Source: Armatimonadota bacterium
Lineage (GTDB): Bacteria > Armatimonadota > DTGP01 > JAKQQT01
NCBI GenBank assembly: GCA_036504855.1
Contig: DASXUL010000039.1
Span: forward strand, 15,582 to 79,581
Direction of reading: 5' to 3'
DNA: 64,000 bases
Part shown: one piece after another, positions 1-64,000 of the stretch
Layout of the letters: each line of letters begins with the position of its first letter
How positions within the stretch are numbered: the stretch's first letter is position 1
Notes under the pieces: generated by a model
Database searches by the model: none
What the model was told of the DNA's origin: nothing
What the model saw: the letters and a program-made list of their open reading frames with translations, nothing else
Position numbers and translations under genes: made by a program

Positions 1-1677
1 ACCGCCAACACGGAGTTCGTGGAGCTGTACAATCGAACCAGCGCGGAGATCGATCTGGCCGGCTACCGGCTCGTGTACCGCTCGGCGGCCGGGACGACCG
101 ACACCACGCTCTGCACGTTCGGCCCGGTCTCCATCCGTGCGGGGCGCACCTACCTGGTTGCCACCGCCGATTACTCCGGGCCAAAAGACGCGGGGATGAC
201 GGCGGGGCTGGCCGGCGGCGGCGGCTCGGTGGCCCTGAAAGACGCCGGCGGGACGGTGCGCGATGCCGTGGGTTGGGGCGCCGTCGATAACGACTATGTA
301 GAGATCTCGCCGGCGCTGGCCCCGGCGGCCGGACAGAGCATCGAACGCACTCCGGACGGGCAGGACACGAATGTGAACGCGGCGGATTTCCGCCTGCGAG
401 CATCGCCAACGCCGGTTCCGGGGGCGGTGCAGCCCGTCGTCGCCGGCGTGGCGTTCAGCCCGGCCGCCGTCGATCCGGGCGGATCAACAACTCTGACGGC
501 CACGGTGACGCCCGGCGGTTCCGCCGTAGTCTCCGTCGTGGCCGATCTCACGGCCGTGGGCCTGGCATATGAGGAGCCGCTGACTCGCGGCGCGGGCGGC
601 GCGTGGATGAGGACTCTGAGCGTTTCCGCGCTGACCACGCCGGGGGCTAAGAACGTGTTGGTTACCGCCGCGGACGCGGACGGCCTGGAGGCGTCTCGGG
701 CCGGCGTCCTGAGCGTGAATGCGCCGCCCCCGCCGCCCGTGAAGGTGAACGAGGTGAAAACCGGCGGCGGCGCGTCCGCGGCGGACGAGTTCGTCGAGGT
801 CTACAACCCATCTCTGGAGGATGCCAATCTGAACGGATGGAGCCTCGTCTACCGCGCGGCAGCCAGCTCGGCCGAGACCGCGCTTGTCTCCTTCGGGGCT
901 GCGACGCTGAAGGCCGGGGGATATCTGGTGTTCGGAGGGACGGCGTTCGCGGGGGCGAAGGACGGGGCTTTGGCGGGCAGCCTCACATCGGAGGGCGGGG
1001 CCGTGGGGCTGCGCGATCCGTATGGACGCGTGGTGGATTCGGTGGGATATGGGACGGCGACGAACGCGTTAGTGGAGGGGAAGCCGGCGGCCGCCCCGGC
1101 GGTGGGCCAGAGCATAGAGCGGAACCCGGCCGGGCATGACTCCGGAGACAACTCCGCCGATTTCCGCGTCTGCGCGCAGCCCACGCCGATGCCTCTGACG
1201 GCGTGTCCGTGGGTGTCCGGAGTGACCTTCGCGCCGAACCCCGCAGCGGCGGGTGGGGCCGCCACGGTGAGCGCGTTGGCCTCGCCGGGCTCGGCGGACA
1301 TCGCGGCTGTCGAGGCGGACCTGTCATCCCTGGGGCTCTCATCCGCCGTGCCGATGGCGAAGGCGGGGGCATTGTGGAGCGCCTCGTTCACGGCGCCGGC
1401 GGGAGCGGCAACCGGGAGCCATACAGCCAGTGTGAAGGCGACGGATGCGGCGGGACACTGGGCGTGCGCGTGGGGGGTACTGAGCATTGCGAACGGCACG
1501 GCGAAGGGCGATGCGAACGGAGATGGCAGAATTGACGCGGCGGACGCCGTTCTGGCTTTGCAGTTGGCGGGCGGGCTGGCCTCGCGGGGCGGTGCGGACG
1601 TGTCGGGTGACGGGCGCGCGAGCGTGGAAGATGCGTTGCGGATCCTGCGCGCGGCCCGTAACGGGTCGCCGCTTTGA
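1..1677 (+). CDS. Secreted lamin-tail-domain (LTD) protein with C-terminal dockerin-like Ca-binding repeats; 5' end truncated by the window edge
   Basis: The frame is open from nt 1 (TANTEFVELYN...). Two LTD signatures are present (EFVELYN...DLAGYRL and EFVEVYNPSLEDANLNGWSL). The C-terminus carries two dockerin-type repeats (DANGDGRIDAADAVLALQLAGG and ADVSGDGRASVEDALRILRAA). Confidence 0.75.
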   Translation, partial: TANTEFVELYNRTSAEIDLAGYRLVYRSAAGTTDTTLCTFGPVSIRAGRTYLVATADYSGPKDAGMTAGLAGGGGSVALKDAGGTVRDAVGWGAVDNDYVEISPALAPAAGQSIERTPDGQDTNVNAADFRLRASPTPVPGAVQPVVAGVAFSPAAVDPGGSTTLTATVTPGGSAVVSVVADLTAVGLAYEEPLTRGAGGAWMRTLSVSALTTPGAKNVLVTAADADGLEASRAGVLSVNAPPPPPVKVNEVKTGGGASAADEFVEVYNPSLEDANLNGWSLVYRAAASSAETALVSFGAATLKAGGYLVFGGTAFAGAKDGALAGSLTSEGGAVGLRDPYGRVVDSVGYGTATNALVEGKPAAAPAVGQSIERNPAGHDSGDNSADFRVCAQPTPMPLTACPWVSGVTFAPNPAAAGGAATVSALASPGSADIAAVEADLSSLGLSSAVPMAKAGALWSASFTAPAGAATGSHTASVKATDAAGHWACAWGVLSIANGTAKGDANGDGRIDAADAVLALQLAGGLASRGGADVSGDGRASVEDALRILRAARNGSPL

Positions 1678-1965
1678 CAGCCAGCCGCTTGCCCGCTCAT
1701 GTAGGAAAAGGGAGGGCGACGGTGTATAAGGAATTACGGATATGATGTCGTGAGAAGCTGAGACGCCTTTCCACCTCTGTCTTCTGCTTCCGCGGCGCGT
1801 GTTGACGCGTTTCAAGCGCGTTTTCGGTTTGTTCGCCACGCCGCGCTCCGGCTACTGGGGGGCAGGAGCGCTGTCGTCGCCCAACCCCGGCGTTGGTGTT
1901 CCTTGCCGCGGTCCGCCCCTGGACCGCCCTGTTGCGAGACGTTTCGAATCGAAAGAGGAACAAGC

Positions 1966-4900
1966 ATGATCCTTCCATTCCGCATCCCCCGTTGGGCCGC
2001 CCCGGCAGCGCTGGGCCTGGCCCTCGCGGCGCCGTCATGGGCCGCCATTTCCGTTACGGATGTGTCCATCAGTCCGGGGACCGGCGGCGACATCTTCCTA
2101 AAATATCGCCTCAATGAGGCGGCCTCCAGCGTGTCCATCAACCTGAGCGGCGGCTCGTCCGTCACCGGCGCCACGGCGAAGGGACTGAACACCGTCACCC
2201 TGACGCACGCGGTGGCTGGGCAGACGGCCACGATCACCGCGACGGCGCCGGCCGAAGCGGGCGGCGCGGCAGGCGCCGTTCTGGTTGTCCCGGTGACCAC
2301 TCCGGACAACCGGGCGACGCCCTCATCCACCAACCTCGTCGGCGTGGATGTGAACAAGCGCATCAACTCCGCCGGGAACGTTTACGGCGCCGCCCTGGGG
2401 CATATCTACCTCCCAACCGGGTTCAACCAGGCCGGACAGAAATACTGCTGGGTGTACGCCTCTGACGGCACGATGCTGTTCAACAAGAACCTGGGCGATG
2501 TGGCTACAAGCGGCTCGTGGCCGTACGGTATGGCCGTGGCCCAGGGCGATCCGAATGACCACGTTGTTATCCATAACCGCTCTCTTGCTAAGAACTGCGT
2601 TTTCAACGCGGACCTGAGCCTCACATTCGCCGCCCCGTACAACTACACGAACGGGGTGCCCGGCATGTGCATCACCCCGAACCCCTCGGATGCGACCCTG
2701 AAATTCAATATCTGGCAGGCGGGTCCCAAGGACAAGGGTGTCCGCCGCACGAAGGCCGATCTCGCAACCGCGGCCGGATTCGACTACAACACGACCACCT
2801 TCGCCATTGAGGCCGGCAACGATGGCGAGAACGTGCATGACATCGCCGTGGACCTGACGAACGCCGTGATGTTCAAGGCGCAGGTGACCGACGGCGGCGT
2901 CGGCGCCCTCAGCACCGGCGGCGTGAACAAGTGGACCTCGGCGGACGCCGGGGACAACTGGACCGAAGACACCACGTGGTTGACGGCCTTCCTCAATAAC
3001 GTAACGGCGGACCTTGCCGCCGCGGGCAGCGCGCTGACCACGGCAGACCTCGTCGGCGGCGGCGTGGGGTTGGCTCCCGGCTTCAACGCGGCGAACATGT
3101 CGAACTCCAGCGCATGGGTTGCGGTTTCCAGCAGCCTTGCCGTTCCGTTCTTCAACCGCATCTACCGCGTGAACGCGGCCACCGCCGCCATTGAACAGAC
3201 GATCGACGTGCAGCAGATCCCGACGCCGACCGGTGGTGTGGCCATTGCCGGCAAGTCCGTCCGCTTCGTAGAGGCGGATGCTGTCGGGAACCTCTGCATC
3301 GGCCTGAACGCCGCGGCGGCAATGACCGGTCAGTCTTCGCGTTACTTCGCCGTGTTGGGGCCCAACCAGACCGGCGCGAACAGCGCCAGCGTGGGCGGCA
3401 TCTTCATCTCCGCTCCTCCGCAGATCAGCGTCTCGGTGGACAAGAACGTCGTGGCAAACACCGGCGCGATCACGGTGAATTTCACGGCGCAGGTGACGGA
3501 CACCTCCGGCATCGTGGCGGACAACGCCCAGGTGACGGCGGACCTCTCCGCCATCAAGGGGCCGCCCTCGGCGACCCTCGTGCGCGGCGCCGTGTCGGCT
3601 GACGGCTTCTCGGCACCTTACACAGTCTCCTACCTCGTTCCGAAGGACGTGGACCTCTCCAACTCCGGTTCGTTCGACCTCCCGTTCACGTTGGCCACAA
3701 CCTCCACGCCGTCCACGGTGGCCCGCGTCACCGTGGCAGTCTACAGCGCTTATACTCCGGCGTGGTCGCTGACCACCGATGGCGCGGTGAACTCCTCGCC
3801 GGTAACCAACGGCGTGTACGCCTACTTCGGCGATGACGCCGGCAAGGTGTATGAAGTAAACACCGCAACCGGCGCCCTGGTGAGCGCGTTCGGCGCTGGC
3901 GGGGCGGTTACGCTGCCCGAGCCGGTGAAGGGCAAGCTGGCCTACGATGCCGGCAAGCTGTACGTGGCCACCTCGGGGCACGTCTACGTGCTGAACGGCG
4001 GAACCGGGTCCATCCTGGCCTCCCCGGCAGTTGCCGGCGTTTCGTCGCTGGCGGTTAGCCCGCTGATTCCGAATGCGGTGTTCGCGGCGGCCGGCAACAC
4101 GATTGTGAAGCTGAACGCCACAACGGGCGCGCAGCTTGCCGCCACGCCGGATCTCGGCGCGGCCGTGAACCGCGTTAGCCTCATCCCGAGCTCCGCCAAC
4201 GACGCCACGCAGGCCCCAGCGGTTGCCCTGGTTGTGACCGGCACGGAAGGTGACTCCACGGGCAAGAACGGCAAGATCGTGATTGCCTCGGCCGGCAACC
4301 TTGGCGCCGTGTTCAGCGACGCCAACAGCGTTCCCACCCTCACCCCGTTCACCGATGCCAACGGCCCGGTTCGCTCGCAGGCGACCTTCGGCAACGACGG
4401 CACGATCAACTTCTTCGCCATCGGCGGCGCCTCCGGCCTCTGGGCCGTGAACGCGGATGCCGGGACACTGCTGGAGTGGGTCGCCAACTCGGGCGGCGGC
4501 GCCAACAACGGCGGCAACCCCTACACTCCGGGCAGCCCGGTAGACGCCGATCCCGTTGTGCCCATCGTGGGCGACGGCTCGTTTGGGCGGGAGGACACCC
4601 GGTTCGCCTTCGCCACGGCGGGCAGCGCCTCGCAGGGCGGCCAGCTCAACGTCCTGACCAGCAGCGTCGGTGAGCGCGCCTCCTACGGCGGCTACCCGGT
4701 TCCGCTTACCCCGATCGGATCCGGTTTCGCGGCCGGCGCCGGGCTGTTCGCCGTCAACACGGCGGACGGACCTCGCGTCATTTACCTCGGCAGCGATGCC
4801 GTGGACAAGCGGTTCTTCGCGGTGGAAACCGAACCCGACGACATCTCATACAGCGCCACCGCCGACAAGAAGCATATCTTCGACCCGAAGGACACGCTCG

Positions 4901-5508
4901 CCTTCCCAGGCGCCGCGGCCGGCGCCTTCAACAGCGCGCCCGCGCTGTCTGGCGATAAGGTTGTGGTCGGCTCCGCCGCCCGCCGCGTCTACGGGTTCGC
5001 CTCCCTCACCGCCGTCCAGCCGTGGGTTACCAGCGTTACCCCGGCCAACGGCTCCGCCAGCGCCACGGCTCCGGCCAGCATCACCCTGACGTTCAGCGGC
5101 GACATCAGCACCTCTCCGATCGATTCCTCCACAGTGAAGTTGCTGGACAGCGCCGGCGCCGCGGTGGACGCGTCTCCGGCCCTTGGGGCTGACCTCAAGA
5201 GCATCGTCATCACGCCGGCGAGCCCGCTCTCGCTGAACAAGACCTATACCGTGGTGGTGGACGCCACCGTGTCGCAACCGTTCTCCTCTTCGTTCGCCAC
5301 GGCTCTGCCCGCGGTGGTGAAGGGCGACGTTAATGGCGACGGCCAGTTCAACGCCCAGGACGTGAAGGACGCCCTGAAGATGGCCAGCGGCCTTCTGCCC
5401 GCCACCGACAAGGCCATCACTGCTCTCAACAAGACCAAGCCGTACAGCATCACGGTTGGAGACGCCGTCTTCATGGACCGCGTGCTGGGCGGAAAGGCCT
5501 CCTTCTAG
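1966..5508 (+). CDS. Large secreted cell-surface protein (about 1180 aa) with a signal peptide, PQQ/BamB-like beta-propeller repeats, an Ig-like (Big/SbsA-type) domain and a C-terminal dockerin-like repeat
   Basis: I chose the ATG at 1966 inside the longer ORF because it is preceded by gaaagaggaa (an RBS) and starts the signal peptide MILPFRIPRWAAPAALGLALAAPSWA. Repeated GxxYxxxxxGxVYxxNxxTGxxL motifs indicate a beta-propeller. The C-terminus has DVNGDGQFNAQDVKDALKMASGLL. The 552-aa antisense ORF 2323..3981 was rejected. Confidence 0.8.
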   Translation: MILPFRIPRWAAPAALGLALAAPSWAAISVTDVSISPGTGGDIFLKYRLNEAASSVSINLSGGSSVTGATAKGLNTVTLTHAVAGQTATITATAPAEAGGAAGAVLVVPVTTPDNRATPSSTNLVGVDVNKRINSAGNVYGAALGHIYLPTGFNQAGQKYCWVYASDGTMLFNKNLGDVATSGSWPYGMAVAQGDPNDHVVIHNRSLAKNCVFNADLSLTFAAPYNYTNGVPGMCITPNPSDATLKFNIWQAGPKDKGVRRTKADLATAAGFDYNTTTFAIEAGNDGENVHDIAVDLTNAVMFKAQVTDGGVGALSTGGVNKWTSADAGDNWTEDTTWLTAFLNNVTADLAAAGSALTTADLVGGGVGLAPGFNAANMSNSSAWVAVSSSLAVPFFNRIYRVNAATAAIEQTIDVQQIPTPTGGVAIAGKSVRFVEADAVGNLCIGLNAAAAMTGQSSRYFAVLGPNQTGANSASVGGIFISAPPQISVSVDKNVVANTGAITVNFTAQVTDTSGIVADNAQVTADLSAIKGPPSATLVRGAVSADGFSAPYTVSYLVPKDVDLSNSGSFDLPFTLATTSTPSTVARVTVAVYSAYTPAWSLTTDGAVNSSPVTNGVYAYFGDDAGKVYEVNTATGALVSAFGAGGAVTLPEPVKGKLAYDAGKLYVATSGHVYVLNGGTGSILASPAVAGVSSLAVSPLIPNAVFAAAGNTIVKLNATTGAQLAATPDLGAAVNRVSLIPSSANDATQAPAVALVVTGTEGDSTGKNGKIVIASAGNLGAVFSDANSVPTLTPFTDANGPVRSQATFGNDGTINFFAIGGASGLWAVNADAGTLLEWVANSGGGANNGGNPYTPGSPVDADPVVPIVGDGSFGREDTRFAFATAGSASQGGQLNVLTSSVGERASYGGYPVPLTPIGSGFAAGAGLFAVNTADGPRVIYLGSDAVDKRFFAVETEPDDISYSATADKKHIFDPKDTLAFPGAAAGAFNSAPALSGDKVVVGSAARRVYGFASLTAVQPWVTSVTPANGSASATAPASITLTFSGDISTSPIDSSTVKLLDSAGAAVDASPALGADLKSIVITPASPLSLNKTYTVVVDATVSQPFSSSFATALPAVVKGDVNGDGQFNAQDVKDALKMASGLLPATDKAITALNKTKPYSITVGDAVFMDRVLGGKASF

Positions 5509-5513
5509 ACGAG

Positions 5514-5658
5514 TAGCTGTCAGCTATCAGCTATCAGCGATCAGCTATCAGCGATCAGCCGAACACCCCGCCCATGAGGAAACCATCCTCACGGGCGGGG
5601 TGTTCGGCTGAATGCTGAATGCTGAATGCTGAATGCTGAATGCTGATAGCTGACAGCT
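5514..5658. repeat. Intergenic palindromic element A. It has perfect 17-bp terminal inverted repeats, inner 7-bp tandem units (CAGCTAT/CAGCGAT on the left, GCTGAAT x4 on the right) and a central 15-bp-stem hairpin
   Basis: agctgtcagctatcagc (5514-5530) is the exact reverse complement of gctgatagctgacagct (5642-5658). The central stem ccgaacaccccgccc / gggcggggtgttcgg spans 5559-5607. The element lies between convergent genes, and the MFS stop codon (cta at 5657-5659) sits inside the right terminal repeat. Confidence 0.7.
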
Positions 5659-6868
5659 ATTCCCTCAGCGTTCCCAGGTTGCGGAGTTCGGGCCAGAGGC
5701 AGGCCACGGCGGCGACCACCAGGATGCTGCCCACGCCGCCCGCCACCACGGAGGCGACAGGGCCGAAGAGCTGGGCCACGGCGCCGCTCTCGAAGCCGCC
5801 GAGCTGGTTGCTGGCGCCGACGAAGAGGCTGTTTACCGCGCTCACCCGGCCGCGCAGATGGTCCGGCGTCCGTAACTGCACCAGTGACTGCCGCACGATG
5901 ACGCTGATGTTGTCCACGGCGCCCAGCAGGAAGAGCATCGACATCGAGAGCCAGAACGAACGCGAGAGGCCGAAAACCACGGTGACGACGCCAAACCCGG
6001 CCACGGCGAGGATCAGGGTGCGTCCTGCCCGGCGCATCGGAGGCCGGTGGGCCACCGAAACCGCCATCAGGGCCGCGCCCACGCTGGGGGCGGCCCGGAG
6101 CCAGCCCAACCCGCTGGGACCAACGTGCAGGATGTCTTTCGCGTAGATCGGCAGCAGGGTTGCGGCGCCCCCCAGCAGGACCGCGAACATATCCAGCGTT
6201 ATCGAGGCCAGAATGATGCGCGTCTGCAGAACGAAGCGCAAACCGGCCAGCAGCGTGCGCCAGTTCACTTCCTCGCGCTTTCGAGCGGCGGCCACGGTTC
6301 GAAGCGCCCACACGAAACCGAAGTGCCACAGCGCGAAGGCGGCGGCCACCCAGTAAACCGGCGCGGCCGCCTTCGCCACCCCGATGAGCAGCCCGCCGAG
6401 CGCCGGGCCCGCCACGCTGCCGATCTGGAAGATGCTGCTGTTCCAGGTGACGGCGTTGCTGAAATCGCGCTCCGGCACGAGTTGGGGCAGCAAGGAGGAC
6501 ACAGCCGGGTTACGGATGGCCCTCGACGTGGCGCCCACGAAGAGAAGGGCATAGTAGGCGGCCACAGGGCCGTGGGCGTGGGAGATCGCCGCCAGCGCCA
6601 GGGAGCAGAGCACGGCTATGGCCTGGGTGAACAGCACGATGCGACGGCGGTCGAACCGGTCCGCGGCATGTCCGGCCGGGAAGGTGAGAAGGAGGACCGG
6701 GAGGATTTCAACGAGTCCCACCAGGCCGAGGGCCATGGCGGAATGCGTTCGCTCGTAGAGCTCCCAACCCACGGCGACATCCTGCGCTTGCATCCCGATG
6801 ATGGAGAGGATATTGCCCGTGGCATAGCGCCGGAAATTCGCGTGGCGCAACGCTGAGTACGGGTCCAT
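5657..6868 (-). CDS. MFS transporter (enterobactin-exporter EntS-like family)
   Basis: A 403-aa polytopic membrane protein. The N-terminus LRHANFRRYATGNILSIIGMQAQDVAVGWELYERT and the overall pattern of 12 transmembrane segments are typical of the MFS superfamily. Confidence 0.85.
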   Translation of the reverse strand: MDPYSALRHANFRRYATGNILSIIGMQAQDVAVGWELYERTHSAMALGLVGLVEILPVLLLTFPAGHAADRFDRRRIVLFTQAIAVLCSLALAAISHAHGPVAAYYALLFVGATSRAIRNPAVSSLLPQLVPERDFSNAVTWNSSIFQIGSVAGPALGGLLIGVAKAAAPVYWVAAAFALWHFGFVWALRTVAAARKREEVNWRTLLAGLRFVLQTRIILASITLDMFAVLLGGAATLLPIYAKDILHVGPSGLGWLRAAPSVGAALMAVSVAHRPPMRRAGRTLILAVAGFGVVTVVFGLSRSFWLSMSMLFLLGAVDNISVIVRQSLVQLRTPDHLRGRVSAVNSLFVGASNQLGGFESGAVAQLFGPVASVVAGGVGSILVVAAVACLWPELRNLGTLRE

Positions 6869-6883
6869 AGGTGCAGTATGTCG

Positions 6884-7036
6884 TTATGAGTCATCAGTCG
6901 TCAGTCGTCAGTCGTCAGTCGTCAGTCCGGATGCCGTCTGCCGCCGAGAACGCCTCAATCACCGTTCTGGGCATTCGGGCTGATGACTGACGACTGACGA
7001 CTCATGACCGACGACTCATGACCGACGACTGATGGC
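6884..7036. repeat. Intergenic palindromic element B. It consists of a tandem GTCAGTC/GTCATCA 7-mer array, a unique core and an inverted CGACTGA/TGACGAC array
   Basis: gtcatcagtcgtcagtcgtcagtcgtcagtcgtcagtccgg ... gggctgatgactgacgactgacgactcatgaccgacgactcatgaccgacgactgatgg. The right arm extends over the last six codons and the TGA stop of the DUF309 gene (7016-7036). Confidence 0.7.
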
Positions 7037-7363
7037 TATCCCATCCGGCGGGAGGGCCTGCGGAGCCGTTGCCAGCCATGCGCGGATGGGCGGGAGGCAC
7101 AGGCCTTCGTCATCGGCGGGATCGGCGGATTCGAGGTGGGCGAGGGCTCGGGCCCAGAGGACGCGGGCGCCGTACAGGTTGCCGCGAGAGGCGTGGTAAC
7201 AGCCGACGGCGAGCTGTATCAGGCCCTGCATGGTGTGGCTGCGGGTGAGGCGCCAGCGCGGTTCGAGCGCGTCGTGGGCGGCATGATACTCGCCCGCCTG
7301 GAAGAGGTTGAGGAAGAGCGCCACGTCTGGTTCTACGCTTGCCTGGGTTATGTCTTTGGGCAT
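7016..7363 (-). CDS. DUF309-family small protein (115 aa)
   Basis: The C-terminal 115 aa of a 393-aa ORF. The segment starting MPKDITQ contains FLNLFQAGEYHAAHDALEPRW, which is the DUF309 signature (FNxGxYxEAHExLExxW). The start was chosen at the ATG at 7363, and the upstream part of the long ORF was rejected as non-coding. Confidence 0.5.
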   Translation of the reverse strand: MPKDITQASVEPDVALFLNLFQAGEYHAAHDALEPRWRLTRSHTMQGLIQLAVGCYHASRGNLYGARVLWARALAHLESADPADDEGLCLPPIRAWLATAPQALPPDGIAISRRS

Positions 7364-7444
7364 GGTCTGTATTATAATCCGAGTGGCAGGCTCCGTTTCG
7401 GAGCGTGCGAATTTCCCTTTGAGAACCATTGGAGGAAGACAACA

Positions 7445-8035
7445 ATGCGATGGACCCTCGGAGTCGCCGCTCTGGCCACCGTCACCATGTGTTCGGGCTC
7501 GATGGCCCGGGCCGCCGACAGCCTGACCGGCCAGCAGATCGTGATCAAGGGCGGCGTCACGCGCCCCACGGACGGGGATGTTAAGGCCGTCGGCAACGAC
7601 TGGTTCACCTACGGCGCCGAGTATCAGTTCGGCGACCCGGACGCCAAGGCCGTGAACGGCATCGAACTCCTCTACACCAAGAAGAGCGACACGGTGACCA
7701 ACGTGGGCACATTGGGCATCCCGACGGATTACTCGATGTTCTCGCTGATGCTGAACCACAAGATCCGTCGTCCGGATCCGGATGGCACAACGGCCGGAAA
7801 AGTCTTCTTCTACGGCGCCGGAGTGGGCGTGGACTTCATCCGCGTGAAGATGGACGATCCCAACCCGGGCGGCCAGACGATTGATGACAAGTCCACTGTG
7901 CTGGGCGGCAACCTGTTCGCGGGCTACGAGTTTTCCTCCAACGTCCAGTTGGAGTTGAAGTACCAGATCCCCTTCAAGAAGGTGAACGACACCAAGTTCG
8001 ACGGCCTCCAGCTTCTGGCCGGCATTAAGTTCTAG
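7445..8035 (+). CDS. Secreted outer-membrane beta-barrel-like protein (196 aa) with a C-terminal Phe
   Basis: An internal ATG at 7445 is preceded by GGAGG (7428-7432) and begins the signal peptide MRWTLGVAALATVTMCSGSMARA. The protein has alternating amphipathic beta-strands and the terminal ...LLAGIKF typical of outer-membrane beta-barrel proteins. The N-terminal 103 aa of the 299-aa ORF were rejected. Confidence 0.6.
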   Translation: MRWTLGVAALATVTMCSGSMARAADSLTGQQIVIKGGVTRPTDGDVKAVGNDWFTYGAEYQFGDPDAKAVNGIELLYTKKSDTVTNVGTLGIPTDYSMFSLMLNHKIRRPDPDGTTAGKVFFYGAGVGVDFIRVKMDDPNPGGQTIDDKSTVLGGNLFAGYEFSSNVQLELKYQIPFKKVNDTKFDGLQLLAGIKF

Positions 8036-8076
8036 CGCGGCCGCCGGGCAAGTCTGGCGGAGCCGCGCCGGATCGG

Positions 8077-8142
8077 CGAGGGGCCCTCGGGCTCTCGTTT
8101 TCCAAACAGGGAAGCGAGAGCCCGAGGGCCCCTCGTTTCTCC
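8077..8142 (+). terminator. Rho-independent-type terminator hairpin with a perfect 21-bp stem plus a T-rich tail, located between convergent genes
   Basis: cgaggggccctcgggctctcg (8077-8097) pairs with cgagagcccgagggcccctcg (8115-8135) and is followed by tttctcc. Confidence 0.6.
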
Positions 8143-8183
8143 GCCTGCCGGCAGGGTGTATCCCGTTCCGGGCCGGGCGGGCT

Positions 8184-10037
8184 TCAGCCCAGCCCATTGG
8201 CGACCCTGGCTATCGCCGCTGCATCCCGAACGGTGATGAGTCCGTCATAGTCGAGATCACCAAGGGTGAGGATGTCGGCGGAGTCTGGGGTCAGGCCGCC
8301 CGCAACCCGCAACACGGCGGCGATGTCCTGCGCGTCCACTTTGCCATCCCGGTTCACGTCTCCGGCCGCGGCGCCGATGACCAGCGGCCCCAACGCGCTT
8401 CTCAGCCCCGTGAAGTTCGCGCTGCCGATCCCGGTGACGTAGTCCCAGCCGCTCGTGCATGAGAACAACCCATTGTTCCCCACCGTGACGTCATGGAAGG
8501 GCGCTCCGCCTTTCACCTTGCTGAAGACCTGGTAGAGCAACGGGCTGAGGAAGAAGGGCTTCCCGAGCGACTGCTGGATCAGGAGCAGGCCAGCCGCCCA
8601 TTCCGGCGCGGCGGCGCTGGTGCCGCCCCCGTAGAACCAGGCGGTGGTCGTGTTGACGGTGAGGTAGACAACGTAACCGGTGCTGGGGCTGGCATCCATC
8701 GAGACGTCTGGAAGCTGGCGCTTTCCATTGCTCGATCCGTTCTGCACGCCGGGGCCGGTTTGCCACGCCGGTCGTGGGAAGTAAAGGCTGAGCCCTCCTC
8801 CGCTGCCGGTGATCTTTCCGCTTACCGTGCCGCCCCAGCCGGTCTCGTGATCGTATGCGTCACCGGTTGCGGCGAAGAGGTTGGTTCCGCCGACGGCAAC
8901 GACGTAGGGGTCCGATGCCGGATGCGAAACCGCCACCGTGCCGTCCTGCGCTTCGTTGGATCCATTGTCGCCGCTGGAGTTGAAGATGGTGAGCCCTTCC
9001 GCGGCGGCTTGCTGGAAGACCTGGTGGTACGCGTCGAAATCGGCGGGCGCGAGTTGGTCTTCCCCGATGCCCCAACTGCTCGTCATGATCTTCACGTCGG
9101 TCTGGTTGGCGAATCGGTCGTAGATATCGAACACGGCGTTGCTCGAATTCGCGCCCAGCCACACCTGAATCTGCGCGCCCGGCGCCGAACCCAGCGTCAA
9201 CTCGGCGTCGAGGTCGGCCTCCTCGCTGTGTTGGGTCGTGCCGCCGTCCACGGCAACCCGCGTGACGTTGGCGGCGTTGAGGGCAGCGGAGGATGGAGGG
9301 AAGGCGAACTGGTTCACATGGGCGGCGTAGTTGGTGAGGTTGCTGGACGAGTAGTCCGCCAGGGAGTAGATGGCGATTTTCTGACCGGTCCCATCGACGC
9401 CGGCGTTGCGAAGGCCCTGGTAGTTGTAGAGCCTGTTGATGGCAGTCGGGGTAAACGGCGGCGTGCCGTTGTCTCGGGGTTGATACACCAGGGCGTTGGT
9501 GAGGCCCTGCACGGAGACCAGTCCGTTCGCGCTCACGCCGGCCGGAATGGCCGGGGTCCGATCATTGGCGAAGACCTCCCGCCCTCGCAGCCTGTAGCGG
9601 TTGAGGTGGACGCTGAACGCCTGCTCCAACTGCGCGGCGGCGCCTGTGGCGGTGATGCTGGAGCGGGCTGCGGACGTGCGGGTAACCTTGAGGCCGGAGA
9701 TGACGAGGTAGTTCAGCACGGAGGCGTACTCCGCGGGCGACGGGCCGAACCGCGCGCCGAATTCCCGAGGCGTCAGATAACGGAGGAACTGCGGTGACGA
9801 GGGATCGCCTTGCTCGGCAATGAGCCGGTCCACGGCGTCTGGATTCCGCAGAGGGAGGACAACCGTAACAGATAGAGGGGTTTCGGCCGCGAGGCGGCCA
9901 ATGGGAGCTTGCCCGGCCAACTGGGGCGGCGCCTGGGTGTGGGCTGGCTTCAAACTGATCTCGGCGGCGAATCCGCGCGCGGCGAGGTTCGCGAGGGCGG
10001 CGAGCCACGCCAGGCGGCGATGGTAACCGATGCTCAC
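8184..10037 (-). CDS. S53 (sedolisin/kumamolisin-type) serine peptidase with a pro-domain and two C-terminal dockerin-like repeats
   Basis: A GTG start at 10037 is preceded by AAGGAGG (reverse complement of 10049-10055) and begins the signal peptide VSIGYHRRLAWLAALANLAARGFAA. A pro-kumamolisin activation region is followed by an S8/S53 catalytic region (SGDNGS, GGTSAAAPEWAG). The C-terminus has DVNRDGKVDAQDIAAVLRVAGGL and DLDYDGLITVRDAAAIARVANG. Confidence 0.85.
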   Translation of the reverse strand: MSIGYHRRLAWLAALANLAARGFAAEISLKPAHTQAPPQLAGQAPIGRLAAETPLSVTVVLPLRNPDAVDRLIAEQGDPSSPQFLRYLTPREFGARFGPSPAEYASVLNYLVISGLKVTRTSAARSSITATGAAAQLEQAFSVHLNRYRLRGREVFANDRTPAIPAGVSANGLVSVQGLTNALVYQPRDNGTPPFTPTAINRLYNYQGLRNAGVDGTGQKIAIYSLADYSSSNLTNYAAHVNQFAFPPSSAALNAANVTRVAVDGGTTQHSEEADLDAELTLGSAPGAQIQVWLGANSSNAVFDIYDRFANQTDVKIMTSSWGIGEDQLAPADFDAYHQVFQQAAAEGLTIFNSSGDNGSNEAQDGTVAVSHPASDPYVVAVGGTNLFAATGDAYDHETGWGGTVSGKITGSGGGLSLYFPRPAWQTGPGVQNGSSNGKRQLPDVSMDASPSTGYVVYLTVNTTTAWFYGGGTSAAAPEWAAGLLLIQQSLGKPFFLSPLLYQVFSKVKGGAPFHDVTVGNNGLFSCTSGWDYVTGIGSANFTGLRSALGPLVIGAAAGDVNRDGKVDAQDIAAVLRVAGGLTPDSADILTLGDLDYDGLITVRDAAAIARVANGLG

Positions 10038-10121
10038 TTTCGGTCTTTCCTCCTTTATGTGATCGGAGCCGGCAGCCGCCGCTTGCCGCCTGCCGCGTGG
10101 GGCGGCGCTGAGACGCGGGAA

Positions 10122-10250
10122 ACCACAGAGACATAAGGGCGCAAAGGGCGGATGAAAGGGATCGATTGGGGGGAATGCCGGGCCCAACACGATCCACCTC
10201 CCCATCTATACCCCTTTCATCCGCCCTTTGCGCCCTTGTTTCTCTGTGGT
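10122..10250. repeat. Long inverted repeat with about 39-bp arms (36/39 identical) separated by a 50-nt loop. It lies upstream of the S53 peptidase gene
   Basis: accacagagacataagggcgcaaagggcggatgaaaggg (10122-10160) matches the reverse complement of cccctttcatccgccctttgcgcccttgtttctctgtggt (10211-10250). The right arm overlaps the last codons of ORF 10217..10669. Confidence 0.6.
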
Positions 10251-10669
10251 TGCTCCGCCAGGCCTTCCAGCCACCGGCGGAAGGCGTAACGCGCCGCCGG
10301 GCGAGCCAGGGCGGCGAGGCCGGGGATGGGAAATCGGGTCCAAACCTGCAGGCGCGCTTCGCACCCGCCGGATGGCGTTGGCGTTAGCAGCAGACGGCCG
10401 CGCTGCGCTACGCCTAACGAGGCGCTTACCGAAAGCCAGACGACCGCGGAGGGGCTCCACGCCTTGACGAAAGTCATGCGCAGCCCTAGAGGCAGGAACA
10501 CGCGATAGCGCACCCATCCGTCACCGCGCGCCAGCACATCCACGCGGCGGACGAATGGGATGAGTTCCGGCTCCAACTCTACGCGCGAGACCAGAGCCGC
10601 CGCCAAGGCGGGCGGCGCCGGATTGCGGGCGCTCACGCACAGGATGAGGCATTTCGATCGGTCAGCCAT
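10217..10669 (-). CDS. Hypothetical protein (150 aa), possibly SRPBCC-like
   Basis: It is the only sizeable ORF between the peptidase gene and the divergent downstream gene, with no recognisable catalytic motif. Its 3' end is embedded in the arm of the long inverted repeat. Confidence 0.35.
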   Translation of the reverse strand: MADRSKCLILCVSARNPAPPALAAALVSRVELEPELIPFVRRVDVLARGDGWVRYRVFLPLGLRMTFVKAWSPSAVVWLSVSASLGVAQRGRLLLTPTPSGGCEARLQVWTRFPIPGLAALARPAARYAFRRWLEGLAEQPQRNKGAKGG

Positions 10670-10786
10670 CAGTCTACAGCCATTGGCAGGGGCGGGCGGA
10701 GTTCGGCCGTCCGCCCGATGACGGAAAACCGGTAACTCAAGGCGGAATTTGCGTTTGATGGGCCCGGCGGGCGTGGGATAAACTCC

Positions 10787-11044
10787 ATGTTACGCATGAA
10801 CGCGGGCACGCGCCCATGCGGGGAGGGTTATCCGATGAAGCCCGCATTGTACGGCTGGAAGGACATGCTGCATGACTACACGCAGCTCCTTCTGAACGAC
10901 CGCTGGTATTGGTGCCGCCACTGCCGTCGTCCCGTTGAACACGTGCAGATCCCGCCTCCGGGCAGCCCCCCGGACGCGACCTCCCTAACGTGCCTCGATT
11001 GCGGCTACGCCGACCCGGAATTCCTGCACCTCCCTCGGATGTAA
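10787..11044 (+). CDS. Small zinc-ribbon protein (CxxC...CxxC), hypothetical
   Basis: An 85-aa ORF containing CRHCRRP ... CLDCGY. A start at the internal MKPALYGW is also possible. Confidence 0.4.
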   Translation: MLRMNAGTRPCGEGYPMKPALYGWKDMLHDYTQLLLNDRWYWCRHCRRPVEHVQIPPPGSPPDATSLTCLDCGYADPEFLHLPRM

Positions 11045-11163
11045 GCTGTCAGCCGTCAGCTGTCAGCCGTCAGCCCAGAGGGTCCGCCTGTGCAGACGCC
11101 GCGCTCTCTTGGGTCAGCCTTCCGGCTGATGACTGATGACTGAAGGCTGACGACTGACTACTG
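11045..11163. repeat. Intergenic palindromic element C, a compound of 7-mer arrays (GCTGTCA/GCCGTCA) plus a D/E-like unit
   Basis: gctgtcagccgtcagctgtcagccgtcagcc ... ggtcagccttccggctgatgactgatgactgaaggctgacgactgactac, located immediately after the stop codon of the preceding gene. Confidence 0.65.
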
Positions 11164-11237
11164 CCTCAGTGCTCTGTTCGGGTGGTTCTGTGAGTTGGTC
11201 GCGTCCGTAGGAAGCACCTTCTGTGTGTGAAAGGCTG

Positions 11238-11335
11238 GCGGGCAGGGCAAGCCCAGCCCCTACCAGGTCGGGGTCTCCATCCACCCATCGGTGGACGGCC
11301 GGGCCTACCGGGTCGGGGCTGGGCTTGCCCTGCCC
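11238..11335 (-). terminator. Large GC-rich hairpin (perfect 21-bp stem, 54-nt loop with an inner palindrome) downstream of the pilin operon
   Basis: gggcagggcaagcccagcccc (11240-11260) pairs with ggggctgggcttgccctgccc (11315-11335), and the loop contains tccacccatcggtgga. It lies 59 nt beyond the 3' end of the PilX-like gene. Confidence 0.5.
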
Positions 11336-11393
11336 TCGGAGCCTCAGATTGGCCCTCGCGCCCCGCAGTAACAGATCCTACCGAACGCGGCGC

Positions 11394-12713
11394 TCAGTTC
11401 TGCTCCCAGCTCTGAAGCTTGTAAGTGGTCACGCCGCCGCCGCCGCCGGCAACGGCCACGTTGGCGAGCTGTTCATCGTAGTGGATCATGCTGTTCCCGT
11501 TGATGACAATGGCGTTTCCCACCACCGCGCCGTACATATTGCTGGAGGCGGTGAGGTTGATCGTGGCGCTGGGCGCGTAAAGCACGCCTACGAAGTCGTT
11601 GTAGCCGCTCCAGTTAACCGTCTTGCAGCTTGGTAAGCCGTAGATCTGGACCTTGGCCGGCTGGTAGGGGTTGGAGGCGTCGATGGTGGTGAAGGATGCT
11701 CCGATGTTGACGGAGCCGGAGACGATGATCCTCAGGCTGCCGTTGACCTTGACCGCCGTGTTGCCGCCGGTGGTCACGTCGCCGGTGACGTTCAGCGTTA
11801 CATCGCCGTTGATGTTGATGACGTTCTGATCGCTGCTCAGGTTGATGCCGGTGAGGTTGTACGTGCCGGTGGGGATGTTCCAGGTATAGTTGTTGCGAAC
11901 GGGATCGTGGTTGCGCGCCGGGTCCAGAACGTTGCCGGAGTTTCCGCCGGTGACCGGGACAGTGGAGAACGGCACGCCGTTGGTGGGGGCTGTGACATCC
12001 GGCAGCGTGGTGGCCTTGCTGGCGACGGCGAATCCGTTTGTGGGATAGGCCCAGTTGGCTGCCCAGGCCGCCTTCATAGCGGCCGCGCTGTTCCCGGGGC
12101 CGCCCATGGCGATGCCCTTTATGTCCGGCCCGCCGGTTGCGGTGATCGCGTTGGCCGCGCTGGAGTTCGTACCGAGGCCGCCGTTCGTCTTCGTCCTGCC
12201 CGAATTGTAGGGGCCCAACGCGGAGTCGTAGGAATTTGTGTGCGGAGAGCCCGACAGGGCGATGGTGGTTTTGGCGAATCCGGCCATGGCGAACACGCCC
12301 GACACGCCGCCGCCCGAGTTCGTTCCGGCGACCTTCACGGTGATCTTCACCGGGTCCGATGGGGCGCTTTTTGCCGTGCCGGTGGAACTGATGGTCAGCG
12401 TGTGGTCAGACGTGTTTTCAGCGACGTCCACGGTGTACGAGCCCAGCGTGACGCTGGCTCCGTCTACCGTGCCGGTGACGTTGCCGGTTACCCTGGCGGG
12501 CTTGGCCTGGTGGTTCCACTGGTTCAGGGCCAGCTCCGCGCCGGCCTCCGCCACGTTGCGGGCCACCACGGTCGAGGCCTGGTTGTTCGATGCTCTGAAC
12601 TCCGTGGTGGTCAGGCCGAGGAGGGCCAGTCCAAGGGCCAGCACCACGAAGGTGAAGCCGATAGCGGCAATCAGGGCCATGCCACGCTGGCGTTCCGTTC
12701 GCTGTCTCGTCAT
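11394..12713 (-). CDS. PilX-like pilus assembly / minor-pilin-associated protein (large, Gly/Thr/Asn-rich)
   Basis: The start was chosen at ATG 12713 because AAGGAG lies 6 nt upstream (MTRQRTERQRGMALIAAIGFTFVVLALGLALL). It has an N-terminal hydrophobic anchor followed by a long low-complexity beta-rich region, and it is the last gene of the pilin operon. Confidence 0.6.
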   Translation of the reverse strand: MTRQRTERQRGMALIAAIGFTFVVLALGLALLGLTTTEFRASNNQASTVVARNVAEAGAELALNQWNHQAKPARVTGNVTGTVDGASVTLGSYTVDVAENTSDHTLTISSTGTAKSAPSDPVKITVKVAGTNSGGGVSGVFAMAGFAKTTIALSGSPHTNSYDSALGPYNSGRTKTNGGLGTNSSAANAITATGGPDIKGIAMGGPGNSAAAMKAAWAANWAYPTNGFAVASKATTLPDVTAPTNGVPFSTVPVTGGNSGNVLDPARNHDPVRNNYTWNIPTGTYNLTGINLSSDQNVININGDVTLNVTGDVTTGGNTAVKVNGSLRIIVSGSVNIGASFTTIDASNPYQPAKVQIYGLPSCKTVNWSGYNDFVGVLYAPSATINLTASSNMYGAVVGNAIVINGNSMIHYDEQLANVAVAGGGGGVTTYKLQSWEQN

Positions 12714-12766
12714 CTGCGTCTCCTTCGCGCCCACAATACCGGGAATCATAAAGGCCGCGCCCGCGG

Positions 12767-13375
12767 CTAGGAACTGGGAAGCCGTTTGTTGCGCATCCGT
12801 ACGCTGGTGAGCGCCAGCGTGAACGGCTGCGAATCCAACGTGCTGGCGACCTTGCAGGAGATGTCTACAATCGCGGCATCGCTAACGGCCGTGGCTTGCG
12901 AGCCGTCCTTCGTCCACATCTTGTACGCGAAGGCCGTGACCCCCTGGGCCACTGTGACCGTGTAGGGGTTTGTGGCGCCCTTGCGCTTGCTGGCCGAATT
13001 GCCGACGCTGGTGGTGCGATGGAGCACTCCGTCGCTTGAGTGCCAGTAGGTGATGGTGTCCTTGTACATCGTCGTGCCGTTGTAGACGATGCCGGCGTTG
13101 GGGCTCTGACACGGAACCTCCAAAGTGAAGGCGCCGTCGTTTGCCGGCAGAGTGGGGTTGGCGACCACCGCGTCGGCGAGCCGGATATCCATGGCGATGG
13201 CGTCTAGCGCCGTGCGCACGCGGAACTGTGTGAACGCTTGCCCCTGTTCGCGGGCGAACGTCCGCGTGCCCGTTATGGCGATGCTCATCACGATCATCAG
13301 CACCATGCTCCCAATCGCCATGGCGCAGAGCAGCTCAATATAGGTCAGGCCCCGGATGCGGGTATGGCGGTTCAT
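12767..13375 (-). CDS. PilW-like minor pilin (prepilin-type N-terminal cleavage/methylation domain)
   Basis: A start at 13375 gives MNRHTRIRG|LTYIELLCAMAIGSMVLMIV, the class-III signal motif. The gene overlaps the upstream gene by 4 nt. Confidence 0.65.
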   Translation of the reverse strand: MNRHTRIRGLTYIELLCAMAIGSMVLMIVMSIAITGTRTFAREQGQAFTQFRVRTALDAIAMDIRLADAVVANPTLPANDGAFTLEVPCQSPNAGIVYNGTTMYKDTITYWHSSDGVLHRTTSVGNSASKRKGATNPYTVTVAQGVTAFAYKMWTKDGSQATAVSDAAIVDISCKVASTLDSQPFTLALTSVRMRNKRLPSS

Positions 13376-13812
13376 TGGGGGTCGATGCCTCCCTTGCCGA
13401 TCACCGTGGCCACGGCCACGGATCGATTGGCCCCGCCGCGGTCCTTCCATTTGACGACGACGGTTACATCCTTCAACTCGCCGTTGGCATCGCCGGGGTG
13501 CCCTCCCACCGTAACGACGCCGGTCGCCCCTGGCAGGCTGGTTCCGCCGGAGCCGAGACCATTGGGGTCGAATGTCGCGCTGGCGATGCTGGCGAACGCC
13601 GTGTTGCGCACCATTTCGATCTTCTGCTGGGCCGCCAGGTGGGCGGCCATCACGAGCTTGGAGTCCGCGTTCATCGATGTTCCCTGCGCGGTCAGGTAGA
13701 ATGCCGACAGGAGGCCGATGCTGGCCACCAGGGTTGCGATGATCACCTCGATGAGGGTGAAGCCTCGTCGAGCCCGATGTCTGCGCTCAGCGGCGCGGGT
13801 GATGACGGTCAT
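13372..13812 (-). CDS. PilV/GspI-like minor pilin
   Basis: ARRG|FTLIEVIIATLVASIGLL is a prepilin cleavage/methylation motif. AGGAGG lies 7 nt upstream of the ATG. Confidence 0.7.
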   Translation of the reverse strand: MTVITRAAERRHRARRGFTLIEVIIATLVASIGLLSAFYLTAQGTSMNADSKLVMAAHLAAQQKIEMVRNTAFASIASATFDPNGLGSGGTSLPGATGVVTVGGHPGDANGELKDVTVVVKWKDRGGANRSVAVATVIGKGGIDPQ

Positions 13813-13843
13813 ATGCAGCCTCCTGGGTCTCGGGAAAAGCGAT

Positions 13844-14308
13844 CTATTGGATGCAGGGGTCCGACGGGCCCGCCGGCGTGTTGTCGTCGCGCACGTGGAT
13901 GGCGCCGATCTCGTTGACGTAGAAGGAGCGCAGCCCAGTGGTCCCGACCTGCACGGGCACGGCCACTACATGCCAGACGTTTACGTCGCCGCCGCCAGAG
14001 AAGACGTAACCGGACCGCTCTCCCTGAGCGAGGTTGGGATCGATTTCCGGCGGGATCTGACTGGCGAGGTCCTTGAAGTTGGCCGGGTAACCCGCCGGAT
14101 GGCGGATGCGCCAGCCCTCCATCCCCTTGGCGATGATGCGCAGCGAACTGATAGCGCTGGCCTCATTCGCGGATATGCGGGTGCGGATGATGTTGGGCGC
14201 CGCGATGCTGGCAAGGATGGTGATCACCGCGCAGACGATGAGCAACTCCACCAAGGAGAAGCCCCGGGCCGCGTGGTGACGAATGGGCCGTTGAGCACGG
14301 AATTTCAT
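13844..14308 (-). CDS. Major pilin / GspG-PulG-like pseudopilin (155 aa)
   Basis: An internal ATG at 14308 is preceded by GAGGGA. The protein begins MKFRAQRPIRHHAARG|FSLVELLIVCAVITILASIAAPNIIRTRISANEASAISSLRII, the canonical type IV pilin / T2SS pseudopilin N-terminus. The upstream 60 aa of the ORF were rejected. Confidence 0.75.
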   Translation of the reverse strand: MKFRAQRPIRHHAARGFSLVELLIVCAVITILASIAAPNIIRTRISANEASAISSLRIIAKGMEGWRIRHPAGYPANFKDLASQIPPEIDPNLAQGERSGYVFSGGGDVNVWHVVAVPVQVGTTGLRSFYVNEIGAIHVRDDNTPAGPSDPCIQ

Positions 14309-14465
14309 GGCAATTTCCCTCGTGTGCCCCCGAGATGAGGGCATCCGAGGGGTTATGCCACGGTTCAACTCTCTGCCTGCCCGGCATGAAGTACGAAATC
14401 GGATGAGCCTATGGGAGTGGCCTTTCCGTAGCCGCCGCCATAGGCGCATCGTGCCCGGTCTGCTG

Positions 14466-16544
14466 TCAGCGCCAGGCGTCCAATTCACGGGAGTCCGGAT
14501 AGTCGGCCGCGGCCCGCGTGAGAAGGTAGCGCGCTTTGCCGGGTTCGTGCTGGTTGGTAAAGATCGCCGCCAGCCGGAACCAGGGGGCGGGGTCTACCGG
14601 CTTGCAGGCGATGGCCACCTGTAGCGCCAGCTTCTCCTCCAGATCGTGCCCGTTCGCGCGTTGGGCTCGGGCGATGGCCCACCAGCACGCGGCGGAGTTG
14701 GGCGAAAGCCTGGCGGCCCGTTTGGCTTCGGCAACGGCTTCCGACGGCGCCGTGTAGCAGAGCGCGATGGCCCGGCCCGCGTGCCAGATGCCATTGCCCG
14801 GCTCCCTGGCGATGTTCGCGGCGTAGGCCTGCTCCGCGTCCACGGCGGCCGTGGCCGCGGCGATGCCGTTCTCGGAGGCGGCGGCCTTCAGCGCGCATTT
14901 GGCCAGATCCGCGCGGTAGCTCGGCTCCATGGGGTCCACGGCGGCGGCCGCGCGATACCACGCCAGCGCCCGCGGCAGTTGGCCGGCGGCCTGGCGCGCG
15001 TCGCCGATCCCGGAGAAGGCGTCGGCGCTGAGCAAGCCAAGGAAGCAGACCGCTGCGACGGCTCCGAACGCGATGGCGCTGACGCGCATGGCCTGCCCGT
15101 GGGCGCCCGCCCGGCGGATACCGATGGACACTGGTTCCGCGGACGCGGCCAGGCCCCAGAGCAAGGCAAGTCCAAGGGTCGTTACCGGCGAGCGAGGGGT
15201 GAGGCACCCCTGGAGGGCAAAAGCCACAAGTCCGCCAAAGACTCCGGCCGCCAGCGCCGCCCGCTCGAGGCGAAGGGAGGGTGGGAGGGCATTGGGCGAC
15301 GGCTTGTCGCGGCCGCTGTCGGCCCGGGCGCGATCCGCGGCGACGCTGAGGAGCGATAGGATGAAGGTCACCCAGGCGATCAGGCCGAGGGCGCCGCCGT
15401 CTACCGCCGCCGTATACCATTCGCTCTGCGCGTTGGCGTGCGGGTAGGCCGTTGAGTCCGGCGCGATAACGTGGTCGTTGGCCACCGTTGGGGCTCCCGC
15501 GCGAAACCCGTCCGGCCCCCATCCGAACCACAATCGCTTCTGCACCAGCGTGGTTGCGGCCTGCCAGAACTCCTGCCGATCGAGTCCGGCTTCCGTGACG
15601 TTCCACTGCGCGTTGACCGCGGGCGGCGACGGGGCCTGGCCGGACCGGTGGAGGCTGGCGGCGGCCAGCACTGCCGCGATGGCAGCTCCGGCGGCCAGCA
15701 TCCTGCGCGCTCGATGGTAATTCGGGACGGTAAGGACCCATGCGATGATGCCGGCCGCGGCAATCGCCCCCAGCGGCTTCACCAGGGTCGGCGCGAAATG
15801 GTATGCCGCCGGAAAGAGGATAACGCCCTGAAGAGCCGCCAACGTCATCCAAGACGCTCCAGCCTTTCCGGCCTTTGGCGTGGCCGCGTAGAGCGCCACC
15901 AGGACGCCGGCTGCGGCCGCCGCCCACATAGCGGGCGATCCGGTGAGCGCTAGGGCGGCTACGATGACTGCGGCCGCGGCGGCAAGCCATTTCGGGCAGC
16001 GCCGGGTTCGCGACAGCGCCACCGCCAGCGGCAGCGCCACGGCAAGGAAAGCGCCTTGGGCAATGGGGGTTGCGCCGGCCCGCCCGAAGGGGTTCAGCCC
16101 CTGGCGCTGCGCCAGCGCATAGACGGAGCAGATTCCGGCGGAAGCCACCCATGCCGCCATGATGCGACGCCGCGCTGCGGGCTTTCGGGCCGCCTCCCCG
16201 ATGGAGAGGGCCAGGACGATCGGCGGAGCCAGGCTCATGGCGCCCCAAACGCCCAGCGGCTTCGCGAATGCCGCGGCCACGCTGATCAGCACGGCGACCA
16301 GCCAAAAAGCAGCCGGTCGCGCCAGCCGCGCGGGGATGGCCATGCGCCCCGGGCGGGCAGCCCACAGGGCGGCCAGGAACCACCCGGCGAGCGCCGCGAA
16401 CCCCCACATCGCCGCTTCGGTAACCCGCCCCGAGCGGGAGAGGGTGAAGGGGTTGACGGCGAGCGGGGCGAGGAAAACGGCGCCGGCCGTTACCCGTTCC
16501 AGCGCGCGCCGGGCGCTATGAGCCGCCTTGCGTTGCACATCCAT
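14466..16544 (-). CDS. O-antigen ligase (Wzy_C) family polytopic membrane protein with a C-terminal TPR domain; candidate pilin O-oligosaccharyltransferase (PglL/PilO-like)
   Basis: The start was chosen at ATG 16544 because AGGGAGG lies 9 nt upstream. The protein has more than 10 transmembrane helices and the periplasmic loop RLWFGWGPDGF typical of Wzy_C. The C-terminus has TPR-like repeats (ALAWYRAAAAVDP..., LALQVAIACKP...). It sits directly upstream of, and on the same strand as, the pilin genes. Confidence 0.65.
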   Translation of the reverse strand: MDVQRKAAHSARRALERVTAGAVFLAPLAVNPFTLSRSGRVTEAAMWGFAALAGWFLAALWAARPGRMAIPARLARPAAFWLVAVLISVAAAFAKPLGVWGAMSLAPPIVLALSIGEAARKPAARRRIMAAWVASAGICSVYALAQRQGLNPFGRAGATPIAQGAFLAVALPLAVALSRTRRCPKWLAAAAAVIVAALALTGSPAMWAAAAAGVLVALYAATPKAGKAGASWMTLAALQGVILFPAAYHFAPTLVKPLGAIAAAGIIAWVLTVPNYHRARRMLAAGAAIAAVLAAASLHRSGQAPSPPAVNAQWNVTEAGLDRQEFWQAATTLVQKRLWFGWGPDGFRAGAPTVANDHVIAPDSTAYPHANAQSEWYTAAVDGGALGLIAWVTFILSLLSVAADRARADSGRDKPSPNALPPSLRLERAALAAGVFGGLVAFALQGCLTPRSPVTTLGLALLWGLAASAEPVSIGIRRAGAHGQAMRVSAIAFGAVAAVCFLGLLSADAFSGIGDARQAAGQLPRALAWYRAAAAVDPMEPSYRADLAKCALKAAASENGIAAATAAVDAEQAYAANIAREPGNGIWHAGRAIALCYTAPSEAVAEAKRAARLSPNSAACWWAIARAQRANGHDLEEKLALQVAIACKPVDPAPWFRLAAIFTNQHEPGKARYLLTRAAADYPDSRELDAWR

Positions 16545-16646
16545 CGAAATTGGGCCTCCCTTGCGGCCCATCGCGGGCCTCATCCGTGTATCGTCAAGCG
16601 AACGGCGATAACTGAAGGTCAGTCCGGTCGCAAGGGATTGGCGCAG

Positions 16647-17822
16647 CTAGGCGTAGCGCCCGAAATGCTGGATAGCGCTCATCACGAGGCGCATGCCGGT
16701 GAGGCGGGAACCGTCGTTGATGGAGCCGGCGGTGCAGAAGCGGAGCCCCCTGCGCTCTCGAGCCTGCTCGAAATCCCGCAGGAACTCGCGAACGATGTTC
16801 TCCTCCTCGTTGCGGCTGAACGTGAAGGGGGCGAGCTGCCCCTCTATGATGGCGTTGGGGCAGTGCGCGCGGATCTCCGACACGGTCAGCGTTGGCCCGA
16901 AGTTGACGCTCTTCAGATCCAGCCGTCCGAGCAGAGGAAGCAGGTGGCCCATTGCGGAGTCGGAATGCTGGCCGCGCTGGTGTTCGGGAAGAGGCGCGTA
17001 GACGTCCCACATGCCTTTCAAGATGGGGAAGCCGAAGAACTCATAGGTCTTCGCGTTCAGCAGGCAGCAGTTATCGTCCAGGAAATAGAACCCGCGCGGG
17101 CTCGTTTGCGGGGTGAACCCGGCCTCCTCGTCCAGCGTGCGCGCGATGTCCAGCATACCCCGCAAGATCGCGTCGCGGAATCGGGCGGCCAGTTCCGGGT
17201 TGTCCATGATGAGGAACAGAAGATTCTCAACCCCGAAGAGCGACATCGCGAAGGTGACGGGGCCGCGTTGCGCCCGGTAGAGCGGCGGCGGAACGCCCAG
17301 CGCCGATAGCCGCGCCTTCTCTTCGTCCCAATTCTCGGGCAGGATCGCCGCGCGTATGTTCCGCTCCTCCACGCGGTCCAGCAGCTCCTTCAGTTCGTCC
17401 TCCGTATGGACGTTCTGTTCCAGCCACCACGATTGGTCGCGCCAGAGGTTGCGCGCTTCGAAGACGTCCGCCAGCCCTTTCACGGCAGGCCAGCGGCGCG
17501 ATGGGTCGTCGGGCGCGTCGTTCAGCAGGCGTCGCCCCACGATGCGCTCGGCGCGGTCGTTATAGGCGCGGTTGAGGGAGAGGCGCCATTCGTCGTCGTG
17601 TTCATAGCGCCAGAAGTCCATGGGGATGCCCAGTTCGCTCCAGATCGCGTCGCGGGCCATCCAGATGCCCATGGCGACCTGTGGGATCCGCGGGCCGAAC
17701 GGGTCGGCGTTGGCGATATCCTGGTCCGCCCAGAATCGTTCGAGGTCCACGGGAGCGAGGCCGCCATTGCGGCGCGCCCCCTCAACAAGCCAGCGGGCCT
17801 GGCGTTCGTGCTCGGGTGTCAT
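16647..17822 (-). CDS. Uroporphyrinogen-decarboxylase (URO-D) family protein (MtaA/CmuA-like methyltransferase fold)
   Basis: A start at 17822 has GGAGG 10 nt upstream. The protein is about 390 aa with a URO-D-like TIM-barrel pattern (FxxxxxP...LLxxA, C-terminal NFGP...). It is a paralog of 23016..24074. Confidence 0.65.
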   Translation of the reverse strand: MTPEHERQARWLVEGARRNGGLAPVDLERFWADQDIANADPFGPRIPQVAMGIWMARDAIWSELGIPMDFWRYEHDDEWRLSLNRAYNDRAERIVGRRLLNDAPDDPSRRWPAVKGLADVFEARNLWRDQSWWLEQNVHTEDELKELLDRVEERNIRAAILPENWDEEKARLSALGVPPPLYRAQRGPVTFAMSLFGVENLLFLIMDNPELAARFRDAILRGMLDIARTLDEEAGFTPQTSPRGFYFLDDNCCLLNAKTYEFFGFPILKGMWDVYAPLPEHQRGQHSDSAMGHLLPLLGRLDLKSVNFGPTLTVSEIRAHCPNAIIEGQLAPFTFSRNEEENIVREFLRDFEQARERRGLRFCTAGSINDGSRLTGMRLVMSAIQHFGRYA

Positions 17823-17894
17823 CGGTAGTCTTCCTCCGCTAGACTGTGTACGTTGGAGGCAATCGGCGTTCAACTAACGGGCAGGGAGGCGTGC

Positions 17895-19064
17895 ATGGCG
17901 GCAATGGTCCAGACCGGGCTGGATGTGCTGGCGGCGAGCGGGTTCGAGCGGCTGCGAGGCCTCCGCGTGGCCCTCCTGTGTAATCAGGCCTCTATTGCCG
18001 GCGACTACCGGCACTCCATGGACTTGTTCGCGGACGCCCAGGCGCGCGGCGTTCTCACGGTAGCGGCTGTTTTTGGGCCTCAACACGGCCTGTGGGGTCA
18101 CACGCAGGACAATATGATCGAGTGGGATGGCTTCCGCGACCCCCGCACCAGTTTCCTCGTGCACTCGCTGTACGGAGTGTACCGCCAACCCACTCCCGAG
18201 ATGCTCAAGGGCGTGGAAGCGTTCGTTGTGGATCTCCCGGATGTGGGCGCGCGCCTCTATACGTTCCTCTGGACGATGACGCTCTGCCTCGATGCCTGCG
18301 CCGCCGCCGGCATCCCGGTGATCGTGCTGGACAGGCCGAACCCGCTCTCCGGAGCCCGCGTGGAAGGCCCCGTGCTGAACCCGGAGTTCCAGAGTTTCAT
18401 TGGCCGTCACCCCGTGCCAATACGGCATGGGATGACCATGGCCGAGATGGCGCGCATGTGGAACCCCAGCGTCGAGGCGGTGTGCATGGAGGGCTGGCGC
18501 CGCGGCCAGTACTTCGACGATACGGGGCTCCCATGGGCGCCGCCCTCGCCCAACATGCCGAGCCTGGACACCGCAATCGTCTATCCGGGGCTGTGCCTGA
18601 TTGAAGGCACGAACCTCAGCGAGGGGCGCGGCACGACCCGCCCGTTCGAGACGTTTGGGGCGCCGTTCGTGGATGGTTGGGCACTGTGCGAAGCTCTGAA
18701 TGCGCTCCGCCTCCCTGGCGCCCACTTCCGCCCGACCGTTTTCGAGCCGACCTTCGACAAACACGCCGGTGCCCTGTGCGGCGGGGCATTCCTGCACGTG
18801 ACCGACCGACAAGCCTTCGAACCGGTGTTGACGGGCATCGCCGTGTTGCAGGAAGTGCGACGCGTTGCCGGAGGCGCCTTCTGGTGGAAACCGCCGCCCT
18901 TTGAGTACGAGGCGGAGAAGATGCCCATCGACATCCTGGCCGGCAATTCATGGGTGCGCCGCGCGGTGGATGAGGCCTGGCCGCTATCGAGCATCCGCGA
19001 TCGCCTGCGAACCGAGGCCGCGGCCTTCGCGCCGCAGCGCGAGGCGGCGCTGCTCTACGACTGA
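17895..19064 (+). CDS. namZ: DUF1343 family protein (exo-beta-N-acetylmuramidase NamZ-like)
   Basis: A start at 17895 is preceded by AGGGAGG. Conserved blocks of the YkuR/NamZ family are present: GLRVALLCNQASI, FGPQHGLWG, VVDLPDVGARLYTFLWTM, and AGIPVIVLDRPNPLSGARVEGP. Confidence 0.75.
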   Translation: MAAMVQTGLDVLAASGFERLRGLRVALLCNQASIAGDYRHSMDLFADAQARGVLTVAAVFGPQHGLWGHTQDNMIEWDGFRDPRTSFLVHSLYGVYRQPTPEMLKGVEAFVVDLPDVGARLYTFLWTMTLCLDACAAAGIPVIVLDRPNPLSGARVEGPVLNPEFQSFIGRHPVPIRHGMTMAEMARMWNPSVEAVCMEGWRRGQYFDDTGLPWAPPSPNMPSLDTAIVYPGLCLIEGTNLSEGRGTTRPFETFGAPFVDGWALCEALNALRLPGAHFRPTVFEPTFDKHAGALCGGAFLHVTDRQAFEPVLTGIAVLQEVRRVAGGAFWWKPPPFEYEAEKMPIDILAGNSWVRRAVDEAWPLSSIRDRLRTEAAAFAPQREAALLYD

Positions 19065-19094
19065 TCGCCAACTTCCGCGAACGAGAGGAGCGCC

Positions 19095-19913
19095 ATGCCG
19101 GATTACTCAGAGCACATCGCTGCAAACCGCCGCCTATGGGAGGAGTGGACGCCGATCCACGAAACCTCGGCATTCTACAATGTTGATGCCTTCCGGCAGG
19201 GAAGGGATACGCTTCAGGCCGAGGAGATTGCATCTCTCGGCGACGTGGCCGGCAGATCGCTTCTACATCTGCAATGCCATTTCGGCATGGACACGATGAG
19301 CCTGGCGCGCCGCGGCGCCGTCGCCACCGGCCTCGACTTCTCGCCGAGGTCGATCGACCTGGCCCGCTCACTGGCGCGTGAAACGGGCATCGCCGCCGAC
19401 TTCGTGTGCGCAAACGTCTACGACGCGGTGGAGGCGCTGGAGGGGCAGACCTTCGACATCGTGTTCACCGGCGGCGGCGCGTTGAGCTGGCTGCCGGACC
19501 TGGCGGAATGGGGACGCGTGGCCGGCCGCCTGGTGAAGCCCGGCGGGTTCCTGTATGTGCGGGATGCACACCCCTTCGCCTACATCTTCGAACAGGGCGA
19601 GGGCGAGGTCCAGCCAACCATCACCTACCCCTACTTTCACAGTGATGAGGCGTTGATCTTCCCCAACGCGCGCAGTTACGCCGACCCCTCCGCACCGGTG
19701 TCCGAGGATGAGCACACCTGGTGCTTCAGCCTCTCGGATGTGGTAAACGCCGTCATCGGCGGCGGCCTCCGCCTGGACTGGCTGCGCGAATTCGCCACCT
19801 GCGGCTGGCGCATGTTCCCGTGCATGGAGCAAGACTCCTCCGGCCGCTGGCGATGGCCCGGCCGCGAGCAAAGTCTGCCCTTCACCTTCTCCCTGAAGGC
19901 CACGAAGGCATAA
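19095..19913 (+). CDS. Class I SAM-dependent methyltransferase
   Basis: A Rossmann-type SAM-binding pattern: LLHLQCHFGMDTMSLARRGAVATGLDFS ... DIVFT. Confidence 0.75.
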   Translation: MPDYSEHIAANRRLWEEWTPIHETSAFYNVDAFRQGRDTLQAEEIASLGDVAGRSLLHLQCHFGMDTMSLARRGAVATGLDFSPRSIDLARSLARETGIAADFVCANVYDAVEALEGQTFDIVFTGGGALSWLPDLAEWGRVAGRLVKPGGFLYVRDAHPFAYIFEQGEGEVQPTITYPYFHSDEALIFPNARSYADPSAPVSEDEHTWCFSLSDVVNAVIGGGLRLDWLREFATCGWRMFPCMEQDSSGRWRWPGREQSLPFTFSLKATKA

Positions 19914-19923
19914 CCACACTCAC

Positions 19924-19988
19924 CACAAAGGCACAAAGGCGCGAAGACCGGATCTTGTTTCGGTCTTCGCGCCTTTGCGCCTTTGTGG
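19924..19988. terminator. Bidirectional terminator hairpin between convergent genes
   Basis: cacaaaggcgcgaagaccg / gatcttgtt / cggtcttcgcgcctttgtg form a perfect stem of at least 17 bp. Confidence 0.65.
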
Positions 19989-20001
19989 TAAGTTCGCCGA
20001 G

Positions 20002-20760
20002 TTACCGCTTCAGCTTCGCGATGCGGTCTTTGGTCTTCTGGATACGGGTAGACGTCATCGGGTGGTCGCGAAGGAAGGCCGGCATGCTGCCGCCGGAGCC
20101 TCCGGCCTGCTGAAGGATGGCGAACAGGTCCAGCATCCCTTGGGGGTTGTAGCCGGCCCGGAACATATTGTTCAAACCGGCCTCATCGGCCTGGTCCTCA
20201 TCCTTGCGGCTGTACCGCAGGTCCGCGACGTTGTTCGCCAGGCCGGCCACGTCGTACCAGCCCTTGCTGGCCTTGCTGAAGCCGAGCACGGCCGCCAGCC
20301 CAAGGCTGCGCTTCTGACTCTCCGCTTCCATGCGCGCCCAGTGTTGTTTGTAGACGTGGGCCATTTCATGGCCCATCACGGCGGCCAGTTCATCGTCGGT
20401 CCGGATGCGATCCAGCAGGCCCGTGTAGATGTACATGTTGCCGCCCGGGATGGCGAACGCGTTCACGTCTTTGCTTTCGATAACGTGGAAGCGGAAGTTC
20501 CAGCGCGTGCGGTCTGTGTTGGATAGCGATGCAACCAGCTTTCCGCCCACCCGCTGAACGCGGTCCAGCTTTGGACCGGCGATGATCTTGTTCTTCTTCT
20601 CGATATCCTTCGCGGCCGCGTCGCCGACCTTCTGCTGGTCTGACACGCTGGGCATGAACATATTGAAGGCGCGCGCGGGGCGCGCTCCGCCCAGAGCCGC
20701 CAGCGCCAGGGCGCCGGCGAGGGCGGCGTGCCGGATCTTATTGGCATACATGATGGTCAT
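20002..20760 (-). CDS. M48-family Zn metalloprotease (secreted or lipoprotein)
   Basis: A start at 20760 has AAGGAG 5 nt upstream. A signal peptide is followed by NAFAIPGGNMYIYTGLLDRIRTDDELAAVMGHEMAHV, the canonical M48 block that includes HEMAH. Confidence 0.8.
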   Translation of the reverse strand: MTIMYANKIRHAALAGALALAALGGARPARAFNMFMPSVSDQQKVGDAAAKDIEKKNKIIAGPKLDRVQRVGGKLVASLSNTDRTRWNFRFHVIESKDVNAFAIPGGNMYIYTGLLDRIRTDDELAAVMGHEMAHVYKQHWARMEAESQKRSLGLAAVLGFSKASKGWYDVAGLANNVADLRYSRKDEDQADEAGLNNMFRAGYNPQGMLDLFAILQQAGGSGGSMPAFLRDHPMTSTRIQKTKDRIAKLKR

Positions 20761-20922
20761 CGTCTCCTTTGTCTCATCCCTACCCGTTTGGTGACGAATG
20801 GCAACCTGCTGAGGTTCATGCATAGCGGGGCGCGCGGGAAACCGAGGGGCTGAGACGGCGAAACCGCCCCAGCCCCGCCTGGGGGCCGGAGCGGCGCGCG
20901 AGAGGCGGTTGGGCGGCAGAAC

Positions 20923-21393
20923 CTACCAGAGCAGGTCGGTGTAGATGCCCCTGCCGGCATTCTCGATTACGGTAGCGTTGACGGCCTTGGCGTAGAAGCC
21001 GACGGGGCCGGCGCCGCCGATGACGCCGTAGGCGTAGCCCATGTCGCGGAGGCCCTCCAGCGATGCAATCAGCAGGGCCTTGCCGATGTTGCGGCCACGG
21101 TGATCCGGCGCAACTCCCGTGGGCCCGAAATAGTCGCGGCGGGTGCACTCGTATGAGGCGAACCCAACGATCTGCTTGTTCTCCACGGCGATCAGCGTGG
21201 TAACAGGCTTGTTGTACAGGCCGGCAACCGCCTCATCGGCCCAAGCCGCCGAGAAGTGTTTCTCGATGAACTGGCGCAGCGGCGTCTGCTCAAAGGTGTG
21301 GGCGGCACGGATGACAACGCCGTTCTCCTTCAGTTCCTTCACCAGTGGGGCACTGGGCGGCAACTGCAGAAGCGGCACGAGCATATCAGGCAT
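20923..21393 (-). CDS. GNAT family N-acetyltransferase
   Basis: The acetyl-CoA binding motif RGRNIGKALLIASLEGLRDMGY is present, and the protein is 156 aa. Confidence 0.75.
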   Translation of the reverse strand: MPDMLVPLLQLPPSAPLVKELKENGVVIRAAHTFEQTPLRQFIEKHFSAAWADEAVAGLYNKPVTTLIAVENKQIVGFASYECTRRDYFGPTGVAPDHRGRNIGKALLIASLEGLRDMGYAYGVIGGAGPVGFYAKAVNATVIENAGRGIYTDLLW

Positions 21394-21730
21394 GTTCAGT
21401 CTCCTCGCCGGGCTCCGGATCCGAGACAGGAAGGCCGGCCGGATGCGCCTGCCGTTGTCGGAGGCGCTCCGTCAACCGTTCCTCGACCCAGGTGGTCCAG
21501 GCGGCGAAATCGTGGGGGGACAGTGAGTCCAGAGTGTCCTGCAGCTCGCGCAGCGCGTCGTTTGCGTCCTTCATCCGGTGGAGCAGGTGGTCGCCCAAAC
21601 GCGAAAAGCCCCTTACGTTGCGGGGCTCCAAGCGGGCGGCCTCATTCCCACCCAACCTATCGGCAAAACGCCAAGGCCGGTGAACGCGCAAGCCACAACG
21701 ATTCTGGAGCAAGCGGGGCGGCGGATGCAA
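21386..21730 (-). CDS. Hypothetical small protein. The true start is uncertain, and it overlaps the GNAT start by 8 nt
   Basis: It is an ORF only. A possible shorter form starts at MKDANDALRELQ. There are no recognisable motifs. Confidence 0.3.
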   Translation of the reverse strand: MHPPPRLLQNRCGLRVHRPWRFADRLGGNEAARLEPRNVRGFSRLGDHLLHRMKDANDALRELQDTLDSLSPHDFAAWTTWVEERLTERLRQRQAHPAGLPVSDPEPGEETEHA

Positions 21731-21751
21731 GAGACATGGGCGGACGGGGTC

Positions 21752-22915
21752 TCACCTTTTGGGAATCGTCAGCAGATCCCACAGCGCCGAGCCCGGCTCC
21801 AGGCCGCTGATGCGCCGAAGAACGGCGCCGGGTCCGCCTTCGCGGCGCAGGTTCGCAATCTCCATCGACGCGGCGTCGCTTGCGTCCTCATATTCAATCG
21901 CTGCCCGGATGGCCCGGCACACGTTCACGGGCTCAACGCCCTGCCCCATGCACATGCGGGCGGCCCCAATGAGGCGGTCATTTGGGCCGAGCTTGCGGAT
22001 GGGGTCTCGGGCCACGCGCGCCACCTGGTCGCCCAGGGCCTTGTTGTGGAACCGGCGCAGCAGGTCATCCGCGTGGCGATGCAGGTCGCGCAGGTCCAGA
22101 CCATGCCTTCGCGAGAGGCCGAGGCACGTCTCCGCCATCGCGCCGCGCACCACCGGCAGCACGGCGGGGTCCTCTACCGCCTGCCAGATATACGCGTGGC
22201 CGCGGGCGCGGCCCAGGTAGGCCGCGGCGGCGTGCCCGAGGTTATGGACAAAGAGCTTGCGTTCCACGTAGGCGCCGAAATCCGCCTTCGGCTGGAGGTG
22301 CACGATGCTCGGGATAGGCCCCCGGAAACCGGAGGCATCTACCGGAAGCTCGCAGTAGGCCTCCACCTCCACAAGCAGCGGATCCTCGGCGCGGACGGCA
22401 GGGGACATCACCGGGACCATCCGCCCAATGCTGGCCTCCACGAACCCGACCTTCGCGTCCAGGTCCGCATGGAAGCGAGAGTCGAGGCTGCGGCGGACGA
22501 CCTCGCGCATGAACGGCCCGGCGCCAATCATGTTCTCGCAAACGATGACGTCCAGAGGCCGGGCGTCTATACGCTCAAACCGTTGGGCGAGGCCGGCGGC
22601 CAGCGAGGCGCCGATGCGGTCCATCACGGAAACGCCAACCGCGGTGGCGGCGATATCGGCCTCTGCCAGCGCTTCCGAAACGGCCACGAGATTCGATCCG
22701 TGAATCGCCGAGACGTTCCCTATGGCGAGCGTTGTCGTTTGCTCATCCACGATGCGCAACGGGTATTCCCCGCGCGCGTTCAGGGCATCCACAAGCGTCT
22801 GGTCAACGTCGATGAACGTCGTGTGGTAACCCGACTCATAGTAGAGTTGCCCCAGGAATCCCCGGCCGATGTTTCCGGCGCCGAATTGGACCGCGCGCTT
22901 CACAGGGTTTGGCAT
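21752..22915 (-). CDS. Mannitol-1-phosphate 5-dehydrogenase / mannitol dehydrogenase family protein
   Basis: The N-terminus KRAVQFGAGNIGRGFLGQL is the MtlD-type NAD-binding signature, followed by a helical C-terminal domain. Confidence 0.8.
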   Translation of the reverse strand: MPNPVKRAVQFGAGNIGRGFLGQLYYESGYHTTFIDVDQTLVDALNARGEYPLRIVDEQTTTLAIGNVSAIHGSNLVAVSEALAEADIAATAVGVSVMDRIGASLAAGLAQRFERIDARPLDVIVCENMIGAGPFMREVVRRSLDSRFHADLDAKVGFVEASIGRMVPVMSPAVRAEDPLLVEVEAYCELPVDASGFRGPIPSIVHLQPKADFGAYVERKLFVHNLGHAAAAYLGRARGHAYIWQAVEDPAVLPVVRGAMAETCLGLSRRHGLDLRDLHRHADDLLRRFHNKALGDQVARVARDPIRKLGPNDRLIGAARMCMGQGVEPVNVCRAIRAAIEYEDASDAASMEIANLRREGGPGAVLRRISGLEPGSALWDLLTIPKR

Positions 22916-23015
22916 ATTGAAACCGCCCAGTTACGGGCGCCGACAGCGAGTTCGTTCAGTGCTTGTGAGATAAGCAGGGGGCCAGACGTTACCCGCGTCA
23001 GCGGCCGTGGCGGGT

Positions 23016-24074
23016 TCAATAGCGTCCCAGTTCCTTCACAAGGCGGATAATCCGCTGGAAATCGGGGAAGCTCACGCTGTCCGGCACCGAATGGTCCGTG
23101 GAGAAGATGTAGCCGCCGGAACGCTTGAGTTCCGGGAGCACGCGCCGGATCTCGGCTTCCAGGGCATCCACGTCGGTCCATAGCACGGCATTGATGCCGC
23201 CGTGCAACAAGAGGCGGTCGCCATACTCGGCTTTCAGGGCCACTGGGTCCACGCCGGCCTTCACTTCCAGCGGGTTCAGCGCATCCAGCCCGAGGCCCAG
23301 AAGTTCGGGCACGAAGGGGCGGATGTCGCCGCAGGAGTGCATATGTGCAGGGATGCCTTTGGCGTGCGCCCATTCGATGGCGCGCTGATGCACCGGTCTG
23401 AGGATGCGTCGATAGGTGGCCACGCTGAAGAACTGGCTACGCTTATAGCCCATGTCATCCGGCCAGAAGATGCTGTCAAATGTGTAGCCGGCGTCCCACA
23501 CCTGGTCCATGAGGGCGAGGTCCACATCGAGGAAGGCGTTGAAGATGTCCTGGCACCATTCGGGGTCCTCGATGAGCGCGATCAGCGTGCGCTCCGTGCC
23601 CATCGTGTAAGAGTGGGTCACATCGAACCCGAACCACAGGTTGCCCTGAATCCAGCGCCCTTCCTCTCGCCACCTCGGGTAGTTGGCGGCGAGGTAGTCC
23701 CAGTTCACCCGGTCGGAGGTAGGCGTCATCCGGGCCTTGGCGGCCGCCCACGTATCGCGGTCTTTGATGGTGAAGTCGAGGAACTCCGGCACGCCGCCCG
23801 CGTGTCGCCAGTCCTTCAGGGTAGCGCCCCACTGGGTGGTGTGGACCCGATACGCGTCGGTTTCTTCGAGCACGCTCACGGGGTAGCGCGGGCTGTTGTC
23901 TACGTCGATGCCCGCCACGCGGTCCAGGTCCAGGTAATCGGCCCAATCGACGCCGGCGGGGAGGCCCTCGCGCTGCCATCGCTCCAGAGTGGCGCCCCAG
24001 GGCGAGTCTATGATGGGCACGCGGTCCGCCTCCTGATGGGCGAACATCCGACGGAAACGTTCGTGTGTTGTCAT
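23016..24074 (-). CDS. Uroporphyrinogen-decarboxylase (URO-D) family protein, second paralog
   Basis: A start at MTTHERF (24074). It has the same fold pattern as 16647..17822 (ADRVPI, FWPDDMGYK, LHGGINAVL). Its start lies 10 nt after the stop of the upstream ADH. Confidence 0.7.
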   Translation of the reverse strand: MTTHERFRRMFAHQEADRVPIIDSPWGATLERWQREGLPAGVDWADYLDLDRVAGIDVDNSPRYPVSVLEETDAYRVHTTQWGATLKDWRHAGGVPEFLDFTIKDRDTWAAAKARMTPTSDRVNWDYLAANYPRWREEGRWIQGNLWFGFDVTHSYTMGTERTLIALIEDPEWCQDIFNAFLDVDLALMDQVWDAGYTFDSIFWPDDMGYKRSQFFSVATYRRILRPVHQRAIEWAHAKGIPAHMHSCGDIRPFVPELLGLGLDALNPLEVKAGVDPVALKAEYGDRLLLHGGINAVLWTDVDALEAEIRRVLPELKRSGGYIFSTDHSVPDSVSFPDFQRIIRLVKELGRY

Positions 24075-24084
24075 GGATTCGTCA

Positions 24085-25683
24085 TCAGCGCGCGACGCGC
24101 AGCAGTTCATCCTCGGCCTCGCGAGTCCAGCGGCCGTCCTTCAAGAGGGCGGCGACAGATGGATACTTGTCGGGCAAGTGGGACAGGGGAGTGAGCGGCA
24201 GATCGTGAAGCGTCGGATAGACGATGATCTTGCCCGCCAGGGTGCGGTTCTCCACGGCGCTCAACCCTTCCGTGGCGCCGGCCATGCCGCACACCGCGTC
24301 CACCGAGGCTTCGGTCTGGAGGCGTCCCTGGGTCACTTTGCCCAGCACGATGCGCATGTGGTCGGTCTCGGAGCCGGAGGTGCCGAAGAGGAAGACGCGC
24401 TTTTCGATCAGGGCGTCGAGATCAACCTCGTGCTTCACAGGGGCTGGGATGCCGGCGAAGATGTTGATGATGGCGCCCTCGGCGCACTTCTCCACGGCCT
24501 CGGCCGCCAGCGGGGCCAGCGGGGCCATCAGCGCGTAGTACGTGAAGCCGGGATCCAACGGCATGCGCGCCGTGTTCTGCGTCCGGTAGGGGACGCCCGA
24601 ACCTTCCGCCATCGGTCGCGCTTTGCTCGTCAGAGCGCCCAAGCGCGCGTCGTCCATGTCGGCGGCAACCAGCGATATGCCGGGCAGGCCGGAGGTGACA
24701 TCGCGGATCACATGCATCTGACCCATCGGGCCGCCCGCTCCGATTATGACAATGCGGTCGTTCGGTCGAACCTCGCCGGTGGCCGGGATTGTACCGTAAG
24801 AGGCCATCGGATCGCCGCTGGCTGTGCCGATCCAACGCGTTGGGCCGTAGTGGATGCGTCCGAAACCGATGTTGACCTTCCGGCCGATGCGGCGGCCGCC
24901 CAGCACGATGTTGATGATGCCGTGGGCGGCCAGCTTATCGTTCAGCGCCTCGATGACGTCCGCCTCCGCGCCGAAGTACACGATGTCGTCAAACGCCTCA
25001 TCGGGCAGCTTGCGGATATCGAAGGGATGCGTTACGGGCGCGCCCAGCGAGCGGGCGGCGGCGGTTTCCGTTTCGGATACGACCAGCAGGCGCCCGCCGG
25101 AGAGCAGACCCTGGCGCTCGCGCGTTACGTACGAGCATTCCACGCAGGCCCAGGGTTCCACCAACGCCACGGCGGCGCTGCCAAGATCGTCGGCCACGGG
25201 GATCGTGTATCGCGGGTTTCCAGCTTCGTCGGCCATGATGCGCTCATCCAGGAGCACGAATTCCTGTAGCGCTCCCTCGAAGTTGTAGCCGAAGGCGCCG
25301 TTGGAGCCATGAGTGGGCAGGGCGCGGTAGTCCGCCTGCACGATGAAGCGGTCGCCCACGCGATAGTGCTGAACATCCCCGCCGATGGCCGCAACGCGGC
25401 ACACCACTTCGTGCCCGGGCACGGTGGGCTCGGCGCCCGGAACGTAGGACGGGAGCGCGGCGAGGATGTCCGGCGCGATGCCGCCGGTAACCTCGCCCTT
25501 GCGGACGTGCTGCTCGAACTGCTTCAGGAGTTTGAGGTCCGAGAAGCAGAGCCCCACCGCCTCGACGCAAGCCAGGATCTGTCGCCCCACTGGCCGGAAT
25601 ACCTCCTTGGCCGTGTTGAGGGTCAGTTTCCCCGGCCCCACAAGTTGGACGGCATATTGCGTTTCTGGCAGGCTCTCTTGCAT
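24085..25683 (-). CDS. Zn-dependent alcohol dehydrogenase (MDR) family protein with an atypical second Rossmann domain (532 aa)
   Basis: The N-terminus has GHEVVCRVAAIGGDV and a structural-Zn region. A second nucleotide-binding block RIVIIGAGGPMGQMHV appears at about residue 300. Confidence 0.7.
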   Translation of the reverse strand: MQESLPETQYAVQLVGPGKLTLNTAKEVFRPVGRQILACVEAVGLCFSDLKLLKQFEQHVRKGEVTGGIAPDILAALPSYVPGAEPTVPGHEVVCRVAAIGGDVQHYRVGDRFIVQADYRALPTHGSNGAFGYNFEGALQEFVLLDERIMADEAGNPRYTIPVADDLGSAAVALVEPWACVECSYVTRERQGLLSGGRLLVVSETETAAARSLGAPVTHPFDIRKLPDEAFDDIVYFGAEADVIEALNDKLAAHGIINIVLGGRRIGRKVNIGFGRIHYGPTRWIGTASGDPMASYGTIPATGEVRPNDRIVIIGAGGPMGQMHVIRDVTSGLPGISLVAADMDDARLGALTSKARPMAEGSGVPYRTQNTARMPLDPGFTYYALMAPLAPLAAEAVEKCAEGAIINIFAGIPAPVKHEVDLDALIEKRVFLFGTSGSETDHMRIVLGKVTQGRLQTEASVDAVCGMAGATEGLSAVENRTLAGKIIVYPTLHDLPLTPLSHLPDKYPSVAALLKDGRWTREAEDELLRVAR

Positions 25684-25830
25684 ATCACGCTCCTTTGGCG
25701 GGCCAAGGTAAGGGCGGGGCCATTCCGCTCAACACGCCGACATGGAGCGCGGCGGCTTGCCCCCGCTTTCGCTCGGTCCACCCCCGCCCAAAGCGGCGGC
25801 AAGCCGCCGCATTCCATATCGGTTGCCGCG

Positions 25831-27861
25831 TTAGCTCAGCATCACCTGGCCGCCGGTCACCGGCAGGGCCTGGCCGGTTTCGTAGGCCTGGTCCATCAGA
25901 TAGTAAACGGCTTTCATCACGTCGGCCACTGTGCAGCCTCGGCCCATGGGCACTTTGCTCTCGTACGCGCGCTTCACATCCTCAACGGTGTTTGCGCCCG
26001 GGACCTTGCCCGTGCGCAGGTATTGCGCGAACAGGCCGTTAGCGGGGTCCGACCACAGCGGCCCATCGAAGAAGTTGCCGGGGCAGATGGCGTTCACCTT
26101 CACCCCGTCATCCACCAACTCCAGGGCGAAGCTCTGCGTGAGGCCCACTCCGCCGAACTTCCCGCCCGCATACGCGGCGTTTCGATTGCTGCCCACGAGG
26201 CCGGACTTGCTGTTGATCTGAATGATGTCCGCCCACGCGTCCGGCTTGGCCATGTGCTGCACGGCCATCGCCGGGGCCGCCGCCTGCACTCCGTTGAAGT
26301 AGCCAACGTAGTTAACGCGCGTTACGAGTTCGAACTCGGCCTGCGGCTGCGTCTTCACGCTGCCCGCCCGGAGCACGCCGGCATTGGAGATGAGCAGGTC
26401 CAGCCCGCCGTAGACGCGCACCACGGCATGGATGGCGTCCTTGAGGGAGTCACCGGAGGTAACGTCCACGCCGATTCCGATGGCTCGGCCCGGGCCGCGT
26501 TCCTCGCAGAGCTTCGATGCGAGGGCGCAGGCGCCATCCGCGTTCACATCCAGCAGCGCAACGTGCGCGCCCTCGCGGGCGAGGTCCTCGGCAATCCCGG
26601 CTCCGAACCCTTGCGCCGCGCCGGTGACCACCGCAACCTTGCCCGCAGCGCGGCCGGACGGGCCGCTTCCCGCCGCAACCTGGCGACGGTAGCTCTCCAC
26701 TTCCCAGGCGTCGATAAACTTGCGGTCCCGACGCAGCATGTACCGGATCCCGCCCAGCGCGGCGGCGCCTTCCATCACCCGGATGGCGTCGAGGTAGACC
26801 TGCCGGACGGTGTCCGCCGCGGCATAGGAGTCGCCTGCCGCGAAGAGCCCGAGGCCGCGAACCAGGATGACCTTCGGCGGGAAGCCCGTGGCGCGTCCGT
26901 GTTCGGCCACGGAAGTCCGCAGGCGCTCCAGATGCTCGGAGGCGCCCTCACCGGGCGCCGGGTCGAACCACAAGGGGAACGATTTGCAGTAGACGATCTG
27001 ATCCGGCGTCAGCGCGCCGCCAGAGGCAAGGACGTTGCCGTCAATGGCGCCGGCCAGGCTCAACGCCGTGGGTGAATCGTCGAACGTCACCACCTTCAGC
27101 GCGTCGCCCTTCGAGAGCAGACCCCGCAGGGCCGGCGCGAGCACATCGATCAGCCGCCGCGCGGTTCCGCCGGGCACGCGCGATCCCGCCCCGAACCCCT
27201 TCGGGGCCCCGAGCCGCTTTGAGATTGCGTTCAGGATGCGGTCGGTGGCGGCGCGGACTTCATCCGGCGTCTCCCCGCCCACGATGAGGCCGTGGTTGGC
27301 CATGAGGATCGCGTCCGGCCCCGTGCGCCCGGTCCGCGCCGTGTACTCCGCCAGAAGACGTTGCGCCATCGCCGCCAGCGTATAGCCGGGGTCCACGTAT
27401 GGAACCCAGAGGACATCGTCGCCAAAGAGATCGGCGGCGATGGCCTCGCCGTTCACGCAACAGGTCAGCGCGTTCGCCAGGGTGGCGTGGCTGTGGACCA
27501 CAAAGCGCGACGGCAGCAGGTGGTGCAGCGCCGCTTCCACCGATGGTCTCTGCCCCTTCTCGGGATGGATGCGGGCCGCCATCACGGCATCCTTGAAGAC
27601 CCGCTCCCGCTCATTTGGGTCCGCGGGCGGCTCGGCGGCGAGCAGCGCCGAGAGCGCCGCGCGGTCCATCTCCACAAAGCCGTCCTCATCCACGCTCGCC
27701 AGCGCGCAGCCGCTCGCCTTCACGAAGAGACGGTCGGCCGTCTTCAGGGAGGTGTTGCCGCCGCCGGCCAGCACGATATCGGGGCGCGACCCGTAGTAGC
27801 GGGAGAGCGCAATTAGCTGCGCGAGGGGCGTTTGATCCGAAGTTCCTTCTGGCCAGTTCAT
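25831..27861 (-). CDS. Bifunctional class II aldolase/adducin-domain plus short-chain dehydrogenase protein (RhaEW-like rhamnulose-1-phosphate aldolase / lactaldehyde dehydrogenase)
   Basis: About 676 aa. The N-terminal half is an aldolase fold. The C-terminal half is an SDR with GKVAVVTGAAQGFGAGIA and YAGGKFGGVGLTQSFA (the YxxxK motif). The first ATG is at 27861, since the track start at 27864 is a TTG. Confidence 0.8.
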   Translation of the reverse strand: MNWPEGTSDQTPLAQLIALSRYYGSRPDIVLAGGGNTSLKTADRLFVKASGCALASVDEDGFVEMDRAALSALLAAEPPADPNERERVFKDAVMAARIHPEKGQRPSVEAALHHLLPSRFVVHSHATLANALTCCVNGEAIAADLFGDDVLWVPYVDPGYTLAAMAQRLLAEYTARTGRTGPDAILMANHGLIVGGETPDEVRAATDRILNAISKRLGAPKGFGAGSRVPGGTARRLIDVLAPALRGLLSKGDALKVVTFDDSPTALSLAGAIDGNVLASGGALTPDQIVYCKSFPLWFDPAPGEGASEHLERLRTSVAEHGRATGFPPKVILVRGLGLFAAGDSYAAADTVRQVYLDAIRVMEGAAALGGIRYMLRRDRKFIDAWEVESYRRQVAAGSGPSGRAAGKVAVVTGAAQGFGAGIAEDLAREGAHVALLDVNADGACALASKLCEERGPGRAIGIGVDVTSGDSLKDAIHAVVRVYGGLDLLISNAGVLRAGSVKTQPQAEFELVTRVNYVGYFNGVQAAAPAMAVQHMAKPDAWADIIQINSKSGLVGSNRNAAYAGGKFGGVGLTQSFALELVDDGVKVNAICPGNFFDGPLWSDPANGLFAQYLRTGKVPGANTVEDVKRAYESKVPMGRGCTVADVMKAVYYLMDQAYETGQALPVTGGQVMLS

Positions 27862-27880
27862 CAACTTGTTGCGTCCATGC

Positions 27881-29008
27881 TCATAATCCTAGGATTTCGC
27901 GCCCCAACAGCGCCCAGCGGGTGATATCCGGGTCCGCGTTGAAGCCGGGTTCACCGGCGAGAACGGCGCGCTGGTGGGCGGCCAGAACGCATGCGCCTTC
28001 CTCGAAGATCCCGCGGATCGGATCGGGCAGCGGCTCGCGGCCGATGCAGGCTGGGCGCAGCGGGATCATCTCCCGCGTGTTGTGCTCGGTTCCGCCAGTT
28101 ACGATGAAGCCCGCATCTCGCAAGGCGGGAACGTACTCCTCCAGCACGAGGCGGCGGTTGCGCACTGGGATGAACTCCACGGCCCCGATATCCCAACGAT
28201 GGAGCCGCTCAGTCAACCCTTCAACCGGCGCCTCGAACGGGCAGATGGGGCTGGCGCCGTCCGCCAGCACCGGGTAGCACGGGATGCCCCTCATCGCCAG
28301 GACCAGCGCGCGGGCCTCCTCGAAGGAGACGAACCGTTCCTCCACGAAGGCCGGCCGCCCGGCCTTCATCAGATGCGTGCGGATGTCGTTTTGCACCGCC
28401 GCCGCGTCGTCTGGCGCCTTCGGCTCTGCTCCAAGAATCGCGTGCAGCGCTCCGGCCCGGGCGCCAGGCTCGGTAGAGGCGAACAGCGCTTCCTGAAACG
28501 CCTGCGCCACGTGGCGCTCCTGAAGGGTAACCGTATCGCGCGGGCAGCCGTGCCGGGTCACGACGCCGTCAACAATTGCCCCGTCGGTCAGGCCGGTGGG
28601 GAATCCCGCCGTCGTGAACACGGACTCCATGCGCGACACCATCGCGGAGATGCGGCGCGCGTCGCCCTCGCGGATGCCATTCAGCACGCGCGCCGGCTCC
28701 GGCTCGAAAGCGGCGGCGGGGGCGATTCCCTTCCCGCAGACGTAGACCTTGCCGGGGTTGCCGGGGTCGTTCAGCTTCACGCCATCGGCCGCCAGCCGCT
28801 CATCCCGCGCCACGATCTCCATCCCGAACAGCGGGAAGATGCCGGCGCGTTCGGCCCGTTCTGCAAATTCCGCGTAAACGGAGTAATCGTAGTAGTTGCT
28901 GGCCCCGAGCGCGCGGATGCCCTGTTCGGCCGCCAGGCGTACCGCCTGTTCCACGGAATCGAACGCCGAAAAGTTCGGCGGAAGGTGAATGTGGCTGTTT
29001 GAAGTCAT
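27881..29008 (-). CDS. PHP-domain (polymerase/histidinol-phosphatase-like) metal-dependent phosphoesterase
   Basis: The N-terminus SHIHLPPNFSAFDS matches the HxH...D PHP motif. The start codon lies inside the first unit of repeat D and has no Shine-Dalgarno sequence. Confidence 0.6.
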   Translation of the reverse strand: MTSNSHIHLPPNFSAFDSVEQAVRLAAEQGIRALGASNYYDYSVYAEFAERAERAGIFPLFGMEIVARDERLAADGVKLNDPGNPGKVYVCGKGIAPAAAFEPEPARVLNGIREGDARRISAMVSRMESVFTTAGFPTGLTDGAIVDGVVTRHGCPRDTVTLQERHVAQAFQEALFASTEPGARAGALHAILGAEPKAPDDAAAVQNDIRTHLMKAGRPAFVEERFVSFEEARALVLAMRGIPCYPVLADGASPICPFEAPVEGLTERLHRWDIGAVEFIPVRNRRLVLEEYVPALRDAGFIVTGGTEHNTREMIPLRPACIGREPLPDPIRGIFEEGACVLAAHQRAVLAGEPGFNADPDITRWALLGREILGL

Positions 29009-29073
29009 CAGTAATCAGTCGTCAGTCGTCAGTTGTCAGTTCGGACTCAGAACTGATGACTGACGACTGACAA
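29004..29073. repeat. Intra-operon palindromic element D of the 7-mer family (GTCATCA/GTCGTCA ... TGACGAC/TGATGAC)
   Basis: gtcatcagtaatcagtcgtcagtcgtcagttgtcagttcggactcagaactgatgactgacgactgacaac fills the entire 65-bp gap between the E2 stop and the PHP start. Confidence 0.65.
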
Positions 29074-30276
29074 CTACTTCTCCAGCATTTCCTTGAGTCG
29101 GGCCATGAAGCGGGCGGCGAGGAGGCCGTCGATGAGGCGGTGGTCGGCGGAGAGGGTGAGCGTCATCCGATGGCCGGCGCGGATGGCGCCGTCCTTCACG
29201 ACGATGTCCTCGCGAACGGCGCCCACGGCCAGGATGGCGGCTTCCGGCGGGTTGATGATCGCCGAGAACTCCTCAACGCCGAACATGCCGAGGTTGGTGA
29301 TGGTGAACGTGGCCTCGCCGGCGCCCTCCAGCCTGCCGGCGCGGGCGGCCTCCACAATGCGGCGCGTTTCGGCGGCGATGCCCTTCAGGTTTCGGCTGTC
29401 CGCGCCCCTCAGAACCGGCACGGTGAGCCCCTCATCCGTTCCCACGGCGATGCCGATATTCGCCTCGCGGAACGTGACGACGTCATCGCCGTCCACGCGG
29501 CCCCGGAACGCGGGGAACTCGGTAAGGAGGCGGGCACAGGCGTATGTGATGACGTCGTTCAGGCTGCACGGATACACCGCCTTCTCGGCGCGGTAGAACG
29601 CCATCAGCGGCCCCGCGTCGACGGTGAGCTTCACGTAGAAGTGCGGGATGGTCTGCTTGGACGCAACGAGGCCGCGGGCGATGGCCTTCCGCATACGGGT
29701 CATGGGAACGCGCTCGGCCCCCGGCTCCGGCGGTCGCGGGGATCGCGGCTCCGGCTCCGGCTCCGCCGCGGCCTCGTGGACCGCTGCTTCAACATCGGCC
29801 AGCAAGATCCGGCCGCGCGGGCCCGAGCCATGGGCGATGCTCTCCAGGGAAACGCCGCACTGGGCCGCGGCCTTCCGGGCCAGCGGCGAGGCGGCCACGC
29901 GCCCGGACCGCGCGGGTTCCACGGCCGGAGTCCGTTCCCGCGCCGGCGCCTCTCCGGCTACGTTCGGCGCAACGGCCTGCGGCGCTCCGGCGAGGAACGC
30001 GTCCGCCTCGGCGTCCGTCTCGGCCAGAACGCCAACCAGCGATTTCACCGGCAGCGTGACGCCGTCCTTCGCCACGATGCGGGCGAGGCGTCCGGAATCG
30101 GCCGCTTCCACCTCCAGCACGGCCTTGTCCGTTTCCACCTCGAAGAGGATGTCGCCCTTGCGGACCTGGTCCCCCTCGCGGGCCAGCCATCGGACGATGG
30201 TCCCCTCCTCCATGGATTGCCCCGGCTGGGGCATCAGTATCGCCACGGCGCCGCGCGTCTCGGACGGTTGGTTCAT
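29074..30276 (-). CDS. Dihydrolipoamide acyltransferase (E2 component of a 2-oxo acid dehydrogenase complex)
   Basis: A lipoyl domain (EVETDKAVLEVEA), an Ala/Pro-rich linker, an E3-binding domain, and a catalytic domain with DHRLIDG. The start was chosen at MNQPS (30276). The upstream ATG at 30333 would place a palindromic operator-like site in the coding sequence. Confidence 0.8.
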   Translation of the reverse strand: MNQPSETRGAVAILMPQPGQSMEEGTIVRWLAREGDQVRKGDILFEVETDKAVLEVEAADSGRLARIVAKDGVTLPVKSLVGVLAETDAEADAFLAGAPQAVAPNVAGEAPARERTPAVEPARSGRVAASPLARKAAAQCGVSLESIAHGSGPRGRILLADVEAAVHEAAAEPEPEPRSPRPPEPGAERVPMTRMRKAIARGLVASKQTIPHFYVKLTVDAGPLMAFYRAEKAVYPCSLNDVITYACARLLTEFPAFRGRVDGDDVVTFREANIGIAVGTDEGLTVPVLRGADSRNLKGIAAETRRIVEAARAGRLEGAGEATFTITNLGMFGVEEFSAIINPPEAAILAVGAVREDIVVKDGAIRAGHRMTLTLSADHRLIDGLLAARFMARLKEMLEK

Positions 30277-30308
30277 AACGGAAGCCTTTACAAGTTGGTC
30301 GAAGTTTT

Positions 30309-30341
30309 GCACATTATAGACAAACTCTTGCAAGAATGTGC
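30309..30341. promoter_or_regulatory. Candidate operator: a perfect 10-bp palindrome TCTTGCAAGA nested in a 7-bp inverted repeat GCACATT...AATGTGC, in the divergent E2/DeoR control region
   Basis: gcacattatagacaaactcttgcaagaatgtgc. It lies about 30 to 65 nt upstream of the E2 start and about 80 nt upstream of the DeoR-family regulator start. Confidence 0.35.
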
Positions 30342-30347
30342 AGAGAA

Positions 30348-30418
30348 GTCATCAGTTGTCAGTCATCAGTTCTCAGTCCGGACTGACGACTGATGACTGA
30401 TGACTGATGACTGACGAC
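30348..30418. repeat. Palindromic element E of the 7-mer family, centred on cagtccggactg
   Basis: gtcatcagttgtcagtcatcagttctcagtcc | ggactgacgactgatgactgatgactgatgactgacgac. It ends 4 nt before the DeoR ATG. Confidence 0.7.
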
Positions 30419-30422
30419 TCCC

Positions 30423-31208
30423 ATGAGCCTGACCTCCGAACAACGACAGGAAGAGATACTTACGCGCGTGCTGGGTGTGGGGCACGTTGTGGTGAAGGCG
30501 TTGGCCGTGGACATGGGGGTTTCGGAGGCGACGGTGCGGCGCGACCTGCGGGCGCTGGCCGACGCGCGCAAGGTGGAACTGGTGTACGGCGGCGCCACGA
30601 TGCCGCGAACCGCGGACTTCACCGTGCTGGGGCGCGCGCGGCGCAATGTGGAGGCCAAGCGCATTGTGGGACGGCTGGCCGCCGGCCTGGTTCCCGACGG
30701 CGAGATGATGTACGTGGATTCCGGGACCACATGCTTCGAGATGCGCCGCCACCTGATGCAGAAGCGCGGCCTCTCCATCTTGCTGAACTCCACCCGCCTC
30801 GCCATGGAACTGAACGCCGGATCGGACGCCAGCATCGTGCTCCTCGGCGGGCACTACCGGCCTGAGCGCATGGATACCGTGGGCCCGCTGGCGGTGGCGG
30901 CCATCGACCAACTGCGCGGCTACGTGGCCTTCATCGGCGCCGACGGGCTCGACCCGGATTTCGGGGTGACCGCCGACGATATCCAGACCGCGTTCCTCTA
31001 TCAGCACGTGTTAAGGAACGCGCGCGAGACCATTCTGCTGGCGGACCATACCAAATTCCTCTGCCCATCGCTGTATCGCATCTGCACGTGGGACGCCATC
31101 TCCCGCGTGGTCACCGATGTGCGCCCCGACGACGAGTGGGTGGAGTTTCTCAACAAGAACGGCATCGAGCTGATACACGAGATGAACACGGAAGCGCCCG
31201 GCTGCTAG
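30423..31208 (+). CDS. DeoR/GlpR-family transcriptional regulator
   Basis: An N-terminal HTH ([34 protein letters not shown]) and a C-terminal DeoR sugar-phosphate-binding domain. Confidence 0.85.
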
Positions 31209-31231
31209 GCGCCGGCGAACCAGGAAAAACC

Positions 31232-33724
31232 ATGCCCAAATCCCTGATGATCCATCCCACCGATGTCCGCCAGAGCGGATTCGTTGAGTTTTCTCCCATC
31301 CCCATGAACCAGTACGCCGGAACGCTGGCGGAGGAGGCGGCGCGATATGGCGCCGAGGCGCTGGCGCGCATCCACCGCGATATGGCGGTCATCCGCGCGT
31401 TCGAGAGCATGCTCAACGAGGTGAAACTCCAGGGCGCCTACCGGGGCGTGGAGTACAACCACAAGGGCCCGGCGCACCTCAGCATCGGCCAGGAGGCCAG
31501 CGCCGTGGGCCAGGCCTTCCTGCTGGGCGTGGACGACCACATCTTCGGCAGCCACCGCAGCCATGGCGAGATCCTGGCGAAGGGCCTCTCCGCTATCGCC
31601 AAGCTGGATGACGCCGCGCTGATGGGCATCATGGAGTCCTATCTGGATGGGGCCACGTTGCGCGTGGTGGAACGCTCGCGCCCGGATGACCGGGGCATGG
31701 CGGCCAACCCGGTGCAGGCCCTGGCCATCGACTTCCTCCTCTACGGCACGCTGGCCGAGATCTTCGGGCGCGAGGCAGGGTTCAACCGGGGCATGGGCGG
31801 TTCCATGCACGCCTTCTTCACGCCATTCGGCGTCTACCCCAACAACGCTATCGTGGGCGGAAGCGGCGACATCTCGGTGGGCGCCGCGATGTTCAAGCGC
31901 ATCAACCACAAGCCCGGCATCGTCATCTGCAACATCGGCGATTCCTCCGCTGCCTGCGGCCCGGTGTGGGAGGGCCTGGTGCTGGCGAACATGGACCAGT
32001 ACAAGACCCTCTGGGACGAGGCGCATCGGGGCGGCCTGCCGCTGATCATGAACTTCGTTAACAACTTCTATGGCATGGGCGGCCAGCCTGTGGGCGAAAC
32101 CGGCGGCTTCGGCGTGCTGGCGCGCCTGGGCGCCGGACTCTCGCCCACGCAGATGCACGCGGAACGCATCGACGGCTACAACCCGCTGGCCGTGGTGGAC
32201 GCCGTGCGGCGGAAGCGCGACATCATCGAAAGCGGTGACGGCCCGGTCCTGCTGGACACGGTTACCTACCGCTTCAGCGGCCACAGCCCGTCTGACGCAT
32301 CATCCTACCGCGAGAAGTCCGAGGTGGAGGAATGGCAGAGCGTGGACTCGCTGGTGACTTACCGGCGGTCGCTCGAGGAAGCCGGCCTCGCCTCGGAGGC
32401 CGACTTCGAGTGCGTCCAGGAGACCATCAACGCCGCCATCCTCCGCGCCTACAAGAAGGCCATTGACCTGGAGGTCTCGCCGCGCGCCGACCTCTACGCG
32501 GTGGGCAGCCTGCTGGAAACCACCATGCTCAGCAACGTGCGCGTTGAGAGCATGGACCCGACGCGCAAGCCCGAAGTGTTGATGCCGAAGGAGGCCAACC
32601 CGCGCGTTCAGCAGCTTGCCAAGCGCAGCCGCGGCGCGTTTGACGCGGAAGGAAAGCCGCTTCCGAAGAGCAAGTGCATTGGCATCCGTGACGCGCTGTT
32701 CGAGAGCATCCTGGACGCTTTCTACACGGACCCCACGCTGGTTGCCTACGGCGAGGAAAACCGCGATTGGGGCGGCGCTTTCGCCGTCTACCGAGGCCTC
32801 ACCGAGGCGCTTCCCTACCACCGTCTGTTCAACACGCCCATCGCCGAGGGCGCCATTGCCGGCTCCTCCGTCGGTTACGCCCTGGAGGGCGGCCGCGCGC
32901 TGGTGGAGCTGATGTATTGCGACTTCATGGGCCGCGCGGGGGATGAGATCTTCAACCAGATGGCCAAGTGGCAGAGCATGAGCGGCGGCCTGCTGAAAAT
33001 GCCGGTGGTGATGCGCGTCTCCGTGGGCAGCAAGTACGGCGCGCAGCACAGCCAGGATTGGACCAGCATGCCGGCCCATATCCCCGGCCTGAAAGTGGTC
33101 TTCCCCGCGACGCCCTACGACGCCAAGGGCCTGATGAACGCCGCGCTCACCGGTTGCGACCCCGTGATCTTCTTCGAGAGCCAGCGCATCTACGACCAGC
33201 CGGAGCTGTTCCACCCCGGCGGCGTGCCGGCCGGCTACTATGAGATCCCCATCGGCGCGCCAGACGTGAAGAAGCCAGGCTCCGACCTGACCATCCTCAC
33301 CATCGGCGCCGCGCTCTATCGCGCCCTGGAAGCCGCCAAGATCCTGGAGGCTGAGTACGGCATCTCCTGCGAGGTGATCGACGCGCGCAGCATCGTGCCC
33401 TTCGACTATGCGCCCGTGTTGGAGAGCGTGCGGAAGACCCACAAGGTCCTGCTGGTTTCGGACGCCTGCGAGCGCGGCTCGTTCCTGCAGACCATGGCCG
33501 CGAAGATCGGCCAGTTTGCCTTCGACGATCTGGACGCGCCGCCCGTGGTGTTGGGCGCCCGCAACTGGATCACCCCGGCCGACGAAGTGGAAGGCGCCTT
33601 CTTCCCGTTCCCCTGCGATTTCCTGGACGCCGTGCACGAGCATATTCAGCCGCTGCCGGGCTACCAGACGAAGCGGGTCTCCGGCATGGAGGAAATGCTG
33701 CGGAGGAGCCGCCTGGGTATCTGA
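31232..33724 (+). CDS. 2-oxo acid dehydrogenase E1 component with fused alpha and beta subunits (TPP-dependent)
   Basis: A start at 31232 (MPKSLMIHP). The alpha part has GxGxxSxGxxHE-type motifs ([12 protein letters not shown] ... [10 protein letters not shown]) and the TPP-binding [13 protein letters not shown]. The beta part has the transketolase-like C-terminus. Total length is 830 aa. Confidence 0.85.
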
Positions 33725-34173
33725 AGAGGGATCGGGGCCGGCGGAGCGAATCGGGGTCCGGATTCCGGATTCCGGATTCGCGACCATGAGCGGGTGGAGG
33801 ATGTTGGTTGGGAGGAAAGGCCGGGCCCCGAGGGGCCGGCTCGGCGGACCAACGGCGCCTTCGCGCTGTGATGCCGCCGTCCACTCACGTCACCCCGAGC
33901 GAAGCGAGAGGTCTCGGCCTGACGCGTCTTTCCTGGCAACGTTTCAAGCACCCGAGCCGGCGTTTGCCTGGGTGCTTGCTCCGCAGCGCCAAACTGCAGG
34001 CCAGGCCGAGACCTCTCGCTTCGCTCGAGGTGACGTGGAGAGACGCGAGGGCGCGAAGGGCCCTTGGCCTTCCGAGCCGGCCCCTCGGGGCCAGGCTCTA
34101 CCCGCCAACTACTAGCATCCTCGCGCATCCGGTCGCGAATCCGGACTCCGGAATCCGGATCCCGATCCCCTTC
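33725..34173. repeat. Three-layer nested palindromic composite (about 449 bp) that fills the gap between convergent genes
   Basis: Outer inverted repeat: gggatcggg...tccggattccggattccggattcgcgacc (33728-33787) against ggtcgcgaatccggactccggaatccggatcccgatcccc (34126-34170). Middle inverted repeat: gccccgaggggccggctcgg (33828-33847) against ccgagccggcccctcggggc (34072-34091). Inner 153-bp element: 33886-34038. Confidence 0.7.
33886..34038. mobile_element. MITE-like 153-bp palindromic element (copy 1) with 36-bp terminal inverted repeats and a central hairpin
   Basis: Terminal repeats cacgtcaccccgagcgaagcgagaggtctcggcctg / caggccgagacctctcgcttcgctcgaggtgacgtgg. The central stem is agcacccgagcc...tgggtgct. 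It is homologous to 44973..45125. Confidence 0.6.
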
Positions 34174-35178
34174 TCACAGATCCTTCGCCATCACGCAGAA
34201 GCGGCGGGTTTCCTGGAAGCCGGCTTCCGCGTAGAGCTTCAGCGTTTTGTCGTCGGACCAGAGGAAGAAGGCGATCTGCTTGCCGGCGGTGCGCATGCGC
34301 TCCAGCGTTTCGAAGGTGAGCCAGGCGCCGATGCCGCGGCCCCGCACGCGGGGGCTGGTGCCCACCGGGCCGAAGCGCTCGCCGTTGTAGTGGCAGAAGC
34401 CCACAACCGTGTTGGTGGCGTTGTCCCACGCGAAGATCAGGCGGTCCGGCTTGCTGCGTCCAGCATGGATGTCCAGGGCGGCGTCGCGCACCCAACGCTC
34501 CCAATCGCCGGGGAAATCCTCCACCATGAACTCGTGGATGAAGGGCACGAGGTCCGGGTTGTACTCCTTGATGACCACGGACTCTTCCTTCGGCGCCCGC
34601 AGGTCCGCGATCTTCTGGCGCAGCCATTCCGGCCGGCGCACGCGATCCAACTGCGTCTGTGCGGCCAGCGGGCGGTAGACTTCCTTGTAGCCGCGCGAGA
34701 GCAGGAAGGGGATGGCGTCGCGGTAGCGGTCGATATCCACGCCGGGCCAGAAGTAGTTGGGGGCGTACGGCGAGATCATCGCCCGTTTGGCTCCCTCAAC
34801 GCGCAGATACTGCTCCGCCTGATCGAAGAGCTGGTTCCCGTAGCCGCGCCGGCGCACGCGCTCATCTACTCCGAAGAGGGTGATGTAACCCCGGTCCGAG
34901 TCCATCTCCGAATGCGGCAGGGGGATCTTGCGGTGGATGGCCACGCAGAAGCCGCGCACGGCCCCGTCCGCAAGCTTCCCGTTCACGCCCTCCAGGTGCT
35001 CGCGCAGCACGAAGGTTCCGTCCGGTTCCCAGTTCTGGTCCCACAGGATGTTGATGGCCAGTTTTTCGCTATCCATGGCCTCGGTTGGGAACACGTTCCG
35101 TACCGACATCACCAGCGAGCTGAATGGGCTTGCGCCCGACCATGGCCAAACCGTGTAACTGCGTTCCGCTCCACTCAT
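34174..35178 (-). CDS. GNAT-family acetyltransferase (tandem GNAT-like domains)
   Basis: An internal ATG at 35178 has GGAG 8 nt upstream. Motifs RRRGYGNQLF and RGRGIGAWL are Q/RxxGxG/A acetyl-CoA loops. The 99 aa upstream in the ORF were rejected. Confidence 0.6.
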   Translation of the reverse strand: MSGAERSYTVWPWSGASPFSSLVMSVRNVFPTEAMDSEKLAINILWDQNWEPDGTFVLREHLEGVNGKLADGAVRGFCVAIHRKIPLPHSEMDSDRGYITLFGVDERVRRRGYGNQLFDQAEQYLRVEGAKRAMISPYAPNYFWPGVDIDRYRDAIPFLLSRGYKEVYRPLAAQTQLDRVRRPEWLRQKIADLRAPKEESVVIKEYNPDLVPFIHEFMVEDFPGDWERWVRDAALDIHAGRSKPDRLIFAWDNATNTVVGFCHYNGERFGPVGTSPRVRGRGIGAWLTFETLERMRTAGKQIAFFLWSDDKTLKLYAEAGFQETRRFCVMAKDL

Positions 35179-35195
35179 GTGAATGCTCCGATGCG

Positions 35196-36623
35196 TTATT
35201 TCGTGCTGGCGGCCATGGCCGCGCAGATTCGGTCTTGGATGGCGTGCGCCTCGGAGCCGCCGCCGGTGAAGTTGTTCATCACGATGCTGAAGACAAGCGG
35301 CTCGCCATCGCGGGTACGCACATAGCCGGAGAGCGATGATACCCGCGTCAGGCTCCCGGTCTTGGCCTGCACGTTTCCGGTGGTGAAACCGCCTTTCATG
35401 CGGTTGCGGATCGTGCCATCCACGCCGGCCACCGGCAGGCTGTCCACAAATGCGGAACGGTTCGGGTGGCTCCACATGTAGGAGAGGACGCGCGTGAGGG
35501 CATCCGCTGTAACGTTGTCCTGTCGGGCGAGGCCGGAGCCGTCCACTATGTTCACGGACGCAGCGTCCACGCCGATCTTCTCCAGGTAGGCGCGTTCAAC
35601 GTCGGCGCCCGCCGCGGCGGAGCCATTCCCCTTCTTCACGCGGCCAAGGGTCTTCAGCAGCGTCTCGGCAATGAGGTTGTCGCTGGGCTTGTTGAGGAGT
35701 TTCAGGATGTCGGGCAGCCCGGCCGAGTCGTGGGCGGCGACCTTCGTTGCGCCGGCGGGGGTGACGCCGGAGCGCGGAGATCCATCTATTGTGATCCCCG
35801 CATCCTGGAGGCACTTGCGAAACAGAAATGCCGTGTAGGCCGAGGGGTTGTGGACGCTTACGTACTCAACCGCCGTCTTGTTGCCCCGCCGGATCTGCCC
35901 GGACGCCACGATGATGTTTTCGCCCAACTCGCGAGAGACTTCAAGGGTTTCCGGGGCGCTGTCCTGTACCGTTGTGGCTTCGTTGCGGATCAAGACGTAG
36001 CCGGCATCCGGATCAACGGACACGGCGGGGGGCTGCCCCACTTCGCCCGGCAGGGTTCGCACAGTCACGGAACCGCGGTCCACGGTCAGCCCGTCCACTT
36101 CCGCGGCGTAGTAGGCGCTCAAGTCATCCCATTCCCAGCCGGAACCGAGCTTTCGGCTATCCAGGGCGGAGCCGTCGCCTACAACATCACCGGTGACATG
36201 CGTGATGCCGGCGGCCTTAACGTCACGCGCCAATTGCTGGAGGTCGGCGTATTCCAGCGTGGGGTCGCCGTCGCCTTTCAGGTAGAGGTTGCCCGTCAGC
36301 GTGCCCCCGTCCAGCGTTCCATCTCGCAGGGCCGGCGTTGTGTAGTGGAAATCCGCGGGCAACGCATCCGTGCAGCAGGAGGAGACCAGCAGCTTCATGT
36401 TGCTGGCCGGCATGAGCAAGCGGTCCGCCTCTTTTGTGAGGATGGTGCGACCGTCCGAGAGACTGCGGATGCAGACTCCCACGGTGGCGTGGGCCAGGGT
36501 GGGGCTGGCGAGTTCCTTAGTAACCGACACGCGGATGGACTCATCGGAGGCGAGCGCGGAAAGCGAGCAACCAAAAATGCAGAGCGCAACGGCCGCCCGC
36601 CGCGCCGCAAAGGGGATGGGCAT
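35196..36623 (-). CDS. dacB: D-alanyl-D-alanine carboxypeptidase/endopeptidase, PBP4 (S13) family
   Basis: A start at 36623 is preceded by AGAGGA. A signal peptide is followed by the SxxK motif (ASNMKLL), SDN (KPSDNLIAE) and the KTG motif (AKTGSLTRV). Confidence 0.8.
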   Translation of the reverse strand: MPIPFAARRAAVALCIFGCSLSALASDESIRVSVTKELASPTLAHATVGVCIRSLSDGRTILTKEADRLLMPASNMKLLVSSCCTDALPADFHYTTPALRDGTLDGGTLTGNLYLKGDGDPTLEYADLQQLARDVKAAGITHVTGDVVGDGSALDSRKLGSGWEWDDLSAYYAAEVDGLTVDRGSVTVRTLPGEVGQPPAVSVDPDAGYVLIRNEATTVQDSAPETLEVSRELGENIIVASGQIRRGNKTAVEYVSVHNPSAYTAFLFRKCLQDAGITIDGSPRSGVTPAGATKVAAHDSAGLPDILKLLNKPSDNLIAETLLKTLGRVKKGNGSAAAGADVERAYLEKIGVDAASVNIVDGSGLARQDNVTADALTRVLSYMWSHPNRSAFVDSLPVAGVDGTIRNRMKGGFTTGNVQAKTGSLTRVSSLSGYVRTRDGEPLVFSIVMNNFTGGGSEAHAIQDRICAAMAASTK

Positions 36624-36737
36624 GGATGTCCTCTTGGATCCGGCCACGGCGCACCGCGAGGGTAGACCGGCCGGGGTGTGGATTGGAATCAGTGTAGCGA
36701 ACGGCGGCGCACGGAGTGAAACGCGCCAACCGCTCTC

Positions 36738-38498
36738 TCAGGGGTTGGCCTCAACGCCGGAGACCTTTCGCATAAGCGTCAGGGCATCCGCCATGTCCAC
36801 CTGTCCTCCCGCGGGGCTCGCCACGTTCAGGTACATGTCGGGCGAAGCGGCCGCTCTCAGGCCGCTCGAGATGGCGAGCGCCTTTGAAACGTCTGTCAGC
36901 GCATACGCGCGCCACGGGCCCAGCGCCGAGGCGGCCATCGGCACGTCCTGAGTTGTCACCGCGCCGGGGGAGATGGTCACCGGGCCCATTCGCGTGGCCA
37001 GGCCAGGCGCGGAGACCGACATGCTGTAGTCTCCGGGCGGCAGGTCCACAAACCCGTAGAAGCCGGTTCCATCTGTCTTCGCGGTGCGCCGAACCGGGCC
37101 CGCGAGGCTCACCGTGGCTCCGTCCAGCCAGCCGGGGCTGGGAGCTCCGCTGTCCCAGGCGGTTCCCATCAGGTGCCCCTTGCCGTTGGTTAAGCGCGGC
37201 AGGGCCGGAATCGGCGCAACATCCGGGTTCAGGGGCGCTGCATCCTCGGGGATGCCGTTCGCCATCGCGTTCGCCATCCCGGCGGGGTCGGGCACGATGC
37301 TCCCACCGCATGTGTCCGCGTAGGGCGAGGCGTAGGAGTAGAGGTTGTAGCCCTGAGCGGTCATCCCCATCGATGAGGAAGGCGCGCGGCTGCGCTTCAG
37401 TTGAGAGATGGCGTCGGCCAGCGTGTTGAGGTAGGTTCCGGGCCCGATGATGCACTGGCGGGCAAACGTGTTGTCCTTCGTGAAATCCTGCCAGTTCTCA
37501 AAATCTGCGTCGTTCCGGCAGCTTCGGAAGTAGTTCATCGGGATGGCGATATCCACGATTCCCTCCTGCATCCAGCCGCGCCAATCCTGGTACACGCCGG
37601 TGTAGGCGCCCGAATTGTACTCGAAGTTCGTTTTCCACGTTGCCCGGGGGTCCGTGTCGTCAGGGCCGGGGTGCGGCGGACTGGGCGTCCAGGTAATCGT
37701 GTCAGCCGTGATGCGGATTCCGGGTCGGATGGCGATGCAGGTGAGGTAGATCTTGCGCATGACGTTGGTCACCTGGTCCCGCCGCCACTGCTTGAATGCG
37801 TCATCCGTGGTGGCTGGGACGCCGGTTGCCCCGGTGAGGGCATTGAAGCGTCGCACGGAGACGTCGTTGAAGCCGTTCCTGCCGTCGGTGAACCGGATGT
37901 AGTCGAAGTTCAGGCCGTCGATAGCGGTGTTGGTCACGAGGTCCCGGCATGTGTTAACCAGTTGCTGCTCCACGCCGGGGTGGCCGGGGTCGAAGTCCGT
38001 CTGCGCGCTGCCATTGGCGTTCACCGTCACCCAGTCAGGATGGTTCCAGAGGATGGGTCCGGCTGCGCGGAAGGAGACAAGCCACGCCCACACATCCAGG
38101 CGTTGGCGGCCGCCCGAAGTGTCGTGCGCCTGAGCGATGCATTCCGCCAGCGGGTCGAAGTCCCCTCCGCTGTTCGTTTCGGGCTCGCTGGAGAGATCAC
38201 AGGCGATACGGAGATTGTTGCTGACGATGGTTCCGCCCAGCGACGGGTAGAAGTCCGGAGCCGCGTTGTAGTAGACGAGCTGGGAGCCCTTGTTCACGAG
38301 GATCTCAGGGATGAGCACGTTACACCGGCCATCGCGCAGGTTCTGGACGGAAGTCGTCACGTCGTCGGCCGTCAGGTAGCCGGTATGGAAGGCATCCAGC
38401 CACTGCGCCCGATACTCCGGCGGATCGGCGGCCGGCGACCGCCCCGCCGCCATCGCTATGAGCCCACACAAGCAGAACCCCATGGCCTTACTTCGCAT
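36738..38498 (-). CDS. Secreted glycoside-hydrolase-like (GHL10/YddW-type TIM barrel) protein with a CarbopepD_reg-like beta-sandwich and a C-terminal dockerin-like repeat
   Basis: A start at 38498 has GGAGG 7 nt upstream. A signal peptide is present. The C-terminal DGTGFYGFVDLPPGDYSMSVSAPG resembles a carboxypeptidase-regulatory-like fold, and the terminal ...QVDMADALTLMRKVSG resembles a dockerin half-repeat. The GHL10 assignment is tentative. Confidence 0.5.
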   Translation of the reverse strand: MRSKAMGFCLCGLIAMAAGRSPAADPPEYRAQWLDAFHTGYLTADDVTTSVQNLRDGRCNVLIPEILVNKGSQLVYYNAAPDFYPSLGGTIVSNNLRIACDLSSEPETNSGGDFDPLAECIAQAHDTSGGRQRLDVWAWLVSFRAAGPILWNHPDWVTVNANGSAQTDFDPGHPGVEQQLVNTCRDLVTNTAIDGLNFDYIRFTDGRNGFNDVSVRRFNALTGATGVPATTDDAFKQWRRDQVTNVMRKIYLTCIAIRPGIRITADTITWTPSPPHPGPDDTDPRATWKTNFEYNSGAYTGVYQDWRGWMQEGIVDIAIPMNYFRSCRNDADFENWQDFTKDNTFARQCIIGPGTYLNTLADAISQLKRSRAPSSSMGMTAQGYNLYSYASPYADTCGGSIVPDPAGMANAMANGIPEDAAPLNPDVAPIPALPRLTNGKGHLMGTAWDSGAPSPGWLDGATVSLAGPVRRTAKTDGTGFYGFVDLPPGDYSMSVSAPGLATRMGPVTISPGAVTTQDVPMAASALGPWRAYALTDVSKALAISSGLRAAASPDMYLNVASPAGGQVDMADALTLMRKVSGVEANP

Positions 38499-38707
38499 GA
38501 TGCGCCTCCGAGATGGATACCGGGCTGGCGGGGTCCGGAGTCCGGCTTCCAACGATGCTGTGATATCGAATGGCAGTAGAATATGAGTGGAAAAGATCGT
38601 GTCGGGTCAAGTTGACCGCGTGTACGGACGGTCCTTTTCACACGCAAGAGACCGCAGTTCCCGCGTATCGGCAGGGTACGTTGCCGAAGACTATCGAGGT
38701 TGACTCA

Positions 38708-39313
38708 ATGGCAAGGGGGATGATCATCTTCGGCTCATCTGGATCCGGGACGACTACGCTCGGCAGAGAGGTTGCGAAGCGGCTTGGATTTCGGCATTTC
38801 GATCTTGATGACTACCTATGGCGATGGGATACCAAGATACCCTTCACGGTTACTCGACCGCGGGAGGAGCGGATCACGCTGTTGATGGATGACATATCCA
38901 AGGTCCCGCATTTCGTCATGTCAGGATCGATGGACAGCTATAACGCGCCCTTTGTGCCGCTGTTCGATCTGGCCGTGCTCAACTCCGCGCCTGCCGAGAT
39001 ACGTGCGGAACGCCTTAGGGTCCGCGAGTTTGCCCGATTTGGCGAGAGGATACTCCCGGGCGGTGATATGTACGGAAACCATAGGGATTTCCTCGCCATC
39101 GCCCGCCAGTACAATACAGATGGATCGCCATGCAGAAGGGTCCATGAACAATGGGCGGCGACGCTTCCGTGTCCCGCACTATGTATCGACGGGACTGACG
39201 CCATTGCGCACAACGCCGCACGAATCGTGGCGCAGTATCCGCCCAGCCTGACGTCTAGCGCTACGGGGACCTTGGACCCACGCTCTTTCCCCAGGCCGTG
39301 CGCCTCTGACTGA
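38708..39313 (+). CDS. P-loop NTPase, nucleoside/nucleotide kinase-like (AAA/shikimate-kinase-type fold)
   Basis: An internal ATG at 38708 gives MARGMIIFGSSGSGTTTLGREVAKRLGFRHFDLDDYLW, which contains a Walker A motif followed by a kinase-like organisation. Confidence 0.6.
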   Translation: MARGMIIFGSSGSGTTTLGREVAKRLGFRHFDLDDYLWRWDTKIPFTVTRPREERITLLMDDISKVPHFVMSGSMDSYNAPFVPLFDLAVLNSAPAEIRAERLRVREFARFGERILPGGDMYGNHRDFLAIARQYNTDGSPCRRVHEQWAATLPCPALCIDGTDAIAHNAARIVAQYPPSLTSSATGTLDPRSFPRPCASD

Positions 39314-39374
39314 CCCAACGACACCTGCCCACTCAGACCCGATGCACTTCCGCCAGGCGCCTGTTGCGCTCTGA

Positions 39375-41162
39375 TCACTTTCCGTTGAGCTGCACCGGGA
39401 TCCGAACGCCGGACAGTGATCCCTCATCAGACAGCAGCGGCCACAGATGTTTGGCCGCCAGGACATCGAGCATGTCGCGCGGTATGCCGTCCACGGTGAT
39501 GCGGCGGTCGATGAGGCGGATGCCGTGACTGTAGTCGACGTAGGTGTCTTTGTGGACGGTGGTGAGCGGCTGGATGGGCATGCCGTCGGGAAGACGCCAT
39601 CCGTAGATGGCCACGCGGCGCGGATTCTCCTTCAGGCGCCCGGTCAATACCACATCCTTCTTGATGCCGCACACCAGAGCGCCGAGCGGCTTTCCGGCCC
39701 GCTGGCCCTCGATGATGGCGTTGTGCTGGACGAACGTGGCCACGGCCTCGCGGTCCTGTGTGAGGGGTTTCGGCTCAAGGCGGACCTCGGCGCAGTTGTC
39801 CACGATGTCCACGATGCGACGGGTGGGTAGCGAGCATCCGAAGCCGGCGGCGATCCGCGCGGCGGTCATCGGCGTCATCGGCGCGCGCACCCAGTCCGTG
39901 TCCGTGCCCACCGCGAGGTAGTCCGGCGCCACGCTGAAGGTTGCCGTATGGCGGCGGCCGCGGTCATCCACGCAACTCGTCTCCAGCGTCTTGAACACTC
40001 GTAGGAAGGATGGGATATTGCCCCTCAGGATGGCGTCGCCGATCGCCTGCTCACGCTCCGCCGGCGGCATGGCTTCGATGCGCGCCATGAACGCGGTTCC
40101 GCCCTCCGCGTTCGCCGGCGCCGGAGGGATGGTGGAGAGGGCCAACGTTCCGATGGGGGCGTCGCGCTCGGCGGGTTGAATCCACTTGCCGTAAGCCCGG
40201 TCTCCCCGGTATGTGAAGCCCCTGTGGTAGGGCGTTCCGGCCGTCATGGTTTCCAGGAAGCCGTTGGTCTCCACGAGAACGGTATGCAGGATCTTGTTGT
40301 TCGGGTTCTGGTCCACCAGCAACCGGATGCGGCCGTCCAGTCCGGTTGTTGTCTCAATGTCTCCGGCGCGGGACGTCTGAAGGGGAGTATCCTGGGCAAA
40401 GCGGTTGCGCATCCGGATGGTGGCGCGGAATGTGCCGCCGGTGGGGCCAACCACGGGCTTCCCGTCCAACGTAATGGAACGGTCGTCGTAAGCGAGAACG
40501 ACGAGTTGGCGCGTGGGATCGGCCTTCAGCCATGCCAGCAGCTTGTCTCCGTGGAGGTCTTCATCCGCGTACGAGTAGTTGGCGTCCAGGAAAGCGATTC
40601 GCTCCACCCAGTCCGGGATGGCGTCGCCGCCATTGAGGAACCCGATGAGGAAGGAGCCGCCGCCGCTGTGCCCGGCGAGGGCGACCGTTCGGCGCGGCGA
40701 CGGGAACTTGGCCGCGGCCGCGGCCACGAGGGCGCGGATGCGGGCAGCGTTGTCCGGGTTCCGCGCGCGCCACGCGGGCCAGGACCGCTGATCGGCCTGA
40801 ACGGTAACCAGCGCGATGTTCCGCCCTTTCTCCACGCGGCGGAGCATCCGGGTCTGCGCGGCGATGTGCTGGATGTTGTAGTGCCAGTCCAGCCCGTCGC
40901 GCATTTCGCAGCCGAGAGTCTGCTCAATGGTGTTGCCGTTCGGGGTGGCGAAGAAGATGACGAGGGTGGGGCGAGTGGGGTCGTAGCCGGCATCCGCGTT
41001 GTAGAACACGCGGACGCCGTCGGGAGTGTGCTCCTGCAGGGTCTGCTCTCCCCAGTAGGGGCCCTGGCGAAAGCCCTCCAGCGGCGGCGCCGCGTACGCT
41101 GACGTAGCCGCCGCGGCGAGGATCGCGAGGCAGCCGAGGGACAGGATAGTGTTCATGGACAC
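39375..41162 (-). CDS. Secreted alpha/beta-hydrolase-fold serine hydrolase with a large C-terminal domain of unknown function
   Basis: The signal peptide is MNTILSLGCLAILAAAATSAYA. The nucleophile elbow is LAGHSGGGSF (GxSxG). The protein is 595 aa. Confidence 0.6.
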   Translation of the reverse strand: MSMNTILSLGCLAILAAAATSAYAAPPLEGFRQGPYWGEQTLQEHTPDGVRVFYNADAGYDPTRPTLVIFFATPNGNTIEQTLGCEMRDGLDWHYNIQHIAAQTRMLRRVEKGRNIALVTVQADQRSWPAWRARNPDNAARIRALVAAAAAKFPSPRRTVALAGHSGGGSFLIGFLNGGDAIPDWVERIAFLDANYSYADEDLHGDKLLAWLKADPTRQLVVLAYDDRSITLDGKPVVGPTGGTFRATIRMRNRFAQDTPLQTSRAGDIETTTGLDGRIRLLVDQNPNNKILHTVLVETNGFLETMTAGTPYHRGFTYRGDRAYGKWIQPAERDAPIGTLALSTIPPAPANAEGGTAFMARIEAMPPAEREQAIGDAILRGNIPSFLRVFKTLETSCVDDRGRRHTATFSVAPDYLAVGTDTDWVRAPMTPMTAARIAAGFGCSLPTRRIVDIVDNCAEVRLEPKPLTQDREAVATFVQHNAIIEGQRAGKPLGALVCGIKKDVVLTGRLKENPRRVAIYGWRLPDGMPIQPLTTVHKDTYVDYSHGIRLIDRRITVDGIPRDMLDVLAAKHLWPLLSDEGSLSGVRIPVQLNGK

Positions 41163-41253
41163 GCCTTTGGCGGAGGAATCAGCGCGCCGCGAATGGCGAG
41201 TGGACGCCGGAAGGGATCGGGAGTGCGGCGCGTGACGGCTGGCGGTTATCCGC

Positions 41254-42108
41254 TCAGTTCTGTTGGAGGATCTCCCGCAGGCGCTTCAAGGCCTTCTGCT
41301 GAAGGCGAGAGACGTGCATCTGCGAAATGCTCAGGCGTTGGGCCACCTCGGTCTGCGACATATCGCTAAAGAAGCGAAGCCGGATAATGGCCTGTTCGCG
41401 TTCGTCCAGGCTGCGGATCGCCTCGCGGAGGTCGTCATTCGAATTGATGTCGGCCAGGGAGGCATCTTCCGCCCCGATGAACTCCGCCAGAGTCATCGGG
41501 CCGGAGTCAGACTGGGAGTCGAGCCGGGTGTCGAGGCTGATGGTTTCGTAGGCGTTGCCCAGTTCGATGGCCTCCAGCGTCTCTTCCTCGCTGGCGTGTA
41601 TGTGGTCGGCGATCTCGCCCACGGTTGGGCTCCGCCCGAGTCGTTGGGTGAGCGCCTCAACCGCCTTGCCCGCGGCGAGGTTGAGTTCCTGCAGGCGGCG
41701 AGGGACCTTGAGGTTCCACGCTTTGTCGCGGAAGTGACGTTTGATCTCGCCCACGATGGTGGGGGCCGCATAGGTGCTGAACTTATTGCCGCGCAATGGA
41801 TCGAACCGGTCGACGGCGTTGATGAGGCCGATCGTGCCAACCTGCACGAGGTCTTCCAGCGGCTCGCCCCGGTTGGCGAATTTGCCGGCCAGGAAGCGTA
41901 CCAGGTTCAGGTGAACCATCACCAGTTGGTCGCGCAAGGCTGCGTCGCGGGTTCGCTGGTAGCGCTCGAACAAACCTTCCACCTCGGCCGCGGATGCGGC
42001 CCGGGTCTGGGCCGGCGCCGGCGTTTCCTTGGCTGGCTGATCTTCGGTGGAGCGCTCGCTTCCGTCCTCGGCCGCGGCTGGCGGCGTTGGCGCGTTCCCT
42101 TCGATCAT
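41254..42108 (-). CDS. RNA polymerase sigma factor, SigB/SigF/SigG (group 3) subfamily
   Basis: Region 2 (DLVQVGTIGLINAVDRFDPLRGNKFSTYAAPTIVGEIKR) and region 4 (QTEVAQRLSISQMHVSRLQQKALKRLR). The start overlaps the RsbW stop (ATGA). Confidence 0.85.
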   Translation of the reverse strand: MIEGNAPTPPAAAEDGSERSTEDQPAKETPAPAQTRAASAAEVEGLFERYQRTRDAALRDQLVMVHLNLVRFLAGKFANRGEPLEDLVQVGTIGLINAVDRFDPLRGNKFSTYAAPTIVGEIKRHFRDKAWNLKVPRRLQELNLAAGKAVEALTQRLGRSPTVGEIADHIHASEEETLEAIELGNAYETISLDTRLDSQSDSGPMTLAEFIGAEDASLADINSNDDLREAIRSLDEREQAIIRLRFFSDMSQTEVAQRLSISQMHVSRLQQKALKRLREILQQN

Positions 42109-42536
42109 TGCACGCGCACCTTTTTGTTCAGGCGAACGGTGGTCCCCTCCTCGGCGTCTTCCTGGACCTCCACGGAGTCAACGAGGATTTCCATGAGGAG
42201 AGCGCCGATGTTCTCGGTATCTACGGCGGGTTCCGGCTCCACAGCCGGGCGGCCGGCCTCTCCGTTCGCCTTGTAGTTCACCGAAATCGTGAGGGCATCT
42301 GGCTGGATGTCGCAGTAGATGCGGATATCGGTGCGCGAAGACTCGCCGCCGGAGCGGTCAATGGCGGAGGTGCAGGCCTCCCCGACGGCGAGGCGCAGGT
42401 CTTCCACCTCGTCATAGCTGAAGTTGAGGCGGCTGGCCACGCCAAGAATCGCCAGGCGGGCCACACCGACGTATTCCGCGCGGCACGGGATGCTCAGCGA
42501 GACGACGGCCGCTTCAGGGGGAGAGGGTAGGCTCAC
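42105..42536 (-). CDS. Anti-sigma factor / serine protein kinase (RsbW/SpoIIAB-like, HATPase_c)
   Basis: It is 143 aa, lies between a STAS antagonist and a group-3 sigma factor, and has a GHKL-type N-box/G-box pattern. Confidence 0.75.
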   Translation of the reverse strand: MSLPSPPEAAVVSLSIPCRAEYVGVARLAILGVASRLNFSYDEVEDLRLAVGEACTSAIDRSGGESSRTDIRIYCDIQPDALTISVNYKANGEAGRPAVEPEPAVDTENIGALLMEILVDSVEVQEDAEEGTTVRLNKKVRVQ

Positions 42537-42889
42537 GCGGAGGGTCCTTTCACGGCTTGAACAGCGTCGGCAACGGTAGGATGCACGTTGAAGATGCGGG
42601 AAAGCCCGGTGACATCCAGAATGCGCGCGATTCGGGGGTTGGGAGCGGCAACGATGAGGTCACCTTCGGCCTCTCGAGCCCGCTTCAAGGCGCCGATGAG
42701 CACGCCCAGCCCGCTGCTGTCCATGTAGGCGACATCGGCGAGGTCCACCACAAGGCGGATGGCTCCATCGTCCATGCGGCGATGTATCTCCTCCCGCAAT
42801 TTGGGCGCGGTGTAAACGTCCACCTCACCCCGTACACTGATTACGCTCACGCCATTGTTCGTTGGCTGCGCACTCACGCTGAAATCCAT
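42533..42889 (-). CDS. Anti-sigma-factor antagonist (STAS domain, RsbV/SpoIIAA-like)
   Basis: It contains ISVRGEVDVYTAPKLREEI ... DLADVAYMDSSGLGVLIGA, which has the conserved phospho-Ser of the DSSGLG motif. Confidence 0.85.
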   Translation of the reverse strand: MDFSVSAQPTNNGVSVISVRGEVDVYTAPKLREEIHRRMDDGAIRLVVDLADVAYMDSSGLGVLIGALKRAREAEGDLIVAAPNPRIARILDVTGLSRIFNVHPTVADAVQAVKGPSA

Positions 42890-42957
42890 TTTTGGGAGTA
42901 ACTCCTGCTAACGGTACTGCTGTCCGAGTCCACTATAGCGTGGACGCCGGCAGGCGA

Positions 42958-43425
42958 CTAAGCGTCGATCGCTTCGTCCACCTCGGCGTTGAGCTCGGAT
43001 CTCTTGTCGTCATAGGCCTCGACGCCCGCGTTCAACGCGGCGTCCAGGCGTTGGCGGGTTTCGCCAAGGGTCTGCTTGCTCTTACTTACCCACTCGTCCA
43101 CAGAGGTCCGAGCCTCCGTGATGACGTCGCTCGCTTTGCCGGTGACAGACTCATAGGCGCCGCTGACCTTCTCGCGCGCCGTATCCACGGCGTGCGCGCT
43201 TTTGGCGGAGGCGGCGGCCACAGCATCGCCCGCTCTATCGCGTAGCGTCGCTCCTGCTTCCGCAATGGTCTGACGCGACTCCTCGCCGGTTTGGGGAGCG
43301 AATAGGAGGGCGAGGGCGGCTCCGATGGCCGCGCCGGCCACGAGGCCGGCCACGAACTGGGTGGCGTCGAACCCGCCGCCGCTGTCATCGGTGGGGGCGA
43401 ATTCGAACTGATCTTCCGGGTGCAT
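42958..43425 (-). CDS. YtxH-domain general-stress-type protein
   Basis: The N-terminal membrane helix GLVAGAAIGAALALLFAPQTGEESR is followed by a low-complexity helical region typical of YtxH/DUF948. Confidence 0.7.
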   Translation of the reverse strand: MHPEDQFEFAPTDDSGGGFDATQFVAGLVAGAAIGAALALLFAPQTGEESRQTIAEAGATLRDRAGDAVAAASAKSAHAVDTAREKVSGAYESVTGKASDVITEARTSVDEWVSKSKQTLGETRQRLDAALNAGVEAYDDKRSELNAEVDEAIDA

Positions 43426-43481
43426 TCGGTTGCTAGCCTCCGTTGGGTTGGCGGTCAGCTCGCGAGCTAGCGAGCTAAGGC

Positions 43482-43509
43482 ATTATACAGACTTTACCAA
43501 TTCCGTCAC
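43482..43509 (-). promoter_or_regulatory. Candidate sigma70-type promoter for the YtxH gene (-35 GTGACG, 16-nt spacer, -10 TATAAT), followed by a 12-bp perfect palindrome AGCTCGCGAGCT
   Basis: On the minus strand the sequence reads gtgacggaattggtaaagtctgtataat. The palindrome is at 43458-43469, and GGAGG lies 12 nt before the ATG. Confidence 0.4.
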
Positions 43510-43533
43510 GAACCCGGCAACGCGGAAACCATC

Positions 43534-44616
43534 CTAGCCGCGCTCTACACGGCCCACGATGCCGCCCCCCAGCACGGAATCCCCCTCATAGAAGACCGCG
43601 CTCTGTCCTGGCGTGATGGCGCGCTGCGGCTGATCGAACTCCCCGAGCACGCCGCATTCGTCCTCAACAACGCGGCATGGCCTGTCCGCCATGTTGTAGC
43701 GGATCTTCGCGGTAACGCCGCCGACCGCATCGGGCGGACCCGATCGGGAAACCCAGTTCATCCCTTCAACGCGAAACCGCCGCGCATACAGAGAAGCGCC
43801 GAGCCCGATGACCACCTGGTTGCTCTCTGGCCGCACGTCCACCACGAAATGAGCCTCCGGCCCATGCGCGCCGATGCCTCGGCGCTGCCCGCGCGTGAAC
43901 TGGGCGATGCCTTCGTGCGATCCCACCACCGTGCCCGCCTCGTCAACCACCTCGCCCACCGCCTGCGTTTCCGGCGCGTGCTGGCGCAGGAAGGCGCGGT
44001 AGTCGTTGCCGGGGATGAAGCAGATCTCCTGGCTATCCGGCTTGGCCGCGGTGGGCAGGCCCAGTTCGCGCGCGAGCCGGCGCGTGTCTTCCTTGCTAGG
44101 CAGGTCTCCCAGCGGAAACAGGGTGTGCGCCAACTGGTCCTGGGTCAGATTGTACAACGCGTACGTCTGATCCTTCTTGCTGGCAGCGGCGCGCAGGAGG
44201 CGGTACCGGCCCGATCCGCCATCGCGGTCCACGCGAGCGTAATGTCCGGTTGCCACGAAATCGGCTCCCCATTGTTTTGCCCGATTCAGCAACGCCTCAA
44301 ACTTTACGAACTGGTTGCAGCGCACGCATGGGTTCGGGGTGCGGCCGGCGGCGTACTCGCGGATGAAGTCGTTGATGACGCGATCCTGAAAGAGGTCACG
44401 GAAATTGGTGACGTGGTAGCGGATGCCGAGACGCTGGGCGACGCGGCGCGCGTCGTCCACGGCGGTCAGCCCGCAGCACCCCTGTTCGCCGCCTTCCACG
44501 CCTTCCGGCCAGAGCTGCATGGTGACGCCGATCACCTCGTGACCCTGCTCCACCAGCATCGCCGCCGCCACCGAACTATCCACCCCGCCGCTCATTGCGC
44601 AAACTACCCGCGCCAT
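43534..44616 (-). CDS. mnmA: tRNA-specific 2-thiouridylase MnmA
   Basis: The PP-loop SGGVDSS, the catalytic Cys motifs (NPCVRCN, EICFIPG), and full-length collinearity with MnmA/TrmU. Confidence 0.9.
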   Translation of the reverse strand: MARVVCAMSGGVDSSVAAAMLVEQGHEVIGVTMQLWPEGVEGGEQGCCGLTAVDDARRVAQRLGIRYHVTNFRDLFQDRVINDFIREYAAGRTPNPCVRCNQFVKFEALLNRAKQWGADFVATGHYARVDRDGGSGRYRLLRAAASKKDQTYALYNLTQDQLAHTLFPLGDLPSKEDTRRLARELGLPTAAKPDSQEICFIPGNDYRAFLRQHAPETQAVGEVVDEAGTVVGSHEGIAQFTRGQRRGIGAHGPEAHFVVDVRPESNQVVIGLGASLYARRFRVEGMNWVSRSGPPDAVGGVTAKIRYNMADRPCRVVEDECGVLGEFDQPQRAITPGQSAVFYEGDSVLGGGIVGRVERG

Positions 44617-44649
44617 ATGTGACTTCCTTGCTCAGTTAGGTCGACCGCT

Positions 44650-44934
44650 TCATATCTCCGTGGCCAAGTCCCGCCATGTTGGGTTCGAGGACTCGATCAG
44701 TGCGATCTTCTTGTCCCGGGACCACGCCTTGATCTGTTTCTCCCGCTCGATGGCGGCGGAGATGCTGTCGTACTCCTCATGGTACGCCAGTCGCGTGACA
44801 TTGTACCTGGCGGTGAAGCCGGGTGTGGCCTTTGCCTTGTGTTCGCAGACGCGCCGCTGGAGGTCATTCGTCACGCCGACATACAGGGTTCGCGACACGC
44901 TCGCCATGATGTAGACCGAAAACGGCCCCTTCAT
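44650..44934 (-). CDS. GIY-YIG nuclease superfamily small protein (UPF0213-like)
   Basis: It contains FSVYIMASVSRTLYVGVTNDLQRRVCEHK, which has the GIY...YIG-type motif and the conserved Arg and Glu. The protein is 94 aa. Confidence 0.8.
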   Translation of the reverse strand: MKGPFSVYIMASVSRTLYVGVTNDLQRRVCEHKAKATPGFTARYNVTRLAYHEEYDSISAAIEREKQIKAWSRDKKIALIESSNPTWRDLATEI

Positions 44935-44972
44935 GAACCACCCTCCACCACCAAGAACCTAACCTCTCGCCC

Positions 44973-45125
44973 CACGTCACGTCGAGCGCAGCGAGAGGTC
45001 TCGGCCTGACGGTTCTACGAGAGATGCGTCACAAGCACCCGGGCAAAGGTCTGCATGGGTGCTCCTTACCACGCATCAAGCAAACGGCCAGGCCGAGACC
45101 TCTCGCTGCGCTCGAGGTGACGTGG
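44973..45125. mobile_element. MITE-like 153-bp palindromic element (copy 2), 39 bp upstream of the GIY-YIG gene start
   Basis: Terminal repeats cacgtcacgtcgagcgcagcgagaggtctcggcctg / caggccgagacctctcgctgcgctcgaggtgacgtgg. The central stem is agcacccgggc...atgggtgct. It is the same length as copy 1 and has the same terminal repeats. Confidence 0.65.
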
Positions 45126-45155
45126 GAGGCCACGCTTCCACCATTTCAGCAGCCT

Positions 45156-45683
45156 CTACGCCGCCTCGTCTCGGCGATCGACCTCCGCATCATACGTTCC
45201 AAGCCACGATCGGGAGCGCCACAGGATGCCGGAGCACCCGGTCTGCGGCTGTCCCAGCGGGGCCGGTTCCGTGAACGCGCCGTCTATGGGCACGCCGTTC
45301 CGCCAGTCGGAGACCACTCGGATCCGCTCCTCCACGATGTCGCGTACCAGTTTGATCGCTTCGGCGATTACGAAGTCTGAAACGGGTTCCTCGCAGCCGT
45401 CCGGGCGCCACCACTCGTCGATGTGATTGTGCGTTCCGCCGAACTCCACGGTGATCTCGACGTTCTCGTCGTCGCCCAGGGTGGAAAGCACGAGGCCCTC
45501 TTCGTCATCGGAGTGGCCTGGACGGGGGATCTTCATCAGCAGCGTACCGGCCTCCGCGGGGTTCACCCGCGGGTAGATGGAGCCGATTGTCGCGTAGCGC
45601 GCCCAGTCCGGGAAATCGCCCAGCAGTGTTTCCAGAAAGCGCTGCGCGAATGGGTTGAGTCCGTTCAAGGTGTCGTCGGTCAT
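45156..45683 (-). CDS. Hypothetical cytoplasmic protein (about 175 aa), translationally coupled to rarA
   Basis: An ORF starting at the internal Met MTDDTLNGLNPF. The stop of rarA overlaps this gene's longest-form start (ATGA at 45737-45740). There are no recognisable motifs. Confidence 0.45.
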   Translation of the reverse strand: MTDDTLNGLNPFAQRFLETLLGDFPDWARYATIGSIYPRVNPAEAGTLLMKIPRPGHSDDEEGLVLSTLGDDENVEITVEFGGTHNHIDEWWRPDGCEEPVSDFVIAEAIKLVRDIVEERIRVVSDWRNGVPIDGAFTEPAPLGQPQTGCSGILWRSRSWLGTYDAEVDRRDEAA

Positions 45684-45736
45684 GTCGATGGTCCTCTGCC
45701 TGTGATCTGTTGATACGTTTCGCAATCGCCGCGCAT

Positions 45737-47101
45737 TCAAGCCGGTGGGCCATCGGAATCTGTGGCGCCGCCCCTCTGCTCCAGTTCCGCCCTGATCTCG
45801 TCCATACGCTTCTTCACGCGGGCTTCGAAGCCGCGATCGCCTGGGGTATAGTACGGTTCCCCTGTGGGCAGACCCGGCGGGAGGTAGCGCTGTTCCACGA
45901 TTCCCCCCTCGAAGCTGTGCGGATACTGATATCCGGCGCCGTGGCCCAGCGCCTTCGCCCCCTTGTACGACGCGTCACGCAGGTGGGAGGGCACGGGCTG
46001 GACGCGCTCCGACTTGAGGTCCTCCAGCACCTTCGCGATGGTGGTGACCACGCTGTTGCTCTTCGGAGCGCAAGCGATATAGAGCGCGGCCTCCATCATT
46101 GGGATGCGGGCCTCGGGCAGCCCCACCATCTCCAGCGCATGCGCGGCGGAGGCGGCAACAACCAGCGCCTGAGGATCGGCCATCCCCACGTCTTCAGCCG
46201 CGTGGATCAGAATCCGGCGCATGAGGAACCGCGGGTCCTCGCCCGATTCGAGCATGCGCAGGAACCAATAGGCGGTGGCGTCCGGATCCGAGCCCCGCAT
46301 GCTCTTGATGAACGCGGAGATGGCGTCGTAATGGGCGTCGCCGCTCTTGTCTGAGGGCAGCATCCGGCGCTGGAGCGCCTCTTCCATGTCCGAGAGCGTC
46401 ACCGTTCGCCGTCCGTCCGAGCCAGGCTCCACGGCGTCGGCCACAGCCTCGAGGGCTGAGAGGGCGATCCGGGCATCCCCGTTGGCAAGGTTCACCATGT
46501 GTTCCATCGCGGCCGGTTCCATCACGATGCGCATCTCGCCGAGGCCGCGCTCCTCGTCCGCAATGGCGCGTTCCACTAGCGAACGGATGGCGTCGTCGTC
46601 GAGCGAGTTGAACCGCACGAGGCGGGCTCGCGACAGCAGGGGCGGGTTCACCTCGAAGAACGGGTTCTCGGTGGTGGCGCCGATCAGGGTGATCGTGCCA
46701 TCCTCCACGTGCGGCAGCAGGGCATCCTGCTGCGCCTTGTTGAAGCGGTGGATCTCGTCCACGAAGACGATGGTTTTCACGCCGCGGAAGCGGCGTTCCT
46801 TGGCGCGCGCGATGATGAGGCGCAAGTCGGGCACCCCGCCCGTGACCGCGGAGAACGGCTCGAAGGCGTTGCGCGTGACGTTGGCCACAACGGCGGCGAG
46901 AGTGCTCTTGCCCGTGCCGGGCGGGCCCCAGAGGATGAGGCTGTGCAGGCGGTCCGACTCGATGGCGCGGCGCAGCCAACGGCCGGGCCCCAGCACGTCT
47001 TCCTGTCCCACGAACTCGTCCAGCGAGCGGGGGCGGAGGCGCGCGGCCAGAGGCGCGTCAGTTTCACGGGCGAACAGAGATCGGTCCGATTGGGTTTCCA
47101 T
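45737..47101 (-). CDS. rarA: Replication-associated recombination protein A (AAA+ ATPase RarA/MgsA)
   Basis: Walker A GPPGTGKST, Walker B VFVDEIHRFNK, the sensor/arginine finger, and the MgsA C-terminal helical domain. Confidence 0.9.
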   Translation of the reverse strand: METQSDRSLFARETDAPLAARLRPRSLDEFVGQEDVLGPGRWLRRAIESDRLHSLILWGPPGTGKSTLAAVVANVTRNAFEPFSAVTGGVPDLRLIIARAKERRFRGVKTIVFVDEIHRFNKAQQDALLPHVEDGTITLIGATTENPFFEVNPPLLSRARLVRFNSLDDDAIRSLVERAIADEERGLGEMRIVMEPAAMEHMVNLANGDARIALSALEAVADAVEPGSDGRRTVTLSDMEEALQRRMLPSDKSGDAHYDAISAFIKSMRGSDPDATAYWFLRMLESGEDPRFLMRRILIHAAEDVGMADPQALVVAASAAHALEMVGLPEARIPMMEAALYIACAPKSNSVVTTIAKVLEDLKSERVQPVPSHLRDASYKGAKALGHGAGYQYPHSFEGGIVEQRYLPPGLPTGEPYYTPGDRGFEARVKKRMDEIRAELEQRGGATDSDGPPA

Positions 47102-47200
47102 GGGTGGCGGGACGGCGCTCCGCCGAGGAGCGCAGACACTCCATGATAGCCCACCGACCCCAATCGCGTGGGGCGGCTCATCGTCGCGGGCCCGAAGCGG

Positions 47201-49024
<1,824 letters not shown>

Positions 49025-49130
49025 GGGAGCCCCCTGTGGGCCGAGGCGGCCCGCCCCATTCTATGACCCCCATCCGTGACAGGGCAAAGCGGCTGAAGCG
49101 CCTAGCCGGCGCGCGGAGCGCCCGTTCGAC

Positions 49131-50453
49131 TCAGCGCGAGGAGATGCCGCGCACTTTCGGGAAGGCGACGGAAACGATGGCGGTGAGGATTCCGCAGATC
49201 GCCGCGCCCGTGAAGAGGGCGTAGGGGGCGCCCACGCGCTGCGCCAGGAGGCCCATCAAGAGGGAGCCGATGGGCGACAGACCGAACGCGGCCATCACGA
49301 ACACGCCCATCAGGCGGCCCCGCATGTGGTCCGGCACCAGCAACTGCATGGCGGTGTTCGCCGTTGTCATGAAACCCACCATCGCCGCGCCGGAACCCAC
49401 CAGCGCAACCAGGCTCAGGGTCAGCATCGAGCTCAACGAGAAGATCATCAGGCTGATGGAGAGAACGGCCATGGAAACCAGCATGCGCAGGCCCATCCCG
49501 TTGCCCTCCTGCTCCATCGCCTGCGTGTAGGCCGCCATCAGGGCGCCGACGCCGATGGCCGTGAGCAGAAGGCTCTGCATGCGCGAGTCACCGTGCAACA
49601 CGTCCACCGCGAAGGCCGGCAGCATCGTGAAGTACGGGATGGCGAACACTGTCACGGCCGCGGCCATGCCCACAATGGCCAGCAGGTCGGGCTCCTTGGC
49701 CAGGAACTTCATCCCGGAAGTGAAGTTCCGCCACACGGTTACGCTTCGCGCGCGGGCGGAGGGCGGCCGGATACGAACCATCAGGAGCGCGGCGATAACG
49801 GCCAGGAATGAAAGCGAGTTCAGCCCGAAACACCAGGCCGGCCCCAGCCATGCGTATACAAACCCGCCCGTGAGGCCCCCAACGATTCTGCTGAGGTTGA
49901 ACTGCATCGAGTTGAGCGCCACCGCGTTCATAAGGTCTTCAGGCCCCACAAACTCCACGGTGAGGCTCTGGTAGGCCGGCCCGTTGAAGGCCGCCGCCAC
50001 GCCGCTGATGGCCGCCAGCGTCAATAGGTGCCAGGGCTTCAACCCGTGCACGCCCAGCGTGATGACGAGCAATGCAAGCGTGCCCGTGGTGCACAGGAAC
50101 ACGATCTGTGAGGCGATCAGGATCGTCTTGCGATGCAGGCGATCCGCCGCCACGCCCGCCAGCGGGCCGAGGATGAGCACGGGGATGGTGTTGAAGAAGG
50201 CCATCGTACCCAGCAGCGCCTTGCTGTGGGTGATGTAGTAGATGAGGTATCCCTCGGCAACGCCCTGGAGCCAGGAGCCGATGTTCGAGAGAAACGCCCC
50301 GGTGAGGAAGAGGCGGTAGTCCCTGTGGCGCAGGGCCCGCACCACCACCCACGGGCCGGCCGCATCCGCCTCTTCCTTCACGGTGGGCGGAACGCCGGCT
50401 CCAACCTCCGCCGACGGTTCCACCTCTTTCGCCGTATTGCCCTCTTCTATCAT
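49131..50453 (-). CDS. MFS transporter (EntS/YbdA-like exporter family)
   Basis: A polytopic membrane protein of 440 aa. The N-terminal pattern HRDYRLFLTGAFLSNIGSWLQ resembles the other MFS protein in this window (5657..6868). Confidence 0.85.
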   Translation of the reverse strand: MIEEGNTAKEVEPSAEVGAGVPPTVKEEADAAGPWVVVRALRHRDYRLFLTGAFLSNIGSWLQGVAEGYLIYYITHSKALLGTMAFFNTIPVLILGPLAGVAADRLHRKTILIASQIVFLCTTGTLALLVITLGVHGLKPWHLLTLAAISGVAAAFNGPAYQSLTVEFVGPEDLMNAVALNSMQFNLSRIVGGLTGGFVYAWLGPAWCFGLNSLSFLAVIAALLMVRIRPPSARARSVTVWRNFTSGMKFLAKEPDLLAIVGMAAAVTVFAIPYFTMLPAFAVDVLHGDSRMQSLLLTAIGVGALMAAYTQAMEQEGNGMGLRMLVSMAVLSISLMIFSLSSMLTLSLVALVGSGAAMVGFMTTANTAMQLLVPDHMRGRLMGVFVMAAFGLSPIGSLLMGLLAQRVGAPYALFTGAAICGILTAIVSVAFPKVRGISSR

Positions 50454-50503
50454 TCGAGTCTGTTATGCCCTTCCCGATGCTTGGCGAAACTCGCCGCGAT
50501 GAC

Positions 50504-53002
50504 CTATCGCCCGCCGGCGGCTTGTCCCGGCGGAGGCGGAGCCAACACTTGCACGCGCGCCTCCCGGCCCGCTATCACCTTCAACACGCAGGATGTTGCG
50601 GAGGTTTTCACAGTTACCGTCTGGTTGGCGGATGAGCTGATCAACACCGCGCCGGTTTCGCCTGTCCACTGCGTGACGGTGACCGCCATCGGCTGGCGGC
50701 AGGTGACCCAGATCGGGTAGGGGCCCAGCCGTCCGCCCGGAGAGCCGAGATCGAAGGCCGCCGGCAGGGTGACCTGTTCCGCGCGGATGCCGGCCCGGTA
50801 GGCGTCGCGGGGCTGCCCCGCCTCCAGAAGCGTTCGCGCCTGGCGCAATGCCGCACGCTCCTCTGGATCGCGCCTGCCCGCTTGCTTCTGGGCGATGGAT
50901 TGCAGCAGGTCTTCGGCATCCTGCCAATCGCCAATAGCCACGCTGCGGGCGCGCTCCGCGGCGATGTCCGCCTGGAGGCGCGCCGCAAGGCTGCCATCCT
51001 CGGCCAGCGCAACCTCTACCGGACAGTCGAGAGCCTCCAGACTCACCGTGCACGGTTGCCCTGGCTCCACCGGGAAAAGCGCGGGGAAGCGGAATACCCC
51101 GGAGCCGGCTGGTTGCGTTATGCTGGCGGAGTCTCCGTGGCCGTTCGTCAGCGTGAAGCGAACTCTCCCTCTGGCCCGACCGGCGGCGTAGACGCGCGCG
51201 ACGTTCCATCCAAAAGCGCGCGGTCCGGGCCGAACGGTCCGAGAGAGGGGCGCCCCGGGCCGCAGCGTTTCGGTTGCCCGCGCCGGCGGAAACCCGATGC
51301 CGTCCGGCGCGTCGATCGCCTGAGCGAAAGACTTCAAGATGTCATCAATGGCCGCGTGCCACTTCCAGTTGTAGAGCGTCACATACCGCTCCCCCATCGC
51401 GTAAGCGGCTTCGAGGCTGCCCACGAGGCCCTCGGAACCGACTCCGGTGCACTCAACATTCGGCGCGGCCGTGCGGCCGCGCTCACGCTGCTTCATCAGC
51501 CATGGCAACATAGCGGCGCCGCTCCACCACTCGCCGCCCGCGCGCCCCTCGTGGACGAAACCGGCTTCCATCTGCGGGTGGAAGGCCGAGATCTCCTTCA
51601 TAGGGAAGTAGGTCATCGCATAAGGTTCGGTGAACAAGTTGCGCCGCACGAGGTCCTCAGCGTAGAGCGCCCCGCCCCGGCGGATGCGCGTTGGTTCCGG
51701 CGGGTTGGCCAGGAGCATGGCGTCGATGAGGCGCTGCTGCTGGCGGGCGAGGTTCTGGTGCAGCCACCAGCGTTCCTTCGCGTCCAGGCCGTCGCGGGGG
51801 TTCAGGGTCACTCCGTCGCGGCGGGCGGCCGCCACTGTGGATGGGTTGAAGTCGCCCATCATGTTTTCCCGGGGGATGCCGCCGTTCGCCTTCGTGTATG
51901 GATCGTCCGGCATTCCCTTCGCCCAGTAGATGGTCTCCTCGCCCGTGCCGAGTTCAATCGGCGCCAGGTCCTGGCGCCCCGCGCGGCCCAATCGATCTCG
52001 TTCTGCGCGCCACACCCGCAGCGTTTGAACGAGGCGCGCATCGCGCAAGCTGTTCAAGCGGGGGTTGTTGAACGTAAGCCACGGCGTGTTGCCGAAGGCG
52101 TTCGGCACAGAGAGGCCATAGCGCACGTCATATTCAGCCCCCAGAAATCCCTTCAACCCTGGATCGTGGACGTGATCGGCCTCATCCCAGACGATCTGCT
52201 GATAGGGCAGGTCGCCAAGATGGCCGCCGAGGCCATCCGGCATGCGGGCCGGAACTCCGCCCCACTGAACCTGGCACGCAATGCGCAGCGGGATGCCCAG
52301 CCGTTCCGCCTGGCGCGTCAGGCGGCGCATATCGCGGGCGTTCTCCGCCAGAGTGCGGTTGCAGAAGTTGAAGAGCACGGCCGTCTGGGGGATCAGGTGG
52401 GAGCTTTTCGGCACGCGGGCGATCAAATCGCGCATCTCGGCGTCGTCGATGCTGTAGCCGTACGACTGCCGGGTCAGCAGGGCAAGCCCCATGCGGGGAC
52501 TCGCGCTCCTCCACGCGCCGCTTTGCCCTGCGTATACGCGGATGCGGGATACGATCAGCGGCGCCGCAGAATGTGGGTCGCAGATGATGGCGATCTGCGA
52601 GGCGTGGGGGACATCGAGGAAGATGGACCGCGTCACGCCGCCGCCTCTGTCTGCCTCATGGGCCCGGTAGGTCTCGTGGCCGTCGACGAGGACGCGGTAT
52701 GTTTGCGCTTTGCCGTAATCTCCGGGGTCCGTGGCCAACGTGACCTGAATGGACGACGGCGCGCCGGATCCGCCGATGTGCGCCTGCAATCGCCCGCCGG
52801 GGCGCAACCGCGCGCCCGCCACGGGCAGCCTCAGCGCGCCAACCGTGGCGGCGCCATGGATGACGGCTCCGCCGCTGACGTGCACCCCGTGCGACAGACG
52901 AGACGTCGCAGAAGCCAGATCGATGGCATCCAGCGCTTTCGGCGGCGCCGCGAGAGCCGAACTGGCCGCCGCCAGGTACATGAGCGTCAGCGATATCCGC
53001 AT
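50504..53002 (-). CDS. Large secreted hypothetical protein (about 830 aa)
   Basis: A start at MRISLTLMYLAAASSALAAP gives a signal peptide. No catalytic motif was recognised. A central region could be a TIM-barrel hydrolase-like fold. It shares a strand with the MFS and ABC exporter genes. Confidence 0.5.
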   Translation of the reverse strand: MRISLTLMYLAAASSALAAPPKALDAIDLASATSRLSHGVHVSGGAVIHGAATVGALRLPVAGARLRPGGRLQAHIGGSGAPSSIQVTLATDPGDYGKAQTYRVLVDGHETYRAHEADRGGGVTRSIFLDVPHASQIAIICDPHSAAPLIVSRIRVYAGQSGAWRSASPRMGLALLTRQSYGYSIDDAEMRDLIARVPKSSHLIPQTAVLFNFCNRTLAENARDMRRLTRQAERLGIPLRIACQVQWGGVPARMPDGLGGHLGDLPYQQIVWDEADHVHDPGLKGFLGAEYDVRYGLSVPNAFGNTPWLTFNNPRLNSLRDARLVQTLRVWRAERDRLGRAGRQDLAPIELGTGEETIYWAKGMPDDPYTKANGGIPRENMMGDFNPSTVAAARRDGVTLNPRDGLDAKERWWLHQNLARQQQRLIDAMLLANPPEPTRIRRGGALYAEDLVRRNLFTEPYAMTYFPMKEISAFHPQMEAGFVHEGRAGGEWWSGAAMLPWLMKQRERGRTAAPNVECTGVGSEGLVGSLEAAYAMGERYVTLYNWKWHAAIDDILKSFAQAIDAPDGIGFPPARATETLRPGAPLSRTVRPGPRAFGWNVARVYAAGRARGRVRFTLTNGHGDSASITQPAGSGVFRFPALFPVEPGQPCTVSLEALDCPVEVALAEDGSLAARLQADIAAERARSVAIGDWQDAEDLLQSIAQKQAGRRDPEERAALRQARTLLEAGQPRDAYRAGIRAEQVTLPAAFDLGSPGGRLGPYPIWVTCRQPMAVTVTQWTGETGAVLISSSANQTVTVKTSATSCVLKVIAGREARVQVLAPPPPGQAAGGR

Positions 53003-53353
53003 GGCGAGAACCCTCCAAGCCATTGTAGGGCATCTCGCCCTGGCGGACGGGCTTAGCCTTCTCCGTCGACGCAGGGTTCCCCCGCGCTTCCGAATCCGGC
53101 CGATAGCGCTTGCAGGCTGGTCAACAGTGCGGTTTCCGGCGCATCATACGTCCAACTCCACCATCAGGTTCGCGCTGGCTCCTGAAGACGAGCAGCCGGC
53201 AGACCGATAGTACTGTAGACACGTAGCCTTGGACCTATTGCCTGTTGCGGGCAAACCCGCGATGGGCATACGCTAGAGGAGTGCCCCTGTTCGGCTTTCC
53301 TGCCGGAGGCGGGGCGGAAGCGCTCCCACGGCGCTTCCCCTAAGGAGGTCCCT

Positions 53354-53686
53354 GTGAACCGCATGCGAACAGCGCTCGTGATCGGGCTTGCTGCCGTTTC
53401 TACCGCCGCTATCGCTCTTCCAGCGATGCTCCCAATCTTCGGCGCCGCATACAAGCAGGTCCCGAAAGGGTCGGCGTTGGCGAAGGCGAACTGCGCAACG
53501 TGCCACACCGCCGCCCCGAAACTCAACCCTTACGGAACCGATATCAAGAAGGCCCTCGGCAAGAGCAAGACGCTGACCCCCGAAGTCTTGAAGGCGGTCG
53601 AATGCCTGGATTCGGATAAGGACGGCGTTAAGAACATCGACGAGATCAACAAGGGCTCCCTGCCCGGCGATCCCAAGAGCAAGTAA
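53354..53686 (+). CDS. Small monoheme cytochrome c with a signal peptide and a C-terminal EF-hand/dockerin-like Ca-binding loop
   Basis: A GTG start has AAGGAGG 5 nt upstream. It contains CATCH and DSDKDGVKNIDEINKG. Confidence 0.6.
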   Translation: MNRMRTALVIGLAAVSTAAIALPAMLPIFGAAYKQVPKGSALAKANCATCHTAAPKLNPYGTDIKKALGKSKTLTPEVLKAVECLDSDKDGVKNIDEINKGSLPGDPKSK

Positions 53687-53815
53687 CGCCATCCCGCGCG
53701 GCTCGTTTACCGGGGCCGGCGCGGAGGATTTGAGCGTGCAGCGAAGCGCGCTGGAGGCCGGCGGCTGGCCTTCGACGCGCTTCACGGCGCGTGGAATCGG
53801 AGTGGAGCGCAATAC

Positions 53816-55576
53816 ATGGCGATCGGCAAGAGCGTGTCTCGTGCGACGGCGGCGGTCTACGGTCTCGTGGCGTGCCTCGGTCTTTGCGGTTTGGTGGCTC
53901 CCAGCGTGTTCGGGCAGCAGTCTGGCGGCGCCCCGGCCCCGGCGCCGGCGGCGAAGGGCGGCATCGACTGTATGTCCTGCCACGTTGCGGCGATGACGGA
54001 CCACACTCCGGCCGTGAACGCGGAGGCGCTGAAATCCTCGCCCCACAAGGATAGCGCCTGCCAGGATTGCCACTTTGCGATCACCGCCGTGCCCCACACG
54101 CCGGCGATGCTGAAGGCGAAGGCCAACTGCGCCACATGCCATACCGATGAGGCAGCCGCGTACGCCACCAGCGTCCACTCGCGCCCGGACAAGGTCGCCG
54201 GCGACCACCCGACCTGCATTACCTGCCACGGGAAGGGCGACCCACACGCCGTCACCTTTGCCCGGAAGTGGGGACGCGCAGACAAGGCCGCCCTCTGCAG
54301 CACTTGCCACGCGGACAAAGCCAAAATGGGGCGATACGGAGTTGATCCAGACGCCGTGTCCTCTTACCACGAGAGCTTCCACGGCAAAGCCCTGCTGCGA
54401 TTCCATATGGGCAAGGCCGCCACCTGCACGGACTGCCATCGCGCACATGACGTGCTGGCCCCGTCGGATCCACATTCCCCCACGAACCGGCTCCACGCCG
54501 CCGCAACGTGCGGGCAGGCCGGATGCCATCCCGGCGCCATGGTGAACTTCGCCATGAGCGGCGCCAACCATCTGCGCCTGAAGGTGAAGGAATCCATCGT
54601 TTTGCGCTTGGAGGAGGCGTTCTTCAAGTGGCTCACGTTGGGCACAATCGTCTTCCTGCTGGCCGGCGTGGCCCTGGACCTGCGGCGAAAGGTGTTAGCG
54701 AAGGGCGCGCAGCCGCGCTCCGGCCGCGCGGTGGGCCTCCTGGTGTCCACGAGCTTCTTCGTGCTTGTCGCGTCACTGGCGATGGCGTATGTAGGCGCCA
54801 GGCATTCCGGCGCTGTGGCGGGGGTGGCCATAGCGATCATGGCGATCGCGTTCATCGTCCACTTCGCCACGCGCAAGCGACTCACCGCCGATCCGAACGA
54901 GCGAACCTACAAGCGCATCTCCACGGAACAGCGGATCCAGCACATCTGCCTGGCCATCTCCTTCACCTTGCTTGTGTTGTCCGGCATGCCGCTCCGGTAC
55001 CCCAACATCCCGCTGTTGCACAGCCTGTACGTGGGCATCGGCGGAATCGGCGTTTGGCGCATCGTGCACCGCGTGGCGGCCTGCGTGATGATCTTCACGT
55101 GGATCTGGCACACCATCTTCCTGCTGAGGATGGGCGCCAAAACGGGGTTCAAGCTCAGCGGGTGGACCATGCTGCCGAACCTGCGAGATGTGAAGGACTT
55201 TGTGGCCGTCAGCAAGTACTACCTGGGCCTGACGAACACGGAGCCGCGGTATGACCGCTTCCAGTTCCGCGAGAAGTTCGATTACTTCGCCGTGTACTGG
55301 GGCATGCCGATCATGGTGTTCTCCGGGCTTGTGCTCTGGTTCCCGATGCAACTTGCGAACCGGCTACCGGAGATCGGGCTGAGCGTGGCATACATCGCCC
55401 ACAGTGACGAAGCGGTGCTGGCCTTCCTCGCCATCGTTACGTGGCATCTCTACAACGTGCACTTCAACCCGGACGCTTTCCCCATGAGCGCCACCTGGCT
55501 GACGGGCGAGAAGACCCGTAGCGAGATGGAACGCGAGCACCCGCTGGAACTGAAGCGCCTCGACGGCGAGGAGTGA
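53816..55576 (+). CDS. Multiheme cytochrome c (six CxxCH plus one CxxxxCH) fused to a membrane cytochrome b (Ni/Fe-hydrogenase/FdnI-type diheme b) domain
   Basis: Heme-binding motifs CMSCH, CQDCH, CATCH, CITCH, CSTCH, CTDCH and CGQAGCH are present. The C-terminal roughly 300 aa have four or more transmembrane helices with conserved His residues (HFATRK, HICLAIS, HRVAAC, HTIFLL) in the cytochrome b pattern. Confidence 0.75.
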   Translation: MAIGKSVSRATAAVYGLVACLGLCGLVAPSVFGQQSGGAPAPAPAAKGGIDCMSCHVAAMTDHTPAVNAEALKSSPHKDSACQDCHFAITAVPHTPAMLKAKANCATCHTDEAAAYATSVHSRPDKVAGDHPTCITCHGKGDPHAVTFARKWGRADKAALCSTCHADKAKMGRYGVDPDAVSSYHESFHGKALLRFHMGKAATCTDCHRAHDVLAPSDPHSPTNRLHAAATCGQAGCHPGAMVNFAMSGANHLRLKVKESIVLRLEEAFFKWLTLGTIVFLLAGVALDLRRKVLAKGAQPRSGRAVGLLVSTSFFVLVASLAMAYVGARHSGAVAGVAIAIMAIAFIVHFATRKRLTADPNERTYKRISTEQRIQHICLAISFTLLVLSGMPLRYPNIPLLHSLYVGIGGIGVWRIVHRVAACVMIFTWIWHTIFLLRMGAKTGFKLSGWTMLPNLRDVKDFVAVSKYYLGLTNTEPRYDRFQFREKFDYFAVYWGMPIMVFSGLVLWFPMQLANRLPEIGLSVAYIAHSDEAVLAFLAIVTWHLYNVHFNPDAFPMSATWLTGEKTRSEMEREHPLELKRLDGEE

Positions 55577-55792
55577 TCCGCGGAGCATCGACCGGGGCGG
55601 CAGAGGCCGCCCCGGAAAGAGGCGAGGTCCTCGGCGCCGCCGCCGAGGATGCGCCGCGTGTCGCGTCCGGCGGCTCAGCGGAAGCAACCCGGCGGCGCAG
55701 CGGCCCTGTGACGTGTTATAATACAAAGTACGTGCGCCCCCGCCTCGGGGCGCTTCCTTTTGCTGTTATCACGCTTGTTTCAGAGGGAACCT

Positions 55793-57496
55793 GTGTCTAT
55801 TGCATCCCCCGGCGGCCAAAACCCGTCGTACGACGAGTTGCTGGTCAAGTTCAACGAACTGCTGGAAAAGAACCGGCAACTGGAAGAGCAGCTCGCCGCC
55901 CCGGCGACGACTTCCACCAAAGATGAGCCGGTTGCGGCCTCCATCACCGCGCCCGCCGAATTCGTGGAAACGCTCACCCGTTTGCTCATGAAGATCGCCA
56001 TGATCATCCAGGCGGAAAAGGCGCTCTACATGACGTATGACCGCCGCACGGATGAGCTGGTGGCCCGCGAGCCGGCGTTTGGAATCCCCGGCGAGTACCT
56101 CGCCGATATCCGCCTCAGCGCGAAGCAGGGCCTCGCCTCCGAGACGTTCCGCGCGGGCGAGCCCCGCATTTGGAAGACGCCCAACGAAGCCCCCGTTCTG
56201 GCGCAGTTCGGCGCCCGCAACGGGCTCATCGTGCCGCTTGATGTGGAACACAAGGACGATAACGGCCGCGTTGTGGAAGCCCGCCGCGTTGGCCTGCTGC
56301 TCGTGTTCAACAAGCGGTTTGGCGGTCAGTTCGTCCCGGAAGACGTGAAGCTCCTCGCCATGCTCAGCCGCCAGGCCGCCGCCGTGCTGGCCCAGGCCCG
56401 CATGTTCGAGGAGATCATTGAGGAGAAGGAGCGCTACGAAGCCACGTTTGAAAGCGTGAGCGTGGGCCTCCTCATGGTGCAGAATGACGGCATCGTCTCC
56501 GAGATCAACGCCTCCGCCCGCCGCATCTTCCACCTGGAGAACGGTTCAGACGGCGCCGGTCATCCCTTTGACGCCATCATTACAGACCCCGCCGCGCTCT
56601 CCATCATGAAGTCGGCCCTCTCCGGCGAGGAGGGCATGGCCGAGATCACCGCCAACCTCGGCGACGAGGGAGACCAGCGCCCCACCATCTTCCGCATGCA
56701 GGCCGCTCAAATCCATGGGCAGGACCGCCAGCCCGCCGGAGCCGTGGCCGTGTTCAGCGATATCACGGACGTCCGCAACGCGGAGCGCAGCAAAACCTCC
56801 TTCATCGACGCCGCCGCGCATGACCTCCGCAACCCGATGGCAGCCATCAAGGGCTTCGCCGAAACGCTCCTCTCGGACCCCGACGAGGACATGTTCACGA
56901 AGGAAGACCGCCAGGAGTTCCTCGGCATCATCGCCAAGTCCTGTAAGCGCCAGCTCGGCATGATCAGCGACCTGCTGAACATCGCCAAGATCGACGCCGG
57001 AAAGGCCCTCGATCTCCACCTGGCCCCCGTCCGCGTCGGCGAGATCGTTGAAGATGTCGTTCGCCTGGACCAGGAGAACACGAGCCTTCATACCTATCAG
57101 GTGGACATTGACCCGGCGGCCCCGCCGGTAATCGCCGACGAGGTGAAGGTAGACCGCATGATCACCAACCTCGTCACCAACGCCCGCAAATACAGCCCGG
57201 ACGGCGGCGAGATCCACATCTCGGTGAAGTACATCCCAGACGGCGAAAAGGTGCAGGTGGCCGTTGCGGATCAGGGCCTCGGCATTCCGAAGGACCAGCT
57301 TCCGCGCATGTTCGGCAAGTTCAGCCGCGTCAAGGCGAAGGGCTTTGAGAACATCCCGGGCACCGGCCTGGGCCTGAGCATGGTGAAGAACCTGGTTGAG
57401 CTGCACGGCGGGCGCATCTGGGTGGAATCCGAGTACGGCAAAGGGTCCACGTTCACCTTCCAGCTCCCGGTTCACGGGCCGAAGACCGAGCAGTAG
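55793..57496 (+). CDS. Sensor histidine kinase (GAF-PAS-HisKA-HATPase_c), cytoplasmic
   Basis: A GTG start at 55793 has GAGGGA 4 nt upstream. The H-box is AAAHDLRNPMAAIKGF, and the N, G1 and G2 boxes are present (NLVTNARKYS, DQGLGIP, GTGLGLS). Confidence 0.8.
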   Translation: MSIASPGGQNPSYDELLVKFNELLEKNRQLEEQLAAPATTSTKDEPVAASITAPAEFVETLTRLLMKIAMIIQAEKALYMTYDRRTDELVAREPAFGIPGEYLADIRLSAKQGLASETFRAGEPRIWKTPNEAPVLAQFGARNGLIVPLDVEHKDDNGRVVEARRVGLLLVFNKRFGGQFVPEDVKLLAMLSRQAAAVLAQARMFEEIIEEKERYEATFESVSVGLLMVQNDGIVSEINASARRIFHLENGSDGAGHPFDAIITDPAALSIMKSALSGEEGMAEITANLGDEGDQRPTIFRMQAAQIHGQDRQPAGAVAVFSDITDVRNAERSKTSFIDAAAHDLRNPMAAIKGFAETLLSDPDEDMFTKEDRQEFLGIIAKSCKRQLGMISDLLNIAKIDAGKALDLHLAPVRVGEIVEDVVRLDQENTSLHTYQVDIDPAAPPVIADEVKVDRMITNLVTNARKYSPDGGEIHISVKYIPDGEKVQVAVADQGLGIPKDQLPRMFGKFSRVKAKGFENIPGTGLGLSMVKNLVELHGGRIWVESEYGKGSTFTFQLPVHGPKTEQ

Positions 57497-57502
57497 GGTT
57501 AA

Positions 57503-57532
57503 GCAGCCCCGCCCTTCCCTGGGCGGGGCTGC
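57503..57532. terminator. Bidirectional terminator hairpin between convergent genes
   Basis: gcagccccgccc / ttccct / gggcggggctgc, located immediately after the HK stop and ending at the NRAMP stop. Confidence 0.6.
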
Positions 57533-58843
57533 CTACCGCATGGTCGCGAATAGTCCCACGCTGGCGGCTGCCATCACGGCGGTCGCCAGCCAGCCCACGG
57601 CTCGCAACGTTCTGCCCGTCACCACGAATTTCCCCATGACCTTCGGGTTAGAGGCCATCTGCATCAGGACCACCATCACCGGCACGGCGACCACGCCGTT
57701 GATGACCGCGCTCCAGAACAGCGCCTTGATGGGGTCCAGCTTGACCAACACGATGCCCAGCCCCAGCAACGTGGCCACCGAAAGCACCGCGTAGAACCCC
57801 CTCGCATCCAGCGGCTTCCGCTCCAACCCCACCGGCCATTTCAGCGCCTCTCCGACCGCGTAGGCGGCGCTGCCCGCCAGCACCGGCACGGCCAACAGAC
57901 CGGTTCCCACGATTCCCAGCGCGAACAGGGTGGAAGCGAATCGGCCGGCGATGGGCTTCAGCGCCTCAGCGGCTTGGGCGCTGGTCTGGATGTCGGTTAC
58001 GCCATGCGCATGGAGCGTGACGGCGGCGCTGAGGATGATGAAGAATGCGACGACGTTGGAGACCAGCATGCCGAATGCGGTGTCGATCCGGATGCGCCGA
58101 AGCTGAACGCGCGCCTGCTCCGGAGCCTTCTTCAGCGGTTCCTCTTCCTCGTTGACCTTTACCTCCTCGGACTCCTGCGAGGCCTGCCAGAAGAAGAGGT
58201 AAGGGCTGATGGTAGTGCCGAGCACGGCCACCAGGGCGGCCAGATGCGAGGGTTCCAGGCTGATAGTGGGGGTTACTGCTCCGCGCAACGCCGCGCCCCA
58301 AGGCGCCCTCTCCACAAATGCCGTCACCACGTAGGAGAACACGACCAGCGTCAGCCACTTCAGCAGATTGGCATCGCGCGTGTAGCTGACGAAGACCTGA
58401 AGGAGCACCGACAGCACGGCGAAACCCACCGCGTAGAGCGGAGCCGGCCCGCCGATGAGGAGCTTGCACGCGGCGCCCATGGCTCCAATGTCTGCCCCGA
58501 GGTTGATCGTGTTGGCAACGAGGAGCAGGATGACGATGGGGTAGAGGAGCCAGCGGGAGTAGTGCCGGCGAAGGTTGCCCGCCAGCCCGCGCCCCGTGAT
58601 GCGCCCGATTCGCGCCGAGATCTCCTGCACGGCCGTCATCAAGGGATAAGTGAATACCACGCTCCACAGCATCGTGTAGCCGAACTGAGCGCCCACCTGG
58701 CTGTATGTGGCGATTCCGCTGGGGTCGTCATCAGACGCGCCGGTCACGAGGCCGGGGCCCAGCATCTTCAGAATGCCATGGGCGCGCTCCGGGTCTTCCG
58801 TGGCGGTCGGCGCGCTGGGGCGGCCGGCAGACCGAGTTGCCAT
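57533..58843 (-). CDS. NRAMP-family divalent metal (Mn2+/Fe2+) transporter
   Basis: A start at 58843 has GGAGGAG 9 nt upstream. It contains LGPGLVTGASDDDPSGIATYSQVGAQFGY (the DPGN-type motif region) and 11 to 12 transmembrane helices. Confidence 0.8.
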   Translation of the reverse strand: MATRSAGRPSAPTATEDPERAHGILKMLGPGLVTGASDDDPSGIATYSQVGAQFGYTMLWSVVFTYPLMTAVQEISARIGRITGRGLAGNLRRHYSRWLLYPIVILLLVANTINLGADIGAMGAACKLLIGGPAPLYAVGFAVLSVLLQVFVSYTRDANLLKWLTLVVFSYVVTAFVERAPWGAALRGAVTPTISLEPSHLAALVAVLGTTISPYLFFWQASQESEEVKVNEEEEPLKKAPEQARVQLRRIRIDTAFGMLVSNVVAFFIILSAAVTLHAHGVTDIQTSAQAAEALKPIAGRFASTLFALGIVGTGLLAVPVLAGSAAYAVGEALKWPVGLERKPLDARGFYAVLSVATLLGLGIVLVKLDPIKALFWSAVINGVVAVPVMVVLMQMASNPKVMGKFVVTGRTLRAVGWLATAVMAAASVGLFATMR

Positions 58844-59020
58844 ATGGGTAGTCTCCTCCCGTCGATGCCGCCCGGCCGGCAAGGGCGCCGGAACTATCGA
58901 GCGGCGGACACACTGTGTATGCTCGTGAACGGCGGCTCTCTAAACCAGCGGGCTTGACCCTCCCGCGCCCCGGGCGCACAGGATGGGCGTGACCCCACTC
59001 AACCGGAGGAACCACGGACC

Positions 59021-59668
59021 ATGCCCCAGCCTGATCTTCTACGCGGAGCGCGCCGCATTGCATGCCTCGGCGACAGCATTACCGAACAGGGCGATGCGCC
59101 CGGCGGCTACGTATCGATTCTGCGGGAGGAAGCCAACCGGCTATATCCGGAGCCGGGCATTGAGGTGATTGGCGCCGGCGTGGGAGGGAACCGCAGCAAC
59201 GATATGCGTTCGCGGTTCCAGGGCGACATCCTCCGCCGCCGCCCGGACTTCTTCACGCTCTCCTGCGGCATCAACGACGTTTGGAGTGGATTCGACCCCT
59301 TCCACCCGGATGGCGGCGGCCCCCGCGCCGTGTCGCTATCGGCATACCGCCGGAACATCCAGGCGATGGTGGAAGCCGCCCAGGCCGAGCGCGTGCTGGC
59401 CGTGGTGCTCTCGACCACCGTTCTGGAGGAAGACGCCAACAGCAAGGGAAACCTGCTGCTCAAAGACTACAACGCTATCCTCAAGCACATCGCGGACCTC
59501 ACGGGGAGCCCCCATATCGACCTGTACACGCCCTTCCTGGAGGAGATCGCCCGCCATCGCGCCGAAACCGGCGATCGCAAGCTCTGGCTGACCGTGGACG
59601 GCGTGCACCTCAACGGTCGCGGGAACGCCCTGATGGCCCGCCTGATCCTCGCCGGCATCAGCGGCTAA
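59021..59668 (+). CDS. SGNH/GDSL-family hydrolase
   Basis: GGAGGA lies 7 nt upstream. Block I is GDSIT, with Gly and Asn in later blocks and a catalytic DGVH near the C-terminus. Confidence 0.8.
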   Translation: MPQPDLLRGARRIACLGDSITEQGDAPGGYVSILREEANRLYPEPGIEVIGAGVGGNRSNDMRSRFQGDILRRRPDFFTLSCGINDVWSGFDPFHPDGGGPRAVSLSAYRRNIQAMVEAAQAERVLAVVLSTTVLEEDANSKGNLLLKDYNAILKHIADLTGSPHIDLYTPFLEEIARHRAETGDRKLWLTVDGVHLNGRGNALMARLILAGISG

Positions 59669-60932
59669 CCGGCCGCTTGCGGGCGGGATATGGCCCGCTT
59701 TGACCGGATGCCTCGCGCACCGCGGCGATGCGGTCCGCCATCTGCGCCTCTCCGAACGACCGGGAGCCGTCGGGTGCGGCCAACTTCCGGATGGCGGATT
59801 CCGCGGCGTCCGGGCGCCCCGTCATTCGCATGGCGTGAACGTCGGCGGCGATCTGTCCCAGCCGGGCGGCCCGCCGGAGACCGGACATCGTGCCGATGAC
59901 GAGCATGGCGACTCCTGCCGCGGCGAGGAAGCCCCACTGGATCAACTGATCGGGCGCCTTTCCAATCTGGATGCACGCCAGCGCGATGGCCGCGCCGCCG
60001 ATCAGCGGGGGCAGTACGACCGATGGCGTGGCGTACGGGATCCCCGGAGCCATGGCGCGGGCGAGCGCGAACTTCAGCTCTTCCCGCGAAAACGTGTCCA
60101 TCAAGCGCCGCGAGACCACAAAATGCCCGTTCATGTCCGTGACCCTGCACAGGGTGCGTCCCCAGATGCCCTCGTCGACCAGGGCCTCCCAAACGTGTCG
60201 CCCGCGTTCGGCGCCGAGCGACCGCGCCAGAGCCAGAAGATCGGGGTCCTCCGATTTCCGCTCGAAACGCGCCAGCGGCCGCGCGGCGTGGTGCTGGATC
60301 AACAGGCCCAGCATGGGAACCGCGAAGGACCCGATCAACGCCGCCAGAACGTTCCTGGCGCCGGGCCCGTCCCAGTGCATGAGGATTGGGGCGACGAGGA
60401 TCAGTGCGACGAGCGCGGCGTTCCACCGGCCCGCGCGGGCCAGGAGGACCTTCTCCTCCTGGAGGACATGGGATGAGAGCATGACGAGGCTGTTCCGCTG
60501 ATCGCCCCAGGTGCAACTCATGCTCGCGGCAACTCCAGCGAACAGGCCTGGCATGAGGGTCGCCCAGACTCCCGTCCACTTGTCGGTTGACCCCAGCCAT
60601 CCGGATGCAAGGCGCACATCCGTGCCGGCCACGATGGCAAGCCCCGCCACGGCGAGGCAGATCAGGGCGGTAGCGCCCGACGCAATGCGCCAACGCGGCG
60701 GCGGCGGAGGCCCGCTGAAGCCCTCCGGGCGGGAGCCCGTCCAGATATCGGCGACCATGAACGCGACCGCCAGAACCGCAAGGACCGCCATGAGGGCGAT
60801 AGCCTGCGCGTCAACGGGGCTCAGCGGCGCTGGGGCCAGCGCGCCGGGCGATCCGGCCCCCCAGGCGGGGGCCGATGAAGCCGCGATTAGGGCGGCGAGC
60901 GCTTGGCTGGTTGGACGGTATGATCGCATCAT
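59658..60932 (-). CDS. Polytopic membrane protein, paralog 1 of a tandem family, with a degenerate M48/M56-peptidase-like core lacking HExxH
   Basis: An N-terminal ...SAPAWGAGS... is followed by a transmembrane helix and then ADIWTG...GPPPPPRWRIA. The core WGRTLCRVTDMNGHFVVSRRLMDTFSREELKFALARAMAPG aligns to the M48 block of 20002..20760, but with ALARA in place of HEMAH. The C-terminus is AAESAIRKLA...ARKRPVSR. Confidence 0.55.
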   Translation of the reverse strand: MMRSYRPTSQALAALIAASSAPAWGAGSPGALAPAPLSPVDAQAIALMAVLAVLAVAFMVADIWTGSRPEGFSGPPPPPRWRIASGATALICLAVAGLAIVAGTDVRLASGWLGSTDKWTGVWATLMPGLFAGVAASMSCTWGDQRNSLVMLSSHVLQEEKVLLARAGRWNAALVALILVAPILMHWDGPGARNVLAALIGSFAVPMLGLLIQHHAARPLARFERKSEDPDLLALARSLGAERGRHVWEALVDEGIWGRTLCRVTDMNGHFVVSRRLMDTFSREELKFALARAMAPGIPYATPSVVLPPLIGGAAIALACIQIGKAPDQLIQWGFLAAAGVAMLVIGTMSGLRRAARLGQIAADVHAMRMTGRPDAAESAIRKLAAPDGSRSFGEAQMADRIAAVREASGQSGPYPARKRPVSR

Positions 60933-61015
60933 CGCTGGAAGCGGCGCCGAGTTGTTCGCCGTCTATATGTCGCCCAATGATCGGGCATGGGCGGAACTCG
61001 GTTGCCGCGATTGCG

Positions 61016-62281
61016 TTACCGGCCGATCGGCCGCTTGCGAGCGAAGATCAGCCCGCGTTGGCTGGCCGCTTCACGAAGGCGCGCGATGCATGCCTCCGCG
61101 CGGTCCTTGCTGAAACCAGCTTCCTGTACGCGTCCCCCAGCCATCTTGCGGATCGCCGATTCCGCGGCATCGGGGTCTCCGGTAGCCGCCAACGCTCGGA
61201 TGGCGGCAGCCTCGTATCCCCGGCGGATCGTCCACGCCCAGATGGGGATGGCGGCCACAAGGAGGGCTATGCTGGCAGCCGATGCCTCCATGAAGATCGC
61301 GTAATGGTGGTCGAGGCGTCCGTGCAGCAGGATTCCCGTGGCGGTCACCGGCGTGAAGGCCGCCAATAGCGCAAGGCAACCGGGCGCGAATGCTCGGGGT
61401 CCGGGAAGGGCCATGAGGAACGACAGCGCATAGTCCTCTTCCGCTTCGGTGAACGTATCCGCCGCGTGTTGGGAGATGGCGATCCAGTGGCGCCCCATGG
61501 TGAACTCGCTGGCCGTCTGGTCCCCCGAACCGTGAGTGATGACGGCCTTGCGGATATCGCGGTTGACGTCGGGGTTGAGTGAGCGCACGCGCGCCAGGAG
61601 CGCGGGGTCGGGCGTTTCGTCCCATCGCGCCAGCCGCAGGTCCGCCATAATGGCGGCAAGCCCAATCGCCGCAGCCGCGAGTGCGCTCGCCGATGCCGCC
61701 AGCAGATTGCTTCGGCCTGGAACGCTGGTGGTGATCGCGTGCAGGAGGATCACGGAGGGAGCGCCGAAGAGCCCGATGAGGAACCCGTACCGCGCTCGAT
61801 CCGCCTTCTCCTCCGCGCTCTTGTTTGGGCTGTTCAGCGCCGGGCTGAACCGGCGGAACGCGCCCCAACCCACGCTGACGGCGGCAGAGCACAACGCCAG
61901 CGCGGCGGCGGCCAGCAGAAGCGGAGCGCCGTCCGATGGCTTGGACGGACCCAGCCAGGCATGGGCGATACGGGCGCCCAGGCCGGAGTGGAGGCCAACC
62001 GCACAGGCCGCCGCGCTGATGAGCGCGGCGATGGCGGCGGCGATGCGCAGGCGGGGGCCGGGCGGCGGTCCGGTGAAGCTCTCCCGACGGAGGCCCTTCC
62101 GGATATCGGCGAACGCCAGCGCCACGGCCAATGCGCTGAGCGCAAGCAGCAGCCCGAGGATGGCGACGTCGCCATGGCTCAGACCGGCGCCGACGAGCGG
62201 GCTGGTCGACGCGGCCCCCCAGGCGGGAACGGTTAGGCCGGCCATCAGGGCGATGGACATGAGTGACGTGTTGCGATGCAT
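61016..62281 (-). CDS. Polytopic membrane protein, paralog 2 of the same family
   Basis: It shares ...VPAWGAAS..., ADIRKGLRRESFTGPPPGPRLRIAA, the core HWIAISQHAADTFTEAEEDYALSFLMALPG, and the C-terminus ATGDPDAAESAIRKMA...ARKRPIGR. Confidence 0.55.
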   Translation of the reverse strand: MHRNTSLMSIALMAGLTVPAWGAASTSPLVGAGLSHGDVAILGLLLALSALAVALAFADIRKGLRRESFTGPPPGPRLRIAAAIAALISAAACAVGLHSGLGARIAHAWLGPSKPSDGAPLLLAAAALALCSAAVSVGWGAFRRFSPALNSPNKSAEEKADRARYGFLIGLFGAPSVILLHAITTSVPGRSNLLAASASALAAAAIGLAAIMADLRLARWDETPDPALLARVRSLNPDVNRDIRKAVITHGSGDQTASEFTMGRHWIAISQHAADTFTEAEEDYALSFLMALPGPRAFAPGCLALLAAFTPVTATGILLHGRLDHHYAIFMEASAASIALLVAAIPIWAWTIRRGYEAAAIRALAATGDPDAAESAIRKMAGGRVQEAGFSKDRAEACIARLREAASQRGLIFARKRPIGR

Positions 62282-62384
62282 AGAGTCTTTTGGGGGGGGC
62301 GCGCGGTCCCGGAGGGCGCGCCGCTCGCCTTGCCTTCAGTATGCACTACTCGGCGTCCTAGCTCACGGTTTCGTCCATTCGGCG

Positions 62385-63635
62385 TTAGCGGCGATCCGGT
62401 CGCTGGTTTGACGCGATCACGTCCCGGTGGCCCCAGAACTTGCGGAGGTTGGCGATGCGGGCGTTGAGTCTTGCACTGGACGGGTGAATCTCGTTGCCTG
62501 GACCGACGGTGATCAACCGGATGGCAGATTCCGCCGCGCCCAGGCTGCCGGTGGCCTCCAGGGCGCTAAGGTCGGCCTCGGCCTCCAGCCGGCGGGCGTT
62601 GCGCAGGAGACGGGCGAAGGCGAATCCGAAAGCGATGCCGGCGAAGATCAGGGAAGTGATGGTGGTGACTGCGAGGCTTCCGCCGTGGCGGCTTGCGCCA
62701 CGCTGGGCAGAGGCATAGCAGGCTGCGGCGCCGATGACGCCGCCGGTCAGCATCCTCCAGAATCCGCCATCCGTTGCGCGAGACCGCGAAGCGATCGCGG
62801 CGCGCGCCAGGGCGAAGTCCATCTCGTCTGGCGAGGCGACGTCGGCCAGGCGGCGGCTAACCGTGATCCGCCCGCCGCGGAAGACAGCGGCGCGCGCGGT
62901 TCTGCCCCAACGCCCTTCGTCGATCACGGCCTCGCGGATGGGGATGCCCCTCCGAACGGTGAGCAAGCGGGCGCGCTCCAGTGTCGCCGCGTCCGGGGTT
63001 TCCTCCCAGTGGGCCAGCCGTCGGTTTCCAAGGGCCTCCGCGACGGCTTCACATATGATCGGCGGCAGCGTCGCCGTTAGGGCGGCTGGCAGCGACGAGT
63101 GAACGAAGCGGCTGGAGTGCGGGACGCTCAGCCAGGATGCGGCCACGAAGACGAGCGATCTGTACACCCCGTCGCGGGCGCGCTCGGCGCGCTCCTCTAG
63201 CGACAGACCCGCATCGTTCAGTTTCCGGTTGAAGCGGCGGCGGTATCCCCACGCTGCGCTCAACCCGGCGGCGTAGAGGGCGAACGCGAGAGGGAGAACC
63301 ACGACGAGCCCACCGTTTCGCGCGCCCAGTGCGCCCGCCAGGAGGCTGGCGACGCGATCTCCCAGCCCGGTTGTGCCCGCATGCCAGATGACGCCTACGC
63401 TCAACAGCGCGGCCATCACAGAGGCGATGCGCCACCGCGCCGAGGGCGGCGGGCCGGCGAGGCTCTCCATCCGAACGCCCTTTCGGATGTCGGCAATGGC
63501 GCATACAGCGGCGGCGGCGGCCAGAGCCGGAACCGCGGCGATGACTGCAATGCAGGCGGGATCTTGAACCCCGCCGGTCGCCCAGAGGACCGAGGCGCTC
63601 AGAGAGTTGGATATGGGAAGGGCAAGGGAGAGCAT
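62385..63635 (-). CDS. Polytopic membrane protein, paralog 3 of the same family
   Basis: It shares ADIRKGVRMESLAGPPPSARWRIAS, the core RWGRTARAAVFRGGRITVSRRLADVASPDEMDFALARAAIA, and the C-terminus ATGSLGAAESAIRLI...NQRPDRR. Confidence 0.55.
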   Translation of the reverse strand: MLSLALPISNSLSASVLWATGGVQDPACIAVIAAVPALAAAAAVCAIADIRKGVRMESLAGPPPSARWRIASVMAALLSVGVIWHAGTTGLGDRVASLLAGALGARNGGLVVVLPLAFALYAAGLSAAWGYRRRFNRKLNDAGLSLEERAERARDGVYRSLVFVAASWLSVPHSSRFVHSSLPAALTATLPPIICEAVAEALGNRRLAHWEETPDAATLERARLLTVRRGIPIREAVIDEGRWGRTARAAVFRGGRITVSRRLADVASPDEMDFALARAAIASRSRATDGGFWRMLTGGVIGAAACYASAQRGASRHGGSLAVTTITSLIFAGIAFGFAFARLLRNARRLEAEADLSALEATGSLGAAESAIRLITVGPGNEIHPSSARLNARIANLRKFWGHRDVIASNQRPDRR

Positions 63636-63681
63636 GGTTGTGGGGTAAGAGCCTTGTGTGATGGACGAGTGCTGGCGGGCG

Positions 63682-64000
63682 TCAGCGGACGAGTGGGCGC
63701 TTGCGCGTGAAGGCCAGCCCCTGCTCGCGGGAAGCCTTACGCAGATAGGCGATGCAGCCCTCGGCGCCGCCCTCGATATCCGAGAGGAAGTCCTCCTGCC
63801 CGGCGGCTATCTTTCGGAGGGCCGATTCCGCCGCCTCCAGATCCCCCGTGGCCTTCAGGGCGAGAAGCGCGGATCTCCGGTCGCTCCGGCGCTGTAAGAG
63901 GGCAACGGCCGGAATGGCGACAAGCACCGTTGCTGCGATTATGACCAGCATCCCGAACAGGAAGCGGATGTCGCCCCGAAAGAGGAGCCGGAGCATCCAG
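63682..64000 (-). CDS. Paralog 4 of the same membrane-protein family, with only the C-terminal part inside the window
   Basis: The C-terminus is ATGDLEAAESALRKIA...TRKRPLVR, the same tail motif as paralogs 1 to 3. The ORF is open to the window edge. Confidence 0.5.
   Translation of the reverse strand, partial: WMLRLLFRGDIRFLFGMLVIIAATVLVAIPAVALLQRRSDRRSALLALKATGDLEAAESALRKIAAGQEDFLSDIEGGAEGCIAYLRKASREQGLAFTRKRPLVR

What the first reader, a model, noticed from the sequence alone, without database searches (positions are those of the whole stretch)
1..10037. Cluster of secreted proteins with C-terminal dockerin-like modules (LTD protein, beta-propeller/Ig protein, S53 peptidase)
Three large secreted proteins within 10 kb end in duplicated 22-residue Ca-binding repeats of the dockerin type (DxNxDGxxxxxDxxxxL...). 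The small cytochrome c at 53354..53686 carries a single similar loop (DSDKDGVKNIDEINKG), as may the GHL10-like protein at 36738..38498. Dockerins normally imply a cohesin-bearing scaffold. Several functionally unrelated exoproteins carry them here: an LTD adhesin-like protein, a propeller protein and a sedolisin protease. This points to a general cohesin-dockerin-style surface-display or sorting system rather than a cellulosome. A small outer-membrane beta-barrel gene (7445..8035) sits among them.
Basis: partly seen in the sequence, partly recalled or inferred. Interest (0 to 1): 0.6.

Follow-up and report, generated by a model that had tools for sequence, protein, structure and literature searches.

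The report
Dockerin-tailed secreted proteins in Armatimonadota
Three unrelated secreted proteins of an uncultured Armatimonadota bacterium (a protease, an adhesin-like protein and a propeller protein) end in genuine dockerin modules, a known kind of calcium-dependent protein-docking tag, but no matching cohesin partner could be found in the sequence available, so this is an ordinary new example of non-cellulosomal dockerins.

Summary
The core observation holds. Window 1-10037 encodes three Sec-secreted proteins that share nothing except a C-terminal dockerin module of about 65 residues. They are an LTD/Ig protein, a 1180-aa propeller/Big_5 protein and an S53 pro-kumamolisin.

- **Dockerin identity.** Two modules pass Pfam Dockerin_1. 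The AF2 model of the S53 module superposes on solved type I dockerins (TM 0.62-0.78).
- **The third module.** The propeller protein keeps only the first Ca loop. Its orthologues include members with an intact dockerin, so it is a dockerin by descent.
- **Conservation.** All orthologues recovered (41-58% identity) keep the module. Gene order around them is not conserved.
- **Other claims.** The GHL10 protein has a weak, Ca-loop-less relic of the same tail. The cytochrome c loop is only a generic DxDxDG motif.
- **Organism.** The source is an Armatimonadota MAG.
- **Partner.** I found no cohesin, SLH or known sorting-signal domain in about 55 window ORFs or about 110 genes of related loci. The whole genome could not be scanned.

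The "cohesin-dockerin display system" therefore remains a reasonable but unverified inference. The same idea has already been published for Planctomycetes ("planctosome"), Cloacimonadota and ANME archaea. Verdict: a new member of a known kind, of low to moderate interest.

The parts
1..1677 (+). P1: the 3' part of an 856-aa secreted protein. The full gene is in L001:15192-17762:-. Layout: signal peptide, three (LTD + Ig-like) units, C-terminal dockerin.
   Evidence: Pfam LTD 2.5e-28. Full translation with signal peptide MWRCASLFVGAAFAVGAMAPAHA. The JGI gene call lists LTD.
1501..1674 (+). P1 dockerin module, with two intact Ca loops: 1510-1545 DANGDGRIDAAD and 1597-1632 DVSGDGRASVED.
   Evidence: Regex hits. 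Pfam Dockerin_1 27.8 bits as an isolated module and 21.4 bits within the cut protein, against a threshold of 22.9.
1966..5508 (+). P2: 1180-aa secreted protein. Layout: N-terminal Ig-like region, PQQ-like beta-propeller, Big_5/CopC-like Ig domain, C-terminal dockerin-derived module.
   Evidence: Pfam Big_5 5.2e-11 and PQQ_2 4.2e-7. The family is rare: 11 representatives at E<=1e-30 among 1.84 billion.
5311..5505 (+). P2 dockerin-derived module. Loop 1 is intact (5326-5361, DVNGDGQFNAQD). Loop 2 is decayed (NKTKPYSITVGD), with the helix retained.
   Evidence: Pfam 17.7 bits, below threshold. Orthologue P0244 has an intact second loop and a precomputed Dockerin_1 hit. The decayed form is conserved in P0242, P0247, P0249 and P0255. 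The AF2 model is poor (pLDDT 55).
7445..8035 (+). Small (196 aa) outer-membrane beta-barrel protein lying between the carriers. No evidence links it to them.
   Evidence: Pfam OMP_b-brl 34.2 bits against a threshold of 28.7. No OMP_b-brl gene is listed near the dockerin genes in related loci.
8184..10037 (-). P3: 617-aa secreted S53 (sedolisin/kumamolisin) pro-peptidase with a C-terminal dockerin.
   Evidence: Pfam Pro-kuma_activ 9.1e-25 and Peptidase_S8. Aligns to pro-kumamolisin 1T1E over residues 35-551, E 1.4e-50, with the E..D, GD.GS and GGTS motifs aligned.
8187..8381 (-). P3 dockerin module, with two intact Ca loops: 8325-8360 DVNRDGKVDAQD and 8223-8258 DLDYDGLITVRD.
   Evidence: Pfam Dockerin_1 33.5 bits, E 4.7e-8. 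AF2 pLDDT 87.2 with three helices. The top 32 Foldseek PDB hits are all dockerins, TM (query-normalised) 0.52-0.78, 0.62-0.78 for the type I dockerins.
36738..38498 (-). Secreted GHL10 / CarboxypepD_reg protein with a possible relic of the same tail at its C-terminus (36756-36899).
   Evidence: Pfam GHL10 6.2e-23. Tail scores 16.8 bits, E 2e-4 within the window, against the lineage profile at HMM positions 18-65. Decoys reach at most 7.9 bits. No Pfam Dockerin hit.

Best explanation
**Shown**
- The C-terminal tails of P1 and P3 are bona fide type-I-like dockerin modules. Each has two F-hand repeats with a 12-residue Ca2+ loop followed by a helix.
- P2 carries a dockerin by descent in which the second Ca loop has decayed.
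- The modules are appended to unrelated Sec-exported proteins of an Armatimonadota bacterium.
- All orthologues recovered at 41-58% identity retain the module, so it is under selection.

**Inferred**
- As in every characterised dockerin, the module most likely works as a Ca2+-stabilised protein-protein docking tag.
- It would tether its cargo to a cohesin-type beta-sandwich module on another extracytoplasmic protein. The cargo here is an acid-type endopeptidase, an LTD/Ig adhesin-like protein, a propeller protein and possibly a GHL10 glycosidase.
- The effect would be to keep these exoproteins on the cell surface, or in a complex, rather than losing them by diffusion.
- The two repeats differ at the usual cohesin-contact positions (repeat 1 has A-[AQ] at positions 10-11, repeat 2 has V-[ERG]). 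This suggests a single binding mode rather than a dual one.
- The receptor is encoded elsewhere in the genome and was not seen.
For: - Pfam Dockerin_1 above threshold for P3 and P1.
- The P3 module model has pLDDT 87.2. It matches 32 solved dockerins at rmsd 1.2-4.1 A (1.2-2.7 A for all but the type II and type III complexes), while EF-hand proteins reach only TM about 0.3.
- Five Ca-loop motifs against 0.025 expected by chance.
- All seven closest P3 orthologues keep the tail.
- All eight long P2 homologues (seven full-length, one N-terminally cut) and one short C-terminal fragment keep the tail.
- P1 and P2 share only the dockerin repeat.
- A second dockerin carrier (a BNR propeller) lies 4 kb from the P2 orthologue in L011.
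- Signal peptides are visible. An OMP_b-brl gene indicates a diderm envelope.
- Single-loop dockerins are experimentally able to bind cohesin (PMC12270676).
- Dockerin-tagged peptidases and LTD proteins have been proposed to form such complexes in Planctomycetes and Cloacimonadota (PMC6461901, PMC8542988).
Against: - No cohesin (PF00963) or SLH domain was found in about 55 window ORFs. None is in the precomputed Pfam lists of about 110 genes in L001 and L006-L014.
- Cohesin and dockerin domains occur in diverse bacteria and archaea not thought to degrade cellulose (PMC9012536, citing Peer et al. 2009). From memory of Peer et al., many genomes with dockerins lack recognisable cohesins.
- Ca ligands have been lost repeatedly: the P2 clade, P0003/P0009 and the GHL10 tail. 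This is unusual for canonical dockerins.
- Gene neighbourhood is not conserved.
- It is unknown whether these proteins cross the outer membrane.
Confidence: 0.55

Rival explanations
1. These are orphan dockerins. The modules are real dockerin folds, but the genome has no cohesin. They would act as Ca2+-dependent stabilising or solubility tails, or bind something other than a cohesin, such as a glycan, the LTD/Ig modules of other exoproteins, or an outer-membrane component.
For: - No cohesin or SLH domain was seen in any sequence examined.
- Non-cellulosomal cohesin and dockerin domains of unclear function are reported as widespread (Peer et al. 2009, as cited). That dockerins often occur without a cohesin in the same genome is from memory of that paper.
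- The helices are conserved while the Ca ligands decay. This hints that the selected surface is not the canonical Ca-dependent one.
Against: - Only about 1-2% of a typical genome was examined, so absence is not established.
- Every dockerin whose function has been tested binds a cohesin (general knowledge).
- Single-loop dockerins still bind cohesin.
Confidence: 0.3
2. The tail is a sorting or secretion tag. The C-terminal module would be recognised by an export or attachment machinery (for example a T2SS-like system built from the neighbouring pseudopilins, or an unknown sortase-like enzyme), in the manner of T9SS CTD or PEP-CTERM signals.
For: - The module sits at the extreme C-terminus in all carriers.
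- It occurs on unrelated cargo.
- A pseudopilin gene cluster lies next door at 11394-14488 (N_methyl, DUF7305).
- A conserved terminal AGKASF motif is present in the P2 clade.
Against: - NCBIfam gave no hit at E<=0.01 to any family other than weak domain-level matches on P1, P2, P3 or GHL10. In particular there was none to PEP-CTERM, T9SS-CTD or LPXTG-type signal models.
- The fold is that of a docking module with solved cohesin complexes.
- A C-terminal position is also the norm for cellulosomal dockerins.
- Pseudopilin genes are not adjacent to the orthologues in other loci.
Confidence: 0.1
3. The match is a chance or compositional artefact: Asp/Gly/Ala-rich C-termini in a 66% GC genome that merely resemble dockerins.
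For: - The high-GC proteome is rich in A, G and D.
- P2 and GHL10 fall below the Pfam threshold.
Against: - Five motif hits against 0.025 expected.
- Decoy profile scores reach at most 7.9 bits, against 62-91 bits for the three modules.
- The fold match is confident.
- The tail is conserved in orthologues.
Confidence: 0.02

Closest known systems
Non-cellulosomal dockerin-bearing proteins (Peer, Smith, Bayer, Lamed & Borovok 2009, FEMS Microbiol Lett 291:1; cited in PMC9012536 and PMC8542988)
   Same: C-terminal Pfam PF00404 modules sit on secreted proteins that are not cellulases, in an organism not thought to degrade cellulose. No multi-cohesin scaffoldin is evident.
   Different: Armatimonadota carriers of this kind (S53 peptidase, triple LTD protein, the rare P2 propeller family) were not found in the literature I could search. 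The survey itself could not be read here.
'Planctosome' hypothesis in freshwater Planctomycetes (Andrei et al. 2019, ISME J, PMC6461901)
   Same: A diderm bacterium has an LTD-containing protein plus dockerin-tagged peptidases, proposed to form a cohesin-dockerin complex for degrading protein rather than cellulose.
   Different: There the LTD protein carries the cohesin and acts as anchor, and the cohesin genes were identified. Here the LTD protein itself carries a dockerin, no cohesin was found, and the peptidase is S53 rather than M12B or M14.
Cellulosome-like complex of Ca. Stygibacter (Cloacimonadota) (Williams et al. 2021, PMC8542988)
   Same: Signal-peptide enzymes with C-terminal dockerins include an S8/S53 serine peptidase. 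The predicted role is degradation of polypeptides and polysaccharides.
   Different: That genome encodes a 3755-aa scaffoldin with tandem cohesins and a T9SS-type CTD anchor. No counterpart was seen here.
Type I dockerins of Clostridium thermocellum / Acetivibrio cellulolyticus cellulosomes (PDB 1OHZ, 2CCL, 4FL4, 4DH2, 5NRM)
   Same: The same three-helix, two-F-hand fold (TM 0.68-0.74 normalised to the query, rmsd 1.3-1.9 A, 26-28% identity). The D/N ligands are at loop positions 1, 3, 5, 9 and 12.
   Different: - The host is a diderm Armatimonadota bacterium and the cargo is not CAZymes.
- The helix signature is D-x3-4-L-[KRQ]-x-A-[GA]-G-L, in place of the Ser-Thr / Lys-Arg recognition pairs (from memory).
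- The two repeats are dissimilar.
- No cohesin is known.
Group-2 single-loop dockerins of Ruminococcus flavefaciens (Duarte et al. 2025, PMC12270676)
   Same: These are naturally reduced dockerins bearing only one Ca loop, as in P2 and P0003/P0009. They are shown to be functional.
   Different: Those are truncated modules in a Firmicutes cellulosome with a known cohesin (ScaE). Here the second repeat is retained in length but has lost its Ca ligands.

Membership tests
Dockerin type I (Pfam PF00404) | Sequence match to the family model at or above the gathering score (22.9 bits) | tested here: met
   - P3: 27.8 bits in the whole protein and 33.5 bits as an isolated module.
- P1: 27.8 bits isolated and 21.4 bits in the cut protein.
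- Not met: P2 (17.7 bits), the GHL10 tail (no hit) and cytochrome c (no hit).
-.
Dockerin type I (Pfam PF00404) | Two tandem repeats of about 22 residues, each with a 12-residue Ca loop (D/N/S/T at positions 1, 3, 5, 9, 12 and G at 6) followed by a helix | tested here: met
   Read directly from the sequence.
- P1: DANGDGRIDAAD and DVSGDGRASVED.
- P3: DVNRDGKVDAQD and DLDYDGLITVRD.
- P2 meets this for repeat 1 only. Its repeat 2 (NKTKPYSITVGD) lacks D1, D5 and G6.
Dockerin type I (Pfam PF00404) | Three-helix fold superposable on solved dockerins | tested here: met
   - P3 module: pLDDT 87.2. The 32 best PDB matches are all dockerins, query-normalised TM 0.52-0.78 (0.62-0.78 for type I).
- P2 module: inconclusive, with pLDDT 55.4 and no significant match.
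Dockerin type I (Pfam PF00404) | Ca2+-dependent folding and binding to a cognate cohesin | not testable with these tools
   This needs recombinant protein (CD or ITC with and without Ca2+, pull-down) and a candidate cohesin.
Cohesin-dockerin assembly (cellulosome-like system) | A cohesin-bearing (PF00963) scaffoldin or anchor protein encoded in the same genome | tested here: inconclusive
   None was found in about 55 window ORFs or in about 110 genes of L001 and L006-L014. The rest of the MAG could not be searched.
Cohesin-dockerin assembly (cellulosome-like system) | A cell-surface anchoring module (SLH, sortase signal, T9SS CTD) on the scaffold | tested here: inconclusive
   No SLH hit in the same Pfam scans. 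No scaffold candidate is available to test.
Cellulosome proper | The dockerin cargo is dominated by plant-cell-wall CAZymes | tested here: not met
   The cargo is an S53 peptidase, an LTD/Ig protein and a propeller/Big_5 protein. The only glycosidase-like carrier is GHL10, with a doubtful tail.
Canonical EF-hand proteins (calmodulin-like) | Helix-loop-helix pairs matching the EF-hand models and fold | tested here: not met
   EF-hand Pfam hits are all below threshold (13-22 bits against 25-30). EF-hand structures superpose at only TM about 0.3 and rmsd above 10 A.
Known C-terminal sorting signals (PEP-CTERM, T9SS CTD, LPXTG) | Match to the NCBIfam/TIGRFAM signal-domain models | tested here: not met
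   An NCBIfam scan of P1, P2, P3 and GHL10 at E<=0.01 returned no such family.
Sedolisin / kumamolisin (MEROPS S53), for P3 | Pro-kumamolisin activation domain, an S53 catalytic domain, and the Ser-Glu-Asp catalytic residues | tested here: met
   - Pro-kuma_activ 9.1e-25 and Peptidase_S8 2.3e-9.
- Alignment to 1T1E at E 1.4e-50.
- EEADLD, SGDNGS and GGTSAAAP align to the kumamolisin catalytic motifs. The residue roles are from memory of the family.

The most novel reading that the evidence does not exclude
Armatimonadota may use dockerin-derived C-terminal tails, including versions that have lost one or both Ca loops but keep the helices, as a general address tag. The tag would attach diverse exoproteins to a receptor that is not a recognisable cohesin, for example an outer-membrane or pseudopilus-associated protein. 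That would be a diderm surface-retention system distinct from the Firmicutes cohesin-dockerin-SLH scheme.
Probability: 0.1. Interest if true: 0.6.

Novelty: new member of a known kind. Interest (0 to 1): 0.25.

Why it matters
If a partner exists, this would extend cohesin-dockerin-type exoprotein tethering to Armatimonadota, a poorly studied diderm phylum. The cargo would be a protease and adhesin-like proteins rather than cellulases. That would add to the scattered proposals (planctosome, Cloacimonadota, ANME) that the dockerin is a general extracellular assembly tag. The repeated loss of Ca ligands with the helices retained could show which part of a dockerin is actually needed for function. 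As it stands, the finding is an annotation-level observation. The JGI pipeline had already attached PF00404 to the S53 gene.

Tried and rejected
- **Profile search with three modules.** A 63-aa profile against 5.8 billion proteins gave one hit. The E-value penalty was too great for so short a query, and the search was wasted.
- **Genome-contig scan with P3.** It found no close relative among GTDB species representatives. It returned only a 28%-identical S53 and two dockerin-only matches in Eubacteriales and Bathyarchaeia.
- **Metagenome-contig scan.** The P2-tail alignment returned 17 loci of very mixed GC content (0.26-0.64). They show that such tails are common, but they were not lineage-specific and so gave no help in finding a partner.
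- **Synteny.** The cluster is not conserved. Only an S13 peptidase plus acetyltransferase block is shared between the window (34-37 kb) and L011.
- **Shared modules.** BLASTP of P1 against P2 found only the dockerin repeat.
- **AF2 of the P2 tail.** Confidence was low and the fold search was not informative.
- **afdb50 fold library.** Not available.
- **Large orphan secreted proteins as hidden cohesins.** The proteins at 50504-53023 and 39375-41162 gave no Pfam, NCBIfam or PDB sequence match. This is uninformative.
- **Peer et al. 2009.** Could not be read.
- **Cytochrome c as a carrier.** Rejected.
- **Rfam and tRNA scans of the window.** Both empty.


Full report
**What is there**

GC3-guided ORF calling and the JGI gene calls on an almost identical metagenome contig give this gene order for window 1-10037. 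The contig is L001/L012, 99.97% identical to window 1-11255.

| Gene | Coordinates | Notes |
|---|---|---|
| P1 | (cut)..1677 + | 856 aa in full |
| P2 | 1966..5508 + | 1180 aa |
| MFS_3 transporter | 5657..6868 - | |
| DUF309 protein | 7016..7324 - | |
| OMP_b-brl barrel | 7445..8035 + | 196 aa |
| P3 | 8184..10037 - | 617 aa; GTG start behind an AAGGAGG Shine-Dalgarno |

P1, P2 and P3 all begin with plausible Sec signal peptides, read directly from the sequence.

- P1 is three (LTD + Ig-like) units.
- P2 is an Ig-like N-terminus, a PQQ-like propeller and a Big_5/CopC-like domain.
- P3 is a pro-kumamolisin. It aligns to PDB 1T1E over residues 35-551 at E 1.4e-50, with the catalytic motifs in place.

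The genes do not form an operon. P1 and P2 are co-directional with a 288-bp gap that contains terminator-like hairpins. P3 is on the other strand, behind three unrelated genes.

Yes, in its core. A regex for the dockerin Ca loop over all six frames of the 64 kb finds five sites, all in the last 65 residues of these three proteins. Residue shuffles give 0.025 on average.

- As isolated modules, P3 scores 33.5 bits and P1 27.8 bits against Pfam Dockerin_1 (threshold 22.9).
- P2 reaches only 17.7 bits because its second loop has lost the ligands (NKTKPYSITVGD).
- The AF2 model of the P3 module, built with nine aligned modules, has pLDDT 87.2 and three helices.
- Its 32 best PDB matches are all dockerins, mostly type I (1OHZ, 2CCL, 4FL4, 4DH2, 5NRM and others), at query-normalised TM 0.52-0.78 and rmsd 1.2-4.1 A; the type I matches lie at TM 0.62-0.78 and rmsd 1.2-2.7 A. 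EF-hand proteins superpose only at TM about 0.3.
- The P2 tail modelled poorly (pLDDT 55.4) and its fold search was uninformative.

**The P2 tail is a dockerin by descent**

P2 belongs to a rare family, with 11 representatives at E<=1e-30 among 1.84 billion.

- All eight long homologues (41-58% identity; one of them N-terminally cut) and one short C-terminal fragment keep the C-terminal module.
- P0244 and P0245 have an intact second loop (DVNGDGKVTLED and DLNGSGTLTLED). P0244 carries a precomputed Pfam Dockerin_1 hit.
- P2, P0242, P0247, P0249 and P0255 share a decayed but conserved second repeat (NK.T.GSITVEDAVFL..VLAGKASF).

**Conservation of the P3 tail**

All seven closest P3 orthologues (45-56% identity, from metagenomes only) end in the same module. 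In two of them, P0003 and P0009, loop 2 has also lost its ligands. More distant S53 peptidases (41% identity or less) carry other C-terminal domains instead.

The tail is therefore a selected feature of these protein families. Ca site 2 has been lost more than once while the following helix stayed conserved.

**Other claimed carriers**

I built an HMM from the window modules plus orthologue tails and ran it against the window.

- It finds the three proteins at 56-91 bits.
- A fourth hit is the extreme C-terminus of the secreted GHL10/CarboxypepD_reg protein (window 36756-36899, minus strand). It scores 15-17 bits and E 2e-4 to 7e-4 within the window. The match covers HMM positions 18-65, meaning both helices but neither Ca loop.
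- Reversed and shuffled decoys never exceed 7.9 bits. A similar relic ends a CotH-LTD-Ig protein two genes away from the P3 orthologue in L006.
- I regard the GHL10 tail as a probable decayed dockerin, but this is not established.
- The small cytochrome c (53354-53686) has a single DxDxDG-type loop 15 residues from its C-terminus. It has no dockerin or EF-hand hit in Pfam and no profile hit. It is not a carrier.

**Organism**

The RarA protein of the window is 100% identical to a protein annotated 'MAG TPA: Armatimonadota bacterium' on an 89.5-kb contig. The next relatives (78-84% identity) are also Armatimonadota or unlabelled metagenome proteins. No close relative exists among GTDB species representatives. 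The OMP barrel gene and the pseudopilin genes at 11394-14488 fit a diderm with type IV pilus or T2SS-like machinery.

**Search for the partner**

I scanned about 55 window ORFs with Pfam. I also read the precomputed Pfam lists of about 110 genes in L001 and L006-L014.

- There was no cohesin (PF00963) and no SLH hit.
- NCBIfam gave no PEP-CTERM, T9SS-CTD or LPXTG-type signal on the carriers.
- The two large orphan secreted proteins (50504-53023 and 39375-41162) match nothing in Pfam, NCBIfam or PDB sequences.
- Neighbourhoods of the orthologues are not conserved. L011 does hold a second dockerin carrier, a BNR propeller, 4 kb from the P2 orthologue.

The whole MAG could not be scanned with the tools and caps available. 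The decisive test, cohesin present or absent in the genome, stays open.

**Mechanism**

Shown:
- The tails are dockerin modules by sequence, fold and loop chemistry.
- They sit on unrelated exported cargo.
- They are conserved in orthologues.

Inferred from the established behaviour of the family:
- They act as Ca2+-stabilised docking tags for a cohesin-type module on another extracytoplasmic protein.
- This would retain the protease, the LTD/Ig protein and the propeller protein at the cell surface or in a complex.
- The two repeats differ at the usual contact positions, so a single binding mode is more likely than a dual one.
- Loss of one Ca loop does not rule out function. Single-loop group-2 dockerins of R. 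flavefaciens bind their cohesin (PMC12270676).

I put this reading at about 0.55. The rivals are:
- orphan dockerins with a non-cohesin role or a merely stabilising role (0.3);
- a sorting or secretion tag (0.1);
- a chance artefact (0.02 or less, and conceivable only for GHL10).

**Comparison with what is known**

Non-cellulosomal dockerins and cohesins are long known in bacteria and archaea (Peer et al. 2009, cited).

- The specific idea of dockerin-tagged peptidases plus an LTD protein forming a proteolytic surface complex was published as the 'planctosome' for Planctomycetes (PMC6461901).
- Dockerin-tagged S8/S53 peptidases with a cohesin scaffoldin were described in Cloacimonadota (PMC8542988).
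- ANME archaea have many dockerin and cohesin proteins (PMC9012536).
- I found no paper in the searchable library reporting dockerins in Armatimonadota.

The finding is a new member of a known kind.

**Verdict**

The core is right. P2 has one Ca loop rather than two, cytochrome c is not a carrier, and GHL10 is doubtful.
- Interest is 0.25.

Noticed in passing
window 5515-5653, 6889-7034, 11044-11163, 29003-29075, 30347-30419 (possibly 33757-34159): Intergenic 'heptamer-armed hairpins'. The left arm is 5-7 tandem copies of a 7-nt unit (for example AGCTATC or AGTCGTC). The right arm is tandem copies of a roughly complementary heptamer (clearest at 6889-7034: AGTCGTC against CTGACGA). Between 0 and about 50 nt separate the arms, and at 5560-5606 the spacer is a GC-rich stem-loop. 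They sit between genes, often convergent ones, and give no Rfam hit. They could be REP-like elements or bidirectional terminators.
   Followed up: partly
window ~11255 (intergenic, 10670-11394): The JGI metagenome 3300035523 splits this window over two contigs. Ga0376481_001035 matches window 1-11255 and then continues into different genes (Aldolase_II/adh_short, TrmD). Ga0376481_000516 carries the right-hand part. The break lies beside a heptamer hairpin and a 46-nt inverted repeat (11240-11335). It may be an assembly join or a strain rearrangement.
   Followed up: partly
window 59658-63635 (continues beyond the window in L014): A tandem array of paralogous membrane proteins of about 420 aa, with three in the window. 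L014 shows five gene products of 377-435 aa in a row (two more, of 374 and 293 aa, lie just upstream), none with a Pfam hit; only the three copies in the window were compared with each other. They are 32-35% identical to each other. They share an ADIRKG..ES..GPPP motif and have only a faint Peptidase_M48 similarity (E 0.012).
   Followed up: partly
window 50504-53023 (-) and 39375-41162 (-): Two large signal-peptide proteins (839 and 595 aa) have no Pfam, NCBIfam or PDB sequence match at all.
   Followed up: partly
window 53354-55576 (+): A small mono-haem cytochrome c ends in a lone DxDxDG Ca-type loop (DSDKDGVKNIDE). It lies directly upstream of a fused multihaem cytochrome (Cytochrome_C7 / paired CXXCH) and cytochrome b561-like membrane protein.
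   Followed up: partly
window 11394-14488 (-): A pseudopilin/pilin gene cluster lies next to the dockerin cluster. It comprises a 451-aa DUF7305 protein, a 227-aa N_methyl protein and a PilA/GspG-like pilin. An O-antigen-ligase/TPR protein follows at 14466-16583.
   Followed up: no
JGI 3300048101 contig carrying P0242 (no DNA held); L011:17703-18923: The rare P2 family occurs as tandem paralogues (P0249-like and P0242) on one metagenome contig. In L011 a 406-aa BNR-propeller protein with a Dockerin_1 tail lies 4 kb from the P2 orthologue.
   Followed up: no

What the first reader, a model, noticed from the sequence alone, without database searches (positions are those of the whole stretch)
5514..5658. 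A family of intergenic palindromes built from 7-bp tandem units with a TCAG/CTGA core (five or more copies in 64 kb)
Elements at 5514-5658, 6884-7036, 11045-11163, 29004-29073 and 30348-30418 share one design. On the left is a tandem array of heptamers (GTCAGTC, GTCATCA, CAGCTAT, CAGCGAT, GTCAGCC). On the right is the inverted array (GACTGAC, TGATGAC, GCTGAAT). A short unique or hairpin core often lies between them (in D and E the centre is the palindrome CAGTCCGGACTG). Copy A has perfect 17-bp terminal repeats and a 15-bp-stem internal hairpin. Unit sequences vary between copies, but the 7-bp periodicity and mirror symmetry are constant. This is unlike classical REP/BIME, CRISPR (there are no spacers) or simple microsatellites, and I do not recognise it as a named repeat family. 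Three of the five copies are about 145 to 153 bp long.
Basis: seen in the sequence. Interest (0 to 1): 0.75.

Follow-up and report, generated by a model that had tools for sequence, protein, structure and literature searches.

The report
Intergenic hairpins of inverted heptamer arrays
The reported palindromes are real. They are hairpin-forming pairs of inverted 7-bp repeat arrays with a TCAG core that fill the gaps between genes. The same strongly one-sided design occurs in many bacterial phyla and in phages, but its function is untested; RNA hairpins that punctuate operons is my best guess.

Summary
The five elements (A-E) sit at the stated coordinates. TCAGNNN x3 occurs 27 times against 0.01 expected, always TCAG arm first and CTGA arm second. 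A sixth element (33745-34171) uses TCCGGAT units. All fold into very stable hairpins (-44 to -116 kcal/mol) and fill the spacer from a stop codon to the next start or stop.

The window is chromosome of an Armatimonadota MAG. Relatives with the same gene order lack D and E, so these are lineage-specific gains.

The design is widespread. The reverse polarity gave only 7 viral hits.

Pooled elements share these features:
- Four cores per arm is the commonest number.
- The core is a pentamer (TCAG plus a fifth base) that is the same for nearly all elements from one locus.
- The last two positions of each unit are free and largely unpaired between arms.
- Centres are mostly unique.

The kind is partly known: heptanucleotide LSSR/STRR arrays, inverted GGGAATC arrays in Xanthomonas, and TAACTGA arrays before start codons. 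I found no description of this TCAG class, its polarity or its breadth.

Most likely they act as transcribed intercistronic or 3'-end hairpins. That is inferred, not shown.

The parts
5514..5659 (.). Element A. Left array (AGCTRTC units) 5515-5559, central perfect hairpin about 5560-5606, right array (GCTGAAT units, then GCTGATAGCTGACAGCT) 5607-5658. It lies between convergent genes. The + gene stops at 5506-5508. The stop of the MFS gene on the - strand (CTA, 5657-5659) is the outermost unit of the palindrome.
   Evidence: I2: 66-nt arms, 82%; -114/-116 kcal/mol, z -17/-19
6884..7036 (.). Element B. Left array (GTCAGTC x5) 6889-6927, 54-nt centre with its own partial palindrome, right array 6980-7034. 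It lies between two - strand genes. The DUF309 gene runs about 20 nt into the right arm and stops at a TGA supplied by a unit (7016-7018). The MFS start (6866-6868) lies 15 nt beyond the left arm.
   Evidence: I3: 53 nt, 85%; -85 kcal/mol, z -7; independent gene calls
11044..11163 (.). Element C. Left array (GTCAGCY x4) 11044-11075, 52-nt centre containing two small hairpins, right array (CTGATGA/CTGACGA) 11124-11163. It starts at the last base of the TAA stop of a 69-aa ORF. The arms are only partly complementary. A second copy of the centre, with different heptamers, exists in assembly L001.
   Evidence: (-63 kcal/mol, z -3.2)
29004..29076 (.). Element D. It fills the whole spacer between the E2 acyltransferase gene and the next gene on the - strand. 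The E2 stop TAG (29074-29076) overlaps the outermost AG of the 5' arm. The ATG of the downstream gene (29006-29008) lies inside the last CTGATGA unit of the 3' arm. That arm has two more units than the 5' arm, and these stay unpaired in the minimum-energy fold.
   Evidence: I19; -43.6 kcal/mol, z -6.4; spacer is 16 or 5 bp in relatives
30347..30419 (.). Element E. A near-perfect palindrome centred on TCCGGA in the divergent spacer between the E2 and DeoR genes. It ends 3 nt before the DeoR ATG (30423).
   Evidence: I14: 33 nt, 88%, no gap; -48.5/-52.2 kcal/mol
33745..34171 (.). Element F, a variant of the same design. TCCGGAT x3.3 (33757-33779) and GAATCCG x3.3 (34137-34159) flank a long palindrome. 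The 36-nt core of that palindrome (33886-33921 / 34002-34037) recurs at 44971-45126 without heptamers. F lies between the convergent E1 and GNAT genes.
   Evidence: (I1, I9, I23, I5)

Best explanation
What they are (shown). Each element is a palindrome made of two inverted arrays of heptanucleotide units, (AGYNN-TC)n...(GA-NNRCT)n, around a short centre. They belong to the bacterial heptanucleotide long simple-sequence repeats. In this lineage they were gained inside short intergenic spacers. [quoted passage not shown]

How they most likely work (inferred). They are transcribed with their neighbours, and the RNA folds into a long hairpin interrupted by small internal loops. The hairpin punctuates the transcript in the way REP/BIME hairpins do. 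It blocks 3'-to-5' decay of the upstream cistron and attenuates read-through at convergent gene ends. Because it brings the upstream stop codon and the downstream start codon together at its base, a gene that used to be translationally coupled can still be translated.

The polarity matters on either strand. The arm after a stop codon is open in all frames. The arm before a start codon carries TGA in all three frames (7 mod 3 = 1). Any ribosome inside the element therefore terminates right at the next start.

The arrays grow and shrink by slippage. They are held near four cores per arm, and only the 5-nt core of each unit is kept.
For: Shown:
- Very stable hairpins on both strands in the window. 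In 150 random elements from other genomes the median dG is -42 kcal/mol, the median z is -7.6, and 83% of 5'-arm bases pair with the 3' arm.
- None of 133 elements lies inside a gene.
- Among 307 elements with both flanking genes assigned, 206 lie between co-directional genes, 65 between convergent genes and 36 between divergent genes. Convergent versus divergent gives p=0.005.
- About half of upstream stop codons lie 0-15 nt before the first TCAG. In a further 15% (co-directional) to 38% (convergent) of flanks, the ORF runs through the open 5' arm and stops at a TGA in the 3' arm. Element B shows this in the window.
- Of genes that start within 20 nt after a 3' arm, 83% start with ATG. The background for first-in-ORF starts is 52%.
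- The 3' arm is slightly longer than the 5' arm in the direction of the genes (+0.34 unit, p=7.5e-4). D shows this, with its ATG in an unpaired extra unit.
- In relatives the E2-to-next-gene spacer is 16 or 5 bp. D was therefore inserted at a tightly coupled operon junction and tolerated there.
- A tailed phage carries these elements between terminase, portal, head and tape-measure genes, which are normally co-transcribed. Strong termination is therefore unlikely.
- No U-tract terminators were found at the elements.

Published precedent:
- TAACTGA arrays end about 1 nt before start codons that lack a Shine-Dalgarno sequence, and a translational role was proposed for them (PMC4679880).
- Xanthomonas heptamer arrays are transcribed, prefer four units and avoid divergent spacers (PMC4692102).
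Against: - There are no expression data for any of these elements, so every functional step is inferred.
- Placement next to stop and start codons follows automatically from insertion into a short spacer. It is not independent evidence of function.
- Positions 6-7 of the units pair between arms barely above chance (41% and 35% against 28-29%). G.U pairs are no more enriched than A.C mismatches. Selection for RNA pairing is therefore not visible beyond the 5-nt core.
- An RNA-hairpin role does not by itself explain three findings. These are the forward-to-reverse polarity bias of at least 17 to 1, the pentamer core shared within a locus and the mode of four cores per arm.
- Other heptamer classes in the same loci show no consistent stop-codon polarity.
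- The elements are absent from relatives, so they are dispensable at these loci.
Confidence: 0.4

Rival explanations
1. Mutational or selfish by-product. Heptamer microsatellites expand by replication slippage, because 7-nt loops escape mismatch repair. Template switching within quasi-palindromes copies expansions to the other arm. The elements have no host function. They persist only where they do no harm, which means intergenic DNA, since 7 is not a multiple of 3 and the arms carry stop codons. Arm length is capped by the instability of long palindromes.
For: - Period-7 arrays number 799 in the fetched loci, against 31-78 for periods 5, 6 and 8. This fits the published excess of heptamer repeats (cited in PMC4679880).
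- Arms in A and C have become uniform independently of each other.
- Paralogous copies differ in copy number and in unit sequence.
- The elements are absent from orthologous loci of relatives.
- Paired arrays rarely exceed 5 cores, whereas unpaired arrays reach 18-126 units.
- Positions 6-7 show only a residue of complementarity, with transitions enriched, as expected for neutral decay.
Against: - Neutral slippage and decay should treat positions 5, 6 and 7 alike. Instead position 5 is identical between adjacent units in 89% of cases and complementary between arms in 86%. Positions 6-7 score about 50% and 35-41%.
- The length distribution peaks at 4 cores instead of falling steadily.
- A neutral process gives no polarity, yet forward outnumbers reverse by at least 120 to 7.
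- The fifth base is shared by 94% of element pairs from one locus.
Confidence: 0.25
2. DNA-level recognition arrays. Each arm is a set of about four heptad binding sites for a genome-encoded, sequence-specific protein. Candidates are a ribbon-helix-helix heptad binder like the omega repressor of pSM19035, or a transposase or RAYT-like enzyme. In the second case the elements would be foldback-like or REPIN-like non-autonomous mobile DNA. The fixed tip-to-centre orientation of the sites would give the polarity.
For: - A conserved 5-nt core plus 2 free positions per unit, the same core on both arms, and a core specific to each locus.
- A preferred number of four sites per arm.
- Strict polarity, as for terminal inverted repeats.
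- The same element, centre included, occurs at non-homologous loci in several deltaproteobacterial MAGs.
- Duplicated copies occur within contigs, for example C/C' and L132.
- Presence/absence between relatives looks like insertion.
- From my own knowledge: the omega repressor binds contiguous 7-bp heptads in direct or inverted arrays, and Drosophila foldback elements have inverted terminal arrays of short tandem repeats around variable centres.
Against: - No transposase, RAYT or obvious heptad-binding gene was found among the 46 ORFs of the window.
- Of 371 elements only 23 small clusters share a centre, most of them the same locus seen twice. Typical MITE or REP families are not like this.
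- No consistent target-site duplication was seen.
- One protein family would have to exist from candidate phyla radiation (CPR) bacteria to Acidobacteriota to Firmicutes, and in phages.
- The window itself mixes TCAGC and TCAGT cores.
Confidence: 0.2
3. Bidirectional intrinsic transcription terminators of a type without a U-tract.
For: - Strong hairpins directly after stop codons.
- Enrichment between convergent genes.
- Some centres in other genomes are canonical GC hairpins followed by a T run, for example L009.
Against: - No T run follows the arms.
- D sits inside a conserved operon junction.
- A phage carries the elements between its co-transcribed structural genes.
- 36 elements lie between divergent genes.
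Confidence: 0.1
4. Assembly or sequencing artefact.
For: Short-read Logan contigs break inside arrays A, B and E.
Against: - Three assemblies agree base for base across A-F.
- D and E are shorter than a read.
- The design occurs in complete genomes, isolates and contigs of up to several Mb.
- Its placement relative to codons is non-random.
Confidence: 0.01

Closest known systems
GGGAATC / GGGNATC heptamer repeats of Xanthomonas and Nostoc (Rehm et al. 2015, PMC4692102)
   Same: - Intergenic tandem heptamers, with 70-75 cases per Xanthomonas genome of two arrays in convergent (inverted) orientation close together.
[quoted passage not shown]
- Enriched between co-directional ORFs, depleted between divergent ORFs, and found within 50 bp of stop or start codons.
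- Transcribed.
- Element F of the window uses GGAATCC, one base away from this unit.
   Different: - The unit is G-rich and was interpreted as forming a G-quadruplex. TCAG units cannot form G4, yet they show the same four-unit preference.
- That family is described in two genera. The TCAG class is found across many phyla and in phages.
TAACTGA direct repeats of marine Beggiatoaceae, cyanobacteria and Bacteroidetes (MacGregor 2015, PMC4679880)
   Same: - The unit falls within the consensus of the 3' arm here (YNRCTGA; TCAGTTA is a common 5'-arm unit).
- The arrays sit in 'forward' orientation directly upstream of start codons, often without a Shine-Dalgarno sequence.
- They give stops in all three frames.
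- They are intergenic and typically have 2-6 copies.
   Different: - Those arrays are direct only. Just one inverted set was found in 170.
- A single fixed unit is used, rather than a core plus free positions.
- There is no hairpin partner.
- Horizontal transfer among three groups was proposed for them. Here the design is found in many more phyla.
Heptanucleotide LSSR (Mrazek 2007) and cyanobacterial STRR sequences (both as cited in PMC4679880 and PMC4692102)
   Same: - Tandem heptanucleotides are the most over-represented long simple-sequence repeats in many bacteria.
- They are mostly non-coding.
   Different: As summarised in the papers I could read, those descriptions cover arrays only. 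They do not mention obligate inverted pairing, polarity or placement from stop codon to start codon.
REP / BIME / REPIN elements of Enterobacteria and Pseudomonas
   Same: - Intergenic hairpin-forming palindromes, usually between co-directional or convergent genes, often in inverted doublets.
- From my own knowledge, their established roles are mRNA 3'-end stabilisation, attenuation, and effects on translation when close to a stop codon.
- This is the best functional analogue.
   Different: - REPs are 20-40-nt sequences conserved across hundreds of copies, with a 5' GTAG and an associated RAYT gene.
- Here there is no shared sequence beyond a repeated 5-mer.
- No RAYT gene is present in the window.
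MITEs and eukaryotic foldback elements
   Same: - Inverted ends around a non-coding centre.
- Presence/absence between relatives.
- Foldback elements have terminal inverted repeats made of short tandem repeats with variable copy number and variable centres (own knowledge).
   Different: - Most centres are unique.
- No target-site duplication was seen.
- No transposase has been linked to the elements.
- Foldback elements are not known in bacteria.

Membership tests
Heptanucleotide LSSR / STRR-type tandem repeats | Head-to-tail repeats of a 7-nt unit, three or more copies, longer than chance allows | tested here: met
   Tandem Repeats Finder finds period-7 arrays of 3.4-7.6 copies in every arm. 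There are 27 triple-core matches against 0.01 expected.
Heptanucleotide LSSR / STRR-type tandem repeats | Predominantly non-coding location | tested here: met
   All six window elements are intergenic. Of 133 elements in other genomes, none lies inside an ORF.
Xanthomonas-type inverted heptamer array pairs | Two arrays of the same unit on opposite strands, close together | tested here: met
Xanthomonas-type inverted heptamer array pairs | Unit GGGAATC / GGGNATC with G-quadruplex potential | tested here: not met
   Units in A-E are TCAGYNN, with no G tracts. Only F (GGAATCC) comes close.
TAACTGA repeat arrays | Direct repeats of exactly TAACTGA | tested here: not met
   The window units are GACTGAC, GACTGAT, GCTGAAT and GCTGATA. 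They share only the CTGA core and are paired with an inverted array.
TAACTGA repeat arrays | Forward orientation ending a few nt before a start codon | tested here: met
   In D the ATG lies inside the last unit. E ends 3 nt before its ATG and B 15 nt before. In the pooled data 128 starts lie within 20 nt of an arm, and 83% of them are ATG.
REP / BIME / REPIN | A 20-40-nt imperfect palindrome whose sequence is conserved among many copies in the genome | tested here: not met
   The centres and unit sequences of A-E differ. Only the 4-5-nt core is shared.
REP / BIME / REPIN | An associated RAYT (Y1 HUH) gene in the genome | not testable with these tools
   None was found among the 46 ORFs of the window.
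MITE | Terminal inverted repeats | tested here: met
MITE | Multiple copies with a homologous internal sequence | tested here: not met
   Of 371 elements only 23 small clusters share a centre, mostly the same locus seen twice. Exceptions are C/C', L132 and L031/L079/L083.
MITE | Target-site duplication | tested here: inconclusive
   The boundaries are fuzzy and no consistent direct repeat flanks the copies. By contrast, a genuine 101-bp insertion nearby with 10-bp terminal inverted repeats has a clean 10-bp duplication.
CRISPR array | Direct repeats of 21-48 bp separated by unique spacers of similar length | tested here: not met
   The units are contiguous 7-mers without spacers.
Intrinsic (Rho-independent) terminator | GC-rich stem-loop followed directly by a run of U | tested here: not met
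   The terminator scan flags none of the elements. The pooled flank composition shows no T run after the 3' arm.
Rfam RNA families | A match at gathering score | tested here: not met
   No matches in the whole window.

The most novel reading that the evidence does not exclude
The TCAG-core palindromes may be a single coherent cis-element class found across bacteria and phages. Each would have about 4+4 inverted heptads with a genome-specific pentamer core. The elements would be read or made by a conserved factor that has not yet been identified. One option is a sequence-specific nucleic-acid-binding protein. Another is an enzymatic process that adds TCAGYNN repeats to 3' ends at breaks. The second option would by itself produce the observed polarity, the mismatch between arms at the two free positions, and the unique centres.
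Probability: 0.2. Interest if true: 0.85.

Novelty: new variant of a known kind. Interest (0 to 1): 0.6.

Why it matters
Heptanucleotide repeats have been the most over-represented long simple repeats in bacteria since 2007, and no function or mechanism has been agreed for them. These results make the question testable, because they show that one class has all of the following:
- a fixed architecture of about four cores per arm;
- a polarity bias of at least 17 to 1;
- a 5-nt core that is conserved and shared within a genome, next to two free positions;
- placement from stop codon to start codon;
- a distribution across many bacterial phyla and tailed phages, including cultured isolates.

The shared preference for four units also weakens the G-quadruplex explanation given for the Xanthomonas arrays.

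There are practical consequences too. The elements break short-read assemblies, lengthen ORF calls by supplying stop codons, and mark start codons that lack a Shine-Dalgarno sequence.

Tried and rejected
- **Stop codons as a general polarity rule.** I tested whether an open 5' arm and a 3' arm with stops is a rule for all heptamer palindromes. It is not. Non-TCAG inverted pairs more often carry the stops in the left arm only (28) than in the right arm only (6) on loose criteria. On strict criteria no motif (AGY, AG, YAG, TCA) shows a significant polarity.
- **G.U wobble as a sign of RNA pairing.** G.U pairs are no more enriched than A.C mismatches at the variable positions.
- **Canonical terminators.** None was found at the elements.
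- **Rfam and tRNA searches.** Nothing was found.
- **Array length polymorphism.** The three assemblies are identical, but they probably derive from one sample, so this is uninformative.
- **Orthologous elements in relatives.** The nearest relatives share only 61-66% protein identity and lack the elements, so no compensatory-change analysis was possible.
- **Metagenome scan for copies of C's centre.** No hits, and even the known JGI contig was not found, so that collection evidently lacks this sample.
- **Direct-direct control scan in viral contigs.** It is swamped by single long arrays and is uninformative.
- **Mobilising or binding gene in the window.** None was found.
- **Shine-Dalgarno content before starts next to arrays.** It equals the background (35% against 34%), and the background start calls are poor, so the result is inconclusive.
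- **Resemblances considered and dropped for lack of any test or fit.** These were integron attC sites, DNA uptake sequences, Chi sites, primase CTG sites, box C/D K-turn motifs and IS4-family CTGA termini.
- **Literature.** Seven full-text searches found no description of TCAG-core palindromic arrays. Mrazek 2007 is not in the library and is cited second-hand.
Full report
**1.

The window is 66% G+C. At each of the five coordinates there is a left array of heptamers containing TCAG and a right array containing CTGA. Tandem Repeats Finder reports period-7 arrays for all ten arms.

- TCAGNNNTCAGNNNTCAG occurs 27 times against 0.01 expected. All plus-strand matches are in left arms and all minus-strand matches are in right arms.
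- A composite pattern (three TCAG units, 25-55 nt, three CTGA units) finds exactly the five elements. The mirror-image order finds none.
- Strict period-7 runs number 7, against 0-2 for every other period from 4 to 12.
- The arms are inverted repeats of 31-66 nt at 82-88% complementarity.
- Either strand folds into a long hairpin: A -114/-116, B -85, C -63, D -44 and E -48/-52 kcal/mol. Z-scores range from -3.2 to -19.

Small corrections are needed. CAGTCCGGACTG is the centre of E only, and C is 119 bp. A sixth element at 33745-34171 has TCCGGAT and GAATCCG arrays around a long palindrome.

A JGI assembly and Logan assemblies reproduce all six elements without a single gap, so this is not an artefact. 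The short-read Logan contigs do break inside A, B and E.

**2. Context in the window**

The source is an Armatimonadota MAG. Its 46 ORFs are ordinary chromosomal genes, with no transposase. There is no Rfam match and no tRNA gene.

- **A** lies between convergent genes. The TAG of the MFS gene is the outermost unit of the palindrome.
- **B** lies between two co-directional genes. The DUF309 gene reads about 20 nt into the arm and stops at a TGA supplied by a unit. An independent gene call gives the same end.
- **C** begins at the last base of a TAA stop codon.
- **D** fills the spacer between the E2 acyltransferase gene and the next gene. The E2 TAG overlaps the first AG of the 5' arm, and the next gene's ATG lies inside the last CTGATGA unit. 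The 3' arm has two extra units, which stay single-stranded in the minimum-energy fold.
- **E** lies in the divergent E2/DeoR spacer and ends 3 nt before the DeoR ATG.

None of the elements is followed by a T run.

**3. The elements were gained in this lineage**

The closest E2 homologues in 5.8 billion proteins are 66% and 61% identical. Their contigs keep the gene order E1-DeoR<>E2-next gene. The E2-to-next-gene spacer is 16 bp and 5 bp in the two relatives. No period-7 array occurs anywhere in 12-13 kb of either contig.

D was therefore inserted or grown at a tight operon junction and has been tolerated there.

A second assembly of the same population (L001) carries another copy of C's centre, about 90% identical. 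That copy has GTCATCA units on its left arm where C has GTCAGCY. Centres can thus be copied while arrays change.

**4. The design is widespread and polar**

The composite pattern was scanned against one genome per GTDB species.

- Taxa hit include Acidobacteriota (most numerous), Gemmatimonadota, Planctomycetota, Verrucomicrobiota and Chloroflexota. They also include Actinomycetota, deltaproteobacterial orders, Bacteroidota, Chlamydiota, Nitrospira and Elusimicrobia, and a candidate phyla radiation (CPR) genome, Alphaproteobacteria and Trueperaceae.
- The hits also include a complete Kiritimatiellota chromosome and the isolates Geothrix alkalitolerans and Paradesulfitobacterium ferrireducens.
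- G+C content of the loci ranges from 36% to 72%.

The reversed order gave 7 in a complete scan (binomial p of about 1e-27). Those seven are genuine reverse palindromes.

One tailed phage (terminase, portal, major head and tape-measure genes) carries an element in almost every spacer of its structural operon.

**5. Anatomy of the pooled, non-redundant elements (317-371 depending on the detection threshold)**

- **Location.** All elements are intergenic.
  - Flanking gene pairs are co-directional for 206 elements, convergent for 65 and divergent for 36. Convergent versus divergent gives p=0.005.
  - About half of upstream stop codons lie 0-15 nt before the first TCAG.
  - In 15% of co-directional flanks and 38% of convergent flanks, the ORF crosses the 5' arm, which is open in all frames. 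It then stops at a TGA in the 3' arm.
  - Starts within 20 nt after a 3' arm are ATG in 83% of cases. The background for first-in-ORF starts is 52%.
- **Unit.** The consensus is T-C-A-G-[C 0.47/T 0.32]-[T 0.4]-[A/G]. Arrays begin with AGYNN at the outer edge.
- **Fifth base.** It is identical between adjacent units in 89% of cases and complementary between arms in 86% (control 34%).
- **Positions 6 and 7.** They are identical between adjacent units in about 50% of cases. They are complementary between arms in only 41% and 35% (controls 28-29%). G.U pairs are no more enriched than A.C mismatches.
- **Core per genome.** Elements from one locus share the fifth base in 94% of pairs, against 34% expected. 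The window is unusual in mixing TCAGC and TCAGT cores.
- **Number of cores per arm.** The mode is four. In the subset free of ascertainment bias the counts are 3:116, 4:134 and 5:29. In bystander arrays they are 3:78, 4:130 and 5:19. Unpaired arrays reach 18-126 units.
- **Centres.** The median length is 25 nt and most centres are unique. Only 23 small clusters share a centre, mostly the same locus seen twice. One element does recur, centre included, at unrelated loci in several deltaproteobacterial MAGs.
- **Folding.** In spite of the mismatches, 150 random elements fold with a median of -42 kcal/mol and a median z of -7.6.
- **Other heptamer classes.** Period-7 arrays dominate these loci (799 against 31-78 for periods 5, 6 and 8). 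Other classes, such as TTAATTC, GTTCAAG, GGGGGAA and CCCGAAT, also occur as inverted pairs. They show no common polarity rule.

**6. What is already known**

- Heptanucleotides are the most abundant long simple-sequence repeats in many bacteria (Mrazek 2007, as summarised in PMC4679880).
- Rehm et al. (PMC4692102) described GGGAATC arrays in Xanthomonas.
  - There are 70-75 convergent inverted pairs per genome.
  - The arrays prefer four units, favour co-directional spacers and lie close to stop and start codons.
  - They are transcribed. The authors interpreted them as G-quadruplex formers.
- MacGregor (PMC4679880) described TAACTGA direct arrays. They end about 1 nt before start codons that lack a Shine-Dalgarno sequence, and they give stops in all three frames. 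She proposed a translational role through S1, Csp or CsrA-like proteins.
- I found nothing on TCAG-core palindromes, their polarity or their breadth in seven full-text searches.

**7. Interpretation**

Shown:
- The elements are paired inverted heptanucleotide arrays, a variant of a known repeat kind.
- They were gained inside short spacers.
- They can form hairpins.
- They are constrained in a position-specific way: a 5-nt core is kept and two positions are free.
- They are polar and have about four cores per arm.

Inferred (confidence 0.4): they act in the transcript as intercistronic or 3'-end hairpins, in the manner of REP/BIME.
- The hairpin would protect the upstream cistron and attenuate read-through at convergent gene ends.
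- It would place the upstream stop and the downstream start side by side at its base, so translational coupling survives the insertion.
- The 3' arm would terminate any ribosome, in any frame, next to the following start.

The phage operon and the E2 junction argue against strong termination. The convergent-over-divergent bias, the ATG starts next to arms and the longer 3' arm all fit the model.

Weak points:
- Placement next to codons follows from insertion into short spacers.
- RNA-specific pairing signals are absent.
- The model does not explain the polarity, the genome-specific core or the preference for four cores.

Those three features, together with the position-specific conservation, also argue against a purely neutral slippage origin (rival, 0.25). 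They keep open recognition by a sequence-specific protein, or a foldback- or REPIN-like mobile element (rival, 0.2). No candidate gene was seen for that.

A speculative reading covers the polarity, the mismatch between arms at the free positions and the unique centres at once. It is templated addition of TCAGYNN repeats to both 3' ends of a break, followed by rejoining. I have no evidence for such an enzyme.

**8. Verdict**

The feature is real and non-random. It is a new variant of a known but unexplained kind of bacterial repeat. The function is untested, and cultured carriers exist in which it could be tested.

Noticed in passing
window 33745-34171: A sixth palindrome of the same design, built from TCCGGAT/GGAATCC heptamers (one base from the Xanthomonas GGGAATC unit). 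The heptamers flank a palindrome of about 300 bp.
   Followed up: partly
window 33886-34037 and 44971-45126: A repeated long palindrome with the shared core CGAGCG(A/C)AGCGAGAGGTCTCGGCCTGAC (arms 97% and 93% complementary). The second copy has no heptamer arrays. It looks like a REP- or MITE-like family of this genome.
   Followed up: partly
L001 about 5514-5624, corresponding to the window after 11254: An insertion polymorphism between assemblies. The inserted element is 101 bp with 10-bp terminal inverted repeats (ATTCGTTCCA...TGGAACGAAT) and a 10-bp target duplication (GGGCAAGCCC). It is present in the JGI contig and absent from the window, and looks like a classic MITE.
   Followed up: partly
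window 11395 onward versus L001 5256-5362: The JGI contig and the window are 99.97% identical up to window 11255 and 96% identical up to 11395, and then diverge completely. At the breakpoint L001 carries a second copy of element C (C') followed by a different gene (aldolase/short-chain dehydrogenase). This is either a structural variant or an assembly join at the repeat.
   Followed up: partly
window 10121-10251, 11240-11335, 19918-19993, 25737-25822, 8077-8135: Further intergenic inverted repeats of 27-46 nt at 80-95% complementarity, without heptamer arrays. The one at 19918-19993 contains CACAAAGG 8-mer repeats. This genome is rich in intergenic palindromes.
   Followed up: no
L141, L160, L162 (IMGVR_UViG_3300045936_000120, 34 kb): A tailed phage with terminase, portal, major head and tape-measure genes and two DNA methyltransferases. 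It carries TCAGC-core heptamer palindromes in nearly every spacer between genes.
   Followed up: partly
L275 7626-8505, L320, L293, L308, L165 (viral contigs): Very long unpaired TCAG/CTGA heptamer arrays of 18-126 units. In addition, 111 unpaired arrays lie inside predicted ORFs, always in the stop-free (TCAG) sense. They may encode 7-residue peptide repeats or may be ORF over-calls.
   Followed up: no
L030, L031, L079, L083: The same element occurs at unrelated loci in four deltaproteobacterial MAGs. It has TCAGGTT/TCAGTGT arrays, the centre TTCTATGTTTCTTTTT and CTGACAC arrays. The left arm has 4-7 units.
   Followed up: partly
window 30290-30310 (- strand), with L249 and L250: GTTTGTCTATAATG upstream of the E2 gene is conserved in a relative whose E2 is 66% identical. 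It is probably the -10 region of the E2 promoter. Element E lies just upstream of it.
   Followed up: no

What the first reader, a model, noticed from the sequence alone, without database searches (positions are those of the whole stretch)
6884..7036. Repeat copy B supplies the last codons and the stop codon of the neighbouring DUF309 gene; copy A contains the MFS gene stop
The right arm of element B (…CTCATGACCGACGACTGATGG) extends 21 nt into the 3' end of the DUF309 ORF. The residues ...IASRRS and the TGA stop are therefore encoded by repeat units. Similarly, the TAG stop of the MFS gene (cta at 5657-5659) lies inside the perfect 17-bp terminal repeat of element A. This suggests that insertion or expansion of these elements has remodelled gene 3' ends. 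The same kind of 3'-end remodelling has been described for neisserial Correia elements and enterobacterial REPs.
Basis: seen in the sequence. Interest (0 to 1): 0.5.

Follow-up and report, generated by a model that had tools for sequence, protein, structure and literature searches.

The report
Heptamer-repeat hairpins overrunning gene ends
Hairpin-forming arrays of a 7-base repeat fill the gaps between genes in this uncultured Armatimonadota genome, and in places they have grown over the ends of neighbouring genes and supply their stop (and once their start) codons; this is a local example of a repeat class already described in other bacteria.

Summary
The DUF309 gene (7016-7363, minus strand) takes its last five codons and its TGA from the right arm of element B. 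All three bases of the MFS stop codon (5657-5659) lie inside an 18-bp perfect terminal inverted repeat of element A.

A and B are not copies of one mobile element. They are two of five inverted pairs of tandem heptamer arrays in the window. Each reads 5'-(TCAGYNN)n, a unique core, then (NNRCTGA)n-3'. None shares a core, a terminal consensus or a target duplication.

The closest described relatives are the paired convergent GGGAATC heptamer repeats of Xanthomonas and the TAACTGA repeats of Beggiatoaceae. Correia elements and REPs are not close.

"Remodelled 3' ends" is partly supported.
- **DUF309:** repeat-free syntenic orthologues have 46-67-nt spacers and a conserved PP-containing tail. The window protein departs from that tail at the array edge.
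- **MFS:** no conserved residue is lost, and repeat-free orthologues end at the same residue.
it ends in hairpin D and lacks the C-terminal helix kept by 119 of 119 homologues. The next gene's ATG lies in the same hairpin.

Verdict: a new member of a known repeat class, of moderate interest.

The parts
5514..5559 (.). Element A, left arm: (TCAGCTA/TCAGCGA)n heptamer array. It begins with the 18-bp terminal inverted repeat TAGCTGTCAGCTATCAGC.
   Evidence: TRF period 7, 6.4 copies; sequence; pattern hits.
5560..5606 (.). Element A, unique GC-rich core hairpin (cgaacaccccgcccatgagg ... cctcacgggcggggtgttcg).
   Evidence: Fold of -114 to -116 kcal/mol for the whole element, z -16 to -18. No similarity to the other cores.
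5607..5659 (.). Element A, right arm: five perfect GCTGAAT units, then GCTGATAGCTGACAGCTA. The last three bases, cta, are the MFS stop codon.
   Evidence: TRF 5.7 copies at 100%.
5657..6868 (-). MFS_3 transporter gene, 403 aa. The stop is embedded in the terminal inverted repeat of A. The start lies 16 nt from B.
   Evidence: Pfam PF05977, 8e-39. Tail comparison with 80 orthologues. N-terminus comparison.
6884..6927 (.). Element B, left arm: (TCAGTCG)n.
   Evidence: TRF 5.6 copies at 96%.
6928..6979 (.). Element B, unique core with a weak internal stem.
6980..7036 (.). Element B, right arm: eight units (CTGATGA, CTGACGA, and the 14-mer CTCATGACCGACGA twice, plus a further partial copy). Positions 7016-7036 encode (A)ISRRS and the TGA of the DUF309 gene.
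   Evidence: TRF period 14, 3.1 copies at 93%; translation.
7016..7363 (-). DUF309 gene. The last five codons and the stop lie in array B.
   Evidence: Pfam PF03745, 1.7e-17. JGI gene call P0001 has the same stop. Tail alignments.
11044..11165 (.). Element C: (GTCAGCY)n, a unique core, then (GRCTGAY)n. It begins at the last base of the TAA stop (11042-11044) of an 85-aa ORF.
29001..29079 (.). Element D: a hairpin that fills the whole E2-to-PHP spacer. It contains the E2 stop (cta, 29074-29076) and the PHP-like gene's start (cat, 29006-29008).
29074..30276 (-). E2 acyltransferase gene, ending ...RLKEMLEK*. It lacks the last 4-6 residues (PxxL[LA]), which form the trimer-trimer helix.
   Evidence: Every solved E2 listed extends at least 4 residues past the point where the window protein ends, most by 6-10. 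119 of 119 homologues are longer. Syntenic relative L089.
27881..29008 (-). PHP-like gene. Its only start that keeps the HIH motif is the ATG inside array D. Its N-terminus is 11 aa shorter than in the syntenic relative.
30347..30422 (.). Element E: a hairpin with almost no core. It ends directly before the ATG of the DeoR-type regulator gene at 30423.

Best explanation
**What the elements are.** A and B are two of at least five inverted pairs of tandem heptanucleotide arrays in the window. These are long simple-sequence repeats, not transposons. Each reads 5'-(TCAGYNN)n, an optional unique core, then (NNRCTGA)n-3', on either strand. Each folds into a 35-70-bp hairpin.

**How they grow (inferred).** They grow in place by replication slippage within an arm. 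The palindrome probably extends outward by template switching between arms. They come to occupy essentially all sequence between the conserved cores of neighbouring genes.

**How they reach coding sequence (partly shown, partly inferred).** Where an array reaches a dispensable protein terminus it replaces that terminus. Diverged outer units then supply the stop codon (TCATGAG, AGTAGTT, TAGCTGT) or the start codon (CTGATGA).
- In B this produced the ISRRS* tail of DUF309.
- In A only the MFS stop triplet is shared.
- In D the E2 protein lost its C-terminal helix, and the downstream gene starts inside the hairpin.

**What they do (inferred).** B and D leave no room for a promoter before the downstream gene. 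They must therefore be transcribed as intercistronic RNA hairpins and cannot be efficient terminators. Their likely effects resemble those of REPs in operons:
- protection or processing of the upstream mRNA 3' end;
- interference with ribosomes terminating at a stop placed at the foot of the stem;
- in D, bringing stop and start together at the stem base.
For: **Shown**
- Period-7 structure, inverted pairing and folding.
- Cores are unrelated between elements, and the arms use different unit variants (A: CAGCKAT against GCTGAAT; B: CAGTCGT).
- In-arm slippage. A's right arm has five perfect GCTGAAT copies that mismatch the left arm at 1-2 positions per unit. B's right arm carries a 14-mer duplication that makes it two units longer than the left arm.
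- Syntenic relatives lack arrays and have short spacers: 46 and 67 nt against 147 nt for B, and 16 nt against 65 nt for D.
- Protein homology to relatives stops at or within a few residues of the array edge for DUF309, E2 (unique among 120) and the PHP-like N-terminus.
- The MFS is at the minimal extreme at both ends.
- The same architecture and polarity occur elsewhere. At least 120 metagenome contigs carry (TCAGTCG)n; the 80 retrieved as loci span GC 0.44-0.69 across the contigs with paired arrays. TCAG-then-CTGA pairs number 15 there plus 5 in the window, against 0 in the opposite order.
- In those contigs the flanking ORF stops mostly lie close to the array edge, many within about 11 nt. 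They are often fused to the first unit (gtagTCAG, gtaaTCAG, ttgaaTCAG). In L146 the stop lies 14 nt inside the array, in CAGTAGT variant units.
- Unrelated heptamer arrays carry the stop of the two shortest MFS orthologues, L055 and L018.

**Prior art for the class**
- Xanthomonas GGGAATC repeats: 70-75 convergent pairs per genome, mostly within 50 bp of stop codons, 7-11% overlapping ORFs, and not conserved between species (PMC4692102).
- TAACTGA repeats: stops in all three frames, with 13 sets overlapping upstream stop codons (PMC4679880).
Against: - No close relative exists in the databases searched. The nearest DUF309 is 63% identical and the nearest E2 is 66% identical. No intermediate or polymorphic allele shows the array growing, so the direction of change is inferred.
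- The DUF309 tail region is poorly conserved and also carries an internal deletion of about 11 aa that is unrelated to the array.
- The MFS case is fully explained without any remodelling.
- Slippage adds sequence but does not delete flanks. The replacement of ancestral spacer and termini needs a further step (template switching or deletion) for which there is no direct evidence.
- The strict polarity (20:0) is not predicted by neutral slippage and hints at a sequence-specific process or at selection.
- No expression data exist, so every RNA-level function is inference.
- Repeat copy numbers come from a metagenome assembly. L081 is the same contig, not independent confirmation.
Confidence: 0.6

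Rival explanations
1. A and B are copies of a miniature mobile element (MITE, Correia-like or REP/REPIN-like). It inserted into or next to gene 3' ends and brought ready-made stop codons.
For: - Terminal inverted repeats (18 bp perfect in A) and intergenic location.
- Presence in this lineage but not in syntenic relatives.
- The same unit type and strict polarity in many unrelated metagenome contigs. This could reflect horizontal spread or a dedicated enzyme.
Against: - The five elements share no core or terminal consensus beyond the heptamer itself. One search finds no repeat joining A and B.
- Lengths range from 76 to 153 nt, and D and E have almost no core.
- No target-site duplication is visible at any end.
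- The arms of one element differ by arm-specific tandem duplications, which points to local slippage.
- Ancestral spacer and termini are replaced rather than interrupted.
- No transposase was looked for in the window, so that point is open.
Confidence: 0.12
2. No remodelling took place. The gene ends are ancestral or drifted independently. The arrays simply expanded through neutral intergenic DNA until they met existing stop and start codons. The overlap reflects the TGA, TAG and ATG content of the units.
For: - The MFS ends at the same residue as five repeat-free orthologues, and its tail is variable everywhere (0-41 aa).
- In L058 and L059 the arrays begin just after an unshortened tail.
- DUF309 tails are weakly conserved.
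Against: - Five DUF309 codons are array units by sequence (93% 14-mer periodicity). They replace a PP-containing tail present in all six closest stand-alone homologues.
- The E2 tail is conserved in 119 of 119 homologues and in all solved structures, and is missing only here, at the hairpin.
- Two termini of the MFS and one of the PHP-like gene are at the short extreme exactly where arrays abut.
- The unit sequence is shared with four other loci and at least 120 metagenome contigs, so it was not seeded by the DUF309 tail.
Confidence: 0.15
3. The hairpins are selected functional signals placed at stop codons. They could be U-tract-independent bidirectional terminators or translation-attenuating structures. 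The stop overlap would then be a design feature rather than a by-product.
For: - Very stable stems.
- A lies between convergent genes.
- Stops lie close to the stem foot (many within about 11 nt) across the metagenome family.
- From my own recollection, not checked here: E. coli REPs within about 15 nt of a stop codon reduce expression by stalling ribosomes (Liang, Rudd and Deutscher 2015).
Against: - No T or U tract follows any stem, and the terminator scan finds none at the elements.
- B and D sit between co-directional genes with 16 nt or 0 nt left for a promoter. E lies in a divergent promoter or 5'-UTR region.
- The elements are absent at the same loci in relatives.
- Unit sequence and copy number differ between elements.
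Confidence: 0.25

Closest known systems
Paired convergent GGGAATC heptameric repeats of Xanthomonas, and GGGGAYT of Nostoc (Rehm et al. 2015, PMC4692102)
   Same: - Tandem 7-nt units, mostly intergenic.
- 70-75 cases per genome of two arrays on opposite strands, always in convergent orientation, able to form stem-loops.
- Preferentially within 50 bp of stop codons, with 7-11% partly overlapping ORFs.
- Not conserved at the same genes between related species.
   Different: - The unit here is TCAGYNN/NNRCTGA. It has no G-tracts, so G-quadruplex formation is not expected.
- The host is an Armatimonadota MAG.
- Here the arrays demonstrably carry sense codons, a start codon, and the stop of a truncated conserved enzyme.
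TAACTGA direct repeats of marine Beggiatoaceae, cyanobacteria and Bacteroidetes (MacGregor 2015, PMC4679880)
   Same: - The unit shares the ACTGA core (CGACTGA or TGACTGA against TAACTGA).
- The forward orientation gives stops in all three frames, and the reverse is open.
- Arrays end within a few nt of start codons, as E and D do here.
- 13 sets overlap the stop codon of the upstream ORF.
   Different: - Those are direct arrays, with a single inverted case out of 170.
- Here every array is one arm of an inverted pair.
- The unit differs at 1-2 of 7 positions.
- A role in translational regulation was proposed there but not shown.
Cyanobacterial STRR heptamers (reported for Calothrix PCC 7601; cited in PMC4692102; further details from my own knowledge)
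   Same: Tandem heptanucleotide arrays that are intergenic, lineage-specific and of variable copy number.
   Different: Different unit sequences and a different phylum. The paired hairpin arrangement is not their defining feature.
REP/BIME and neisserial Correia elements
   Same: Intergenic, hairpin-forming and transcribed within operons. From my own knowledge, they can lie at or over stop codons and alter gene ends or expression.
   Different: Those are families of near-identical copies with a conserved palindrome or terminal inverted repeat. REPs have a GTAG head and an associated RAYT transposase. Correia elements have 26-bp inverted repeats and a TA duplication. None of these features is present here.

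Membership tests
Heptameric long simple-sequence repeats in convergent pairs (Xanthomonas-type / STRR-like) | Head-to-tail tandem units of 7 nt, at least 3 copies | tested here: met
   TRF period-7 arrays at all ten arms. 27 pattern hits against 0.01 expected.
Heptameric long simple-sequence repeats in convergent pairs (Xanthomonas-type / STRR-like) | Two arrays close together on opposite strands in one fixed orientation, able to form a stem-loop | tested here: met
   Inverted repeats at 79-93% complementarity. Fold z of -6.8 to -18 for four elements and -2.8 for C. Polarity 5 of 5 in the window and 15:0 in metagenome loci.
Heptameric long simple-sequence repeats in convergent pairs (Xanthomonas-type / STRR-like) | Intergenic, concentrated within about 50 bp of ORF ends, occasionally overlapping them | tested here: met
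   All five elements abut or overlap stop or start codons. The metagenome elements show the same.
Heptameric long simple-sequence repeats in convergent pairs (Xanthomonas-type / STRR-like) | Not conserved at orthologous loci of related genomes | tested here: met
   Syntenic loci L082-85, L087 and L089-92 have no such arrays.
Heptameric long simple-sequence repeats in convergent pairs (Xanthomonas-type / STRR-like) | Copy-number polymorphism between strains (slippage) | not testable with these tools
   Only one contig carries this locus. L081 is identical and comes from the same assembly. In-arm perfect copies and the 14-mer duplication are indirect signs only.
TAACTGA repeat family (MacGregor 2015) | Unit sequence TAACTGA in direct repeats | tested here: not met
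   The units are CGACTGA, TGACTGA and ATGCTGA, matching at 5-6 of 7 positions. They are always in inverted pairs.
Correia element / MITE | Conserved terminal inverted repeats and internal sequence shared by all copies, plus a target-site duplication | tested here: not met
   No repeat family links A and B. The cores of A, B and C are unrelated, and D and E have almost none. No duplicated flanks.
REP / BIME / REPIN | A 20-40-nt imperfect palindrome of conserved sequence with a GTAG-type head, in many near-identical copies | tested here: not met
   The elements share only the heptamer period and the TCAG core. Their outer ends differ: gTAGCTG, tATGAGTC, TAAGCTG, tGAAGTC, gAGAAGTC.
REP / BIME / REPIN | Associated RAYT (Y1) transposase in the genome | not tested
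   The window's ORFs were not screened for transposases, and the rest of the genome is not available.
Intrinsic (Rho-independent) terminator | GC-rich stem followed by a T/U tract | tested here: not met
   The consensus scan of 5300-7500 finds no terminator at A or B. No T-run follows any of the five stems.

The most novel reading that the evidence does not exclude
TCAG-heptamer hairpins are not passive microsatellites. They would be a widespread family, present in at least 120 metagenome contigs, propagated with strict polarity. They would extend by templated palindrome growth and systematically erode and re-terminate the ends of neighbouring genes. Here that includes removing the trimer-trimer helix of an E2 core enzyme. 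Where stop and start sit at the two feet of one stem, as in D, they would work as termination-reinitiation coupling devices.
Probability: 0.12. Interest if true: 0.65.

Novelty: new member of a known kind. Interest (0 to 1): 0.36.

Why it matters
- **Scale of the effect.** Simple-sequence arrays, without any transposase, can replace whole intergenic spacers. They can also rewrite the last or first codons of flanking genes, up to the edge of what selection tolerates.
- **Annotation.** Short, odd C-termini next to heptamer arrays (ISRRS*, ...LEK*) are repeat-derived. They should not be read as family features.
- **A testable consequence.** The E2 truncation predicts a 2-oxoacid dehydrogenase core that cannot form the usual 24- or 60-subunit assembly.
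- **An open question.** The 20:0 polarity of the pairs needs a mechanistic or selective explanation.

Tried and rejected
- **Rfam:** gathering-threshold scan of the whole window, no family. **tRNA/tmRNA scan:** none.
- **Promoter and terminator consensus scan of 5300-7500:** nothing at A or B.
- **Closer relatives to polarise the change:** the DUF309 search of 5.8 billion proteins gave only the identical protein, then hits at 63% identity or lower. The full HMMER search of 1.84 billion representatives gave nothing closer than 59%. L081 turned out to be the same contig.
- **DUF309 next to MFS in 80 genome loci:** no DUF309 hits. Synteny was recovered only through metagenome contigs.
- **Literature search for the unit sequences** (CGACTGA, TCAGTCG and others): only unrelated primer or barcode hits.
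- **The paper on REPs near stop codons:** not found in the library, so it is cited from memory only.
- **Loose period-7 CTGA hits after the MFS gene in L023 and L028:** chance, not arrays.
- **Ideas considered and rejected:**
  - Sequencing-adaptor or 454-key artefact. The arrays sit inside long contigs from many projects, as inverted pairs between genes.
  - The array seeded from the native DUF309 tail. The same units occur at four other loci and in at least 120 contigs.

Full report
**1. The observation**

On the minus strand the DUF309 gene (Pfam PF03745, E = 1.7e-17) ends ...CCG GAT GGG ATA GCC ATC AGT CGT CGG TCA TGA. This translates as ...PDGIAISRRS*. The right arm of element B consists of eight 7-nt units from 6980 to 7035. 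TRF scores 6992-7034 as 3.1 copies of a 14-mer at 93% match. The last five sense codons and the TGA (7016-7018) are therefore repeat units. The TGA lies in a diverged unit (CTCATGA); canonical units are open in this reading direction. JGI's independent gene call ends at the same stop.

Element A has an 18-bp perfect terminal inverted repeat (5514-5531 against 5642-5659). Its last three bases are the MFS stop codon, cta at 5657-5659. No MFS sense codon is repeat-derived.

The periodic pattern TCAGNNNTCAGNNNTCAG occurs 27 times in the window against 0.01 expected.

**2. What the elements are**

A and B are not two copies of one element. One search finds no repeat joining them, and their cores are unrelated. 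They are two of five elements of one architecture in the window:

| Element | Coordinates |
|---|---|
| A | 5514-5659 |
| B | 6884-7036 |
| C | 11044-11165 |
| D | 29001-29079 |
| E | 30347-30422 |

- Each is a 5' arm of (TCAGYNN)n, an optional unique core (47-52 nt in A, B and C; almost none in D and E), and a 3' arm of (NNRCTGA)n.
- Four of the five fold into long hairpins on both strands, with z between -6.8 and -18 against shuffles. Element C is weaker (z -2.8).
- The polarity is the same in all five. Plus-strand pattern hits are always in the left arm and minus-strand hits always in the right arm.
- The 3' arm carries TGA in all three frames. The 5' arm is open in all three.
- Arm-specific tandem duplications show local slippage. 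A's right arm has five perfect GCTGAAT copies that mismatch the left arm at 1-2 positions per unit. B's right arm has a 14-mer duplication that makes it two units longer than the left arm.
- No Rfam family matches. No canonical terminator is found at A or B.

**3. Gene context**

The elements fill intergenic spacers edge to edge.

- **A** lies between convergent genes. The upstream stop is 5 nt from the array, and the MFS stop is inside it.
- **B** lies between the co-directional DUF309 and MFS genes. It overlaps DUF309 by 21 nt and ends 16 nt before the MFS ATG.
- **C** starts at the last base of a TAA stop.
- **D** lies between the co-directional E2 acyltransferase and a PHP-like gene. It contains both the E2 stop and the PHP-like ATG.
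- **E** ends directly before the ATG of a DeoR-type regulator.

B and D leave no room for a promoter. They must be transcribed within operon-like units and cannot be efficient terminators.

**4. Comparative tests of "remodelled ends"**

*DUF309.* Metagenome contigs encoding homologues P0004 (52% identity) and P0003 (60%) keep the same gene order: OMP beta-barrel, then DUF309, then MFS. They have 46-nt and 67-nt spacers and no period-7 arrays, against 147 nt in the window. The six closest stand-alone homologues share a tail of the form LPxGRRLxGxxPxA[IL]xPPx[IL].... The window protein follows it to PDGI(A) and then reads ISRRS*. Homology is thus lost at the array boundary. The homologues are distant, and the tail also carries an unrelated internal deletion, so the direction of change is inferred.

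*MFS.* Eighty orthologues share the motif WPE[LI]RxLGxLxE, which ends at the window protein's last residue. Their tails beyond it run 0-41 aa. Eight end at or before the same position. Five of those end at exactly the same residue and have no array there.

Three further points bear on the MFS:
- It is at the short extreme at both ends, and both abut arrays. Only 3 of 78 orthologues have no N-terminal extension even under the most conservative start choice; the median is 8 aa.
- The two shortest orthologues (L055 and L018, Gemmatimonadaceae) take their last codon and TGA from the first unit of an unrelated heptamer array, GGTTGTGAGCT....
- In L058 and L059 the arrays begin just after an unshortened tail.

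*E2 acyltransferase (not in the finding).* The gene ends ...DHRLIDGLLAARFMARLKEMLEK*, with AAG TAG inside the outer stem of D.
- All 119 homologues with the DHR motif carry at least 27 residues after it (...LLE[DENS]PxxL[LAV]). The window protein has 23.
- Every solved E2 listed extends at least 4 residues beyond the point where the window protein ends, most by 6-10.
- A syntenic relative (L089: E2 66% identical, PHP-like 56%) reads ...LLEDPARLR*, a 16-nt spacer, then MTHTDATGIPPWPVNTHIHLPPNF.
- The window reads ...MLEK*, hairpin D, then MTSNSHIHLPPNF.
- D therefore occupies everything between the conserved cores of the two genes and supplies both the stop and the start.

**5. The wider family**

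Eighty of them were retrieved as loci. The contigs with paired arrays span GC 0.44-0.69.

- Adjacent TCAG-then-CTGA array pairs number 15 in the 80 loci. The opposite order never occurs. With the window the count is 20:0.
- The search was strand-symmetric, so the polarity is real.
- Flanking ORF stops mostly lie close to the array edges, many within about 11 nt. They are often fused to the first unit (gtagTCAG, gtaaTCAG, ttgaaTCAG, ttagttgTCAG).
- In L146 the stop lies 14 nt inside the array, in CAGTAGT variant units.
- A stop codon at or in the outermost unit is thus a property of the family, not a peculiarity of A and B.
- Other heptamers form similar inverted pairs in Planctomycetota, Cyanobacteria, Gemmatimonadota and Armatimonadota loci.

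**6. Comparison with what is known**

- **Closest description: Rehm et al. 2015 (PMC4692102).** Xanthomonas GGGAATC repeats include 70-75 pairs per genome, always in convergent orientation and capable of stem-loops. They lie preferentially within 50 bp of stop codons, 7-11% partly overlap ORFs, and they are not conserved between related species.
- **MacGregor 2015 (PMC4679880).** TAACTGA repeats share the ACTGA core. They give stops in three frames in the forward orientation. Thirteen sets overlap upstream stop codons, and most end just before start codons.
- **Correia, MITE and REP.** Membership fails on every defining feature tested: a shared core, a shared terminal inverted repeat and a target duplication.

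The case is therefore a new member, with a new unit and a new phylum, of a known class of paired heptameric simple-sequence repeats. I found no paper naming these units, but the library is incomplete.

**7. Mechanism, and how sure**

*Shown:*
- the repeat nature of the DUF309 tail and stop;
- the hairpin architecture and its polarity;
- the absence of arrays at syntenic loci in relatives;
- the unique truncation of E2;
- the start codon inside D.

*Inferred:*
- The arrays grew in place and overwrote dispensable termini, with diverged outer units fixed as new stops and starts (confidence about 0.6).
- Replacing rather than inserting sequence needs something beyond slippage. Template switching between the arms of a quasi-palindrome is my proposal; it is untested.
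- RNA-level roles (3'-end protection, interference with termination at the stem foot, stop-start coupling in D) are hypotheses.
- The 20:0 polarity is unexplained. One possibility is that the 3' arm acts as a three-frame stop barrier ahead of downstream starts.

**8. Verdict**

The Correia/REP filing is rejected. Novelty: a new member of a known kind. Interest: moderate.

Noticed in passing
window 29074-30276 (-) and element D 29001-29079: The E2 acyltransferase ends ...KEMLEK* inside hairpin D. It lacks the C-terminal 3_10 helix (PxxL[LA]) that is present in 119 of 119 homologues and in all solved E2 structures. That helix mediates trimer-trimer "knobs and sockets" contacts, so this E2 may be unable to build a 24- or 60-subunit core.
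   Followed up: partly
window 27881-29008 (-): The PHP-like gene's only start that keeps the HIH motif is the ATG inside array unit CTGATGAC of D. Its N-terminus (MTS + NSHIHLPPNF) is 11 aa shorter than in the syntenic relative L089. The stop of the upstream gene and this start sit at the two feet of one stem.
   Followed up: partly
window 33745-34171: An imperfect palindrome of about 430 nt lies between convergent genes. Its outer ends are inverted heptamer arrays of a different unit: (TCCGGAT)3.3 at 33757-33779 and (GAATCCG)3.3 at 34137-34159. Its inner 36-nt arms are 97% complementary and contain GTCACCCCGAGCGAAGCGAGAGGTCTC.
   Followed up: partly
window elements A-E; loci L094-L168: The polarity of TCAG-heptamer pairs is strict. 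The TCAG-type arm is always 5' and the CTGA-type arm always 3', on either strand: 20 pairs against 0 in the opposite order. No explanation has been established.
   Followed up: partly
L055 4160-4281 and L018 7195-7235: In two Gemmatimonadaceae genomes the MFS orthologue is the shortest of all 80. It takes its last codon and TGA from the first unit of an unrelated heptamer array (GGTTGTGAGCT...). In L055 that array has an inverted partner, (GCTCACA)n.
   Followed up: partly
window ~30295-30325 (minus strand) and L089 2448-2462: A -10-like TTTGTCTATAATG upstream of the E2 gene is conserved between the window and the syntenic relative. In the window, element E replaces the rest of the DeoR-E2 divergent region. 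In the relative that region holds a different inverted repeat, cttgcgtgagtttccgcatggaaacgcaag.
   Followed up: no
window 6866-6868 (MFS start): The MFS N-terminus is M followed directly by the conserved DPYSALRH. Only 3 of 78 orthologues have no N-terminal extension, and the median is 8 aa. The syntenic relatives L087 and L082 have about 8-10 extra residues.
   Followed up: partly
window, whole: Source identification. The E2 protein is identical to an NCBI protein from a "MAG TPA: Armatimonadota bacterium" on an 89.5-kb contig. The DUF309-MFS stretch is identical to JGI contig Ga0376481_001035 from sample 3300035523.
   Followed up: yes
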